Source: a virus. Taken from it: a DNA stretch of 39,636 nucleotides. The notes under the pieces were generated by a model. The model saw only the letters and a list, made by a program, of their open reading frames with translations. It was not told the origin of the DNA and searched no databases. The stretch lies in IMG/VR virus record IMGVR_UViG_3300037851_001094; one strand, written 5' to 3'. Made by a program: the position numbers and the translations under genes. Below, one piece after another: positions 1 through 39,636 of this stretch (positions are counted from its first letter, which is position 1; every line of letters begins with the position of its first letter).

Positions 1-127
1 GGCAAGATAGACTACGAAAAGGCTGAAGAAATTAGAAAAATGTTCTCTTTTGGCTATAAAATATGTCAACTAGCAAAGATGCATAAACTCTCATACTTCA
101 ACATTAGAGATATTATCAATAGACGCT
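1..127. repeat. Terminal direct repeat copy 1 (exact copy of 39510..39636); circular-closure overlap
   Basis: nt 1-127 (ggcaagatagactacgaaaagg...attatcaatagacgct) are identical to the last 127 nt of the window; the repeat lies inside an open reading frame. Confidence 0.95.
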
Positions 128-273
128 CTTATACATCTCCCATAAAACGATATCGAACGCCTAAATCCCATCCCGCTTCCGCTTCCGAGCCTTGTGTAAA
201 CACCAATTCATCAAATGGCGATACTCAAAAGCCCTATCAAGCTGCTCTTTACAGTGCGGGGATTCTTCTTTGA
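1..273 (+). CDS. 3' part of the junction-spanning zinc-ribbon-repeat/HTH protein (same gene as 38946..39636; unique continuation is 128..273)
   Basis: Frame is continuous through the overlap (...SCGCKRKDRGKIDYEKAEEIRKMFSFGYKICQLAKMHKLSYFNIRDIINRRSY...), TGA at 271-273. The last ~45 codons are low-complexity and may be read-through. Confidence 0.7.
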   Translation, partial: GKIDYEKAEEIRKMFSFGYKICQLAKMHKLSYFNIRDIINRRSYTSPIKRYRTPKSHPASASEPCVNTNSSNGDTQKPYQAALYSAGILL

Positions 274-469
274 TGTCTTCCCAGTCATCCGGACTTAAAC
301 AGTTGATCGCCAAAACAGCAATGAATAGCCTTGCTCCGATGAGATGGAAGATTGCTTCCTCATGCGTCATATCACACATAACGCTCTCAAGCAGCTCTCG
401 CCTCGCTTCCTTCCATACCTCGTCATCGTCTGAAATTTCCATCGAACGGCCCGCCGAATTTCTGTCCAT
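161..469 (-). CDS. hypothetical protein downstream of terL (start uncertain: ATG 469, 442 or 379)
   Basis: 102-aa ORF with helical, protein-like composition (EVWKEARRELLESVMCDMTHEEAIFHLIGARLF...). Overlaps the terL 3' end and the tail of the plus-strand ORF ending at 273, so only one of the overlapping tails is likely real. Confidence 0.35.
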   Translation of the reverse strand: MDRNSAGRSMEISDDDEVWKEARRELLESVMCDMTHEEAIFHLIGARLFIAVLAINCLSPDDWEDIKEESPHCKEQLDRAFEYRHLMNWCLHKARKRKRDGI

Positions 470-1748
470 ACGCTACCTTTTCCCATCTTTGATTAAGCTC
501 GAGCGCATTGTCTCCGCTACGCGACTTGTTAAAGAAGTGGGTAAACAGGGCATATCTTTGTGCATCCATGATATGATCATTCTCTTTAAGGGGTTTGTCG
601 ACTCCAAGCTTAAGGCTCTTATCATCCCAGCGATACTGGCCATACTCCTCGATTGCGTTTTTACATGCTCGGCATATCTTGTACGTTCCATTGGACAGTA
701 ATAAAGATTGAAAGCGTATTCCGTCAACGACTTCATTTTCAGCATCATAGATCCCGTCTACTCCTTGCTTCCTTAGCTCTGCTTTGAAGCTTGCTGCGCT
801 CGGATCAAGGTATATAGCTTTTATCGGTTTTCCAGCAATAAACTTTTTTAAATCCTCTGCGAACTCCGTATCCGTCTTTTGCCGGTTAGTCTTACGGCTA
901 TCCCAGTAGTACTCCTTCTCTAGCCATATGTTCGGGTGGACTTCCGGGTTATAGCCAATGAGAGCCATAGCAGTTGGATTCGTAGTCCCGTAGTCTACGC
1001 CTAAGATGTAGTACTTAACCGTAGTCGGCGGGAAGGTAATTACATGATACACCGGGTCAAAGAAGTCGTAGATGGTTCCTTCTGCTAAACACCACTGTCC
1101 TTCGATGTATCGCTTATACCACAGTCCTTTATACTCCCGCTTAAGGTTGTTTTTGTACGATTCATCGAGGCTTGGATTATCTTCCATGGTAAACAGCCAC
1201 GTAGACAAGTCCAAGTCAGACGCCCTATCAAGAAAATCCACCTTAAGCCAATGAAAGGGGGAGTCAGGGTTAGTGGTAGCAAATAACATAGAGTTAGGAA
1301 CAGATAGCCGAGAAAGGAGCATCCTAAAGAAGCTGTCCGGGATAATAGAAGCTTCGTCGACGTAAGCTCCCGCGAGAGTAGCTCCCTGTATTTTGTGTTG
1401 CGCTCTTTGGTCATTGGCTCCTACTAAGTATATTGTTCGTCCCCATAAATGTACCTCTTGCTTGCCGGCGTAATACCTGGCGTCTGATCCGATGAACGTG
1501 ATCATAGGCTCTACCACGTTGCGGTATAAAGACGTGTTTGTCTTGCCAACCATCATGAGCGTGCCTGGCGCGCCGTGGATACAGTATTGCAGCCAACGTA
1601 TCATTGACGCATAAGACTTGCCCGAGCGGACTGCGCCTTGCCAGACGTTAATCCTCGACTTGCTCTCGAATAGGCTTGTCGCCTGTTTCGGAGATAGCTT
1701 CTGTAGGAAGTACGGCGTTTGCGGAGTATTGTGCGCTTGCGGATTCAA
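423..1748 (-). CDS. terL: terminase large subunit
   Basis: 441 aa. Walker A-like WQGAVRSGKSYAS, Walker B-like LAGAYVDEAS, C-terminal RNaseH-like nuclease motifs (YILGVDYGTTNP, NDHIMDAQRYAL). Directly follows a small-terminase-like gene. Confidence 0.9.
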   Translation of the reverse strand: MNPQAHNTPQTPYFLQKLSPKQATSLFESKSRINVWQGAVRSGKSYASMIRWLQYCIHGAPGTLMMVGKTNTSLYRNVVEPMITFIGSDARYYAGKQEVHLWGRTIYLVGANDQRAQHKIQGATLAGAYVDEASIIPDSFFRMLLSRLSVPNSMLFATTNPDSPFHWLKVDFLDRASDLDLSTWLFTMEDNPSLDESYKNNLKREYKGLWYKRYIEGQWCLAEGTIYDFFDPVYHVITFPPTTVKYYILGVDYGTTNPTAMALIGYNPEVHPNIWLEKEYYWDSRKTNRQKTDTEFAEDLKKFIAGKPIKAIYLDPSAASFKAELRKQGVDGIYDAENEVVDGIRFQSLLLSNGTYKICRACKNAIEEYGQYRWDDKSLKLGVDKPLKENDHIMDAQRYALFTHFFNKSRSGDNALELNQRWEKVAYGQKFGGPFDGNFRR

Positions 1749-2157
1749 GTTCTCGATTAAAGGCTCCTTTGTTAGACTCTAGCTGTGCTTCTTGGTAAAT
1801 CTTGGCGCGCTTATTGACGTGGTTTAAAATGACGGCTGTATCTGGCGGGTGAGTCTCTGTAAGAATCTCGGTAGACGTTTTCTTTTGGCCGGCCTTGTTG
1901 ATGTAGGTGTAAACCTTTTCTTTAACTATCACGCGGGGTTTCATTAGGAGTTCAAGAGCCTTGGACGATTGATAATCGAAGAATGCTCGCGCCTTAGAGC
2001 ACTTTTCCGCGAAAGTAGGGACAACTTCTCGCCATTTATAAATCGTGCTTGTAGAAATATCACACAAATAAGCACATTCTTCCATCGTATAGCCAAGCTT
2101 CAAAAGACAGCAAATTTGATCGCCTTCATATTCGTCGTATTCTAATTCTCTAGGCAT
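1648..2157 (-). CDS. terS: terminase small subunit (HTH DNA-binding)
   Basis: 169 aa. N-terminal HTH (YTMEECAYLCDISTSTIYKWREVVPTFAEKCSKAR) of the kind seen in small terminases; immediately upstream of terL (101-nt overlap). Confidence 0.7.
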   Translation of the reverse strand: MPRELEYDEYEGDQICCLLKLGYTMEECAYLCDISTSTIYKWREVVPTFAEKCSKARAFFDYQSSKALELLMKPRVIVKEKVYTYINKAGQKKTSTEILTETHPPDTAVILNHVNKRAKIYQEAQLESNKGAFNRELESASAQYSANAVLPTEAISETGDKPIREQVED

Positions 2158-2166
2158 AAATATTAT

Positions 2167-2193
2167 TTGAATCCATATGTAAAGACCTATAAT
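2167..2193 (+). promoter_or_regulatory. candidate sigma70-type early rightward promoter
   Basis: TTGAAT (2167-2172), 15-nt spacer, TATAAT (2188-2193) in the divergent terS/early-gene intergenic region. Confidence 0.3.
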
Positions 2194-2299
2194 TCAATCA
2201 GTATCAGAAAAAGAATTTTTACGCATTGTTTTTTATCTTGCGCCTTGTGTATTATGTATGCATAAGCAATAAAGCTTATCTAACTTTGGAGAGTTAAGA

Positions 2300-2554
2300 A
2301 TGAGTAACCTTAAAGAAATTGTGTATGTTTTTGTTGGATGTACAAAAGAAGCGTTTCTAACACGTTGCGCTGCAAATGGAATGAATGGAAAGTCCTATTG
2401 GGATGTATATGCTAATAAAGCTGTAGATATTTGCATGAAAAATCTACAAGAATTTGCGCATGAAAAGAACAAAGATGTTCAAGATAAACAAGGCCTTTTT
2501 GCCCAATGCGCCTTAAATGCTGCAAATGAACTATTTAATCAAATAGGAAGCTAA
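2300..2554 (+). CDS. early hypothetical protein
   Basis: 84-aa ORF, GGAGAG RBS 7 nt upstream of ATG; first gene of a tightly packed rightward cluster. Confidence 0.6.
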   Translation: MSNLKEIVYVFVGCTKEAFLTRCAANGMNGKSYWDVYANKAVDICMKNLQEFAHEKNKDVQDKQGLFAQCALNAANELFNQIGS

Positions 2555-2555
2555 T

Positions 2556-2837
2556 ATGAACAACACAATTTTGGAAGTAAAGAAAGGAGATTTTGTTTAC
2601 GAGGTTGAATATGACGATTTTCCCGAAATTGGGAAAGACTTTGATTTTGATACTGAAAAAGAAAATGAAGAATATTTGAAGCTTTTTGAGAATGAAGAAT
2701 TGTTTTCTTATGTAGTCTTTAAAAAAGAGATTTGTAAATGTTGTGGAGCTTCCGAAAAAATAGCTGAAGTGATAGGGGGTTTTCATGCGCATTCAGCTGA
2801 AGAAGCTTTAGAGCAATTTTTAGATCATGTGGGTTAG
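2556..2837 (+). CDS. early hypothetical protein, strongly acidic
   Basis: 93 aa, D/E-rich (EVEYDDFPEIGKDFDFDTEKENEEYLKLFENEE), AGGAAG RBS; starts 2 nt after the previous stop. Confidence 0.6.
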   Translation: MNNTILEVKKGDFVYEVEYDDFPEIGKDFDFDTEKENEEYLKLFENEELFSYVVFKKEICKCCGASEKIAEVIGGFHAHSAEEALEQFLDHVG

Positions 2838-2905
2838 GCTTCATCTAGGCTTAGAGATTCTAGGCCTAGGATGTTTCTTAAACCTAAAACCTTGGAGAGG
2901 TGTAC

Positions 2906-3124
2906 ATGAAAAAATTTGAATCTTTAGATGAATTGAAATTGGCTTTTTTAGATTTAATTGAGCGGTGCAAAGAACTGCAACCCCAAGAAGTGAGCTTTTT
3001 GATCACTATGCTTGTCACGGATATGACACTTTGCTGTGCGCCTAGTGAAGGCATAGCATATCGCACGTTGTTGGCGGGGATTGAAGAAGGTTATAAAAGC
3101 TTTTTAGAAACGGTAGGTGAATAA
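2906..3124 (+). CDS. early hypothetical protein
   Basis: ATG 2906 lies 5 nt after GGAGAGG (2894-2900); the supplied ORF track starts it at GTG 2900. Confidence 0.55.
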   Translation: MKKFESLDELKLAFLDLIERCKELQPQEVSFLITMLVTDMTLCCAPSEGIAYRTLLAGIEEGYKSFLETVGE

Positions 3125-3396
3125 TGAAAGCAAGAGTTAGACAAGATATTTTAGATTCTCATTTAAAAGTACCTATTAAGCCGGCTATTCTAGACAAAGC
3201 AAGCGATTTAATATGTATAGACTGGAGTAAATGTTATGATTCGTGGCAACCGTCTAGCTATGAAGATGAAGAATGTAATTTATTTTTAGACGTGCCTGGA
3301 GTAGGAATCATTTTAGCAAAAAGTATTGACTTTGATTTTTTTACTAATGAAGAAGCTGAAAGCTTTGAAAATTCAAATAGGGGAAACAATGAATAA
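3124..3396 (+). CDS. early hypothetical protein, acidic
   Basis: 90 aa; TAATG stop/start overlap with the previous gene. Confidence 0.55.
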   Translation: MKARVRQDILDSHLKVPIKPAILDKASDLICIDWSKCYDSWQPSSYEDEECNLFLDVPGVGIILAKSIDFDFFTNEEAESFENSNRGNNE

Positions 3397-3598
3397 GAAA
3401 GACTTTGATTATAAATATGCTGCCGAACGAATGAAGTACTTTTTTGATAAATTTCCACCGCATGTAACAATCTTTACCGTAAATAGACAAGTTGCAAAAT
3501 CTGGAATGAGTGCAATCATTCACGCGTTTGTGATTAAAGACAATTGTTTTGAAGCAACCAAAATAAGCATTGAAGAAGAAAAACAAAAAGGAGACTGA
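3389..3598 (+). CDS. early hypothetical protein
   Basis: Internal ATG 3389 (MNKKDFDYKY...) preceded by GGGGA; 8-nt overlap with the previous gene. Confidence 0.5.
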   Translation: MNKKDFDYKYAAERMKYFFDKFPPHVTIFTVNRQVAKSGMSAIIHAFVIKDNCFEATKISIEEEKQKGD

Positions 3599-3831
3599 TG
3601 TTTATTAAAATCTGTAGGAAGTCTCAATACGGACGCATAAGGTTTTACCCCATGTGTCCAATTAGCCGTACGCTGACCTATATTCTAGGACGAAAGGCGT
3701 TAACGCAGCCGATTCTTGACATCTTGCGTCAACAAGGCTGGAAGATAGAAGAAGTTAAAGAACCGAAAAAAGACCCATGGACGGTAGTCGATGAAAAACC
3801 GCCAGAAACGGAGATTAAAACCAATGAGTGA
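3598..3831 (+). CDS. early hypothetical protein
   Basis: 77 aa; one-base stop/start overlap (TGATG, sharing nt 3598) with the previous gene. Confidence 0.5.
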   Translation: MFIKICRKSQYGRIRFYPMCPISRTLTYILGRKALTQPILDILRQQGWKIEEVKEPKKDPWTVVDEKPPETEIKTNE

Positions 3832-3967
3832 ACCAAGTTTAGCAGAAGCGCAAGCCGATGGTTATGAACTTGCCCGGGAGCTGTTTTGGGATACCCATAA
3901 TCGGGAACCAACGGAAGAAGAGTTACAGGAAGAATACGAAGCGTTATGCGAAAAATATAGGGATTAA
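3824..3967 (+). CDS. small acidic hypothetical protein (47 aa)
   Basis: Hand translation MSEPSLAEAQADGYELARELFWDTHNREPTEEELQEEYEALCEKYRD*; 8-nt overlap with the previous gene; below the ORF-track size cutoff. Confidence 0.4.
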   Translation: MSEPSLAEAQADGYELARELFWDTHNREPTEEELQEEYEALCEKYRD

Positions 3968-4206
3968 ATAATCTCGTCCGGAACTGCTTCAGTATCGTCA
4001 TTGTGCTCGAGGCGAGTGACGAACCATACTTGTCGTAAGTTAATGTAGTAGGCGAAGGGGTTGAGATCATCGGCGGGAAGGATTATAAACCCGTCGTCTT
4101 TGCCTACTGCTTCATAAACCAAGTCCTCGGCTTCGGAGTCTGTTTTAGTGAAATAAGACAGCGTTGCGTTGGGCGAAAAATAATAACGAACTTCGAACTT
4201 TTTCAT
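3964..4206 (-). CDS. hypothetical protein
   Basis: 80-aa ORF; ATGA overlap with the upstream 46-aa gene; convergent with the early cluster. Confidence 0.55.
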   Translation of the reverse strand: MKKFEVRYYFSPNATLSYFTKTDSEAEDLVYEAVGKDDGFIILPADDLNPFAYYINLRQVWFVTRLEHNDDTEAVPDEII

Positions 4207-4343
4207 TTCTTCCCTTTTTTCTTGGCTTTGCGCGCTACAGAATATGCGATTGCAACGGCCTGTTTCTGCGGTTTCCCAGCTTCCATCTCTCGACGGATAT
4301 TGGTTGAGAAGGCTTTTTTGGACTTGGACTTGATTAAAGGCAT
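4203..4343 (-). CDS. small Lys-rich conserved-looking protein (46 aa)
   Basis: Hand translation MPLIKSKSKKAFSTNIRREMEAGKPQKQAVAIAYSVARKAKKKGKK*. The KSKSKKA...GKPQKQA[IV]AIA pattern looks like a widespread small basic protein family (from memory, unverified). Has its own promoter. Confidence 0.55.
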   Translation of the reverse strand: MPLIKSKSKKAFSTNIRREMEAGKPQKQAVAIAYSVARKAKKKGKK

Positions 4344-4371
4344 AAGAACCTATAAAAATTGTATAAAATTT

Positions 4372-4400
4372 CTTATATGTTTTACTTTTTCTATCGTCAA
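4372..4400 (-). promoter_or_regulatory. candidate sigma70-type leftward promoter
   Basis: Minus strand reads TTGACG (4400-4395), 17-nt spacer, TATAAG (4377-4372), about 30 nt upstream of ATG 4343. Confidence 0.45.
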
Positions 4401-4443
4401 CACAATTTTTTTCAGAGAATACGGATGGTTAACAAGAAAATCG

Positions 4444-5046
4444 CTATTCGCTGCAAAAGTTATGTATGGGTGGGGCGCGCAAGATATTAGTTTTAATGGG
4501 GGTTTTTTCTTGAAAATTTGGTGAATGCGGAAGTCTATCGGGAATGGCTTCAAGATATCGAATTGAGTGTGCATCATTCGAATTAAATCGGTTAGCGAAA
4601 AAGACTTCAGGAACATAATCCCCCCTAAAAATCTTAATAACCGTTTTAGGATTATGTGAATAGGTTTTTTTTGAAGCTCCGAAAGATATCATGCGGTCGT
4701 CCTCAATGATAACCTTGGAGAGGCAGTCGAGATAAAATTTTTCTAGGTTGTCCAAGTCTGGCTTTTTTGTGTGTGGAACTTCGCCCCTAAGCGCAGCCTC
4801 TCTTTTTTCTTTTGGCCAAGATTTAGGAACGGGGAAGCAAAAATACAAAAATATCGTTACCGCCCCTTTGATAATTTCCCCTCGATACATGCTTTTTAAT
4901 TCCCATTGTATAGAGAGCTTTTTTTTGCGCTGCGGGTTATAATGGTGGCCAAAACAATTACTACGGGAGCGAATTTGTGAAATTGGTATACCCGGCAATT
5001 CAAGATAAATGCTCTCCGAGGAGTTCGCGGGCTGAGACTTCTCCAT
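4444..5046 (-). CDS. rusA: RusA-family Holliday junction resolvase (with ~60-aa C-terminal extension)
   Basis: HTKKPDLDNLEKFYLDCLSKVIIEDDRMI matches the RusA catalytic PDxDNxxKxxxDxL...DD pattern. At 200 aa it is longer than typical RusA (~120-130 aa). Confidence 0.75.
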   Translation of the reverse strand: MEKSQPANSSESIYLELPGIPISQIRSRSNCFGHHYNPQRKKKLSIQWELKSMYRGEIIKGAVTIFLYFCFPVPKSWPKEKREAALRGEVPHTKKPDLDNLEKFYLDCLSKVIIEDDRMISFGASKKTYSHNPKTVIKIFRGDYVPEVFFANRFNSNDAHSIRYLEAIPDRLPHSPNFQEKTPIKTNILRAPPIHNFCSE

Positions 5047-5194
5047 TTGTCGCCTTTTCTATTTTGAAAGCAAGCCTTCTTTGGGGCTTTCTTCCTTTCA
5101 AATATTTGTATATCGCAGTATTACTAATCTTTACAAGTCGGGAAAAATCTAGAGGGGACATTGCATTTTTATCTAAGTACTCACGAAGCGTCAT
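5000..5194 (-). CDS. Cro/YdaS-like HTH transcriptional regulator
   Basis: 64 aa. HTH MSPLDFSRLVKISNTAIYKYLKGRKP; first gene of the leftward unit at a divergent promoter region. Confidence 0.65.
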   Translation of the reverse strand: MTLREYLDKNAMSPLDFSRLVKISNTAIYKYLKGRKPQRRLAFKIEKATNGEVSARELLGEHLS

Positions 5195-5217
5195 AAGAAC
5201 CTCAAAAATTATGGATG

Positions 5218-5246
5218 TTTACTAAAAAGCACGAATATGCATAATT
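5218..5246 (+). promoter_or_regulatory. candidate extended -10 promoter for the recombination/replication operon
   Basis: TTTACT (5218-5223), 17-nt spacer ending in TGc, ATAATT (5241-5246); ATG at 5267. Confidence 0.4.
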
Positions 5247-5266
5247 ATAGGAAAAAGGGGGTAAAA

Positions 5267-5821
5267 ATGCAAGACAAGATAGAAAAAAGAATCGAGGACT
5301 ACATCAGAGTAACGGATATCGTGGGGCAGTTTTCGGACTATTCCAAGATACCGGCGGACGTGTTGGAGCGCAAAAAAAATATCGGCACAGACGTCCACTT
5401 GGCCATTGAGGCAGAAACTGGCGACTTCTTCCACAAGCCAATGGAAGAAAGCCGAGGATACATCGATAGCTATTTCAAGTGGAAGGAGAACATAGAGGGA
5501 CAAGTTCTTTTAAGCGAAGCGCGCATCTTCAACGACGAGCTGAATGTAACAGGATGCTTAGATTGTGTAATGAAGATCAATGAGCAACTGTTTCTTGTGG
5601 ACTTTAAGACCTCTAGCCAGCCGAATGAAGAGACATGGCCATTGCAGGGACATTTCTACATGTATCTCTATGAAAAAGAATATGGCGTCAAAATCGAGCG
5701 CGCTGTTTTCTTGCAGCTCGATAAGTTCGGGAAAAAACCGAAGCTATATGAATATGAATGGAATGATGGTCTATGGAAGGTATGTCTAGCCTATTTAGAG
5801 GTGTACAAGTATAGAAAATGA
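5267..5821 (+). CDS. PD-(D/E)XK RecB/Cas4-like exonuclease
   Basis: Motifs GTDVHLAIE, GCLDCV, LFLVDFKTS (DxK) and QGHFYMYLY (QxxxY). ATG 5267 follows a GGGGG RBS (the ORF track starts at 5237). Paired with ERF downstream. Confidence 0.7.
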   Translation: MQDKIEKRIEDYIRVTDIVGQFSDYSKIPADVLERKKNIGTDVHLAIEAETGDFFHKPMEESRGYIDSYFKWKENIEGQVLLSEARIFNDELNVTGCLDCVMKINEQLFLVDFKTSSQPNEETWPLQGHFYMYLYEKEYGVKIERAVFLQLDKFGKKPKLYEYEWNDGLWKVCLAYLEVYKYRK

Positions 5822-5866
5822 AAAAAGGGCGCTTGCCGGCGCCCTCAAAAGAAAAGGAACGACACA

Positions 5867-6031
5867 ATGAATCAGTTAATGGATGCGTATTATGACAATT
5901 TTATCAGATTTCTCGCAATCGAAGAATCGAGATGGATGGAGCCGGATGCCCCGGAGCCAGCAGATGAAGAAGATTTATCGGAAGAGTACTCAGACTACTT
6001 AGACGATAGAGACCAGTTTTTGGAAATTTAA
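5867..6031 (+). CDS. small acidic hypothetical protein (54 aa)
   Basis: Hand translation MNQLMDAYYDNFIRFLAIEESRWMEPDAPEPADEEDLSEEYSDYLDDRDQFLEI*; lies between the nuclease and ERF genes. Confidence 0.45.
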   Translation: MNQLMDAYYDNFIRFLAIEESRWMEPDAPEPADEEDLSEEYSDYLDDRDQFLEI

Positions 6032-6047
6032 CAAAAGGAAAGAAAAA

Positions 6048-6695
6048 ATGATGCAATCACAAGAGATCAATGAAATTTTAACTGCGCTGTCTCATGCTCA
6101 AGCAGAGATCGCAACAGCAAAGAAAGATACGGCAGCCTACAACTACAACTACGCTGATCTGGCGGAAGTGTGGAGTGTATGCAAAGACGCCCTCACTAAA
6201 TGGGGTTTATGCGTCTGCCAGACGACTGATATCACCGAGCAAGGGGTATTCTGTCTGATCACGACACTCGGCCATAAATCCGGCCAATGGATGCGTTCTC
6301 GGATGCCTTTGAACCCGGCAGATCAAAAGCCCCAGACGCTCGGCTCTATGCTCACGTACTACAGAAGATACGCGCTCTCGGCTATAGTTGGGGTTGCAAC
6401 CGAGAAAGACGATGATGGAGCAGCAGCGCAAGAGGCTCAGCGGGAAAAAGATGTCAAAGCCAAGAAGAAAGATAAAGTCCAAGACAAAGCGGTAGAAGCC
6501 GAGATCGAAGATGACTTCTGGCATATGATCGCGCCAACTTACCCAGAAAGCAAAGTCATGGAGTTTTTGAAGCTTTGCGCTGAGAAGAAAGGGAAGCGCC
6601 CTGTAGATGTCATGGATGAGGCGTTAGGCTCGCCAAAGGAGTTTGAAGAGGCACTCAAAAAGCATCTTGACAAGCAAAGGGTTGCAGTAGCATAA
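6048..6695 (+). CDS. erf: ERF-family single-strand annealing protein
   Basis: YNYNYADLAEVWSVCKDAL and GSMLTYYRRYALSAIVG match the ERF core pattern; acidic/Lys-rich C-terminal tail. Confidence 0.8.
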   Translation: MMQSQEINEILTALSHAQAEIATAKKDTAAYNYNYADLAEVWSVCKDALTKWGLCVCQTTDITEQGVFCLITTLGHKSGQWMRSRMPLNPADQKPQTLGSMLTYYRRYALSAIVGVATEKDDDGAAAQEAQREKDVKAKKKDKVQDKAVEAEIEDDFWHMIAPTYPESKVMEFLKLCAEKKGKRPVDVMDEALGSPKEFEEALKKHLDKQRVAVA

Positions 6696-6728
6696 GGAAA
6701 GACGTATCTGTTGATCTCCTTAAAGGTG

Positions 6729-6756
6729 CCCCGGGTTAAAATCCGGGGTTTTTTTT
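6729..6756 (+). terminator. rho-independent terminator (plus strand) after erf
   Basis: CCCCGG (6729-6734) pairs with CCGGGG (6743-6748), 8-nt loop, then T8 (6749-6756). Confidence 0.8.
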
Positions 6757-6759
6757 GGC

Positions 6760-6792
6760 AAAAAAAAGAGGGCTAACCACTTTGATTAGCCC
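6760..6792 (-). terminator. rho-independent terminator (minus strand), no annotated minus-strand gene upstream
   Basis: GGGCTAA (6770-6776) pairs with TTAGCCC (6786-6792), 9-nt loop. A8 at 6760-6767 gives U8 two nt after the stem on the minus strand. Confidence 0.65.
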
Positions 6793-6968
6793 CCCACCTT
6801 GAGAGGTACTTGTCCAACAATCTTCAAATTGGACTTCTTTACGTTACGAAAATTTAGCTTTTTTGAAAAGAGAGAGTTTGACTAAGATGTATACAAGGCG
6901 CTGAAAAAAGATGCGCCCCGGAGCTCCAACACACCGAGGCACGAATCCTTTGACCGGGATTTGATGTC

Positions 6969-6998
6969 TTGAATCTTACACCTAATCGTGAATATATC
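6969..6998 (+). promoter_or_regulatory. candidate promoter for the replication genes
   Basis: TTGAAT (6969-6974), 17-18 nt spacer, ATATAT/TATATC (6992-6998), about 60 nt upstream of ATG 7060. Confidence 0.35.
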
Positions 6999-7059
6999 AC
7001 AATAGGTAAAAAAGATTTCAATAAAAAAAGTGTGGAGCTCCTAAAAAAAAGGAGTTTTC

Positions 7060-8043
7060 ATGGCTTACTCAGTTCTTCATCATACGTTCCCAGTAGAGAT
7101 CGCAGAAAAATATGGCGTTGACGCGGCGATTTTGATTCATCACTTCGCGCATTGGATCGCCTACAACAAAAGAGAAAACAAGAATTTTCATGACGGCACA
7201 TGGTGGATGTACGACACCCGCGAAAGAATCGCCCTCCATTTTCCTTATTGGAGTGAAAAAGAGGTTCGACTTCGAATTGAAAAGCTCGTTGAACTGAAGA
7301 TTTTGAAAACAGGAAACTTTAATAAAATAAAATTTGATAAGACGCTTTGGTATGCTTTTTGCGAACCCGAAAAGTTTTTAGGAGGTCTAAATTCAAATAG
7401 TTTTTACGAAAGCCCAAACGGGCAAATCGAGACGCCTGAACAGGCAAATCGAAAGGCTCAAACGGGCACACCTATACCACATACTAAACCACATACTAAA
7501 GAACACATCGAAGATTCCCCCCCTCCCCCCCCATACGCAAATAAATTTGCTTCTGGGGGGACTCCTTCGTCGGAGGTGAGCGAAAAAAAACCGCCACCAA
7601 GAGAGGCCTTTGAGTTGGCAGAAGAGTTAAAAAAATTTATTGAGTCTGCGATTGAAAAAAAGATTTCACCAAACATGAAGATTTGGGCTAAAGACATGGA
7701 TCTCCTTTTGCGAAAGGATGGGCATACTATTCAAGAAATCCAGGCCGTGATGGCTTGGGTTTTTGCTGACAACTTCTGGAGATGCAACATTTTAAGTCCC
7801 CGCAAGCTACGTGAAAAATTTCTTCAGTTGCTTTTAAAAAGCCGCGAAAAGAAAAATGGTTCCCCAGCGCCTCAAAAGCTGAAAACGGCAGAGGAATGGA
7901 AGGAGGTATTTAATTCTGATTGGTGGCCGGCAATTTTAGAGCTTGAGAAAAACGATTCCCCTGATGCGCAGCTTTGGTTTAAACAAATGTCCGAAAATGA
8001 AAAAAAGGCATATGAAGCATGGAAATTGAAGCAACCATCCTAG
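7060..8043 (+). CDS. replication initiator / replisome organizer (N-terminal winged-helix, Pro-rich linker, DnaD-like C-terminal region)
   Basis: 327 aa. N-terminal wHTH-like region (SEKEVRLRIEKLVELKILKTGNFNK), PPPPP linker, C-terminal ...IQAVMAWVFADNFWRCNILSPRKLREKF. Sits directly upstream of a DnaC-like loader. Confidence 0.6.
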   Translation: MAYSVLHHTFPVEIAEKYGVDAAILIHHFAHWIAYNKRENKNFHDGTWWMYDTRERIALHFPYWSEKEVRLRIEKLVELKILKTGNFNKIKFDKTLWYAFCEPEKFLGGLNSNSFYESPNGQIETPEQANRKAQTGTPIPHTKPHTKEHIEDSPPPPPYANKFASGGTPSSEVSEKKPPPREAFELAEELKKFIESAIEKKISPNMKIWAKDMDLLLRKDGHTIQEIQAVMAWVFADNFWRCNILSPRKLREKFLQLLLKSREKKNGSPAPQKLKTAEEWKEVFNSDWWPAILELEKNDSPDAQLWFKQMSENEKKAYEAWKLKQPS

Positions 8044-8969
8044 AAAACGCCAAAAAAAGATTAATAGAGATTGATGAATTACAAATATCTATATGCAAAA
8101 ACTTTGTAAGTAATGAAATAAATGAAGAAAAATATAACAAAACAATTAGTGATTTAAATAAAGAACAAAAAGAATTAATGGAAATTCTTTCTGTAAACAA
8201 TAAAAAGGCGACTGTTTTTTTCGAACAGCCTAAAATAGAAGAAGTTTTAAAAAATAGTCCTGGTTTTTGCTCATTTTGCAACAACCCCCTACAACGATTC
8301 GACCTGGATGAAAAAAAACATGCTTATTGTTGCTTGCGGTCACAGTGTCAAAGAAGTGTTTTAAACTTTCCTAATGTGCCACGGTGGTTGCGCGAATGGA
8401 CGACTTTTGTATGCAAAAAAAACAGTAGATACCTAAATGCAAATCCATGGGGATTGCATGAGGTTCTTAAGCCTCTTTATCAGAAAATTTCAAATATGAT
8501 AGAACCCATTGAAGAGTTTCCTGGTTTGCTACTAAATGGGGATGTTGGATCAGGAAAAACCTTTTTTGTTTTTTCTATGATTCGAGATCTGCTTCAAAAA
8601 GAAATCTTTGTTTTTGAGTCCGATTTTTATTATTTATCTGAAAGTTTTTTCTTTTCGGAAATGAAAAATGAGATGGATTCGAGGGTTTCTCGCAGTTGGT
8701 CAGTTTTAGATCGCGCCCAACGCGCAAAAGTCCTTTTTTATGACGACTTAGGTTCAGCCATAAAAACAATTCAAGGCGACTGGGCAAAACAGGTGATTTT
8801 TGAAATCATTGACCATCGTTATAACAACAGAATGCCTATTTTTATAACCACAAACTTAGATAAAAAAGTCATCGAAGACACCTTTGGGTTGCGAACGGCA
8901 GACCGTCTAAATGTTTTATTCAGCTTTAGCGTTAGAATGCCTTCTCAACGAAAACCGGGGAAAATTTAA
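8019..8969 (+). CDS. DnaC/IstB-like AAA+ helicase loader
   Basis: Walker A LLLNGDVGSGKTF, Walker B VLFYDDLGS, sensor IFITTNL; Cys-rich N-terminal segment (CSFCNNPL...YCCLRSQC). Confidence 0.75.
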   Translation: MEIEATILENAKKRLIEIDELQISICKNFVSNEINEEKYNKTISDLNKEQKELMEILSVNNKKATVFFEQPKIEEVLKNSPGFCSFCNNPLQRFDLDEKKHAYCCLRSQCQRSVLNFPNVPRWLREWTTFVCKKNSRYLNANPWGLHEVLKPLYQKISNMIEPIEEFPGLLLNGDVGSGKTFFVFSMIRDLLQKEIFVFESDFYYLSESFFFSEMKNEMDSRVSRSWSVLDRAQRAKVLFYDDLGSAIKTIQGDWAKQVIFEIIDHRYNNRMPIFITTNLDKKVIEDTFGLRTADRLNVLFSFSVRMPSQRKPGKI

Positions 8970-8975
8970 ATGGGA

Positions 8976-9089
8976 TTATTCGTCGTCCATCTCTTTAAAA
9001 ATCGTGTGGGTAACGTACCAGACACCCACGAACATGATCACGATGAACGCAAGGCCTGTAAAAACGACTGGAAAGACTCCACTAGTCAT
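8976..9089 (-). CDS. 37-aa single-pass membrane peptide
   Basis: Hand translation MTSGVFPVVFTGLAFIVIMFVGVWYVTHTIFKEMDDE*; ATGA overlap with the lipoprotein gene upstream. Confidence 0.45.
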   Translation of the reverse strand: MTSGVFPVVFTGLAFIVIMFVGVWYVTHTIFKEMDDE

Positions 9090-9295
9090 TTGGATATCCA
9101 AAACATTTTAGCAGCCTGGTCTGGCGCCAAATACATTTCTTTGTCGACTTCGGTCTGGTGCTCTATTTTCGAGCCGTCTCTCAATGTGGTGTCTTTTGTA
9201 TCCTCTTTGAGGGTGCACCCGGCTAAAAAAAGTCCAAAGCCCACCACAACAGAGAAAACCCCCAGTCCGATCAAAACAGCGTATGAACGAAACAT
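9086..9295 (-). CDS. small lipoprotein (69 aa)
   Basis: MFRSYAVLIGLGVFSVVVGFGLFLAGC has a canonical lipobox (LAGC). AGGAGG RBS (plus strand cctcct, 9302-9307) upstream of ATG 9295; the ORF track extends it to 9505. Confidence 0.7.
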   Translation of the reverse strand: MFRSYAVLIGLGVFSVVVGFGLFLAGCTLKEDTKDTTLRDGSKIEHQTEVDKEMYLAPDQAAKMFWISK

Positions 9296-9535
9296 AAGAC
9301 ACCTCCTAATATTCTTTTCTTTAGCAAATAAATTATTGAATGTCAAGAGTATGTTAAAATTTAAGAAGTCAAGGAGTTTTGTGTTAAAATATTTTGTATA
9401 TCGTTTGGAACGTCCGATAATTTCTCTTAAGTTGTTTTCAAGTTTCGATTTGAGGGGATTGTTAAAGAATCTTAAAGAGTTAGGGTCTACTTTTGAGGTT
9501 GTCAAAAATAAACTTTATTAGAATCGAAGCCGGCG

Positions 9536-9736
9536 TCATAAGTGGGCAGCCGGCTGCATATCCATTGATTCGACGATATTGACCAATTCCATCGCATACT
9601 GATACGTGATCTTCATCTTGCGGCTTAAAAACGTTGCGCTCAGAGCCCCAAACTCCTCTTTGATCTTGATGGCATCCAGAACGTCGAGATCCCATACGTC
9701 GTCTTTACTTTTCCTCAGCTTCACTATTTTTGTCAT
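9536..9736 (-). CDS. small winged-helix-like protein (FtsK-gamma-like pattern, tentative)
   Basis: MTKIVKLRKSKDD... start follows GGGGGAAG. ALSATFLSRKMKITYQYAMELVNIVESM resembles the FtsK gamma pattern ASIS.LQR...IGY.RAARII..ME. Confidence 0.45.
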   Translation of the reverse strand: MTKIVKLRKSKDDVWDLDVLDAIKIKEEFGALSATFLSRKMKITYQYAMELVNIVESMDMQPAAHL

Positions 9737-9953
9737 TACTTCCCCCTTCCAAAGCTCGCTGTAGCCTCTTATTCCAATAGAGGTCAATTTTGGCTCCAGT
9801 ATTTTTTTTCATATATACTCTAGAACCATCAGGCAATTTTTGTATAAGGGTAAATTGATCGGCGGGAAATTTTTTGTCATATTCCTCTTCGGAAATGACC
9901 ACAAACTTTTCTTGCGCTTTAGGAAATTTATTTAGATCAGCCATTGACTCCAT
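9705..9953 (-). CDS. hypothetical protein
   Basis: 82-aa ORF; AAGGAG RBS upstream of ATG 9953. Confidence 0.55.
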   Translation of the reverse strand: MESMADLNKFPKAQEKFVVISEEEYDKKFPADQFTLIQKLPDGSRVYMKKNTGAKIDLYWNKRLQRALEGGSNDKNSEAEEK

Positions 9954-10001
9954 AACGACTCCTTTTGAGACAGATTATGGATGCAAATATTTTAGTTCAA
10001 G

Positions 10002-10304
10002 TCAGAAAGGCCAGTACCACGGCTTTTCTTCTAGGGGAATCGGAACTTGTGGAGGTGGCAGAGAAGGAACTGGAATCTTCATCGGCGTTTCATCTTCTAC
10101 AGGAACGTCTTTGCGTGGCTCCGATTTCACAGGAATGGGAATAACAATCGCCTTTTTATCCTCTTGTTTCTCTTTGTGACTTCTTTTCTTGTTGTGGTCG
10201 TGCCCTTTTTCGACTCCAACACCAATAAAAGAAAGACCAACAGCAATAAAAAAAAGACCGACAAAGATGAGAACGCCTGCATCGTAAAGCCCTCTTGTTT
10301 TCAT
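10002..10304 (-). CDS. membrane-anchored Pro-rich protein (TM, then His/Lys-rich, then Pro-rich spacer)
   Basis: N-terminal TM GVLIFVGLFFIAVGLSFIGVGV, then HDHNKKRSHKEKQEDKK, then IPIPVKSEPRKDVPVEDETPMKIPVPSLPPPQVPIPLEEKP. Confidence 0.6.
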   Translation of the reverse strand: MKTRGLYDAGVLIFVGLFFIAVGLSFIGVGVEKGHDHNKKRSHKEKQEDKKAIVIPIPVKSEPRKDVPVEDETPMKIPVPSLPPPQVPIPLEEKPWYWPF

Positions 10305-10305
10305 G

Positions 10306-10461
10306 TTACCACCTATATGTTAAAACTTGTGCATGATTAGAAGGAAGTGCATCTACAGGGGTTTCACTGTAGGGGAGAGGGATTGGTAGATGCACTTCAA
10401 AGCCTTTTTCTTTGATGGCTTGACATCCAAATAAAATGAAAAGCCACCAGATAAGTTTCAT
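10306..10461 (-). CDS. small Pro-rich lipoprotein (51 aa)
   Basis: Hand translation MKLIWWLFILFGCQAIKEKGFEVHLPIPLPYSETPVDALPSNHAQVLTYRW*; lipobox-like LFGC; stop lies 1 nt before the next ATG. Confidence 0.5.
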   Translation of the reverse strand: MKLIWWLFILFGCQAIKEKGFEVHLPIPLPYSETPVDALPSNHAQVLTYRW

Positions 10462-10528
10462 AGATAATCCCCCAGCACAAAAACCTTAATATGCGTCTTC
10501 GCTGGCGTCTGAGGGGTGTCGTTTAACA

Positions 10529-11098
10529 TTAGTTTACCGTGTAAATGATGGTTCCGGCAATCCCTGAACCGTTTACAAAATGAGTGTCATTTAAAATTAA
10601 ACTTGTAATACCGCTTCCAACGCCAAAAAAGTTTAAAGTTGTTCCAGGAGCGGTTTGAATACTAGAGCTTAAATAAGTAGTTGCTACCGGAAAAGTTACA
10701 GAGTTGGTTTGCACATTCCCTGTAGTTCCTACGTTGCTCGCTCCGGTTGTTACAGGCAAACTAGCAATGGCCATCGTTCCTACAGAAGTTCCTTTATTGA
10801 CCAAAGTAACGTTGAAATAGGCAGTAACAATATCCCCGACTTGTGTGTACCAGCCCAACTGAACTCCATAAACGATACCGACGCTTGCGCCCCCAAAAGT
10901 GACCGTAGGAGTCCAAGGGGTTGTGTTTGTAAAGGTCGTAACTCCAGTGTTCGTAATCGTGGGACTCCCTGCCGTTCCATCCCCGTTTGTGATATTTATC
11001 CCCGTCCCTGCGGTTAAAGTCCTTCCATTCCAAACCCCACCAGCGGTAATAGATTGGAATCCAGTTTGTGTTGCATCGACTGCGTTGTTAAAGCTCAT
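10529..11098 (-). CDS. tail-fibre tip protein (WTP jelly-roll-like C-terminal domain)
   Basis: 189 aa, G/T/N-rich. ...TPWTPTVTFGGASVGIVYGVQLGWYTQVGDIVTAYFNVTL...IASLP parallels the preceding gene. AAGGAG RBS; separated by a 105-nt AT-rich spacer. Confidence 0.65.
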   Translation of the reverse strand: MSFNNAVDATQTGFQSITAGGVWNGRTLTAGTGINITNGDGTAGSPTITNTGVTTFTNTTPWTPTVTFGGASVGIVYGVQLGWYTQVGDIVTAYFNVTLVNKGTSVGTMAIASLPVTTGASNVGTTGNVQTNSVTFPVATTYLSSSIQTAPGTTLNFFGVGSGITSLILNDTHFVNGSGIAGTIIYTVN

Positions 11099-11203
11099 AT
11101 AACTCCTTAATAATAAAACCCTATCATTTTAATTCGTAAATCAAAAGTTGGCTAATGTCATTTTTTCTTCTCAATAATTTAAATAACAAATATTTTAAAT
11201 TTT

Positions 11204-11650
11204 TTACACTAAATAAAATCCTGAAATATCTGCTGTTCCTGTATTATCCATTGAAACAGGCAAGTTAGTGTTGTTTGTACGTGTTCCCTCAAGGATGATC
11301 TGCGTCGATGATCCTTGAATCTCTCCCATGATCTGCACCGTTCCCGCTGGCAAAACGATGTTGGATAAATTTACCGTCACGTCGTAGTGGTAATTGGCCA
11401 AGTTCCTAGAGGTAAAAGGGAGTGTCTGGATCAGCATATTGCCCGTTCCCGTGTGGGCTGTCCAAGTAACTGTACCGGACAAAAATACCAGGTTCCCGAT
11501 TCGGGTATAAGTCCCTGCCTGGACAGTGTAAGTGCCTACGCCTGCTGCTGTCGACCCCGCAATTATCGGTGTCCAGCTTCCCTGATCTATGTACTGATCG
11601 AGAGAGTTGCTTGGAGTCATTGACAGATTAAGCGAGTTCGCATTAGACAA
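11204..11650 (-). CDS. tail-fibre tip protein (WTP jelly-roll-like domain)
   Basis: 148 aa. GSWTPIIAGSTAAGVGTYTVQAGTYTRIGNLVFLSGTVTWTAHTGTGNMLIQTLPFTS. Confidence 0.65.
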   Translation of the reverse strand: MSNANSLNLSMTPSNSLDQYIDQGSWTPIIAGSTAAGVGTYTVQAGTYTRIGNLVFLSGTVTWTAHTGTGNMLIQTLPFTSRNLANYHYDVTVNLSNIVLPAGTVQIMGEIQGSSTQIILEGTRTNNTNLPVSMDNTGTADISGFYLV

Positions 11651-11825
11651 GCGTTACCTCTTTCCAAACAGCTGCATCAGGTGTCAGATCAGTTGGCCAA
11701 AAAAGCTGTTCGGAAACTTCGTTAAACCAAAAAATCGGCGTTTTATAGTCGCTATCCAGCGCAGTAGGGCTGTGATCCGTTATGATCGTGTAACTGTTAC
11801 CAGTCGTGATTGGTTCGTTTGCCAA
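11643..11825 (-). CDS. small hypothetical protein within the fibre operon
   Basis: 60-aa ORF filling the gap between two fibre genes, with short overlaps. Confidence 0.45.
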   Translation of the reverse strand: MANEPITTGNSYTIITDHSPTALDSDYKTPIFWFNEVSEQLFWPTDLTPDAAVWKEVTLV

Positions 11826-11835
11826 TATAACTCCT

Positions 11836-13584
11836 TTACGATAAAGTCCAGTTGCCTATTACGCTCGTTGCGAACCAAATTGATCCCGTAGAGCGGAAAA
11901 CAAGCGTTAATGCATCCCCATCATCGCTGCTTGTGGCCAATCCGCCAGATGTCGAAATCGAGTTGCCAATTTGAATGAATTGTCCAGGTTGCGCATCTAC
12001 GACCAGAGTGGTAGCACCTACCCTCACAACTCCCAACGATGCGCCTTGCGCCGCACCAGCTTGTGTTGTGATGGTGACCGCTCCTCCCCCCGTAGCAAAA
12101 TATCCTTCATCATCTTGAGCTGTTACGTTCACCGCGGTGTCTACATAGGTAATCCCATTGATCGTGATGGTGTTCGAACCGTTTCCGCTAGTGCGGATTC
12201 CAGCTCCACCCACCAAGTTCATTTGGCCGCCAACCGATTGCGCAGTAGTCGCGCCATCCATAACCCAATCTGTAGGAACAGAACCGGCTACGTTTATGGT
12301 GATGGTGTTCCCCGCTCCAGTTGTACCTATATGCGATCCCGTGAGGATTTGTAGAGTATTCCCGACTGGGACGGCTGATCCCACATCCGCATTGTAGTTA
12401 GTGGCTACTGAACCTTCTACCGCCACTGTAATGGTGTTGCCTGCTCCGGATGTGTCAATTCCTGTACCACCCAAGACGTTTAGAACAGATGCCACAGGTG
12501 TTGCTGAACCAGCATCCTCAGTAAAAGTAATTGGAATGGAGCCTGATGCTTGAACAAACCCATCCGTTACAGTAAATTGGGATGAGTCAAAAGAAGCTAC
12601 TCCCCTTACACTGGATGCACCAGGGGCGACGTCCGTTTCTGCCCATGGCCTCCATCCAAATTTGATTTGGACTGTGGCAGGATCAATACCTGCTGCCGTA
12701 AGGGGATTGACGGCATCAGAACAATATTCATATTGCCCTGGGCCTGCAACATAATTGACTCCTCCACCCGTGACAATGAAACTGTTTTGATATGACCTGA
12801 CTACGGGGCCGCCAGCGGCAAAGTTTATAAGAGGATTAATAGATGTAAGCGAATTATAATTTAGGACGCACGTTCCACCTACCTGCATGTCGATACAAGA
12901 GCCGCCATTAGCTATGAGCTGAGATCTAGAAAACTCAATGTTTCCCCCCGCATTGTCAAAAACGATATTTCCATTGCTAGAGACTAAAATGCAGGTATCG
13001 CAAAACAATGAAGCAGGATTTTGTATGTCAAAACAGCTATTATTGGAATCTACTCTACAATCAAACATGCGAACAGTAGCCGAGCCTATTTCGTAAAATA
13101 CGGCTGAACTATTAGATGAACTCACATTGCACCGATTCATTTTAATATCGCTGTCTTGAGCATGAATGGCAAAATTTGTATTGGAAGTAAAGGTGCAATC
13201 TTCAGCCCATACAGTGCTTCCAGCTCCAACTAGATCGATAGCATATGCTGCGAGTCCCGAAATGAATAAATTCTCTAGCCTACAATCTCCTCCAACAGGA
13301 GCAGTTAGCGTTCCTTCAATTACGACTCTACCATAAGAGCCGCCTCCTGAAGAAACCCCACTAGATTGACATTCGACGCCAATGATATCTACGCCTGGCT
13401 GAAGCGTAATATTACCTACATAAGCGGAATTTTTATGGCGCACTAAAACAACGCTGCCACCCGCAGCAAAAGCATCCGTTACAGCATCCTGAATGGAGGT
13501 ATAATTAACCCCTGCACCTAACGTTTCTCCAACAACAAAAGATGTTGGGCCGAAATTGTTCGTGCTATTAGTCCTTCCTGGCAT
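11836..13584 (-). CDS. tailspike-like protein: N-terminal right-handed beta-helix (depolymerase-like) plus C-terminal fibre repeats and shared C-terminal domain
   Basis: 582 aa. PbH1-like coils (EDCTFTSNTNFAIHA, NRCNVSSSNSSAVFY, FDCRVDSNNSCFDIQ, CDTCILVSSNGNIVF), hinge GVASFDSSQFTVTDGFVQASG, three copies of the ...LGG.GI.TSGAGNTITV unit, C-terminus GDALTLVFRSTGSIWFATSVIGNWTLS. Confidence 0.75.
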   Translation of the reverse strand: MPGRTNSTNNFGPTSFVVGETLGAGVNYTSIQDAVTDAFAAGGSVVLVRHKNSAYVGNITLQPGVDIIGVECQSSGVSSGGGSYGRVVIEGTLTAPVGGDCRLENLFISGLAAYAIDLVGAGSTVWAEDCTFTSNTNFAIHAQDSDIKMNRCNVSSSNSSAVFYEIGSATVRMFDCRVDSNNSCFDIQNPASLFCDTCILVSSNGNIVFDNAGGNIEFSRSQLIANGGSCIDMQVGGTCVLNYNSLTSINPLINFAAGGPVVRSYQNSFIVTGGGVNYVAGPGQYEYCSDAVNPLTAAGIDPATVQIKFGWRPWAETDVAPGASSVRGVASFDSSQFTVTDGFVQASGSIPITFTEDAGSATPVASVLNVLGGTGIDTSGAGNTITVAVEGSVATNYNADVGSAVPVGNTLQILTGSHIGTTGAGNTITINVAGSVPTDWVMDGATTAQSVGGQMNLVGGAGIRTSGNGSNTITINGITYVDTAVNVTAQDDEGYFATGGGAVTITTQAGAAQGASLGVVRVGATTLVVDAQPGQFIQIGNSISTSGGLATSSDDGDALTLVFRSTGSIWFATSVIGNWTLS

Positions 13585-13591
13585 ATTTTAC

Positions 13592-15025
13592 CTATCCTAT
13601 TTTCCATGCGGCAAAGCGCGTTGTAATTAATGGAGGAGCATTTCCAGCTAAGGTAACCGTAAGTGTTGAGTTTGATACCACAAACCTAACTACAACAGTC
13701 TGCCCTGCTATTAAATCAATCACGTCATGACATAGCCAATTGAGAGAATTAGAGGTAAGCTCCCTCATAGCCCCTGCATTCTGGGATTGACCAACATAAG
13801 TGGTTCCAGCCGCTAAAAAGAAAGCCGTTCCTGAAGTGTGTGCTGCCCCGATGTTTAAGGCGGCTATTGTTGCTTCGAAAAAATATCTTCCATCAGAAGG
13901 AGCAGTAAATGTCCCTGTAGCATTGTCATAGACACCACCTTGGTCAAATATTTCCGTGTCGAATACAACTGTCACCGTCGTTCCGTTTCCTGTGGCGTTT
14001 AGGGTATTTGCCGACTTATAAGCAGAGAACATAGGCAAAGAGGAATTGTTGCCCGTCAAGTTAACAAACCCATCCGATACAGCAAATTGCGTGCTGTCGA
14101 AACATGCGGTTCCTCTTACGCCTCCAGGAAGCGTTGCATTAGCCGCTGTTCCGGCATGAGGCTGCCAATCCACAAAATTAGTAAGAATTGCATTGTTGAC
14201 CAAAGCAGTTCCCATCAACGCTAAATCATAGAATTCGAAAGTAGAAACATTGTCTATGTAATTTCCAGAAACAGCACTTGAATCAACAGAACAGTGTTCT
14301 AAATCGACTAATTCGCCATTATTTACGCCAAGAACCGCTTCTTGAGGGCAAGATATATTACAAAACTCCATCCTCATACGATTGCCTGTTCCTGTGATGC
14401 TCACACCATAGTCAACAGACGCATCAAAGATAGAGTTGAAAGCGCGCAGACGAGCATCGCCGCTCATCACTACCACAGTGCCCCCTTGGAGCTGCGAATT
14501 AATAATAAATATCGAATTATGCTCTAGAAAATCTGCCGCTATCAAAGTTCCGACAATCCGGCACTCTCGAAAGGCAAATTGAGATAAAGTTCCAGAAGTA
14601 TTGCTTACGACAACACCTCTATTTCCTTGAAGAGAGCAATTAGCGACATCGACTACAATCGTAGGGCCGACTCCTTGAATTACCAAAGCATCGGCGGGAT
14701 CAGTAATGGTTAGATTTTTCAGGGCATATTGAACTCCGCCAGCAGTCGTCGAATCAATCGTAACAGTTCCTGAAACTACAGCATTATTGGAGAAAACAGA
14801 ACCAGCAGCGACCCCTTCCACCAAAATTCCAGGAGCCATCGTAAAGCCGCTGTAAGAGCCTGGACGCACCAAAATAGTGCATGGATTGGCAGCAGTAAAG
14901 CCATCAGCAACAGCTTGAGTAATGGCCGACTGAATCGAAGTAAAGTTGCACCCATTCCCTAAAACAGTGCCAACCACATAACTAGATGGGCCAAACTTAT
15001 TTGTACTGTTGGAAGGGGATGCCAT
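13592..15025 (-). CDS. tailspike-like protein: N-terminal beta-helix plus C-terminal C1q/TNF-like domain
   Basis: 477 aa. N-terminus paralogous to 11836 and 15035 ORFs (NSTNKFGPSSYVVGTVLGNGCNFTSIQSAI), hinge GTACFDSTQFAVSDGFVNLTG, C-terminus FSAYKS...VVFDTEIFDQGGVYDNATGTFTAPSDGRYFF...LIAGQTVVV...TRFAAWKIG. Confidence 0.75.
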   Translation of the reverse strand: MASPSNSTNKFGPSSYVVGTVLGNGCNFTSIQSAITQAVADGFTAANPCTILVRPGSYSGFTMAPGILVEGVAAGSVFSNNAVVSGTVTIDSTTAGGVQYALKNLTITDPADALVIQGVGPTIVVDVANCSLQGNRGVVVSNTSGTLSQFAFRECRIVGTLIAADFLEHNSIFIINSQLQGGTVVVMSGDARLRAFNSIFDASVDYGVSITGTGNRMRMEFCNISCPQEAVLGVNNGELVDLEHCSVDSSAVSGNYIDNVSTFEFYDLALMGTALVNNAILTNFVDWQPHAGTAANATLPGGVRGTACFDSTQFAVSDGFVNLTGNNSSLPMFSAYKSANTLNATGNGTTVTVVFDTEIFDQGGVYDNATGTFTAPSDGRYFFEATIAALNIGAAHTSGTAFFLAAGTTYVGQSQNAGAMRELTSNSLNWLCHDVIDLIAGQTVVVRFVVSNSTLTVTLAGNAPPLITTRFAAWKIG

Positions 15026-15034
15026 AAACTTTCC

Positions 15035-16477
15035 TTAAGCTAAAACCCAGTTGCCCACTATACTTTCCGCACACCACCTAGTTCCTGCCGCGTAAAAAAC
15101 AAGAACGAGACAATCTCCAGTATTTGTGCCCGTGGCCGTACCACCGCCACTCGAAGTTAAACTTCCTACTTGGATAGTCTGGCCAACATTCGCTTGAACA
15201 ACTGTAGGGGAATTAATAGAGAAAATTCGGAATTGTTCACCTTGAGTTGGAGCTGCTGGGAGAGTGTAAGTATTGGGGCCGACATCGAAATATCCCGTGT
15301 CGACATTTAAGACCCCAGGCAAAGCAACATCAATCCATTCAACACTAGAGATGGTCATTGCCGCGCCAGCTCCGTTTGTCGTAACACCTGGGCCGCCTAG
15401 AATTTGAACTACCCCAGCTACAGGAGTAGCATTACCTGTGTCTCCATTAAGTTGGGTAATAGGCCCGCTTGTTGAACCAGAAATGCTGACAAAACCATCA
15501 GATACGCTAAAGTCGGTACTATTGAACGAAGCAGTTCCGCGGTTAGACCCCACTGCTGCTGCCGCTGATTCGCCATAAGGCTGCCAATTTAGTTTTTGTG
15601 AAGTAAGGGCAGCTCCAATACCTTGAGCAGTACCAGTTAAAGCAATATCCACAAAATCGACTTGACCGCCTGCACCATCTATCCAATTACCACTCGCAGC
15701 AGCAGAAGAAATTGTACAATGAGAAGCAACACATTGGCCACCACCAGCAGGGAAAAAAACAGCCTCATTTCCTGAAAAAATGTCAGTATGACTAAAAGTG
15801 GCGTTTCCATTCGCAACTACGCCGTTGAAAACATAAGAACTTGAAGATGCATTCCCATTTTCCACACTTAAACTTCCACTTCCAGCAGTTAGCAAGAAAA
15901 CATCTCCTGACGCAGAGTTGCACGAACCCAGGCTTAAAAGAGCGGCAGAAGATCCCGCGCCAATCGCTTCAAAACAATGAGAAGAGCTGCCAATATTGGT
16001 GTTGTCGGTAGAGAATTGACAGGCTGAAATAGCATCGGGATTGAAAACAATTGCTCTAGAAGCAGGATCAGTAGTCGCATCCAGCCCAGAAAACTTGCAA
16101 GCAAAGATGATCTGCGCACCCGCTGTTGCCGTCAAAGTGACAAGATCTCCAACAGTACATGTCAAGGAGATGTCGTTCATGATGCATACAGCAAATCCCC
16201 CAGCTTGCGTAAAGGTGTGATTCCCGCTGATTACTACATGTCCCAAGAAAGGAGGCAATCTCCCGTCTACCTGTTCGGCCCGCAGATTAACTCCAGAACG
16301 TAAAACGAGATTCTCGGTATAGGTTCCAGGCTTTATATAGACTTCGCCGCCGCCTGCCGCAAAACAATCATCAATTGCGCTTTGTACGGTAGAATAGTTG
16401 CAGCCGTCTCCTAAAACCGGTCCTACAAGGAAAGGCGATGAAAAGAATTTGTTATCGCTAGAGTTTCTTCCTGGCAT
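15035..16477 (-). CDS. tailspike-like protein: N-terminal beta-helix plus shared C-terminal fibre domain
   Basis: 480 aa. MPGRNSSDNKFFSSPFLVGPVLGDGCNYSTVQSAIDDCFAAGGGEVYIKPGTYTENL, hinge GTASFNSTDFSVSDGFVSISG, C-terminus GDCLVLVFYAAGTRWCAESIVGNWVLA. Confidence 0.75.
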   Translation of the reverse strand: MPGRNSSDNKFFSSPFLVGPVLGDGCNYSTVQSAIDDCFAAGGGEVYIKPGTYTENLVLRSGVNLRAEQVDGRLPPFLGHVVISGNHTFTQAGGFAVCIMNDISLTCTVGDLVTLTATAGAQIIFACKFSGLDATTDPASRAIVFNPDAISACQFSTDNTNIGSSSHCFEAIGAGSSAALLSLGSCNSASGDVFLLTAGSGSLSVENGNASSSSYVFNGVVANGNATFSHTDIFSGNEAVFFPAGGGQCVASHCTISSAAASGNWIDGAGGQVDFVDIALTGTAQGIGAALTSQKLNWQPYGESAAAAVGSNRGTASFNSTDFSVSDGFVSISGSTSGPITQLNGDTGNATPVAGVVQILGGPGVTTNGAGAAMTISSVEWIDVALPGVLNVDTGYFDVGPNTYTLPAAPTQGEQFRIFSINSPTVVQANVGQTIQVGSLTSSGGGTATGTNTGDCLVLVFYAAGTRWCAESIVGNWVLA

Positions 16478-16552
16478 TTTTACCTCTATTTTTCCATTCC
16501 AAATACTGTTGATAATTCAAAAATGGCCACCAAGGGTTCATAACATACCTCT

Positions 16553-17353
16553 TTAAGCTAAGATCCAGTTGCCAGCAGCTCCAGGAACACAGACCCAAAC
16601 TTGACCAACCGCTCTAAAGACAAGCCTTAAAGAATCGCCTATTTGAGTGCTGGTAGCAGTTCCGTTTACACTAGAACTTGTATTGCTAATGCGGATCAAA
16701 TCGCCGCCTTGGGCAGTAACAACCACACCCCCGCCGATGAAGTCAACGATTTCGACCATATCGCCATTAATCGCACCAGCAGGGAGCGTATAAGCGGCTG
16801 CGGCCGTTGCAAAATATCCTGTATGGTTAGCAAGCGCACCGCCAGCAGAATCGAGCCAGGAAGTAGTCCCGCTCAAAGCAGAGACGAAGCCATTACCATC
16901 AACAGTGAATTGAGCTGAGTTGAAAGAACAAAGACCCACGTTATTGGCTACACTTCCTGCCGCTGCAATAGCTCTTTGAACTTCAATTTGATAAGTATTG
17001 GCCGCCAAAGAATTGCTTCTTACTGGGATAGATTGAGCAGCAACGACAGCGCCATTGACTGTCATCAAACCAGCGCCTGTAGGAACCACAGGATTTGTTC
17101 CAGGAGCTGTAAAAGCTTGAACAGCGATGCTATCGACTCCGACTGAACCGCCAGCTAAATCAATAGTAATGTTTGGAGCCGAATATCCAATTGTGATAGT
17201 TCCTAAAGGAGAAGTAAGATTACCTACCCGAATATTAGGAGCTGCTGTAGACCCGATTAAGAGCTCACCGTTTGTTGTGACTTGCCCTGGGAATTTAGCC
17301 CCGTCAAAGCGTACGTTGTCAGCGTACATTACATCATTATCAAAACCTGCCAT
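16553..17353 (-). CDS. tail-fibre protein with shared C-terminal domain
   Basis: 266 aa. Hinge GLCSFNSAQFTVDGNGFVSALSG; C-terminus GDSLRLVFRAVGQVWVCVPGAAGNWILA. Confidence 0.7.
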   Translation of the reverse strand: MAGFDNDVMYADNVRFDGAKFPGQVTTNGELLIGSTAAPNIRVGNLTSPLGTITIGYSAPNITIDLAGGSVGVDSIAVQAFTAPGTNPVVPTGAGLMTVNGAVVAAQSIPVRSNSLAANTYQIEVQRAIAAAGSVANNVGLCSFNSAQFTVDGNGFVSALSGTTSWLDSAGGALANHTGYFATAAAAYTLPAGAINGDMVEIVDFIGGGVVVTAQGGDLIRISNTSSSVNGTATSTQIGDSLRLVFRAVGQVWVCVPGAAGNWILA

Positions 17354-17366
17354 ATTATATCTCCTA

Positions 17367-18347
17367 TTATGGGGCTGTTACGGAGCGCAAAACTGCGCGC
17401 CATTCAATAGTTAATCCAGCGACTCCAGTAACTTGAACAATTGCGTTATTGCCAGCGATGACCACCGTTGCATCTGCTGCAAGCATGGCCGCTTCTTCAT
17501 TAGAAGTGACATCTGGGGTGCCGGTCAAAAATCCAGCGACTCCTGTAGTTCTTGCCCCTGCAATAACAGAATAAGAAGCTCCTACTGGAGTTCCAGGACC
17601 TGCGCTTGCAAACCCAGCAACTAAAACGTCGAAAGCGACTGTTGCAGGGACTGCAGGCAAAGTGAAAGTGATTACGTTGCCTGTTACTGCTCCCACAGTT
17701 GTTACAGTTCCAGAAGTAGTACCGGATAACTGAACAAAGCCTGTTGTGACGGTGAATTGTGTTGAGTCATAACTAGAGACTCCTTTTTGAGCCGTTATGA
17801 TCGTTCCAGCCGTTGCATCAGCGGCTGTTACTGTGACGGTAGAGCCTGCTCCAGAAGTAGAAATCCCTTGAACCGCAGTACCAAGAACGTTTAAGTTTCC
17901 GGCAGCGGGAATTGCAATTCCTGCATCTGTAGTGTATTGAGAAGCAAGCAATGCGCCAGCAGTCAATTGGTCGCCAACAATAGTGATTGTTGTGCCATCA
18001 ACTTTGACGTTAATATTTACAATCCCAGGAGGGCCCGGGGTAATGTTTATTGCTCCGGCATTTGTAAGATTGATATTGCCTGCAAGTGGAGCAACACCGT
18101 TGAGTGTAGAAAGCGCGCCTGCGCCCCCACCAACTGGAATCCAGCTAGCAATGTTGTTTGATTTGGAAACCAAAACATACGCAGATCCGGCTGATTTGTC
18201 GATCCATCGATCGCCGACATTATACCCATGAAGGTCAGAGGTCGTTGGAGGTCTTCTTCTTACAAAGTTATTGCCGGGGGTAAAATCTGTAATCCCCAAG
18301 TAGGCCATGTTGTTTGTAAGAGCAGTTGGAGTTGATGTAATAGTCAT
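17367..18347 (-). CDS. tail-fibre protein with N-terminal anchor-like motif
   Basis: 326 aa. FVRRRPPTTSDLHGYNVGDRWID...WIPVGGG parallels the 22682 ORF; hinge GVSSYDSTQFTVTTGFVQLSG; first gene of the fibre operon. Confidence 0.7.
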   Translation of the reverse strand: MTITSTPTALTNNMAYLGITDFTPGNNFVRRRPPTTSDLHGYNVGDRWIDKSAGSAYVLVSKSNNIASWIPVGGGAGALSTLNGVAPLAGNINLTNAGAINITPGPPGIVNINVKVDGTTITIVGDQLTAGALLASQYTTDAGIAIPAAGNLNVLGTAVQGISTSGAGSTVTVTAADATAGTIITAQKGVSSYDSTQFTVTTGFVQLSGTTSGTVTTVGAVTGNVITFTLPAVPATVAFDVLVAGFASAGPGTPVGASYSVIAGARTTGVAGFLTGTPDVTSNEEAAMLAADATVVIAGNNAIVQVTGVAGLTIEWRAVLRSVTAP

Positions 18348-18625
18348 GAGATTCTTCCTTGTAAGCTTTCGTCAAATGGCAACCCAAAGCTCGAGAAAGC
18401 CTCTACAAGAAGAGCCGTTCTAAAGCCGAGGTAGCCCAATGGAGTGACTTTTGGCGCAGCCATTGTTTTTGCTCGGTTATGTATTCGCGTCACCGATACT
18501 GCCTGGTATTGGTAACTAAAATCTTTACTTACATTAAAATAATAATTATGTCAACGAAGTGGAAAAAAAAGATGGTTGTGCATTAATCGACGAGAATGTA
18601 TGTTAGGTCTTTTACAGGAGTATCT

Positions 18626-19324
18626 ATGAAAAAAGCAGTCCTTGGATTGACAGCCGTTACAGCACTCGCAACCGTTGGAATCAGAAGTGAAGAACCCTCA
18701 AAAATTCTAGACAAACATCACTTCAGCATTGGCCCTACGGTCATGAAGCCGAACATGAAATTTGAAGGAAAATATTCTTCCAGGTTTAATCCTTGGATGC
18801 GAAATCTTAACCAGGTTTTCTATGGTCTAAAATTTGGGTATGAGTACTTAAGCGAAGATGCTTTTTATTTCGGTGCTGATCTTCATTCAGGTATCCATCA
18901 GTGCGCGGGGCGCGGAGATTGGTCTTTGGGAAAGATGGACTTGCGCTTTGGCTATACCCTTCCGTTCTTTTCCATTTTCGATAAACACTGGGATGTATCC
19001 ATTTTTACGGGCTTTGGAGGCTATGCGTGGAAGGATGCCTTCGGAGACAGCTATGATACCCCCTTTTGGCACCTCGGTGCTAGAACCCGAATCATTACCG
19101 GTCAAAACATGGATCTTGGATTACACGTCAAATGGCTGGCTTTCCAAGACACACATGAAACCAATAGAGCTAAATTTTTTGGAGCCGAAGTCGGACTGCC
19201 CTTTACATTCAAACCTCTCCAAAGTGGGTGGGAGTTTTCTTTGGCTCCTCATTTCGTTCATATGTGTCGCACGAGTTCACAGAATGTTATGCATTATGAG
19301 CTCAAGGCAACAAGGCGGTTTTAG
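18626..19324 (+). CDS. outer-membrane beta-barrel protein with signal peptide (Lom/Ail/OmpX-like moron)
   Basis: MKKAVLGLTAVTALATVG signal peptide after an AGGAG RBS (ORF track starts at 18596). Alternating amphipathic strands (LRFGYTLPF, VSIFTGFGGYAW, DLGLHVKWLAF, FGAEVGLPFTF, WEFSLAPHFVH), C-terminal ...ATRRF. Antisense to flanking virion genes. Confidence 0.75.
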   Translation: MKKAVLGLTAVTALATVGIRSEEPSKILDKHHFSIGPTVMKPNMKFEGKYSSRFNPWMRNLNQVFYGLKFGYEYLSEDAFYFGADLHSGIHQCAGRGDWSLGKMDLRFGYTLPFFSIFDKHWDVSIFTGFGGYAWKDAFGDSYDTPFWHLGARTRIITGQNMDLGLHVKWLAFQDTHETNRAKFFGAEVGLPFTFKPLQSGWEFSLAPHFVHMCRTSSQNVMHYELKATRRF

Positions 19325-19383
19325 ATGTTAGGATTTATTGTTGGCGCTTTTCTTTTATTTTTATATTTCTACTTGAATCCGAC

Positions 19384-20937
19384 TTAATCTTCAAAGTCGG
19401 GCCATTCGATTTTTTCGTATTCGTCTGGAAATTTATCTTTTACGTATTTTTCCAGACTAGAATATGCATTTCGTGCTATTGCCGGATTATTTTCGTTGAT
19501 AGATCTAATGATATTTCGATGAATTGACTGCAATCTCGGATCTGTCAAAACTCGACTCGCAATATTCCTGAAAAGGGATTCTTTTATAATTCTTCCCGCA
19601 GGTTCAGTTAAATTCCCGCTAATAACTGAGCCTAAAACCTCACGAGCTTGATTAGCCCGAAGAAAAGATGAAAACAAATCAGGATTAACATGTTCTAAAT
19701 TATTTAAATATCTAATGTAAAGACGGTTTTGAGCATCGAAATTTCTTGCGAATTCTGGATCTAAATTTCTGAAAGTTCTCATTAATGGTTCTTTCATCTG
19801 ATTCAAAACCGTTCTTCCGGCACCAATTTGATTAATACTCCTCCATAGGCCAACCAGCTCTTGCGGACTGCTTCTACCTGCTCTTAAATTATTAATAGTT
19901 GTGTTTATGTAATCTACAAGTTGCTGTTCTCTTTGAGAAAGATTAGTGCTTACAAAATTTCTGTTTATAACATTTTGAAAAGCATTAGCTAAATTATCAA
20001 CTTCTTGTGTTGTGAGATTGCGCAAACCTCCAGCTTGTTGTCTTAAATTTCGAAAAACATTTCCTAATGCTTGTTCAGATTCTTGGTAAGCTGTACGAGT
20101 TCTTCTGGTTGCTTTGGCTAAAGGTCCAAAAGTTGAAACTTGACCTTCCGTTGCTAAAATAGGGGCTAATTGTTCATCGGTCAATCCCATTGCTTGACCA
20201 CGCTGATATAATTGTTCGGCTTCGCCTGGTTGGGGTATATATCTTCCTGTTCTTATGGCATTAATGAGGTCTAAAATAACAGGAACTGCAACACCTGCTC
20301 CAACTTCGGCACCGGGTCCTCCTCCAGCTTCTTTTGCCAGTCCCGCACCGGCGCCTCCTAATGCACCGGTTCTAACGCCGCCTCTAAAATAAGCCCCAGG
20401 ACCTGCAAATTCGCCGATCTTAGAAGCGAGTCTTTCAGGAGCATTTTCAGGTTCAATAGATGGCTCGATCCCAAGCTGGCGTTCAACATCCATTAAAGAT
20501 TTTTCAGTTTCTTCTCCTGTTGACAAGCCAGGAACAAAAGGTAAACCTGTTTTCTCTTTTATAAATTGTTCAGCTTTCCCGGCATATTCTTCAGGTTTTG
20601 CAAATAGATTGAGAAGTTTTTGAGTAAACTCTTGTTCTTCGGGAGTGATTTCGCGCCCTTCGCGCCGTGCTAAATCTTCGCCCATTTCTGTAAGTTTTTG
20701 GGAGCCATATTTTAACGTTTCGGCTAAAGATCTAGGGAAAGACAAAAAAGTTTTTACAGCCTTTCGTGTTCCAAATTCTACGGGACGTACAACTTTGGGT
20801 AACTTGCCTTTTTCTTTTGCCGCATATTCTTGAAGTTGAGTTTTCGTCGACTGTGGAGGTGCTTTTTGCTCAGATTTAGCGGCGGTAGGTTTAGATTTCT
20901 CTGCAGACTGCTTCAACAAATCAAGGGTCGTTGTCAT
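19384..20937 (-). CDS. internal virion / ejection-like protein
   Basis: 517 aa, helical, with a Gly-rich hydrophobic segment (GALGGAGAGLAKEAGGGPGAEVGAGVAVPVIL). Last of three overlapping genes between nozzle-like and fibre genes. Confidence 0.5.
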   Translation of the reverse strand: MTTTLDLLKQSAEKSKPTAAKSEQKAPPQSTKTQLQEYAAKEKGKLPKVVRPVEFGTRKAVKTFLSFPRSLAETLKYGSQKLTEMGEDLARREGREITPEEQEFTQKLLNLFAKPEEYAGKAEQFIKEKTGLPFVPGLSTGEETEKSLMDVERQLGIEPSIEPENAPERLASKIGEFAGPGAYFRGGVRTGALGGAGAGLAKEAGGGPGAEVGAGVAVPVILDLINAIRTGRYIPQPGEAEQLYQRGQAMGLTDEQLAPILATEGQVSTFGPLAKATRRTRTAYQESEQALGNVFRNLRQQAGGLRNLTTQEVDNLANAFQNVINRNFVSTNLSQREQQLVDYINTTINNLRAGRSSPQELVGLWRSINQIGAGRTVLNQMKEPLMRTFRNLDPEFARNFDAQNRLYIRYLNNLEHVNPDLFSSFLRANQAREVLGSVISGNLTEPAGRIIKESLFRNIASRVLTDPRLQSIHRNIIRSINENNPAIARNAYSSLEKYVKDKFPDEYEKIEWPDFED

Positions 20938-22046
20938 TCTACTACCTGAAAATTATCCCGTTTTAATTGTTCAAGCGCTTTTTCAGGATCTCCTTGATTC
21001 GCTTCTAAATATTTTCTCATGACTGTATCCGTGATCTGTTTGGGAGATTTTTCTTTTTTTAGCCAATCGTAATATCCGGTTTGTTTCAAAAATTTATCAT
21101 ATGTTGGACGAAGCCTTTGCTCGACCATGGAATTTAGATTTAAAGGATATTCTCCATATTTATTGAATATGTCATTTATGGCTTCATTCCTTTTTTGTTT
21201 TATTTGATTGACCCAATCTTCTAAAACTAATCCGCGGATAAGAGCTTCCTTATTATCTCCCGGCTGACCATAAACATCGGCAATGTAAAAGAACTCTGCT
21301 CCTGTAGGGCGTCCTCCGAAATCTTTAGACATTCTATTTACGGTAAGTTCTTTCATTCCTCTTTGAAAATCTTTAACATCTGCTCCTTTTAAGAAAGGAA
21401 ATTTCTCTCCGAACTCTTTTTGAATATATCCTGAAAGACCAGACACTTCGCCGCTTTTTACTCTACGATATAGATTTTTTAAGATGGGTCTAATTTTTTC
21501 TGCTCCCTCCCCTTCTTCACGAGCTTTTTCAATGTAAGCCTTGTGTTGCTCAAATCCAGATTGACGAGCTTGATTAACGGCCTGACTATGCGCTAAAATA
21601 TCATGAGCGGAAGTTGGAGGAGGCACCATCCTCGATGGCAAGATGGGATTGATAACTTTCTGTGCTGGGCGTGGGGCTTCGCCTGTCTCTGGAGCGCTTG
21701 GCGCTTCTCCAGAAATCAAATCTTCATTCTGGATAGGAGGCGCAAATTGATCTTGTGCTTCTGATTCGCCGCCTGCATTTTGTAAAGTCTGCATGTAGTT
21801 TTTCAACTGCTCTTGTCCCTGCAATAATTTTAGCGCTTCAAGCTGTTGATCAGGATTGAAATGCCCCAGCAACTGTGCATATTCTGGCTTACCCAAAGAT
21901 GATGCGATAGATTTGGCCGACGCCCTTTGTTGTTGTTTTTGGAGCAACTGTGAAAGGCCTTGCTGTGCAATAGGATTAACTCCTTGCAAAAACATCTCTA
22001 AACCACTTGGTTGGCCTTCTATAATTTCAACCATTTGATGCCTCAA
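20934..22046 (-). CDS. internal virion / ejection-like protein
   Basis: 370 aa, Q/E/K-rich helical; ATGA-type overlaps with both neighbours. Confidence 0.45.
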   Translation of the reverse strand: MRHQMVEIIEGQPSGLEMFLQGVNPIAQQGLSQLLQKQQQRASAKSIASSLGKPEYAQLLGHFNPDQQLEALKLLQGQEQLKNYMQTLQNAGGESEAQDQFAPPIQNEDLISGEAPSAPETGEAPRPAQKVINPILPSRMVPPPTSAHDILAHSQAVNQARQSGFEQHKAYIEKAREEGEGAEKIRPILKNLYRRVKSGEVSGLSGYIQKEFGEKFPFLKGADVKDFQRGMKELTVNRMSKDFGGRPTGAEFFYIADVYGQPGDNKEALIRGLVLEDWVNQIKQKRNEAINDIFNKYGEYPLNLNSMVEQRLRPTYDKFLKQTGYYDWLKKEKSPKQITDTVMRKYLEANQGDPEKALEQLKRDNFQVVE

Positions 22047-22674
22047 AAAGTTTTTTAATTAAAGATATAAATTCGGGATTATTTTGTAACGAAGAAGCAT
22101 CTTGCGTATTTTCCGAATTTAATAGCCTTTCTAGTCCATAGGGTAAAAGTTGAGCTCCAAACTGACCCAAAGAAGTTCCAAATAAGGCACCAGCGCCCGG
22201 AGTCGGCTTCGCATAAATCGATTCAAAAGATGGTTGCATCCCTAAAGTTCCGAATCCTAATAGGCTTTGAAGCGCATTTTGTTGAAGACCACCCCGCAGT
22301 GCGGCAAGATTTTGGCTAAGACCCGCTCCGGCTTGCCCTAATGCCTGCTGGAAGGCTGAACTTGATTGCGCTCCAGATCCCAAACCACTAAATCGCTCGG
22401 CAAGATAAGGAACCGTTTCTTGTTGAAACTGTCGCTTGAATGGCGCTTCAAATGCTTCAAAAGCTCCGGGCGCGTTGGACAAGATGCCCTGGAGGTTCGA
22501 TAGTCCAGCACTTGTGGCTGGTCCTAAACCACCAAGGATTTGATTTTGATATCCTTGTTGAGGTTTAGTAAATCGATCAATCCTAGTTGTCTTAGCAGGA
22601 TTAGGCTTGGATTTGGAGCTTATGATACTGCCGGCTAGTTGAGCGATTGCGGCAAGTGCTGTTGGTATTCCCAT
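22027..22674 (-). CDS. internal virion / ejection-like protein (G/Q/A/S-rich)
   Basis: 215 aa. Hydrophobic N-terminus (GIPTALAAIAQLAGSII) and low-complexity GLG/AGL repeats, as in podovirus core proteins. Confidence 0.45.
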   Translation of the reverse strand: MGIPTALAAIAQLAGSIISSKSKPNPAKTTRIDRFTKPQQGYQNQILGGLGPATSAGLSNLQGILSNAPGAFEAFEAPFKRQFQQETVPYLAERFSGLGSGAQSSSAFQQALGQAGAGLSQNLAALRGGLQQNALQSLLGFGTLGMQPSFESIYAKPTPGAGALFGTSLGQFGAQLLPYGLERLLNSENTQDASSLQNNPEFISLIKKLFEASNG

Positions 22675-22681
22675 ATTTTCC

Positions 22682-23446
22682 TTAAACGACGTTAAAATTT
22701 CCCTGGCTGCTTAATACATCCCATTCAGTATCGGCAGTGATACAAACTAACCTCACACAGCCTCTTTGAGTGAAAGTAGTGATATTTCCTCCAGGAGTAG
22801 TTGTTTGATTTCCAAAATAGATTGTTTGTCCCACATTAGGCATCAATTGCCATAAACCGGCCCCTTTCCCAGCCACTTCTTGGATGGTTCCGACAGGCGC
22901 CACAGCAGGCAAAGTTAATGGCACTAATCCTCCAGCATTGGCAATATAACCGGTATTTGGCGCCATAAGAGTTGGAATCGCCACTTCTATCCAAGTAAAC
23001 GAAGGTGGAATAACGCCAATGAAGGTTAGTTGGTTGCCAACTATTCCGATCGTGACGTTATCCACTTGAACCGCGGCGTCCATTTGGCCTAAACCGCCAT
23101 TCGAGAATTTAATAGCTCCTGTGGCGCCTCCCAGGAGGTCAATATTTAAACCTGAAGGATTCACGACTAACCCATCGTCTCCAGTCAAGGTGTTTAATAG
23201 ACCGGTACCAGCAGTAATAGGGAGCCAAATAGCAATATTGGCTTCTTTGCTATTGAGAATGAAAAATTCTGGGGTTAATTTGTTGTACCAAAGATCGCCT
23301 ACATCGTATTCTTTAAAATCGGTAATTTCTGGGTCTCGCTGTCGAACCACAATATTGGGAGGATTTGTCTCTTTTAGGCCTTGATAGCCCAGAGAGTTGG
23401 TATTCGGAATTGGCATAAGTAAGTACTCTTTTCTTACATCTACCAT
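22682..23446 (-). CDS. tail-fibre/adaptor protein with N-terminal anchor-like motif and shared C-terminal domain
   Basis: 254 aa. VVRQRDPEITDFKEYDVGDLWYN...WLPITAG, TLTGDDGLVVNPSGLNIDLLGG unit, C-terminus RGCVRLVCITADTEWDVLSSQGNFNVV. Alternative start at ATG 23416. Confidence 0.65.
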   Translation of the reverse strand: MVDVRKEYLLMPIPNTNSLGYQGLKETNPPNIVVRQRDPEITDFKEYDVGDLWYNKLTPEFFILNSKEANIAIWLPITAGTGLLNTLTGDDGLVVNPSGLNIDLLGGATGAIKFSNGGLGQMDAAVQVDNVTIGIVGNQLTFIGVIPPSFTWIEVAIPTLMAPNTGYIANAGGLVPLTLPAVAPVGTIQEVAGKGAGLWQLMPNVGQTIYFGNQTTTPGGNITTFTQRGCVRLVCITADTEWDVLSSQGNFNVV

Positions 23447-23524
23447 TTTGGCTGTTTAAAAAAAAGATTGTACTTTGGAAAAAATATGGATATTGGTTAA
23501 ATTTGATGACAAATGGAGTAAAAA

Positions 23525-23857
23525 ATGACTAATTTTGAAATGTTATATCTTCTTTTAGGAAGTGGTTCAGGACTAGGATTATTATATTTATGTTTTAAAT
23601 TTGGGAAAATGGCTCAAAAACTTGATTCTTTAGAAATCGGATTAAAAAATTTAGGTTCTGAATTTAAATCAGAGTTTGAGAAAATAGATAATACTTTGAA
23701 TGAAATTAAAACAAGTATGCATAAATTGGACGTTCGTCTTGCCACAATTGAAGGCGAACACAGAATGTACCCATGGCCCATGGTAATAAATGAAGACGTT
23801 GAGCCTCGTCGTCGAGCTGGACGTCCTAAAAGAGTATTGGTCCACAAGGAGAATTAA
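23525..23857 (+). CDS. membrane-anchored coiled-coil protein with C-terminal AT-hook-like motif (antisense moron)
   Basis: TM LYLLLGSGSGLGLLYLCF, heptad-like KLDSLEIGLKNLGSEFKSEFEKIDNTLNEIKTSMHKLDVRLATIEGE, then PRRRAGRPKRV; GGAG RBS. Confidence 0.6.
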   Translation: MTNFEMLYLLLGSGSGLGLLYLCFKFGKMAQKLDSLEIGLKNLGSEFKSEFEKIDNTLNEIKTSMHKLDVRLATIEGEHRMYPWPMVINEDVEPRRRAGRPKRVLVHKEN

Positions 23858-24078
23858 TGCAATTATCACAAGGCGATCTGTTCGATAGAACTTTAGAAGC
23901 AAAAATAATCATGATGCAAAGATGGATCGCCCGGCTAGAAAAGACCTTAAATTTCTATGCCCAGGTTTATCAAATGAGAGCGGATCAGAAAAATCAGATC
24001 AACGCGTTGCCGATCCCAAAAGAAGAACAGATGAACTTCTTTAATTCTTCAAATACTCAAGAATCACAATCGCCGTAA
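23857..24078 (+). CDS. hypothetical protein (antisense moron, coupled to 23525 gene)
   Basis: 73 aa; TAATG stop/start overlap; its 3' end overlaps the convergent 24041..24526 gene by 38 nt. Confidence 0.45.
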   Translation: MQLSQGDLFDRTLEAKIIMMQRWIARLEKTLNFYAQVYQMRADQKNQINALPIPKEEQMNFFNSSNTQESQSP

Positions 24079-24526
24079 ATCCGGCGTAAGCCGCTGGCAC
24101 TGTTAAGATGACTTGTGTGGTATTAACTTCCAACATCGACGTATTCGCCCCCCCTTGAGGGAACGGAACCCACAAAGTCCCGCCGGCATTTTTTCCCGTT
24201 CCATAAATATGAGTGAATGTAAATGCCGGCGTCGTAGTGATGCCGTGATTCTCAGCATTCGCACCCGCGACCAGTGCAGCAGAAAACGGAACCACTTTGC
24301 GGAACGTTTGGCGCGCTTGTTGAGCATTAGCAGGGTCAAAGTACTGCTGACCAGTCAATTGCTCTTGTAGGAAGAATGCGCCTATTTCTCGGGCATTTAC
24401 ATTGTTAGCGATGTCTTTGTACAAATTTGTGAGCACAACCCTAAACTCGGATTCATCCTCGGGGAAGTATTGGCTCGTCTTGAGGAAGGGAGACAAAGCA
24501 TTTATAGGCTGGAAATTGAGCGTCAT
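24041..24526 (-). CDS. virion structural protein (tail-associated, function unknown)
   Basis: 161-aa ORF; ATGA overlap with the 949-aa gene upstream. Confidence 0.55.
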   Translation of the reverse strand: MTLNFQPINALSPFLKTSQYFPEDESEFRVVLTNLYKDIANNVNAREIGAFFLQEQLTGQQYFDPANAQQARQTFRKVVPFSAALVAGANAENHGITTTPAFTFTHIYGTGKNAGGTLWVPFPQGGANTSMLEVNTTQVILTVPAAYAGFTAIVILEYLKN

Positions 24527-27372
24527 GTAATCAACCGTCCAGTTGGTGAAAACGAGAAAATTAAACCATGAAGCGTTACGTCACTGAAAGAAATTGTAGG
24601 ATTGCGAATTTGAGAATTCATTGTACAGCCACTTACGGGATCTAAAACGCCATCATTCAGATTCATGCTTAGCTGGATAAAAGAACCGGAAGTATTGGAA
24701 TAGACCCGATGCCAGATTTTTTCTTGCAAGTCTTGAAAAGAGGGGCCAACTTGATCAGGAGAAGTATTCATAATGTCCGATTTAACAACCGTATTAACAT
24801 CATAAGAAGAAAGATAATCGATATTAATTTGGCCCCCATCTGTGCTTTCTGCAAGAATATCGATTCGAGGCAAACGGACGCCTCTTCCTTCTTTATAAAA
24901 GGGATTATAAAGCTTTGTGCGAATATCAAAATTCTGGACGATTCTTATGGTCCCCCCTCCTTGATATACGCCGGCAAAAGCCTTGCAGTTATCTATGACA
25001 AAAGAGTTAGTCAATGTACTCATGACTTGATAGATGCCATCGATCGGCGCATCGGGATCGGCGGTTGTAACTCCAACAGGATTGAATAGCTGAACGAATT
25101 GGCCAACTTTAAGGTTATGGTTTACAGAAGTGATCGTACAGTTTTGAGTCGTAGTCATATTATCTAAACAAAGCACCGGATCATTTTTAAAGATTCCCAA
25201 GGATTGATTGATGATCATTACAAACCCTTGTTGATTCCCCGCAACGACCAAAGGATATTTAGCAAATTTAGCATTGGAAACCCAGGTGTATCCAGGGCTA
25301 TTCCAGGGAAATTTAGCCTGGGCCCACGTTAGGTCTGTTGCTGACTGGAAGTATCCAAAACAAGTAAATGAGTCGTCGAAATTGGCAAAAGAGCCATCGA
25401 GATAGTTATAAACTAAAAATCGACTAGGATAGACGAGCTGTTCAGAAGCCACAGGGAAAGTCCAATAAACAAGCTGAAATGTATAATCTCTGATGCCATG
25501 GACCCGTTTGACCCCATTATTTAAGTTGGCAAAATCAAAAACCTCATCGGGGATCTTTTGATCCAATCGGGCGACATTGACACTATTGCACGTTGTAATC
25601 CCATAATTCCCGACAGCAAAGACCCCTTGATCGAAAGGCACCACTGAAAAAGTAGATTCACAACCAAGCTCTGTGTTGATCTTTTGGAAGACAAAGGGAA
25701 GAACTTCATTCCCCGTATAAACGAGTTGCCAAGTAGAGCGCTCAAAATAGACAATTAAAGTATCTTTAATGAATTCTACAGAGACTATAGCCTCATTCGT
25801 AGGCGCATCAATAAAGCCGCCCTTTCCTGGAGTATCACTCCACCAAGCGTCTTGTTGAGCCGCTTGGTTAGCTGGAAGCTCAAAAGTTCCGTTTGGCGCA
25901 ACAAAAGGAGGTGGCGATACATTTCCTACATAGAAAGGCGTTCCGTTTTGGGACCATCGAGCCCTTTGAGCAAAATTTACTGGAGCATTTACAGCATCGC
26001 CTTCGAACGTGTTAAAACAGATTAACCTGTCTTTATATGTAACGATAGCCAAACACCCTCTTAAAAATTGGATTTGCGTTTGATCTGTAGGATTATTCAA
26101 TGGAGGCTGGAAATTTACCCACCCAACATCAGGAATGGTGCCAGGTCCATCATACCAACGAATTCCATCTCCAGAGCCTCCGACTGAAGCAGCATTTCCG
26201 CGAGCAACAAGATAAGCCACCCCTCCGCTTATATAAGCTGTAAAACCTGTAGAATTGATGTTAACTGTAAAATTTCCTGCGGCAATTGCAGTTACGGTTC
26301 CAGTTAAACCATTAATTTCTGTCATGCCCAAGACGTGCGTAAATCCAATGACATCGCCGACTTGGAAAGGATGAGCCGCCAATGATACAACGGCGGCGGC
26401 AGCTTGAGTGATATTGGAAATAAGCGAGAAGGCATAGCTGCCCACAACATCATTTGTGGTCCACAGGGCGCCGCGCCAATTATAGGTCCAAAAAAAGTTA
26501 AAGTCCGTACCAATCCAAGAAAAAGGAGTTGTAACACTCGGAGGATCGTCCGGCGTTTTATAAAAAGTTACATCTAAAAAGTCGGCATTAAAAAAGTAAG
26601 ACTTTTGCGTGTCAAATGCCACCAAACCTTCATCGTTTAAGGAAGAGGCTTCTCGAGTTCTGAGGCCCATAACAGGAAGGCAAGGAGCAAAACTATAACT
26701 TACCGTAGCCGTATAAGGACCTCCGGCTGGGAGAGAATTGAAGAAAATCGTAAATGCACCAGTGAGATAGTTTATGACATTGAAATTCGGTCCTACGGTC
26801 GCGATCCGATTCGCTGTTCCACCCGACACATATGGATTGAAAAGCGTGCTATCGACATTGATATCGAAAGTATTTCCAACGACATTTGAGACTGTAAAGG
26901 TATTTCCATTAAGTTCAAACATCCCTTGAATTCCATCGAAATGAACTTGATCTCCAGCCGCAAAATATACAGGAGCGCTCAAAGTTACATTCGCAGGATT
27001 GGCGTTGGTGATATTCGTAACCGTATCTGGAGCTGTAGTTTCTGCAAGCCTTCCATCCCCTAAATCTTCAAAAGTCACCGGAGGAACAGAGTTGATTGTG
27101 ATTGTAATTGTTCCTGGAGCCACAGGAAGGCTAGTTAATAAACCCGATAAAGTTGTCGATGCTGCCAGAATTCCGGCAAATGTCTGAGTTACTTGTCTCT
27201 TTAGGCGACCATCGGGGCCTACAGCTAGATATCCCGATTTTCTTTCAATTCTGCCCCTAAAAAGATAACAGTTCTCTAAAGCTGGGAAGCTGTCATTATC
27301 AGGGAGGAAAGGCTCTACATCTCTGCGTACACCATCTCGGAGATTGACAACAGCATAAGGTGCCATTCCCAT
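24523..27372 (-). CDS. large tail (nozzle / tail-tubular-B-like) protein carrying three inserted small beta-barrel repeats
   Basis: 949 aa, beta-rich and not tape-measure-like; largest virion gene; position after capsid/adaptor genes. Repeats such as ISNITQAAAAVVSLAAHPFQVGDVIGFTHVLGMTEINGLTGTVTAIAAGNFTVNINSTGFTAYISGG. Confidence 0.55.
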   Translation of the reverse strand: MGMAPYAVVNLRDGVRRDVEPFLPDNDSFPALENCYLFRGRIERKSGYLAVGPDGRLKRQVTQTFAGILAASTTLSGLLTSLPVAPGTITITINSVPPVTFEDLGDGRLAETTAPDTVTNITNANPANVTLSAPVYFAAGDQVHFDGIQGMFELNGNTFTVSNVVGNTFDINVDSTLFNPYVSGGTANRIATVGPNFNVINYLTGAFTIFFNSLPAGGPYTATVSYSFAPCLPVMGLRTREASSLNDEGLVAFDTQKSYFFNADFLDVTFYKTPDDPPSVTTPFSWIGTDFNFFWTYNWRGALWTTNDVVGSYAFSLISNITQAAAAVVSLAAHPFQVGDVIGFTHVLGMTEINGLTGTVTAIAAGNFTVNINSTGFTAYISGGVAYLVARGNAASVGGSGDGIRWYDGPGTIPDVGWVNFQPPLNNPTDQTQIQFLRGCLAIVTYKDRLICFNTFEGDAVNAPVNFAQRARWSQNGTPFYVGNVSPPPFVAPNGTFELPANQAAQQDAWWSDTPGKGGFIDAPTNEAIVSVEFIKDTLIVYFERSTWQLVYTGNEVLPFVFQKINTELGCESTFSVVPFDQGVFAVGNYGITTCNSVNVARLDQKIPDEVFDFANLNNGVKRVHGIRDYTFQLVYWTFPVASEQLVYPSRFLVYNYLDGSFANFDDSFTCFGYFQSATDLTWAQAKFPWNSPGYTWVSNAKFAKYPLVVAGNQQGFVMIINQSLGIFKNDPVLCLDNMTTTQNCTITSVNHNLKVGQFVQLFNPVGVTTADPDAPIDGIYQVMSTLTNSFVIDNCKAFAGVYQGGGTIRIVQNFDIRTKLYNPFYKEGRGVRLPRIDILAESTDGGQINIDYLSSYDVNTVVKSDIMNTSPDQVGPSFQDLQEKIWHRVYSNTSGSFIQLSMNLNDGVLDPVSGCTMNSQIRNPTISFSDVTLHGLIFSFSPTGRLIT

Positions 27373-28022
27373 TAGATCACCATAAATCCTATAATGGTGC
27401 CATTCGCCCCAACTCCACCCATTTGAATTCGAAAAGAATTGGGCATTTTATTAGTTATGTTTGCACTTGAACCAAATCCCTCGGTAAAAACAAAAACAAA
27501 ATAAGAATCATAACTAAGATTTTGAAGAAAAGTGACATCAAATGCGGTATTATTACGGTTTACACTTCCAGCAGGACCAACCTGACCTGGATTCATATTT
27601 ATAATTAAACTATCGGATGCAGCAGGTGGAGGAGCTCCGGGAAGCACATTTTGTAGCCCGTTTGGACCTAAAACAAAACGACACATACATTTAATGGAAG
27701 GAAGCAAAGTTATTTGCTGGGCTGCCGATTCTCTGGTGCCTGCAAAATATAGTTCATGTGTAAAGCCTGGCGCCGGTGTTGCAGCCGCTTTCCCGAAGTT
27801 CTTTTGATAAATCCTTCCTTTTGGATAAGGAAGGGCAGGATCAACTTGAATAGTAGAAAAAGTCGTTTGCTTATGTTCGCCCGAACTGGAATTGGCAGGC
27901 GTTACTATATCTACGTGATCGACTCCAAAAGATGCATTTGTACGAGAAAAGTTAACCTGCATCCGAGGTTGATCTGCACTTAAGAAGTTATTGGGAGCCG
28001 GAATATTTGGATCGTAAGTCAT
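27372..28022 (-). CDS. virion structural protein (tail-associated)
   Basis: 216 aa; TAATG overlap with the 949-aa gene; N-terminus PNIPAPNNFLSADQPRMQVNFSRTNASFGVDHV. Confidence 0.5.
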   Translation of the reverse strand: MTYDPNIPAPNNFLSADQPRMQVNFSRTNASFGVDHVDIVTPANSSSGEHKQTTFSTIQVDPALPYPKGRIYQKNFGKAAATPAPGFTHELYFAGTRESAAQQITLLPSIKCMCRFVLGPNGLQNVLPGAPPPAASDSLIINMNPGQVGPAGSVNRNNTAFDVTFLQNLSYDSYFVFVFTEGFGSSANITNKMPNSFRIQMGGVGANGTIIGFMVI

Positions 28023-28683
28023 GATTATCCTTTCGTAATAGTCCTTTTAAAATTTTACATATACACGAAGGATAAACATTAAACAAGCGTGCGATATCTT
28101 TTTGTGGCATATTTTGCGCCTTAAGTTCTTTTATTTTTTTAATATCTTCATCGGTTAACTTTGCCATCCCATGACGAGAACCTTTTCTTATGCCGACTAA
28201 TCCTTCTTTTAGACGCTTTTTCACATTTTGAGGCGAACATCTAAATTGCGCCGCAATTTTATCCAAAGACAAACCTTGAGACCGAAGAACTTTCATTTGC
28301 TCGATTATTTCTGGAGAGAGTTTGTAGAATTTTTTTCTGTCTCTTCCTTTAGTGATCATGTCATGCATATTTTCTTTAGGAGTGCCTAAAAAAAGATGTC
28401 GAGGATTCGTACATTCCGGGAAATCACAAGTATGACAAACAAACATTCCAAGGGGAATTTCTCCTTTGAAAATTTCATAAGAAATTCTAGAAGCATTATG
28501 TGTTTTCCCTTTTATTGTTAATTGACCATGTCCAAATTGGGAACGACATCCTATCCATTCCCAACAATCATCTTCCGTTTTTCCTTTTTGAACTTTCTCC
28601 ATCATGCGACACTTCAAAGAACAAAAAAAATCTTGTTGATATTTTCTTTTAAAAATCTGACTGCAGAATTTGCATATAGCCAT
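27988..28683 (-). CDS. free-standing HNH homing endonuclease with two C-terminal HTH modules
   Basis: CWEWIGCRSQFGHGQLTIKGKTHNASRISYEIF...VCHTCDFPECTNPRHLFLGTPKENMHDM (HNH_3-type pattern), plus LSPEIIEQMKVLRSQGLSLDKIAAQF and LTDEDIKKIKELKAQNMPQKDIARLF. GGAG RBS. Confidence 0.85.
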   Translation of the reverse strand: MAICKFCSQIFKRKYQQDFFCSLKCRMMEKVQKGKTEDDCWEWIGCRSQFGHGQLTIKGKTHNASRISYEIFKGEIPLGMFVCHTCDFPECTNPRHLFLGTPKENMHDMITKGRDRKKFYKLSPEIIEQMKVLRSQGLSLDKIAAQFRCSPQNVKKRLKEGLVGIRKGSRHGMAKLTDEDIKKIKELKAQNMPQKDIARLFNVYPSCICKILKGLLRKDNHDLRSKYSGSQ

Positions 28684-28694
28684 ATAGATTCTCC

Positions 28695-28708
28695 GTTTCC
28701 GAAGAAAC
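28695..28708 (-). promoter_or_regulatory. UUCG-tetraloop hairpin immediately 5' of the HNH RBS
   Basis: Minus strand reads GTTTC-TTCG-GAAAC followed directly by GGAGAATCTATATG. Confidence 0.4.
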
Positions 28709-28738
28709 TACCACAACACGATTTCCGAGTCAACACCA

Positions 28739-28751
28739 ATCGCTATAGATT
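28739..28751. repeat. 13-nt direct repeat ATCGCTATAGATT, copy 1 (just past the stop of the 28752 gene)
   Basis: Perfect copy of 28794..28806; a shorter TATAGATT copy lies at 28683-28690, overlapping the first base (28683) of the HNH start codon. Confidence 0.85.
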
Positions 28752-29753
28752 TTAGAAGCGAAAAAATTGATTGTTGTACGGAAACTGTATTTGATCGCTA
28801 TAGATTGTTGAACTTCTTTGGTTTGTTTGTTGTTTAATTGTTCTTCGATTAATCAATTTGAGCTGCTCTTGCAGAAGCGGTCTAAATTTCATAAGATTCT
28901 CAAAGTCGGCATTGTCTGCAAAAAACTTGTCGGCTGCTCCATAAGCCAAAAGTTGCCACCATTCATTAAGTTGTGGATCTGCAGACGCATTGGCTTGATC
29001 AAAGATTGGAGTTGGATATCTCCAAGCGTCAACTTGAAATTGATAAACGTTATTAGGAACAGGACGCAAAAAGAACTGATCTTGATAAAAAAGGCAAGCT
29101 AAAGGGCGAGCGGCAACATAAGGCACATACTGAATGTTAATCGGAGCGCCATTAGCCGGAATTTGAGGAGGGTTAAGCAACGAAAAGTCGACAATAATAA
29201 GACCTGTAACATAGTTGACAGATCCAACAATTGGCGCTGTGGTACCAAATTTGATAAGCTGTCCGATTCCGTTGTCTATAATTTGAATCGCGTTTCCAAC
29301 AGCATCGATGCTACTCAAAATAAAATCGGAAGTTATCTCGTTATTTTCATTGGTATTTGCCCTTAAAAATGGGACTTGGGTAGCTGTAAACGAAAAGTTG
29401 GATGTCACTCCATCGCCTGTCGCGGCTTGTTCAAAGAAGTTAAATTTAGGATAGGTTCGAAAAAATTGCTCTCTACTTTGGGAATAAAAAGCCTGGTATC
29501 CAGCTATGTAAACGGGAGGCTGAATAAACATGTAAGTATTGCGCGGGAAAACATAAGCATCAACGTTCGGAGAAGTGTAAAATGTCAGCGTCTCTTTCAT
29601 GTTGAAAAGAGGCAGGTGCATCGGCAAATCGTAGATGTAGAACGTATTGATGTATTTTACAATTTCAGCATCTGAAATTTCTGATTGACTCGCTTGAGCC
29701 GTAATACGGCGAAATTTAGTGATTATATCACCTAAGTTATTTGGTACAGTCAT
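28752..29753 (-). CDS. virion structural protein (adaptor / tail-tubular-A-like by position)
   Basis: 333-aa ORF between the capsid module and the tail genes. Confidence 0.5.
   Translation of the reverse strand: MTVPNNLGDIITKFRRITAQASQSEISDAEIVKYINTFYIYDLPMHLPLFNMKETLTFYTSPNVDAYVFPRNTYMFIQPPVYIAGYQAFYSQSREQFFRTYPKFNFFEQAATGDGVTSNFSFTATQVPFLRANTNENNEITSDFILSSIDAVGNAIQIIDNGIGQLIKFGTTAPIVGSVNYVTGLIIVDFSLLNPPQIPANGAPINIQYVPYVAARPLACLFYQDQFFLRPVPNNVYQFQVDAWRYPTPIFDQANASADPQLNEWWQLLAYGAADKFFADNADFENLMKFRPLLQEQLKLINRRTIKQQTNQRSSTIYSDQIQFPYNNQFFRF
28794..28806. repeat. 13-nt direct repeat ATCGCTATAGATT, copy 2 (inside the 3' coding end of the 28752 gene)
   Basis: Perfect copy of 28739..28751, 55 nt away. 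Confidence 0.85.
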
Positions 29754-29826
29754 GGAATTCCAAGTAGACGGTTATTAAAAGAGTTTCCTTTCCCCCCTAG
29801 GAAGAAAGGAAGTGTCCCGAAGAAGT

Positions 29827-30192
29827 TCATAGATCGGGGTATTGAACAAAGTTGTACCTTTGCACCCTTCTACCGACTTCTTGAAGTTTATCCCCATTGT
29901 TATCAATCGTTTCATGATAAACAGGATAATTGCAGTCTTCATTCAAATGTTTAACTACGGAAATAGGAAGTTCGTATTCTCCGCCATCACGAAGTTTATA
30001 CTTTTGAACCTTGTCTCCTTTGAACTTTTTGAAGACAAATTCAATGGAGCCACCTTTGGCTTCATGACATTGAAAACGGCCCTTTACGAGTCTTGATTCT
30101 CTGATGCGTTGATCTTCCCACTTATCCTCATTTTTCTTTGTGTGGATAGCGTGATCTTTTTTTTCATCTCTTACATGTGTGTTTACGCTCAT
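29827..30192 (-). CDS. hypothetical virion-module protein
   Basis: 121-aa ORF bounded by hairpins on both sides. Confidence 0.5.
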   Translation of the reverse strand: MSVNTHVRDEKKDHAIHTKKNEDKWEDQRIRESRLVKGRFQCHEAKGGSIEFVFKKFKGDKVQKYKLRDGGEYELPISVVKHLNEDCNYPVYHETIDNNGDKLQEVGRRVQRYNFVQYPDL

Positions 30193-30204
30193 TTTTCCTC
30201 TTTT

Positions 30205-30226
30205 AAAAAAGGGGGATTGCTCCCCC
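30205..30226 (-). terminator. rho-independent terminator/attenuator after the capsid genes (minus strand)
   Basis: GGGGGA (30211-30216) pairs with TCCCCC (30221-30226), 4-nt loop. A6 at 30205-30210 gives U6 directly after the stem on the minus strand. Confidence 0.6.
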
Positions 30227-30231
30227 TTGGG

Positions 30232-31191
30232 TTAAACAACCAAACCGCGTTCAGCGCGCCAATTGATAATGTGGCCTGCTGCACCTACAACGGAAGAGCC
30301 TAATCTCATGCCGATAACGGCAGTGTTGATTGTGGCGCCAGCCAGTGTTGGTGTGTTATCCGCCATCGGTACAACCTCTGCAAATTGGCCAAAATAATTG
30401 ACGAAAGATGCAGGGAAGGCAAAAGCAGAAAACGCTGTGCTATCGATATTTACGTCGATAGTGTTTGTAGAACCAGCAGAGTCGGCAAGACCTACTGCTG
30501 TAATGATCCCTACCAAACCGTTCATTTGCGTCATTCCAAAGCTTGCAGGAATGTTCAGCCTTACTTCCTGACCAACAGTTAAACCGTGGGTTACAGACAT
30601 AGTAATTCTGGCCTGAGCAGCTTGAGAAATTTTTGTCGCAAAACGACGTCTTGGATAGAAATACGGCTCAAATGGAACCAATCTTGCAGAAACAGCGGTA
30701 GCTGGAGCTGCAAAACCTGATGTATCCATATCGCGCAATTGGAACGAAACACCTGCAACAACGTTATCTACGGTAAAGTCCATACCAGCAATTTGGAACA
30801 TGCCAGTCGTATTAGTAATACGAACAACATCGCCATTTTTGAAAGTATGTCCTGCCAAAGCAACAACTGCTGCTGGAGCTTGGCTTACTGCGCCTGCTGG
30901 ACCTTGCAGAGGGCCGAGGGCGCCGCTGGAGGTGTCAACAAGGAGAAAACCGTTCGTTGCAGTGAAAGTTTCTAAAACGTCAGTTGGCCCGACGTTAGAA
31001 GTTCCAAGGATCGCAGAGTCAGGGCTCATCCCGACATTCCAGTTTGCCCACCAAAGGACAGACGCTGCGTTCGCATTGATGTTCGTGACATCAAATGTAG
31101 TAAAATGGGTGCAACCAGGAACCGAAATGATTCTTGGAAGCCCATCAGAAACATAGCTACCCGTAAGGATAGATGAAGTAGATAAACTCAT
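30232..31191 (-). CDS. capsid-associated protein (decoration / head-fibre candidate) with two small beta-barrel repeats
   Basis: 319 aa, immediately downstream of the major capsid gene. Repeats APAAVVALAGHTFKNGDVVRITNTTGMFQIAGMDFTVDNVVAGVSFQL and ARITMSVTHGLTVGQEVRLNIPASFGMTQMNGLVGIITAV. Confidence 0.5.
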   Translation of the reverse strand: MSLSTSSILTGSYVSDGLPRIISVPGCTHFTTFDVTNINANAASVLWWANWNVGMSPDSAILGTSNVGPTDVLETFTATNGFLLVDTSSGALGPLQGPAGAVSQAPAAVVALAGHTFKNGDVVRITNTTGMFQIAGMDFTVDNVVAGVSFQLRDMDTSGFAAPATAVSARLVPFEPYFYPRRRFATKISQAAQARITMSVTHGLTVGQEVRLNIPASFGMTQMNGLVGIITAVGLADSAGSTNTIDVNIDSTAFSAFAFPASFVNYFGQFAEVVPMADNTPTLAGATINTAVIGMRLGSSVVGAAGHIINWRAERGLVV

Positions 31192-31202
31192 TTAATCCTC
31201 CT

Positions 31203-32153
31203 TTATGGTGCTAATGTTGATCTAAGATTAATGACCCATGCATCGTTGGTGATACGTGGGACTTGTGCCATTTTCCAGCCGATTTCAGCATTTAATGCCA
31301 AAGGTCCGCTGTAAATTGGTGGGCGATATACGAACTGAGCGCTATATCCGTCTTGTTCGATAACGGCATAAGACTCTCTACCGCAGAAGAACGTGTTGTA
31401 AACGTTCGCACCAAGGGCAGAAGCATTAGGTGTTACAGAACCGATAGAAGAGAGCAGGAAGCGGGCGTTAAACACAGCACCGTATTCTGCAATCAACGTC
31501 GAGTTTTGGTTTGGATAGTTCCACTTCTGAATGAAGGATGGAATTGAATCCAATTGACCAATCAAATCGGTGTGACCCAAAGCGAAAAACGCGTCACGAA
31601 CGGGAGCCGTTCCAAAACGCAACTCGCCCTCGATCCCAGAAAGGAAAGAGTAGGCGTTATTGCCTCGCAGCGCACGAACGACATCTAAGACGTCTGTGCC
31701 CGTAATTTCGGTTGGGTTGTCTCCGTTTCCGCCTGCTGTACAGTTAATAAAGCTTGCGGTAGACGTGAGCATATCTCTTGTCAACTGATCTTCAGTTTGA
31801 CGAAGAGAGACGCCAAGACGCTCTGTGAGTTCATTGAGAACGGGGTCCTGATTTTGAAGAGTTACTTGCTCGTTCAGGATCATATATTGACCGTAGAAGG
31901 ACATCGTTGCGTCGATATCAACTACAGTTGTTGTAACCGGAGCTGGAGGAACGCCAGAATTTCCAAGTGGAACGACTGCCGTAGGAAGCGGATTGTACCG
32001 TCTCATACGTAAAGTTGTGCCACCATTCCTGGGCATTAACTTCAAGTCTGCCGGAATATTGTGGATCATATTCGGAACTGGTACAGACAAGAGCTTATAT
32101 GAGAAGCTTTGCTGTACGGGCGCCGCGATCACACTTGTGGTTGTGATTGCCAT
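31203..32153 (-). CDS. major capsid protein (HK97-fold type inferred)
   Basis: 316 aa, directly after the scaffold-like gene. Pattern ...NGGTTLRMRRYNPLPTAVVPLGNSGVPP...MSFYGQYMILNEQVTLQNQDPVLNELTERLG... is reminiscent of N4-gp56-like capsid proteins. Confidence 0.8.
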   Translation of the reverse strand: MAITTTSVIAAPVQQSFSYKLLSVPVPNMIHNIPADLKLMPRNGGTTLRMRRYNPLPTAVVPLGNSGVPPAPVTTTVVDIDATMSFYGQYMILNEQVTLQNQDPVLNELTERLGVSLRQTEDQLTRDMLTSTASFINCTAGGNGDNPTEITGTDVLDVVRALRGNNAYSFLSGIEGELRFGTAPVRDAFFALGHTDLIGQLDSIPSFIQKWNYPNQNSTLIAEYGAVFNARFLLSSIGSVTPNASALGANVYNTFFCGRESYAVIEQDGYSAQFVYRPPIYSGPLALNAEIGWKMAQVPRITNDAWVINLRSTLAP

Positions 32154-32173
32154 TTAGTAAAACCTTTAAAGTT

Positions 32174-32893
32174 TTACCGAGCTTGCTTTCTAGCCTCTTG
32201 CATCTGCTTGTAATAAAATTCGCGACCTTCTTTCGATAGCACTCTGTCATTTGTGTACATATGTGCTTGGTCTAAAGCTCCCGATTTTTTTACAGAACTT
32301 GCTGCCATTGGCTTCTTTTGATTCTCTTCAATCTTTCTCGCATTTTCTTTAGCTTCCACGTCTTCTCCTGGGCAAAACTTTTTAGCCAAGCGATATGCCG
32401 CTTCAGCTTGAACGTAAGGATCTGGATTGTTTTGAATAGATTTGACAAGCGTCGGTTCGTTTTTTAATAAATATTCAACGTTTTCAGTTGAAAGAACCGC
32501 ATCGAAATCAGGGTACTTTAGTCGCAAGCGTTCTTCCGTTTCTTCCGACTTTTGTTGCTGTAAAGCCTTTTTCAGCTCTTTGATCTCTTTGTAGATTTTA
32601 CCTACATGCTCTCCAGTGGAGAGATCATCTTTAGAGATACCGAGTTCTGAATAAACGTCGGGTTCCGGGGAAGGCTTTGGCGCTTGCTGTTTAGCTAATT
32701 GCTCTTTAAGTTCCCTGTTAGTTCTCTGCATTTCCTTCAAAACAGCTCGGGTTTCTTCCCAGTTGGCTTTTTGAGGATCAGCCTTTGGGGATTCTTCCTT
32801 TGCTTGTTCTTGAACATTTGCTTCAGCTTCTGGCTCGACGACAGCCTGTGCAGTCTCTTCAACCGCTACGTCCGTATTTTCCGCTTCTGACAT
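32174..32893 (-). CDS. scaffolding protein
   Basis: 239 aa, acidic N-terminus, long charged helical/coiled-coil stretches; position immediately upstream of the capsid gene. Confidence 0.6.
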   Translation of the reverse strand: MSEAENTDVAVEETAQAVVEPEAEANVQEQAKEESPKADPQKANWEETRAVLKEMQRTNRELKEQLAKQQAPKPSPEPDVYSELGISKDDLSTGEHVGKIYKEIKELKKALQQQKSEETEERLRLKYPDFDAVLSTENVEYLLKNEPTLVKSIQNNPDPYVQAEAAYRLAKKFCPGEDVEAKENARKIEENQKKPMAASSVKKSGALDQAHMYTNDRVLSKEGREFYYKQMQEARKQAR

Positions 32894-33070
32894 GTTCTTT
32901 CCTTTTTGCGATGGCGACTCGCATATACGCCCTTGTGAAAATGCGCCCGATGAGCTAACCTAAATCCGAAGATCTAGGGGTAAGTTGTGGCCTACAACAT
33001 GACAAAGCTCAGGCCGGGGCACCCATGTCTTTACAAATACGAAAAAAGATTTTAATTGACAAGGCTAAAG

Positions 33071-33316
33071 ATGAAAAATTGGATTAAAGAGCACACAGAT
33101 ACATTAGTAATTGTGGGGTCTATGATTGCAGGGGTTTGGACGATTAAATCAGATATTCACTCTCTAGATCAAAGATTGACTGATAGGATTTCCGGAGTAG
33201 AAAGTCGCGCTACAGCAATCGAAACGGCATTGATAATGCAAGGAGCGCCCCTAAAGGCCATTGTCAAGGAGAATACTTCGGGATCTTCAACTTCCCATCA
33301 CGAAAAGATTGAATAA
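33071..33316 (+). CDS. membrane-anchored coiled-coil protein (antisense moron)
   Basis: MKNWIKEHTDTLVIVGSMIAGVWTIKSDIHSLDQRLTDRISGVESRATAIETAL: TM followed by coiled coil, same architecture as the 23525 and 34762 genes. The ORF track starts at TTG 33056. Confidence 0.5.
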   Translation: MKNWIKEHTDTLVIVGSMIAGVWTIKSDIHSLDQRLTDRISGVESRATAIETALIMQGAPLKAIVKENTSGSSTSHHEKIE

Positions 33317-33713
33317 ATCCCACTAATTGGGGATCATAAATATCTTTATTCTTCATGATCGTAAGGGAATCTTGAAACGAGGGGAGAGTCCATTCGAGGC
33401 GTAACTCTGAGAGGTTGTTGTTAAAAGAGTAGATTTCTTGATCCCAATCGGGATTGGGGCAGCTTTTGCGGACAACCCAGCGCCTGCGGATGACGTTCGG
33501 CTGAAAGGCGTCCTTTTTGGTTATGATGGAAATAAAATAAATAGGAGCAAAATCCCTATGTTTAGAGATGATGCTATCGAACATCTGCTCATAAACTTTG
33601 TGTTCTTCACTGACGATTTCCCCGACTTGTGGCGCCGGCGCCGGAGATTCCGCAAGTTTCGCGGCTTCCTGTGAAGTAAATGACTTGGTTTCTTTTACTT
33701 TTTTTTCTCGCAT
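33264..33713 (-). CDS. hypothetical protein
   Basis: 149-aa ORF; convergent 53-nt overlap with the 33071 gene. Confidence 0.55.
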   Translation of the reverse strand: MREKKVKETKSFTSQEAAKLAESPAPAPQVGEIVSEEHKVYEQMFDSIISKHRDFAPIYFISIITKKDAFQPNVIRRRWVVRKSCPNPDWDQEIYSFNNNLSELRLEWTLPSFQDSLTIMKNKDIYDPQLVGFIQSFRDGKLKIPKYSP

Positions 33714-33795
33714 TGCTCTTCTTTTTTAGGCTTGCAGAAAAACATGGAACATTGTCCATAAAGCATCGACTCTATGGGGCCAAAAGAAATGATCT

Positions 33796-33933
33796 TTATT
33801 TCTTCTTTTTCTTTTTTTTCATCATCATCTTGTCGCATTTTTCTATCTTCTTGTCGCGAGGGATGTCCATTTTGACGAGTTTATTTAGCTGCTTATCGAA
33901 GTCTTTTTTAACTTTTTTGATTGCTTTGTCCAT
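33796..33933 (-). CDS. 45-aa highly basic peptide
   Basis: Hand translation MDKAIKKVKKDFDKQLNKLVKMDIPRDKKIEKCDKMMMKKKKKKK*; TAATG coupling to the upstream gene. Confidence 0.35.
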   Translation of the reverse strand: MDKAIKKVKKDFDKQLNKLVKMDIPRDKKIEKCDKMMMKKKKKKK

Positions 33934-34172
33934 TACTTGCGCAGTCCTTTTAAAGTCTGGGCCAATCTTGCTCTTCTTCCTAGCTTTCCAGGTTTTTTAG
34001 CTGCCGCGGCCAATTTCTTGGCTGGGATCTTTTTACCCGATGGAACGCCCATTTCTTTATGAAGAGCTCCGGGATGTTTGATAGCCTTCTGAATCCATTT
34101 CTTAGCCATATCAATAGCCTGAGTAAATATTTTTCTTATTTTTTTCAATGATAACCTGAGTTTCTCTGTCAT
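33933..34172 (-). CDS. small basic conserved-looking protein
   Basis: MTEKLRLSLKK...IKHPGALHKEMGVPSGKKIPAKKLAAAAKKPGKLGRRARLAQTLKGLRK. The KHPGALH...G.KIP...L...A..L.KRA.LA.TL pattern looks like a widespread small protein family (from memory, unverified). The frame is open up to TTG 34217. Confidence 0.55.
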   Translation of the reverse strand: MTEKLRLSLKKIRKIFTQAIDMAKKWIQKAIKHPGALHKEMGVPSGKKIPAKKLAAAAKKPGKLGRRARLAQTLKGLRK

Positions 34173-34276
34173 TTTTTTTGTTAGAAGTGGGCAGTTTTGG
34201 GAATGGACGCCCAACACGTTCCATAATCTGATTATGAATATCAGTCGTTTTACCTTTCGGGCGTCGCATTGTCATA

Positions 34277-34552
34277 TTACACCTTCAGATTTGAAAGATG
34301 TCTTGCCGTTTCGCGTGTCATTTCATGTTGGCTTTCGTCGATACCTGTCATAGTATCATCGAGGCCTCCATGATCACCATGAGCTGCAGGCGGATACTTT
34401 TTCATAGTAACCCCTTCTGGCATATTGGCAAATTCACTGGATCCATGAAAGTACTTGCCATCAACATAATATGAGCCGCCTCTTTTAGGCTGCGTATGTT
34501 CATCGCTTCCGTCTTCCATTTTTTTATGAGGAGAAGTGTGATGTCTAGCCAT
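34277..34552 (-). CDS. hypothetical His-rich protein
   Basis: 91-aa ORF with an AGGAGG RBS upstream of ATG 34552. Confidence 0.55.
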   Translation of the reverse strand: MARHHTSPHKKMEDGSDEHTQPKRGGSYYVDGKYFHGSSEFANMPEGVTMKKYPPAAHGDHGGLDDTMTGIDESQHEMTRETARHLSNLKV

Positions 34553-34697
34553 ATCTAACCTCCTATGTTGGGTAACTGCTTACCGAGTTATTCGGCAGCA
34601 ATATAGCTACTAAAAGTTTTAGTATCATGTCTAAGATTTAATAGATATAGGAAAAAAAGAACGGATATGAAAAAATAGCCACAAAAGGAGCAAAATT

Positions 34698-34772
34698 ATG
34701 ACTTTTGCCATTATTTTAGGAATCTGCGTAGCTTGCTGGGGTATTTACTGGAGTGTCCCACATGGAAAATGA
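34698..34772 (+). CDS. 24-aa hydrophobic peptide
   Basis: Hand translation MTFAIILGICVACWGIYWSVPHGK*; AAGGAG RBS 8 nt upstream; first ORF of a coupled five-gene cluster. Confidence 0.35.
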   Translation: MTFAIILGICVACWGIYWSVPHGK

Positions 34773-34956
34773 AAAAGTTTCAAAATTTTCCCAGGTAAAT
34801 TGGGAAAAAATAGGAATTTATTTTGCTGTACTTTTGGGTTATTACTCTTTAATCACAGGCATTGGTGATTTAAGAGAAAGAGTAGCAAAATTAGAAGTTA
34901 AAAATGCCATTTTGATGAATGAATATAAGAAAAATCAGAAAATGGGAAAAACATGA
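34762..34956 (+). CDS. membrane-anchored coiled-coil protein
   Basis: MENEKVSKFSQVNWEKIGIYFAVLLGYYSLITGIGDLRERVAKLEVKNAIL; GGAG 8 nt upstream of ATG 34762 (the ORF track starts at GTG 34753). Confidence 0.5.
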   Translation: MENEKVSKFSQVNWEKIGIYFAVLLGYYSLITGIGDLRERVAKLEVKNAILMNEYKKNQKMGKT

Positions 34957-35126
34957 AATCATCCATTTTGATATTAGCCCTGATGGTCACAGCTTCTGTC
35001 TCTGCCGAAAGGGGTTATTACAACTCGTGGGTAGAGGTTTTCGACGATAAAGAAGAAGAAGAGCAGATTTCCGAGATTGATGAAGAGTGCGAAGATTGCA
35101 ATATTCCAGAAAAGGAGCCAGAATGA
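34953..35126 (+). CDS. small secreted acidic protein (57 aa)
   Basis: Hand translation MKSSILILALMVTASVSAERGYYNSWVEVFDDKEEEEQISEIDEECEDCNIPEKEPE*; signal peptide with VSA-E cleavage-type site; ATGA overlap. Confidence 0.5.
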   Translation: MKSSILILALMVTASVSAERGYYNSWVEVFDDKEEEEQISEIDEECEDCNIPEKEPE

Positions 35127-35248
35127 ACTGGTTCAAAGACTTTAAAATCTTGATTTATGTTTTAGTAGTATTTGTTCTTGTAGCGTTCACCGCCATTTGG
35201 GTGACGAGTTATTATTTTCCAACAAAATTACCAACATTTGAGGCATAA
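35123..35248 (+). CDS. 41-aa single-pass membrane peptide
   Basis: Hand translation MNWFKDFKILIYVLVVFVLVAFTAIWVTSYYFPTKLPTFEA*; ATGA overlap. Confidence 0.45.
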   Translation: MNWFKDFKILIYVLVVFVLVAFTAIWVTSYYFPTKLPTFEA

Positions 35249-35249
35249 C

Positions 35250-35513
35250 ATGTTAATGTATTCAAAGAAGAATTTTTGGGATCTTAAACTTATAGCGGTT
35301 GCGCTCGGTTTATCTGCTCTGTGTCTTTTTCTCTGTTCATGGGCTGAAGCCGTCGCAGAACATGGAACAGATTACCACTATGACGGCCCACAAAATGACG
35401 TTGAAGGAAGAATCGAAGCCGAACAAGAATCGAGAGACAGCGGTGGGTTTTCTTCATATGAAGACAAAGATGGAACCGTTCATACCTATGAAAATGGGTG
35501 TGAGAATTGCTAA
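35250..35513 (+). CDS. small secreted/membrane protein with N-terminal signal sequence
   Basis: MLMYSKKNFWDLKLIAVALGLSALCLFLCSWAEAVAEHG... then an acidic mature part. Starts 1 nt after the previous stop; ends 14 nt before the convergent portal stop. Confidence 0.5.
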   Translation: MLMYSKKNFWDLKLIAVALGLSALCLFLCSWAEAVAEHGTDYHYDGPQNDVEGRIEAEQESRDSGGFSSYEDKDGTVHTYENGCENC

Positions 35514-35527
35514 TGAAGTGGACTTGA

Positions 35528-37543
35528 TCAAGCACTCTGAGCTGGTTTCTCTTTGACGCCGGCTTGCTCCGCTGAATCTTCTTGCAACGCCTTTAAGATA
35601 TCCACCAACTGCTGCAATTGGGTCAGATCCATGCCTTGCAGCTCTTTGGCTGCCCTAACCTGATCGAGATTGCCTGTTTGGATGTCTTTGATCGCTGCAG
35701 CCCTTCTTTCGACAGCGAGTGCCTGATTCTCTGCGATACGGGATGCCCTTTCGTATCCAAGACCTTGGTTGGCGACTGCGCGGGCATGCAGATCTTCTGC
35801 CTTCGCTTGGCTCTCTTGCATCATAGCCTGAGCTTGCATTTGCTGCATTTGTTGGGCTTGCTGCGCTTGAGCAGCCATAGTCTGTATCAGTTTATCTTTA
35901 TCTTGAAGCGTTGACAGTTTAAGCACGTAATCATCGGGGATCTGCATGCCAAGTTCGCGGAGGTAAAGTGTCTGTTGGAACGCCAGTTGACGCTGCGTCG
36001 GCGTCATGACGGCTTCTTCTACAACGCAGTCGTACTTGCCAAAGTTGGCGGTATAGAACTCTGGGGCTGGCTCTTCGTTGATTATGCGTTTGACTTTGCC
36101 CGGCGTCCAGTTAGCCTGAATAAGATCAAGTTGGATCTCACCGAGTTGCTTTAAAGACAGATCCCACTGATCGAAGATCTTCTGAAGCGTGACTAAACCC
36201 GCTCCTTGTCGTAGCATAGATAATATGCCGGCTTTGTCGTCGGTTGCAGAGCCTAGTAGCTCCTCATTAATCCCTGTAATCTGCGGGATTAGGGCTTTCA
36301 ATTGCTCGCCGAGCGCCATCAATTCAGGACGTGGAGCGGAAGGTTCTATCTTCTCAACATCGGTCATTTGGGCGTCGTCTTTAAGCGCGAGGCCTTTACC
36401 TTGACCTGTCAAGAAAACATCGTTCGGATTGATCAGAGCGGATTCTTTGTATTTCCAACCAGAGGCAATTGTCGATTCTGCAATATCGAGATTAATGATC
36501 ATCCGACGATTGAATAGATATTGTGTATCTCGCATATCACGAACAAGACCGCGTATACGCTGAGGGTAATAAGGAATCTGAGGGTCATAATAAAAAGGCA
36601 CAACAACAAAAGGAAAACGATCGATCCCCATAGGATTAGGGCCATGGTACATAGTCTGGCCGTTAAGAAGGATCGCAAGCTTAGTAGACTGAACTTGCTG
36701 CTCAAGGACCTTAACATGAGGAAAATCCCGGACAAACTCTTGAATTCGCTCATCGCTTCCTCTCCATTCCATGGTTTCGCCAGAGTACGTATCCACCAGC
36801 ATTTTTCTTGTTCGGTAGTCTCTGTAGTAAAATTCGTCGTAAATTAGGAGCTTTCTGATGGCGTAGTTGTAGCTTTCCGGTAAGAACTGGAACTTTCCAT
36901 CTTTGTTGTACGCCCCCTCCATCGACATGATCTCTTCTTTTCTGTCCGGCATCAAGGAAGCTGCCTCTTCTTTTGATAGGTACTTTCTAATCCATATATG
37001 GTTACAGTCAGAGAGGTCTTGTTTGCGGAAATACGGATCAATCAAAAAATTATTATACGATAAATTCTCGACGCGAATGTCTCCGTTAATCGGATCTGAT
37101 CTATAATCCATCCAGACTTGTAGAAGATTCATTCCGGTTGTTACCGCGCCATCACAGGCCTGAGAGAATGTTTGTGGTACATTGGCGTAGTTATTCGCCC
37201 AGATCAGCAGTTTAGAGTATTGAGCTGCTGCTGCCTCATCAGAGCCTTCAATGGGGGTACAAACGACTTGTTTTCGATGTTGTCTCTGATAACCAGAGAT
37301 CATGTTGCAAGGGGTTTGAATGATGTTAAAGTTGAAGTCTCGGCGTCTATAGGCGGGCAGATTTCCATAGATGTCATTCCATAGAGTCTGATCTCCAGAG
37401 CGAAAGCGTGAGTCAATGTCTGCCTCTGACCAATACGAAATATTGATCGAGATCATCTCCGCATACGCTTCATTCAGATATTTTTGTAAGTGAAAATCGC
37501 CTTCTACATAATACTTAGGATCAATTCGGGGAAATAAGGTCAT
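35528..37543 (-). CDS. portal protein
   Basis: 671 aa; size and position at the head of the morphogenesis module; C-terminal Q/A-rich coiled-coil barrel-like tail (AQAQQAQQMQQMQAQAMMQESQAKAEDLHARA...). Confidence 0.85.
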   Translation of the reverse strand: MTLFPRIDPKYYVEGDFHLQKYLNEAYAEMISINISYWSEADIDSRFRSGDQTLWNDIYGNLPAYRRRDFNFNIIQTPCNMISGYQRQHRKQVVCTPIEGSDEAAAAQYSKLLIWANNYANVPQTFSQACDGAVTTGMNLLQVWMDYRSDPINGDIRVENLSYNNFLIDPYFRKQDLSDCNHIWIRKYLSKEEAASLMPDRKEEIMSMEGAYNKDGKFQFLPESYNYAIRKLLIYDEFYYRDYRTRKMLVDTYSGETMEWRGSDERIQEFVRDFPHVKVLEQQVQSTKLAILLNGQTMYHGPNPMGIDRFPFVVVPFYYDPQIPYYPQRIRGLVRDMRDTQYLFNRRMIINLDIAESTIASGWKYKESALINPNDVFLTGQGKGLALKDDAQMTDVEKIEPSAPRPELMALGEQLKALIPQITGINEELLGSATDDKAGILSMLRQGAGLVTLQKIFDQWDLSLKQLGEIQLDLIQANWTPGKVKRIINEEPAPEFYTANFGKYDCVVEEAVMTPTQRQLAFQQTLYLRELGMQIPDDYVLKLSTLQDKDKLIQTMAAQAQQAQQMQQMQAQAMMQESQAKAEDLHARAVANQGLGYERASRIAENQALAVERRAAAIKDIQTGNLDQVRAAKELQGMDLTQLQQLVDILKALQEDSAEQAGVKEKPAQSA

Positions 37544-37682
37544 GATTTACCACAGAGGTATAGTTATCCCCTCTATATATCAAAACAATTTTTGAGGCAA
37601 TATTCATTAAAAAAATGTTTCATCTTGTGTTTTTCTATTGCTTTTCGTATTCTTTTCCTATTCATTAACCTGAGGAGATTTA

Positions 37683-38447
37683 ATGGAAGCACCAAAAATA
37701 ATGAAGACGAGAGACTATTCGATTTTCAAATTCGTCAATTTCAATCGTGACAAACATCAAGGGCATATCAACAATATCAAGAGCATCTTGCAAAGAGAAA
37801 ATCTTCTCCATTTGCATCCTATACTTGTGAACAATGATATGGAAGTTGTCGATGGTCAACATCGTCTCGAGGCAGCTAAAGAATTAGGCCTTGAAATTTT
37901 CTACATCAAAAGCGAACTCTCTTATGACCATATTTTGAACTCTAATCTATATCAGAGAAAATTAGGATTAAAAGACGTTTTGAATTTCTACGCAAAGAAA
38001 GACAAGAACAAGAACTACGTGGAGATCATGAACTTTCTCAAATTGTTAAACATCTCTGCCAAAGGCCTCTTTGGGTTGATCATTGGTCTAGATCATAAAA
38101 AAACCAATGAAATGATCAGAGACGGCCTCTTTGAGCTTCCCGAGAACAAAACAGATCTCAACATGTTGATCGATTATTTTTCTCGTTTTTTGAATTATTG
38201 CAAAGAGAAGCGCATCACCCCTATTGCTATGTTTGGTTCATCGAACTGCACTCGCGCCCTTCGTGAATTGTTTCTTTATCCAGAGTTTGATTTTGAGTTG
38301 TTCTTGAAGAAATTAGACATGAAGTGGTTCGAGTTAAAACCACAAGTTAAAAAATCGGGTTGGTTTAGATTGTTTGTAAAAATCTACAACCATCTTAATC
38401 GTGATCCAATACCTTTAAATTTAACGGATAATGAAAATGACTCGTGA
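37683..38447 (+). CDS. ParB N-terminal (ParB/Srx nuclease-like) domain protein
   Basis: LHPILVNNDMEVVDGQHRLEAAKELGLEIFY matches the ParB-N DGxHR core; GAGGAG RBS; antisense to the flanking late genes. Confidence 0.7.
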   Translation: MEAPKIMKTRDYSIFKFVNFNRDKHQGHINNIKSILQRENLLHLHPILVNNDMEVVDGQHRLEAAKELGLEIFYIKSELSYDHILNSNLYQRKLGLKDVLNFYAKKDKNKNYVEIMNFLKLLNISAKGLFGLIIGLDHKKTNEMIRDGLFELPENKTDLNMLIDYFSRFLNYCKEKRITPIAMFGSSNCTRALRELFLYPEFDFELFLKKLDMKWFELKPQVKKSGWFRLFVKIYNHLNRDPIPLNLTDNENDS

Positions 38448-38949
38448 TTTAACGGGATTTACCAAGGGAACTTATACATACGTAAAAGACGCACCAAGAG
38501 TCAAAGGCCAAAGAAGGATAATTATTATTAAATGCAAGTGCGGTGAAGAAAGACAGGTTGTTTTAAAAGACTTTGTAAGGAAATCTCGACCTTATTTGTG
38601 CCACAATTGTAAAAAAAATAAACCTAAAAAGCTTTCTAAATACGATGTTAAAATTGGTGATAAAAATGGAATGTTAACCATTCTTGAATTGAATATTGAC
38701 GGATCTTTGCCTCTGGCAACTGTAAAATGCGATTGCGGAAACGTTAAACAACTAAATTTATATGATTTTTTATACGGCGCAACTAAATCTTGTGGTTGCT
38801 TAATCAAAGATAAATACCGGAAGTTTACTGTTATAAAAACAATTATGAAGTCTTTAAAAAACGGTTACTCACCCAAACAAGTGGCTTCAATTCTAAAATT
38901 AGATGAGTTGAAGGTTTTAGAAGTCATCGAACGGCAAAAAAACAAGTGA
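38431..38949 (+). CDS. zinc-ribbon-repeat protein with C-terminal HTH
   Basis: Two CxC...CxxC/SCGC units (IIIKCKCGEERQV...LCHNC; VKCDCGNVKQLNLYDFLYGATKSCGC) plus HTH-like GYSPKQVASILKLDELKVLEVI; 17-nt overlap with the ParB-like gene. Confidence 0.6.
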   Translation: MKMTRDLTGFTKGTYTYVKDAPRVKGQRRIIIIKCKCGEERQVVLKDFVRKSRPYLCHNCKKNKPKKLSKYDVKIGDKNGMLTILELNIDGSLPLATVKCDCGNVKQLNLYDFLYGATKSCGCLIKDKYRKFTVIKTIMKSLKNGYSPKQVASILKLDELKVLEVIERQKNK

Positions 38950-39636
38950 GAAATAATTATAAATCGTTCTTAGGTGTCAAACGTGGGAAATTTACGTGCA
39001 TCGGGGAATTCTGTAAGCTTCCCACGAATGGTCATATCTTTGTACTCTTAAAATGCGACTGCGGGGCTGTCTTTTCGCGTTTAAAACACGCGTTTGCCGT
39101 TACTTCCTATACCATTTGCCCGGAGTGTAACATTCCGAAGCATGGCGATCGATTCGGGCGTCTTACATTCATCTCTTTAGCAACTTATAAGTCAGATCGT
39201 GGCCGTATGGGTGTTTGCAAATGCGACTGCGGAAAAGAGATAGACGTTCCCATTACCAACTTAAAGAACGGCTTTAAAAAATCATGTGGTTGCTGGTATA
39301 AACAACACCTTTTTTCCAAAGACAAGTCTGACCACCATATCGGGAAGAAATATCACCACTTCAAGGTTTTAAAGTCGTTAGGATTGCGCCCAAATGGAAA
39401 ACAACATATCACTTTTTTCCTATGCAAATGCGACTGCGGGCAGAAATTCGAAGTCTCAACCCGCAGAATAGGGATCATAACATCTTGCGGTTGCAAAAGA
39501 AAAGACAGAGGCAAGATAGACTACGAAAAGGCTGAAGAAATTAGAAAAATGTTCTCTTTTGGCTATAAAATATGTCAACTAGCAAAGATGCATAAACTCT
39601 CATACTTCAACATTAGAGATATTATCAATAGACGCT
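38946..39636 (+). CDS. zinc-ribbon-repeat/HTH protein, 5' part (runs off the window end and continues at 128..273)
   Basis: GTGA overlap start at 38946. Three units (LKCDCGAVFS...ICPEC; CKCDCGKEIDVPITNLKNGFKKSCGC; CKCDCGQKFEVSTRRIGIITSCGC); no stop before the window end. Absent from the ORF track because it is open-ended. Confidence 0.65.
   Translation, partial: MRNNYKSFLGVKRGKFTCIGEFCKLPTNGHIFVLLKCDCGAVFSRLKHAFAVTSYTICPECNIPKHGDRFGRLTFISLATYKSDRGRMGVCKCDCGKEIDVPITNLKNGFKKSCGCWYKQHLFSKDKSDHHIGKKYHHFKVLKSLGLRPNGKQHITFFLCKCDCGQKFEVSTRRIGIITSCGCKRKDRGKIDYEKAEEIRKMFSFGYKICQLAKMHKLSYFNIRDIINRR
39510..39636. repeat. Terminal direct repeat copy 2 (exact copy of 1..127)
   Basis: Base-for-base identity with nt 1-127. 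Confidence 0.95.

What the first reader, a model, noticed from the sequence alone, without database searches (positions are those of the whole stretch)
10529..18347. Eight-gene receptor-binding arsenal built from shuffled modules (about one fifth of the genome)
Seven consecutive minus-strand genes (17367-18347, 16553-17353, 15035-16477, 13592-15025, 11836-13584, 11204-11650, 10529-11098) plus 22682-23446 are G/T/S/N/V-rich beta-type proteins. Together they span about 8.2 kb of coding sequence and share short modules in different combinations.
(i) An N-terminal anchor-like motif, VVRQRDPEITDFKEYDVGDLW / FVRRRPPTTSDLHGYNVGDRW, occurs only in the 22682 and 17367 ORFs.
(ii) A hinge motif occurs in five: GVASFDSSQFTVTDGFVQASG, GTACFDSTQFAVSDGFVNLTG, GTASFNSTDFSVSDGFVSISG, GLCSFNSAQFTVDGNGFVSALSG, GVSSYDSTQFTVTTGFVQLSG.
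(iii) A ~35-aa unit D.G.A.P....L..LGG.GI.TSGAGNTITV occurs one to three times per protein.
(iv) A common C-terminal domain ends GD.L.LVF...G..W......GNW.L in three of them, with a degenerate version in the 22682 ORF.
(v) A WTP...G.Y..[IV]G jelly-roll-like tip occurs in the last two.
Only two proteins carry the anchor-like N-terminus, which suggests a branched assembly in which the others dock onto them, as in known multi-tailspike phages such as CBA120 or G7C. Nucleotide identity between paralogs is low by eye, so these are old, diversified duplications rather than an assembly artefact.
Basis: partly seen in the sequence, partly recalled or inferred. Interest (0 to 1): 0.75.

Follow-up and report, generated by a model that had tools for sequence, protein, structure and literature searches.

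The report
Modular nine-gene phage tail-fibre arsenal
An uncultured 39.5-kb short-tailed phage spends a fifth of its genome on nine tail-fibre and tailspike genes assembled from interchangeable modules, a new variant of the known multi-receptor-binding-protein strategy rather than a new kind of system.

Summary
All eight ORFs and all quoted motifs are at the stated coordinates. The shared modules are real homology: blastp E-values reach 1e-29 with composition correction, against one hit in 20 shuffle rounds.

The window is a complete circular podovirus genome (127-bp terminal repeat). The proteins are tail-fibre or tailspike-like:
- Three carry right-handed beta-helices.
- One ends in a C1q head.
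- Two end in a widespread fibre-tip domain.
- Four end in a beta-sandwich knob whose best structural matches are CBA120 TSP4-N, T4 gp10 and the Pa223 spike.

Across 176 metagenomic homologues the same modules recombine into about 70 architectures. Position is strict: the anchor is N-terminal in 78 of 83 proteins and the knob is C-terminal in 103 of 103. Relatives fuse modules that are separate genes here.

- A ninth gene exists. It is a conserved 60-aa anchor-only ORF (11643-11825) overlapping the start of 11204-11650.
- The anchor-less proteins carry two further conserved N-terminal modules.
- The 35-aa unit is detected in four proteins, not all eight.
- The 22682 gene probably starts at 23416.

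Branched docking is plausible but unproven. The knob looks like XD1 or a distal head, not the XD2/XD3 docking domains. Verdict: new variant of a known kind, moderate interest.

The parts
22682..23446 (-). g22682: N1 anchor (aa 11-100, nt 23147-23416) + short stalk + C-terminal knob 'domIV' (aa 148-254, nt 22685-23005). It has no enzymatic body. It is a conserved core fibre or adaptor encoded in the tail-gene block, downstream of the 949-aa nozzle-like gene and a 161-aa gene and just upstream of the internal-protein genes. The true start is probably nt 23416.
   Evidence: 21 homologues share the N1-domIV architecture, about 244 aa each. The L001 orthologue is syntenic at 54% identity. AF2 pLDDT 84. 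Foldseek best hits are CBA120 TSP4-N, KP1 baseplate, Pa223 spike and T4 gp10. Start position.
17367..18347 (-). g17367: N1 anchor (aa 1-92) + one shaft repeat (137-176) + hinge (183-213) + private C-terminal head 'C17367' (210-326). It is the first gene of the cluster.
   Evidence: Full-length orthologues P0145 and P0137 are 56-57% identical. In L001 and P0146 a beta-helix sits between the same anchor and head.
16553..17353 (-). g16553: N2 N-terminal module (aa 1-70) + 'mid' module (70-135) + hinge (134-166) + domIV knob (163-266).
   Evidence: L009 4707-5501 has the same body (54% identity) but with an N1 anchor instead of N2. The L014 orthologue is 61% identical.
15035..16477 (-). g15035: N3 peptide + right-handed beta-helix (aa 1-307) + hinge (308-338) + one shaft repeat (342-378) + domIV knob (378-480).
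   Evidence: Orthologues are 57% (L009) and 66% (L014) identical. N3 conservation.
13592..15025 (-). g13592: N3 peptide + beta-helix (aa 1-296) + hinge (300-329) + C1q/TNF-like head (328-477).
   Evidence: Pfam C1q PF00386 scores 30.5 bits against a cut-off of 23.7. PDB sequence hits are cerebellin, C1q and EMILIN. In P0012 this beta-helix is fused upstream of a g11836-like beta-helix.
11836..13584 (-). g11836: N3 peptide + beta-helix (aa 1-320) + hinge (323-352) + three shaft repeats (353-478) + domIV knob (476-582).
   Evidence: Pfam Beta_helix E 4e-6. AF2: beta-helix and knob pLDDT above 90, shaft low as a monomer. Foldseek hits are AlgE4, GH110, pectin methylesterases, and the HK620, CBA120 TSP3 and Det7 tailspikes.
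11643..11825 (-). orf60 (not in the finding): a 60-aa stand-alone anchor-like protein. TTG start behind an AAGGAG site. Its stop overlaps the g11204 start by 8 nt.
   Evidence: 58% identical to the N-terminus of the L009 195-aa protein and weakly N1-like. The same 60-aa gene overlapping the 148-aa gene occurs in L014 (61% aa identity at 55% nt identity; other frames closed).
11204..11650 (-). g11204: short N-terminal peptide + tipV domain (aa 20-148). A stand-alone fibre-tip protein.
   Evidence: Tip-family HMM E 3.7e-19. tblastn hits fall in tail-fibre or tailspike regions of S-CBP3, Klebsiella RMN1 and H6/1. PHROG hits align to the C-terminal parts of long tail-protein profiles.
10529..11098 (-). 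g10529: N2-type N-terminus with one shaft repeat (aa 1-57) + tipV domain (56-189). It is the last gene of the cluster.
   Evidence: 3,534 representatives match at E<=1e-3. The tip is C-terminal in 130 of 131 analysed hits. The N-terminal 55 aa recur at 55-71% identity on proteins with other C-termini.

Best explanation
The region encodes the host-adsorption apparatus of a complete, uncultured podovirus. It comprises nine genes (the eight reported plus a 60-aa anchor-only gene) for presumably trimeric fibres and spikes.

The proteins follow a combinatorial grammar: [N-terminal attachment module] - (body module - conserved hinge)n - [C-terminal head].
- Attachment modules come in three kinds. 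N1 is a ~90-aa anchor (g22682, g17367, and orf60 in divergent form). N2 is found in g16553 and g10529. N3 is a ~24-aa peptive capping the beta-helix (g15035, g13592, g11836).
- Body modules are polysaccharide-binding or -degrading beta-helices, ~40-aa shaft repeats, and a 'mid' module.
- Heads come in four unrelated kinds: the domIV beta-sandwich knob, C1q, tipV, and the private g17367 head.

Inferred mechanism:
- N1 proteins plug directly into the tail.
- g22682 is a conserved body-less fibre or adaptor.
- N2 and N3 proteins attach secondarily, to other fibres or to other tail sites. The particle would then display three different beta-helix spikes and several head types at once, broadening or layering receptor recognition.
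- The conserved hinge is the most DNA-conserved stretch. It acts as the junction at which modules are exchanged between phages.

Shown: homology, folds, positional rules, and split versus fused forms in relatives.
Inferred: virion location, trimer state, who docks on whom, and enzymatic activity.
For: Phage context:
- P22-like portal, capsid protein, TerL and nozzle-like protein.
- 127-bp terminal repeat.
- The seven cluster genes are co-oriented with 7-105-nt gaps, and all but g22682 have Shine-Dalgarno-like sites.

Folds:
- Beta-helix.
- C1q.
- Knob matching CBA120 TSP4-N, T4 gp10, Pa223 spike and KP1 baseplate.
- BFVD matches to tail-fibre-type proteins.
- tipV in annotated tail fibres or tailspikes and C-terminal in 130 of 131 hits.
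- Hinge plus repeat inside the Melnitz myophage tail fibre.

Grammar:
- About 70 architectures among 176 homologues.
- N1 is N-terminal in 78 of 83, domIV C-terminal in 103 of 103, and the g17367 head C-terminal in 17 of 17.
- The four heads show no profile-profile similarity.

Split versus fused forms:
- The L001 623-aa protein is the g17367 anchor + a g15035-like beta-helix + the g17367 head.
- P0005 is the g16553 N-terminus + a g11836-like beta-helix + knob.
- P0012 is the g13592 helix + a g11836-like helix.
- L009 has N1 on the g16553 body.

Conserved ends: N3 59% and hinge 50% identity, against 19-26% in the helix body.

Cassette replacement in the syntenic relative L014.
Against: - No protein-protein interaction, trimer model or virion proteomics is available.
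- AF2 monomers give low confidence for the hinge and shaft.
- N1 has no detectable relation to known anchors. There are no Pfam, PHROG or NCBIfam hits, and no PDB sequence hit even with a profile.
- The knob is probably XD1-like or knob-like rather than an XD2/XD3 docking domain. The CBA120-type hub mechanism is therefore not established.
- Foldseek TM-scores are low (0.15-0.33) because the models are multi-domain.
- Catalytic residues of the beta-helices were not examined.
Confidence: 0.62

Rival explanations
1. No fibre-on-fibre branching. N1, N2 and N3 are three orthogonal plugs. Each binds its own site on the tail (adaptor, nozzle, the 161-aa or 216-aa proteins), so the fibres form independent rings rather than a tree.
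For: - N1, N2 and N3 are interchangeable on the same body in relatives. This fits equivalent direct attachment.
- domIV is always terminal and resembles a distal knob or XD1, which does not dock partners in TSP4.
- Several conserved small tail genes of unknown role lie nearby.
Against: - Nine different proteins need many distinct sites on a short tail.
- The N3 peptide corresponds to an internal linker in fused proteins. This suggests end-to-end joining.
- A 60-aa anchor-only protein makes little sense without a partner.
Confidence: 0.22
2. A repertoire rather than a simultaneous display. Only a subset is incorporated per virion. Alternatively some are not virion-bound at all, for example soluble depolymerases or lectins released at lysis, or capsid-decorating spikes like Pa223 gp52.
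For: - The Pa223 capsid spike (N-terminal attachment, triple beta-helix, knob) is a top structural match of both models.
- Anchor-less beta-helix proteins are common in relatives.
Against: - The cluster genes are tightly spaced (7-105-nt gaps), co-oriented, and part of the structural-gene region.
- The conserved N-terminal modules argue for assembly into a particle.
- No invertase, DGR or other switching element was found, and there are no flanking inverted repeats.
Confidence: 0.12
3. Chance similarity between low-complexity G/T/S/N/V-rich ORFs, or an assembly artefact that duplicated sequence.
For: Composition is biased. One pair (g10529~g11204) loses significance under composition correction.
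Against: - Composition-corrected E-values reach 1e-29 and the shuffle control is near zero.
- There are hundreds of independent homologues.
- DNA identity among paralogues is low.
- The same contig is recovered in JGI and Logan data.
Confidence: 0.01

Closest known systems
CBA120 TSP1-4 branched tailspike complex (Ackermannviridae), with TSP4-N as hub
   Same: - Tandem RBP genes, a minority of which carry the particle anchor.
- Beta-helix spikes.
- The best PDB structural match of g22682 is TSP4 residues 1-335 (E 8e-6). The knob of g11836 hits it too.
   Different: - CBA120 is a myovirus with a baseplate.
- Its docking domains XD2 and XD3 are small jellyrolls placed N-proximally, before the beta-helix (PMC8825819). 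Here the shared sandwich is strictly C-terminal and more like XD1 or a knob.
- There is no sequence homology.
- This phage has nine proteins rather than four, and three attachment-module types.
Anchor-branch RBP systems of podoviruses: G7C gp66/gp63.1, KP32/K11/KP34, and the SP6/K1-5 adaptor gp37
   Same: - Podovirus setting.
- A primary anchored protein plus secondary RBPs that carry a short conserved N-terminal peptide (PMC6872550).
- g22682 has an anchor and a sandwich domain but no enzymatic body, which resembles the K1-5 adaptor concept.
   Different: - Those systems have two RBPs and a T4gp10 domain-2/3-like branching domain, which is not demonstrated here.
- Their anchors are T7 gp17-like, whereas N1 has no Pfam or PHROG match.
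- In this phage the beta-helix precedes a shaft and knob instead of ending the protein.
PhiK64-1/RaK2 and Menlow-group multi-depolymerase Klebsiella phages
   Same: Many RBP genes in one phage, with a mixture of anchor-bearing and conserved-peptide-bearing proteins.
   Different: Those are jumbo or large myoviruses with up to 11 depolymerases. Here a 39.5-kb podovirus carries three beta-helices plus non-enzymatic fibres and tip proteins.
Pseudomonas phage Pa223 capsid spike gp52
   Same: N-terminal attachment, triple-beta-helix shaft and C-terminal knob layout. It is a recurrent Foldseek hit of both models.
   Different: It sits on capsid three-fold axes and its knob is described as TNF fold. 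domIV shows no profile similarity to the C1q/TNF head in the same cluster.
Separate tip adhesins of T-even phages (for example T2/S16 gp38 on gp37). Comparison from general knowledge, not tested here.
   Same: Small stand-alone proteins (g11204, g10529) carry a domain that elsewhere forms the C-terminal tip of long fibres.
   Different: No homology to gp38 was tested or seen. Attachment to another fibre is inferred only.

Membership tests
Anchor-branched multi-RBP complex (CBA120 / G7C / KP32 type) | Two or more RBP genes adjacent in the structural module | tested here: met
   Seven plus one consecutive minus-strand genes at 10529-18347, plus g22682. The same layout occurs in relatives L001, L009 and L014.
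Anchor-branched multi-RBP complex (CBA120 / G7C / KP32 type) | A primary RBP with a conserved N-terminal particle anchor | tested here: inconclusive
   N1 behaves like an anchor. It is N-terminal in 78 of 83 proteins, is fused to many bodies, and is conserved across relatives. It has no homology to any known anchor, and binding to the tail is untested.
Anchor-branched multi-RBP complex (CBA120 / G7C / KP32 type) | A T4 gp10 domain-2/3-like (XD2/XD3) branching domain in the anchored RBP | tested here: inconclusive
   Foldseek links the g22682 and g11836 knobs to TSP4-N, T4 gp10 (prob 0.94) and CpaA. However, its ~105 aa, ~10 strands, co-hit to CpaA and terminal position fit XD1 or a knob, not XD2/3. 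No domain-level superposition was possible.
Anchor-branched multi-RBP complex (CBA120 / G7C / KP32 type) | Secondary RBPs with a short conserved N-terminal docking peptide | tested here: met
   N3 residues 1-24 are 59% identical across 15 proteins, against 19-26% in the body. N2 residues 1-55 are 55-71% identical on proteins with different C-termini.
Anchor-branched multi-RBP complex (CBA120 / G7C / KP32 type) | Demonstrated physical interaction between RBPs | not testable with these tools
   No multimer prediction or experiment is available. Only Rosetta-stone-type fusions in relatives bear on this.
Right-handed parallel beta-helix tailspike / depolymerase | Pectate-lyase-type beta-helix fold | tested here: met
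   PF13229 E 4e-6 (26.9 bits against a cut-off of 25.9) for g11836. AF2 pLDDT is above 90 over residues 30-310. Foldseek hits carbohydrate-active beta-helix enzymes and phage tailspikes. g15035 and g13592 are homologous to g11836.
Right-handed parallel beta-helix tailspike / depolymerase | Glycan-cleaving or deacetylating activity | not testable with these tools
   No catalytic-site analysis or assay was done.
C1q/TNF-like head domain | Match to the C1q domain model above the curated threshold | tested here: met
   g13592 residues 343-390 score 30.5 bits against a cut-off of 23.7. PDB sequence hits include cerebellin at 2.8e-8.
T7-like tail fibre (gp17 N-terminal domain) | Homology of the N-terminal attachment domain | tested here: not met
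   Neither g22682 nor g17367 matches any Pfam or PHROG family, even at E<=1 / 0.1.

The most novel reading that the evidence does not exclude
The particle carries a multi-tier, non-covalently assembled fibre tree. It is built with three orthogonal docking modules (N1, N2, N3).
- It includes a body-less adaptor (g22682).
- It includes a free-standing 60-aa anchor (orf60), translationally coupled to a tip protein.
- Beta-helix spikes join end-to-end in the order seen in the fused proteins of relatives.
If so, this would be a plug-and-play receptor-binding system, unrelated in sequence to the gp10-based ones, in a 39.5-kb podovirus.
Probability: 0.3. Interest if true: 0.65.

Novelty: new variant of a known kind. 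Interest (0 to 1): 0.45.

Why it matters
Multi-RBP phages are the main natural model for broad or programmable host range. The known branching systems all rely on T4 gp10-like domains and have been described mostly in phages of Enterobacteriaceae.

This uncultured clade seems to reach the same end with unannotated parts. Those parts are a new anchor, two further N-terminal modules, a universal hinge and four interchangeable heads. It packs nine such genes into a small podovirus.

The split and fused variants in relatives give a ready-made map of which pieces may interact. That map could guide RBP engineering and the annotation of thousands of 'hypothetical' metagenomic fibre proteins; the tip domain alone has more than 3,500 cluster representatives. 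Without an isolate or host, the biological pay-off remains prospective.

Tried and rejected
- Megablast of the region against cultured phages: no match.
- tblastn of g17367 and g10529 against cultured phages: no match.
- The search for related loci in IMG/VR with the 517-aa internal protein: nothing.
With A5 it gave only one partial hit, in a Pyrinomonadaceae MAG. No host could be assigned.
- PDB sequence and profile searches for g11836, g17367 and the g22682 family: nothing meaningful.
- NCBIfam: only weak pectin-esterase-like N-cap hits.
- Profile-profile comparison of the four head types: no relationship. The idea that domIV is a cryptic C1q/TNF domain is not supported by sequence.
- Frameshift fusion of orf60 with g11204: rejected. 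The same two overlapping genes are conserved as separate ORFs in L014, and the 148-aa protein stands alone in L009.
- Phase variation or a DGR shufflon: rejected. No invertase or reverse transcriptase was detected among the ORFs that were scanned, and there are no flanking inverted repeats.
- A literature search for a described phage group of this type found nothing relevant.


Full report
**What the window is.** The 39,636-nt window carries an exact 127-bp direct repeat at its two ends. It is therefore a circularly assembled, complete genome of about 39.5 kb.
- It encodes a P22-like portal, an HK97-type capsid protein, a large terminase and a 949-aa nozzle-like protein with E1_FCCH domains.
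- It also encodes ERF, RusA and PD-(D/E)XK recombination genes.
- There is no nucleotide-level match among 50,697 cultured phage records. Protein matches to cultured phages are only about 23-26% identical, to portals.
- The identical contig is present in JGI and Logan assemblies.

**Checking the observation.**
- All eight ORFs exist at the stated coordinates. They sum to 8,190 nt, 20.7% of the genome.
- They are G/T/S/N/V-rich (41-62%) and poor in charged residues.
- Each quoted motif is found in the stated protein. A six-frame regex scan finds the anchor signature only in those two ORFs; it finds the hinge signature in four of the five, and the g13592 hinge (Cys in place of Ser) was confirmed by exact-string match and hinge HMM.
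- With composition correction and SEG the main relationships remain highly significant (2e-29 to 1e-11). Shuffled controls gave one hit in 20 rounds.
- The two small terminal proteins share a domain by an independent family HMM (E 3.7e-19 for g11204).
- At the DNA level the only repeats among paralogues are the hinge (57 nt, 67-75%) and the last few codons. These are old, diverged copies and not an artefact.

**What the proteins are.**
- g11836 matches Pfam Beta_helix. Its AF2 model has a confident right-handed beta-helix over residues 30-310.
- That helix resembles alginate epimerase/lyase-type modules, GH110, pectin methylesterases and polygalacturonases. It also resembles the phage tailspikes HK620, CBA120 TSP3, Det7, Kp7 gp52 and phi29 gp12.
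- g15035 and g13592 are homologous over this region.
- g13592 ends in a C1q/TNF-type head above Pfam's threshold.
- g11204 and g10529 end in a domain ('tipV') with 3,534 cluster representatives at E<=1e-3. It is C-terminal in 130 of 131 analysed proteins of 129-1,178 aa.
- tipV also occurs in annotated tail-fibre or tailspike regions of S-CBP3, Klebsiella RMN1, Pseudoalteromonas H6/1 and DSL-LC05.
- The hinge plus first repeat occurs inside a 648-aa tail fibre of the Methylophilales myophage Melnitz.

**The shared C-terminal domain (domIV).**
- It is a confidently predicted ~105-aa beta-sandwich in both AF2 models.
- Its best PDB neighbours are CBA120 TSP4 residues 1-335, a Klebsiella KP1 baseplate chain, the Pa223 capsid spike, T4 gp10 and CpaA.
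- BFVD neighbours are mostly uncharacterised uncultured-phage proteins, with some minor tail, side-tail-fibre and Mtd-N-type proteins.

**The module grammar.** I built HMMs for ten modules from the window proteins. I scanned six related loci and all 176 homologues returned by three database searches.
- About 70 distinct architectures appear.
- The anchor N1 is N-terminal in 78 of 83 proteins.
- domIV is C-terminal in 103 of 103, and the g17367 head is C-terminal in 17 of 17.
- N1 is found fused to almost everything: knob alone, 2-8 shaft repeats plus knob, repeats plus C1q, repeats plus tipV, and beta-helix plus hinge plus head.
- The four head types never co-occur in tandem with one another and show no profile-profile similarity.
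- A hinge motif follows each body module, up to three or four times per protein in relatives.
- The N-terminal ~24 residues of the anchor-less beta-helix proteins (N3, MPGRxNSxNKFGxSxFVVG) are 59% identical on average and the hinge is 50%. The helix body is 19-26%.
- A second N-terminal module (N2) heads g16553 and g10529. It recurs at 55-71% identity on proteins with other C-termini.

**Split versus fused forms.** Relatives of about 40 kb share the genome layout and carry fibre clusters of five to nine genes. In them, pieces that are separate genes here are fused.
- L001 8117-9988 is the g17367 anchor (62% identity) + a g15035-like helix (40%) + the g17367 head.
- P0005 is the g16553 N-terminus + a g11836-like helix + knob.
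- P0012 and P0011 carry two beta-helices in series.
- P0040 strings together anchor, helix, two 'mid' modules and knob.
- L009 4707-5501 is the g16553 body with N1 in place of N2.
- The closest syntenic relative, L014 (orthologues 51-66% identical), shows cassette replacement. It has a different helix with a knob where g13592 has C1q, no shaft repeats in the g11836 orthologue, an inserted HNH gene, and a triple-C1q protein where g10529 sits.

**A ninth gene.** Between g11836 and g11204 lies a 60-aa ORF at 11643-11825.
- It has a TTG start behind an AAGGAG site. That ribosome-site-containing stretch (21 nt, 86% identical) also precedes g10529.
- It is 58% identical to the N-terminus of a 195-aa L009 protein and weakly similar to N1 anchors.
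- In L014 a 60-aa gene of identical length again overlaps the start of the 148-aa tip gene. Amino-acid identity is 61% at 55% nucleotide identity, synonymous sites are saturated, and the other frames are closed.
- It is therefore a conserved anchor-only protein, probably partnered with the tip protein. N1-repeat-tipV fusions exist elsewhere (P0147).

**Mechanism.**
- Shown: homology, folds, positional rules, conserved ends, and split or fused variants.
- Inferred: N1 proteins plug into the tail. g22682 is conserved, syntenic and body-less, and acts as a constant short fibre or adaptor. N2 and N3 proteins and the small tip proteins attach secondarily. The three beta-helices engage different surface polysaccharides. 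The hinge serves as the recombination joint.

**How far the CBA120/G7C analogy goes.** The analogy is reasonable and gains some support from the TSP4-N structural hit and from the conserved-peptide logic described for KP32, K1-5 and G7C (PMC6872550). However, the TSP4 paper shows that docking is done by the small XD2/XD3 jellyrolls. XD1 is a 99-aa sandwish also found in T4 gp9 and in the glycan-binding modules of CpaA and StcE, and it cannot dock trimers (PMC8825819). domIV's size, strand count, CpaA co-hit and strictly terminal position fit XD1 or a distal knob, like the Pa223 spike knob. Branching is therefore plausible but not demonstrated. Independent attachment to separate tail sites remains a serious rival.

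**Novelty and verdict.** Multi-RBP arsenals and modular fibre evolution are well known. New here are the unannotated module set, the three alternative N-terminal modules, the helix-before-shaft-and-knob order, the stand-alone anchor, and the density of such genes in a small podovirus of an uncultured clade. I rate it a new variant of a known kind, with interest about 0.45.

Noticed in passing
window 11643-11825 (-): Conserved 60-aa anchor-only ORF with a TTG start behind AAGGAG. It overlaps the g11204 start by 8 nt. The same two-gene arrangement is present in relative L014 (5271-5453 and 5450-5896).
   Followed up: yes
window 1-127 and 39510-39636: Exact 127-bp terminal direct repeat. The window is a circularly assembled complete genome of about 39,509 bp.
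   Followed up: yes
window 18596-19324 (+): An antisense 242-aa protein with a signal-peptide-like N-terminus and a C-terminal ...RRF. It has a weak match to an outer-membrane beta-barrel model (TIGR04565, E 0.03). It sits between the internal-protein genes and the fibre cluster. The equivalent antisense slot in relatives holds other accessory genes: Tad2-like in L001 and SSB in L009. It may be a moron and a hint that the host is Gram-negative.
   Followed up: partly
window 27988-28683 (-): An HNH endonuclease with two HTH domains lies inside the tail-gene block, between the 333-aa and 216-aa structural genes. L014 has a different HNH gene inserted inside its fibre cluster (3286-3894).
   Followed up: partly
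window 23416-23446 (-): The annotated ATG of g22682 lacks a ribosome-binding site. Most of the aligned orthologues start at the residue equivalent to M11 (MPIPN...). The gene is therefore probably 244 aa, starting at nt 23416.
   Followed up: partly
window 24523-27372 (-) and 30232-31191 (-): E1_FCCH (ubiquitin-E1-like) domains occur in the 949-aa nozzle-like protein (strong match). There is also a sub-threshold match (E 9e-4, 19.8 bits against a 29.5 cut-off) in a 319-aa protein next to the major capsid gene, which might be a capsid decoration or a second tail component.
   Followed up: no
L014 5906-7609; P0011, P0012, P0013: Relatives encode a 567-aa protein with three tandem C1q domains. 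They also encode ~800-aa proteins with two beta-helix modules in series, each followed by the hinge. These would be dual-specificity spikes in one polypeptide.
   Followed up: partly
window 37683-38949 (+): Two plus-strand genes separate the portal from the terminase genes on the circular map. One is 254 aa with a ParB-like DGQHR motif (my reading of the sequence, not a tool hit). The other is a Cys-rich 172-aa protein. Neither has a Pfam hit.
   Followed up: no
L012 (JBGAUY010000057.1) and L004 (GCA_040961015.1): The only genome-collection hit to the g22682 family is an 18-kb contig binned in a Pyrinomonadaceae (Acidobacteriota) MAG. Another relative sits in an NCBI MAG assembly. This may be a host clue or a binning artefact.
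   Followed up: no

Follow-up and report, generated by a model that had tools for sequence, protein, structure and literature searches.

Anchorless beta-helix proteins in the fibre cluster of an uncultivated tailed phage as probable split-off parts of a mosaic fibre system

We analysed three tandem genes, here called A, B and C, in the fibre cluster of an uncultivated tailed phage. We hold with moderate confidence that they encode anchorless, modular receptor-binding fibre or spike proteins of the usual polarity, split from a mosaic fibre system, and that docking through a short N-terminal peptide is the most likely mode of attachment. The initial annotation had read them as tailspikes of inverted polarity, with the enzyme-like domain first and the shared fibre domain last; this reading is corrected here, the polarity being ordinary.

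Phage host range is set by receptor-binding proteins (RBPs), and the rules so far known for mounting several RBPs on one virion, which involve an anchor, a gp10-like branching domain and a docking peptide, derive from a small number of enterobacterial phage groups. The cassette family to which A, B and C belong is large and entirely uncharacterised, with 1743 cluster representatives (50% identity) in an exhaustive profile search. Its beta-helix cassette is an insertable unit that occurs alone in anchorless proteins, downstream of anchors of at least four types, or in up to five or six copies per fibre. The fused and split relatives thus constitute a natural map of the modules that belong together, and they make the attachment question directly testable.

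Gene organisation and the beta-helix cassette

The window, that is, the whole stretch of 39,636 nucleotides that was analysed, holds a complete phage genome of ~39.5 kb (127-bp terminal overlap). All three ORFs of the initial annotation were recovered on the minus strand, with products of 480, 477 and 582 aa. They lie within the fibre cluster of the structural operon, where the gaps are 7-75 nt and no terminators were found between the genes.

15035..16477, minus strand: gene A, 480 aa; anchorless beta-helix cassette fibre with predicted XD1-like tip (ORF list, 66 metagenomic homologs, AF2 model, Foldseek)
16451..16477, minus strand: A residues 1-9 (MPGRNSSDN), conserved N-terminal peptide and candidate docking peptide, only in helix-first forms (homolog alignment, AF2, profile matches)
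15587..16450, minus strand: A residues 10-297, pre-cap strand (NKF..FLVG), AlgE-like cap (LGDGCNY..VQSAI..AAGGG) and ~11 right-handed beta-helix coils (AF2, Foldseek, profile vs PDB)
15473..15586, minus strand: A residues 298-335, WQP and hinge motif RGTASFNSTDFSVSDGFVSISG, probable trimeric neck, common to five fibres of the window
15344..15472, minus strand: A residues 336-378, one shaft repeat, D.G.A.P..G...ILGG.G..T...G...TI (alignments)
15038..15343, minus strand: A residues 379-480, C-terminal "GNW.L" beta-sandwich tip, gp9/TSP4-XD1/CpaA/StcE-like (AF2, Foldseek)
13592..15025, minus strand: gene B, 477 aa; N-terminal peptide, beta-helix cassette, hinge and gC1q-like head (ORF list, Pfam, alignments)
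14168-14998, minus strand: B residues 10-286, predicted beta-helix cassette
14054-14167, minus strand: B residues 287-324, hinge
13595-14053, minus strand: B residues 325-477, gC1q-like head
11836..13584, minus strand: gene C, 582 aa; N-terminal peptide, beta-helix cassette, hinge, three shaft repeats and XD1-like tip (ORF list, Pfam, alignments)
12655-13557, minus strand: C residues 10-310, predicted beta-helix cassette (PF13229)
12538-12654, minus strand: C residues 311-349, hinge
12154-12537, minus strand: C residues 350-477, three shaft repeats
11839-12153, minus strand: C residues 478-582, predicted XD1-like tip

In the architecture that we propose, each protein would begin with a peptide of 8-9 residues, followed by a helix cassette of ~280 residues, the WQP element with an RG.ASF..xF.V.DGFV hinge, 0-3 shaft repeats and a presumably distal tip. 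Each ATG has a plausible RBS and an in-frame stop 2-13 codons upstream, and no alternative start was found between this stop and the ATG of A, B or C. Since the genome is complete, there is no anchor exon outside the window, and the earlier observation that the three proteins have no N-terminal anchor domain holds.

The three genes are paralogs, as had been supposed (BLASTP A-C 7e-45, A-B 4e-34, B-C 8e-24), and their homology spans the whole helix. Among them, residues 1-20 are 40-60% identical and residues 21-60 38-49%, as compared to only 22-24% for the helix body and 50-55% for the hinge. The divergence of the central coils, which had been remarked on earlier, is consistent at the sequence level with different ligands for A, B and C.

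The AlphaFold2 (AF2) monomer model of A contains a right-handed beta-helix at residues ~18-295 (pLDDT >90). Together with the Foldseek matches this bears out the pectin-lyase-like fold suggested initially; for B and C the same fold is predicted from homology to A and from Pfam, where Beta_helix (PF13229) matches residues 100-259 of C with 26.9 bits (cut-off 25.9), scores 15.9 bits and thus under the cut-off on B, and gives no match on A. The helix does start within ~20 residues of Met1, the cap beginning at residue ~18-22 in the model of A and in the profile, and the Cys/Asn/Ser coil strings quoted in the initial annotation are present in C.

The best structural matches of the A helix are AlgE4/AlgE6 epimerase A-modules, PL6 alginate lyases and pectin methylesterases (PMEs) of CE8, and PfbA and the HK620 TSP were also matched. 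Foldseek probabilities were 1.0 for AlgE4/6, PfbA, YbhC and PME and 0.98-1.0 for the PL6 enzyme AlyGC, while TM-scores to the epimerase, PL6 and CE8 structures were low, at 0.28-0.32. The profile of the N-terminal cap aligns with residues 11-70 of AlgE6 and AlgE4 (AlgE6 E 4e-5; profile vs PDB) over the motif LGDG..Y..IQ.AID.A.AAGGG..Y.., and beyond the cap there is no alignment. The AlgE, PL6 and CE8 enzymes are, as far as is known, monomeric, and they are not known to be fibre-borne. Pectinesterase (PF01095, threshold 27 bits) did not match A, B or C, and the best relative for this profile (P0047, 23.9 bits) aligned at profile positions 7-75, which is the cap only. Regex searches of A, B and C found neither QDT.. 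nor a DFIFG-type Asp (a crude motif search), which we take to be the CE8 signature, nor YG(F/I)DPH(D/E), presumably the AlgE-type catalytic motif, and none of the family thresholds of CE8, AlgE and PL1 was reached. The label of depolymerase or esterase is therefore unproven. As a putative function, the cassette most likely binds a surface polysaccharide and possibly modifies or cleaves it.

Fused and split relatives

Further fibre genes surround the three cassette genes.

16553..17353, minus strand: F2, 266 aa; anchor-type N-terminus (MAGFDNDV...), hinge, XD1-like tip, no cassette; directly upstream of A; candidate for a primary fibre or an adapter
17367..18347, minus strand: F1, 326 aa; ~150-aa anchor of the F1 type at the N-terminus, then a hinge and a tip of another kind
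22682..23446, minus strand: 254-aa protein with F1-type N-terminal anchor, a second anchor-bearing fibre (BLASTP vs F1 39% identity/148 aa, E 1e-24)
10529..11825, minus strand: small fibre or tip ORFs of 60, 148 and 189 aa, downstream of C

The suggestion of inverted polarity and C-terminal attachment is not supported by the comparison with relatives, in which the same cassette stands behind N-terminal anchors, a single tip is located at the end of the chain and the C-terminus is exchangeable. In a 786-aa protein of L001 the F1-type anchor (E 2e-27) precedes a cassette that is 36% identical to A 8-346 (E 4e-44), and repeats and a tip follow. P0139 and P0197 start with an F2-type N-terminus that is followed by the cassette and then by the tip; the tip of P0197 is close to that of F2 (by eye), and P0197 corresponds to fibre F2 with an inserted cassette. 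The cassette is also located downstream of N-terminal anchor domains in P0106 and P0128. Among the best 150 of the 1743 representatives, 90 were helix-first and 54 had the cassette embedded behind extensions of 12-842 aa.

Several relatives contain 2-5 cassettes per chain and always one terminal tip (P0067, P0068, P0071, P0073 and P0074). P0068 combines the B helix (residues 1-325 vs B 1-325: 65% identity, E 3e-147) with a C-type helix and a tip, and P0071 has the same build, its second cassette matching C 35-359 (E 2e-49). P0067 (2127 aa), encoded on a 39-kb contig, has an F2-type N-terminus (matching F2 3-76, E 1e-6), five cassettes and one tip. The cassette joints in all fused proteins inspected were hinge plus shaft repeat, including the shaft repeat of the A type, and never a tip. 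A tip domain ahead of the cassette was seen in none of the five embedded proteins whose match reached furthest towards the N-terminal peptide. Given this order of modules, the cluster F2-A-B-C is therefore a split version of such fused fibres, with a proximal N-terminus and a distal C-terminus. The helix would thus come first in A, B and C because these genes have split off from a mosaic fibre system, their N-termini presumably directed towards the virion and their C-terminal tips distal.

A parallel to the split and fused forms is offered by the T5-like phage DT57C, whose lateral tail fibre is made up of LtfA plus LtfB as separate proteins and is thought to be branched, whereas T5 has the single polypeptide Ltf; in the available part of this source, the proteins are unrelated to ours and contain no beta-helix cassettes (PMC4728585). 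The tailspikes of P22, HK620 and Sf6 and TSP1-3 of CBA120 also have a central right-handed beta-helix followed by a C-terminal domain, with the same inferred N-proximal orientation. In contrast to these, A, B and C have no N-terminal particle-binding domain or other folded domain ahead of the helix, and instead of a small caudal domain the helix is succeeded by a hinge, in A and C by shaft repeats, and by a head that is lectin-like or gC1q-like.

The hinge motif RG.ASF.S.QF.V.DGFV is common to five fibre ORFs of the window and is present in up to 6 copies in longer relatives. Its pLDDT is low in the monomer model of A; it is probably a trimeric neck, and we infer that A, B and C form trimers. 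The hinge matches tail fibres of Synechococcus and Methylophilales phages, and beyond the hinge no match of the family to cultured phages was found.

C-terminal tips

The shared fibre domain that was expected at the end of all three proteins is found in A and C, which like F2 end in GNW.L, but not in B, which ends in a gC1q-like head. Residues 343-390 of B match Pfam C1q (PF00386) with 30.5 bits (cut-off 23.7) over ~40% of the profile, and the C-terminal ~150 residues match cerebellin-1 (E 3e-8), C1q and EMILIN-1 among PDB sequences. In known collagen-stalk proteins the gC1q heads are distal and C-terminal.

The GNW.L tip of A was modelled with a pLDDT of 91-98 as a mixed beta-sandwich of ~100 residues, which is the fold of T4 gp9, gp10-XD1, TSP4-XD1 and the CpaA and StcE modules. 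Foldseek matched it to TSP4-N, CpaA (6o38), the KP1 baseplate and the Pa223 spike, with another 242 matches in BFVD; the alignment with the TSP4-type sandwich had a probability of 1.0, a TMq of 0.41-0.46 and a sequence identity of 13-17%. The predicted XD1 likeness runs via the shared CpaA match, the aligned residues not being reported by Foldseek; 6O38, gp9 and XD1 are linked in Table 2 of PMC8825819. According to the same source, trimeric partner binding is not possible for XD1 modules, and glycans are bound by the versions found in CpaA and StcE (PMC8825819). One family member has a weak match to Pfam StcE_b-sandwich. Among solved structures, the N-terminal region of CBA120 TSP4 that serves anchoring and assembly (AD-XD1-XD2) comes closest to the C-terminal region of A, and the tip could conceivably have a protein-protein role. 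Unlike in TSP4, the sandwich forms the extreme C-terminus of the fibre rather than an N-terminal assembly region, and no XD2/XD3 follows it. Peptidase_S74, the endosialidase-type C-terminal intramolecular chaperone, gave no Pfam match at E <= 1.

The C-terminal module is swapped while the N-terminus is constant: B has a gC1q-like head, P0039 has a Gly-rich end, and in other members an XD1-like sandwich takes this place; the XD1-like tip is also borne by fibres of four different N-terminal classes.

N-terminal peptide and attachment

The peptide MPG[RW]xNSxN is kept in A, B, C and 45 homologs, with M1, G3 and N9 conserved to 98-100%. Residues 1-20 are among the best-conserved parts of the family, with a top-residue frequency of 0.72 as compared to 0.48-0.65 in the helix body. 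Residues 9-20 belong to the cassette in fused relatives too (NKRF..YVVD), and ~8 residues are unique to helix-first proteins: positions 1-8 (M1, P2, G3) are highly conserved in these forms only, and profile matches start mostly at position 8-15 in embedded cassettes, as compared to 1-5 in helix-first proteins. Residues 1-9 of A are disordered in the AF2 monomer model (pLDDT <50).

Helix-first spikes in which a conserved N-terminal peptide of only 7-11 residues runs straight into the beta-helix are described for K1-5, K1E, SP6, KP34 and KP32 (PMC6872550, PMC13352976), and short N-terminal peptides of this kind have been validated experimentally as docking elements (PMC13352976). Like the K1-5/K1E/SP6 tailspikes, KP32 gp38 and the KP34-type second RBPs, A, B and C have no anchor domain, share a short N-terminal peptide that is conserved among the secondary RBPs, and are arranged in tandem beside an anchor-bearing RBP (PMC6872550, PMC13352976). 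By analogy with these branched RBP systems, a class that also includes G7C and CBA120, the peptide would most likely dock on a tail protein or on one of the fibres that bear an anchor, namely F2, F1 or the 254-aa protein. The systems differ in that there is no sequence similarity between them, that no gp10-like XD2/XD3 domain or adapter was found here, that a hinge and a separate tip, with shaft repeats between them in A and C, come after the helix, that the cassettes are serially fused in relatives and that docking is here a proposal. The search for a T4 gp10-like XD2/XD3 branching domain among the window proteins (Pfam and PHROGs; PDB sequences for F1 only) detected none, at low sensitivity, and the XD1-like fold was the only related one to be seen. 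The conservation of the ~8 helix-first-specific residues could also have another cause than docking.

A non-covalent chain or branch is conceivable but unlikely. Here, the N-terminal peptide of the next anchorless protein would dock on the XD1-like C-terminal sandwich of F2 above all (or on its hinge), and perhaps on those of A and C, so that F2-A-B-C would rebuild a multi-cassette fibre in the form of branched or serial polyvalent "beads on a string" on a small podovirus-like phage. In the window and in L001, L005, L007 and L008, the MPG-type genes do have directly upstream of them a cassette-less anchor-type fibre with hinge and GNW.LA tip, whose tip is conserved (C.PGAGGNW.LA; F2 tblastn 52-65%) and whose N-terminus is variable. 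The tip is also structurally nearest to the TSP4-N assembly region, and the fused relatives show that these modules work together. However, in the fused proteins inspected the cassettes are linked by hinge and shaft repeat and never by the tip, XD1 modules are reported to be without trimeric partner binding (PMC8825819), and B and P0039 have no XD1-like tip. If true, the cluster would correspond, in split form, to the multi-helix fibres of 800-2800 aa in the relatives, with a C-terminal domain that is both tip and docking platform, a new type of branching module.

We also consider it rather improbable that the N-terminus is a cassette cap only, with attachment through another surface, such as hetero-association of hinge or shaft with F1 or F2, or with A, B and C released at lysis as free soluble glycan-binding or glycan-degrading proteins. 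The retention of residues 9-20 in embedded cassettes, the failure to find a docking platform in the window proteins and the hinge common to all fibres are in line with this explanation, whereas the helix-first-specific conservation of positions 1-8 and the close spacing of the genes inside the structural-operon fibre cluster speak against it, and the fibre-typical tips point to virion-borne proteins.

The second alternative of the initial annotation, under which the C-terminal domain would serve for trimerisation or as a tip, with attachment taking place elsewhere, is closer to these findings than inverted polarity. That the C-terminal domain mounts on the virion with the beta-helix outward is very improbable. 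In its favour are the occurrence of this domain in A, C and F2 as well as in different phages, the variability of the helix body, which exceeds that of all other parts, and the likeness of the tip fold to part of a region that anchors in the baseplate. Against it, B with its gC1q-like head and P0039 with its Gly-rich end keep the N-terminus without the GNW.L domain, gC1q heads are otherwise known as distal and C-terminal, multi-cassette fibres have the anchor at the N-terminus and one tip at the far C-terminus, and the same tip closes the N-terminally anchored fibres P0066, P0053, P0139 and the 786-aa protein of L001.

Three paralogous genes with N-terminal beta-helices

Three closely spaced minus-strand genes, designated A, B and C, were recovered as the paralogous ORFs with near-identical starts described in the initial annotation (pairwise BLASTP E values from 8e-24 to 7e-45).

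15035-16477, minus strand: A, 480 aa
13592-15025, minus strand: B, 477 aa
11836-13584, minus strand: C, 582 aa

Each ORF has a plausible ribosome-binding site and in-frame stops upstream, and the intergenic gaps are 7-9 nt. Given these stops and the completeness of the genome, we rejected the possibility that the genes extend upstream or have a concealed exon coding for an anchor, in agreement with the earlier view that no start further upstream adds an N-terminal anchor. A ends with a TAA codon that is in frame with the start codon (ATG) of B, three codons away (window 15026-15037); this is probably coincidental, since fusions of B-type and C-type cassettes in relatives use a different linker. 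Compared region by region, the three proteins are 40-60% identical at residues 1-20 and 38-49% at residues 21-60; the figure for the helix body is 22-24%, confirming that the central coils differ, and that for the hinge (the RG.ASF..xF.V.DGFV neck) is 50-55%.

The AlphaFold2 model of A, built from a 45-sequence alignment, predicts a right-handed beta-helix at about residues 18-295 (pLDDT >90), a low-confidence segment at residues 300-365 and a confident beta domain at 380-480. Pfam Beta_helix matches C above threshold, and residues 22-70 of the family profile align with residues 11-70 of AlgE6/AlgE4 (E 4e-5). The best Foldseek matches of the A helix were the A-modules of the mannuronan C5-epimerases AlgE4/AlgE6 and the PL6 alginate lyase AlyGC, with PfbA, YbhC, pectin methylesterases and the HK620 tailspike also among the top matches. 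Thus, the proposed parallel beta-helix fold is supported for A by the model and Foldseek and for C by Pfam, and together with the AlgE cap alignment these data place the start of the helix almost at Met1, as had been claimed.

Among the orthologs of A, the invariant polar residues of the middle coils are D71, N86, H87, D111, K128, R141, Q154, S156-N161, E170, E238 and D267, of which H87/D111/R141/E170 and K128/D158 appear from the strand register of the model to be stacked on successive coils. Neither B nor C conserves these residues, which fits distinct ligand sites in the three proteins. Searches of A, B and C with catalytic motif expressions for AlgE, PME (CE8), PL1 and GH28 were all negative and no family threshold was reached, so that a depolymerase function is hypothetical; a purely binding role of the helix, as in PfbA, is possible. 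Membership of the pectinesterases was rejected, the Pfam matches being below threshold and mostly confined to the cap. Among the PHROGs, C weakly matches phrog_677 (E 8e-4), a match to which we gave no weight.

Domain order in related fibres

The initial annotation read the order of domains in these proteins, with the helix first and a shared fibre domain at the C-terminus as the possible attachment part, as an inverted tailspike polarity. For comparison with relatives (P numbers, metagenomic proteins; L numbers, related contigs), two neighbouring fibre genes are informative.

17367..18347, minus strand: F1, fibre of 326 aa
16553..17353, minus strand: F2, fibre of 266 aa without a beta-helix cassette

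The N-terminal ~150 residues of a 786-aa protein in L001 correspond to those of F1 (E 2e-27), and are followed by a cassette that is 36% identical to residues 8-346 of A (E 4e-44), then by repeats and a tip, the distal C-terminal domain. P0139 and P0197 have an F2-like start, MAGF[DK]N[DE]V..., followed by a shaft repeat, a single cassette, the hinge and a tip, which in P0197 closely matches that of F2 by eye. Over residues 1-325, P0068 and B are 65% identical (E 3e-147); P0068 then continues with a shaft repeat, a 'EDRRWLSAFVVD' pre-cap, a C-type cassette and, at its end, a GNW tip. P0071, which matches residues 35-359 of C (E 2e-49), is built likewise. The 2127-aa protein P0067 (L018 10001-16384) is encoded on a contig of 39,156 bp. 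Its N-terminus is of the F2 type (E 1e-6), and five cassettes follow at a spacing of ~360 residues, each with the hinge behind it; the third cassette is 52% identical to A, and the chain closes with one tip.

Single-chain fibres of relatives span 1500-2850 aa (P0067, P0075, P0081, P0176). Judging from their sequences, a single chain can hold as many as five or six beta-helix cassettes: P0067 has five, and for P0075, P0081 and P0176 the profile search lists five to six matched stretches each. A literature search gave no precedent for multi-helix single-chain fibres, which does not by itself establish that there is none.

A profile built from the three window cassettes was used in an exhaustive hmmsearch, which matched 1743 cluster representatives; 287 of these had E <= 1e-10. 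Of the 150 best of the 1743, 90 were helix-first, without an N-terminal anchor, 54 had N-terminal extensions of 12-842 residues, and 44 were at least 700 aa long with at least two matched stretches. Matches to embedded cassettes, located behind such extensions, mostly began at profile position 8-15, whereas those to helix-first proteins began at 1-5, indicating that the MPGxxNS peptide is specific to the anchorless forms; the following NK(R)F..(Y/F)(I/V)V(G/D) segment is part of the cassette proper. In the five embedded cases with matches extending furthest towards the N-terminal peptide, no tip lies ahead of a cassette.

The fused relatives with their single terminal tips (the L001 786-aa protein, P0139, P0197 and P0067), together with the exchange of tips described below, indicate that anchors are N-terminal and tips C-terminal. 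The inverted polarity was therefore not borne out, while the anatomy as first described was largely correct: A, B and C lack anchors and belong to a mosaic system of fibres with ordinary polarity. By comparison of domain orders, the F2-A-B-C cluster is a split version of the fused fibres of relatives.

C-terminal tips and attachment

The GNW.L domain had been assigned to the C-terminus of all three proteins, which is correct for A and C; B ends instead in a gC1q-like head (Pfam C1q, 30.5 bits; PDB matches to cerebellin-1, C1q and EMILIN-1), which is an alternative tip. The GNW tip terminates fibres of four different N-terminal classes, and tips are exchanged with the N-terminus unchanged (B; P0039). 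A separate AlphaFold2 model of A residues 296-480 reached a pLDDT of 91-98 across the last ~100 residues. In Foldseek searches of the PDB it matched the N-terminal region of CBA120 TSP4 (prob 1.0, TMq 0.41-0.46), as well as the Pa223 capsid spike, a KP1 baseplate protein, the Solidus tailspike gp83 and 6o38. The latter, 6O38, is CpaA, a protease of A. baumannii, of which the glycan-binding repeat modules have the same fold as TSP4 XD1, T4 gp9 and gp10 XD1; the study of TSP4 that reports this also states that XD1, in contrast to XD2 and XD3, is incapable of binding a trimeric partner across its threefold axis (PMC8825819). We read the GNW.L domain as a predicted XD1/CpaA-like beta-sandwich tip. 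Pfam StcE_b-sandwich weakly matches one family member. An S74 intramolecular-chaperone reading of the C-terminus was rejected, there being no Pfam match. The modelled C-terminal module is widespread in BFVD, with 242 matches at E <= 1e-3, mostly to proteins of uncultured tailed phages, some annotated as tail fibres, and including giant-virus proteins, one of them annotated as collagen-repeat-containing.

Further fibre-like genes are present on the same strand.

22682-23446, minus strand: 254-aa protein in the tail module with the ~150-residue N-terminal anchor of F1 (39% identity, E 1e-24), ending in 'GNFNVV'
11204-11825, minus strand: 60-aa ORF and 148-aa tip-like ORF, overlapping by 8 nt, both with TTG starts, the 60-aa ORF with a strong ribosome-binding site

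With the 254-aa protein, the phage has at least eight or nine fibre-like genes. A frameshift may have split one fibre gene into the 60-aa and 148-aa ORFs, or these may be two separate small genes; L001 and L005 encode proteins 68-69% identical to the 148-aa one. A second tip-domain family is common to the C-terminus of F1 (17367-18347), the 148-aa ORF (11204-11650) and a 189-aa ORF (10529-11098), all on the minus strand (E 2e-5, 8e-9). This family also occurs in L018.

In phages K1-5, K1E, SP6, KP32 and KP34, short conserved N-terminal peptides dock secondary receptor-binding proteins (RBPs) on a primary RBP or adapter (PMC6872550), and docking by such peptides has been validated experimentally (PMC13352976). 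A, B and C would by analogy attach through a short N-terminal peptide docking on a partner fibre, for which the three anchor-bearing fibres F1, F2 and the 254-aa protein could be candidates. Residues 1-20 are among the best conserved of the family, although the monomer model of A leaves residues 1-9 disordered. In the window, L001, L005, L007 and L008, the MPG-type genes are in every case preceded by a gene for a cassette-less fibre that has a GNW.LA tip, a gene order compatible with this fibre being the primary RBP. Searches of low sensitivity detected no gp10-like XD2/XD3 domain. The A-B-C arrangement is a new variant of known multi-RBP arrangements.

Genome and lineage

Bases 1-127 and 39510-39636 are identical (an exact 127-bp terminal overlap), so the window represents an entire phage genome of ~39.5 kb, either assembled as a circle or terminally redundant. 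Its genes include those for the small and large terminase subunits, the portal and the major capsid protein, and there is a recombination/replication module comprising RusA, ERF and a PD-(D/E)XK nuclease. A search for tRNA genes was negative. The portal shares only ~24% identity with its counterparts in BcepMigl- and KPP25-like podoviruses. Related contigs of ~37-41 kb are common in metagenomes; scans of viral contigs with a single protein yielded nothing, and a 12-sequence alignment as query did find relatives. From the way their contigs are numbered, the NCBI records with relatives look like metagenome assemblies.

For the 4.6-kb region, a blastn search of 50,697 phage records gave no match, leaving it without a DNA-level match in cultured phages, and tblastn searches of these records with A, B and C as queries gave hinge-level matches only (tail fibres of Synechococcus and Methylophilales phages) or none. 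The hinge (for example 15473-15586, minus strand) is the sole part matching cultured phages, namely tail fibres of Synechococcus S-B43 and RN05-S and of the Methylophilales phage Melnitz. Since it recurs up to six times per single fibre, it is a general shaft/neck unit and not a unique hinge. These matches suggest an aquatic origin for this uncharacterised phage lineage. Promoter and terminator scans gave counts near or below shuffle expectation.

Four other genes were noted.

24523-27372, minus strand: 949-aa virion protein with two E1_FCCH-like domains (PF16190, E 2e-26) and a PHROG 584 match
27988-28683, minus strand: HNH_3 and HTH homing-endonuclease-like gene, inserted within the structural module
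30232-31191, minus strand: 319-aa gene directly after the capsid gene, with a PHROG 584 match
18596-19324, plus strand: 242-aa ORF between a 517-aa virion gene and the fibre cluster, on the opposite strand

The 949-aa and 319-aa proteins that match PHROG 584 could be tail or decoration proteins. The product of the 242-aa ORF may be an outer-membrane beta-barrel-like moron; it had no Pfam match and no relative in the genome collection, and scans of genome contigs with this protein and with A gave no match and hence no host. Its N-terminus resembles a signal peptide and Phe is present at its C-terminal end. The equivalent slot in L001 is occupied by an SSB gene, likewise on the opposite strand.
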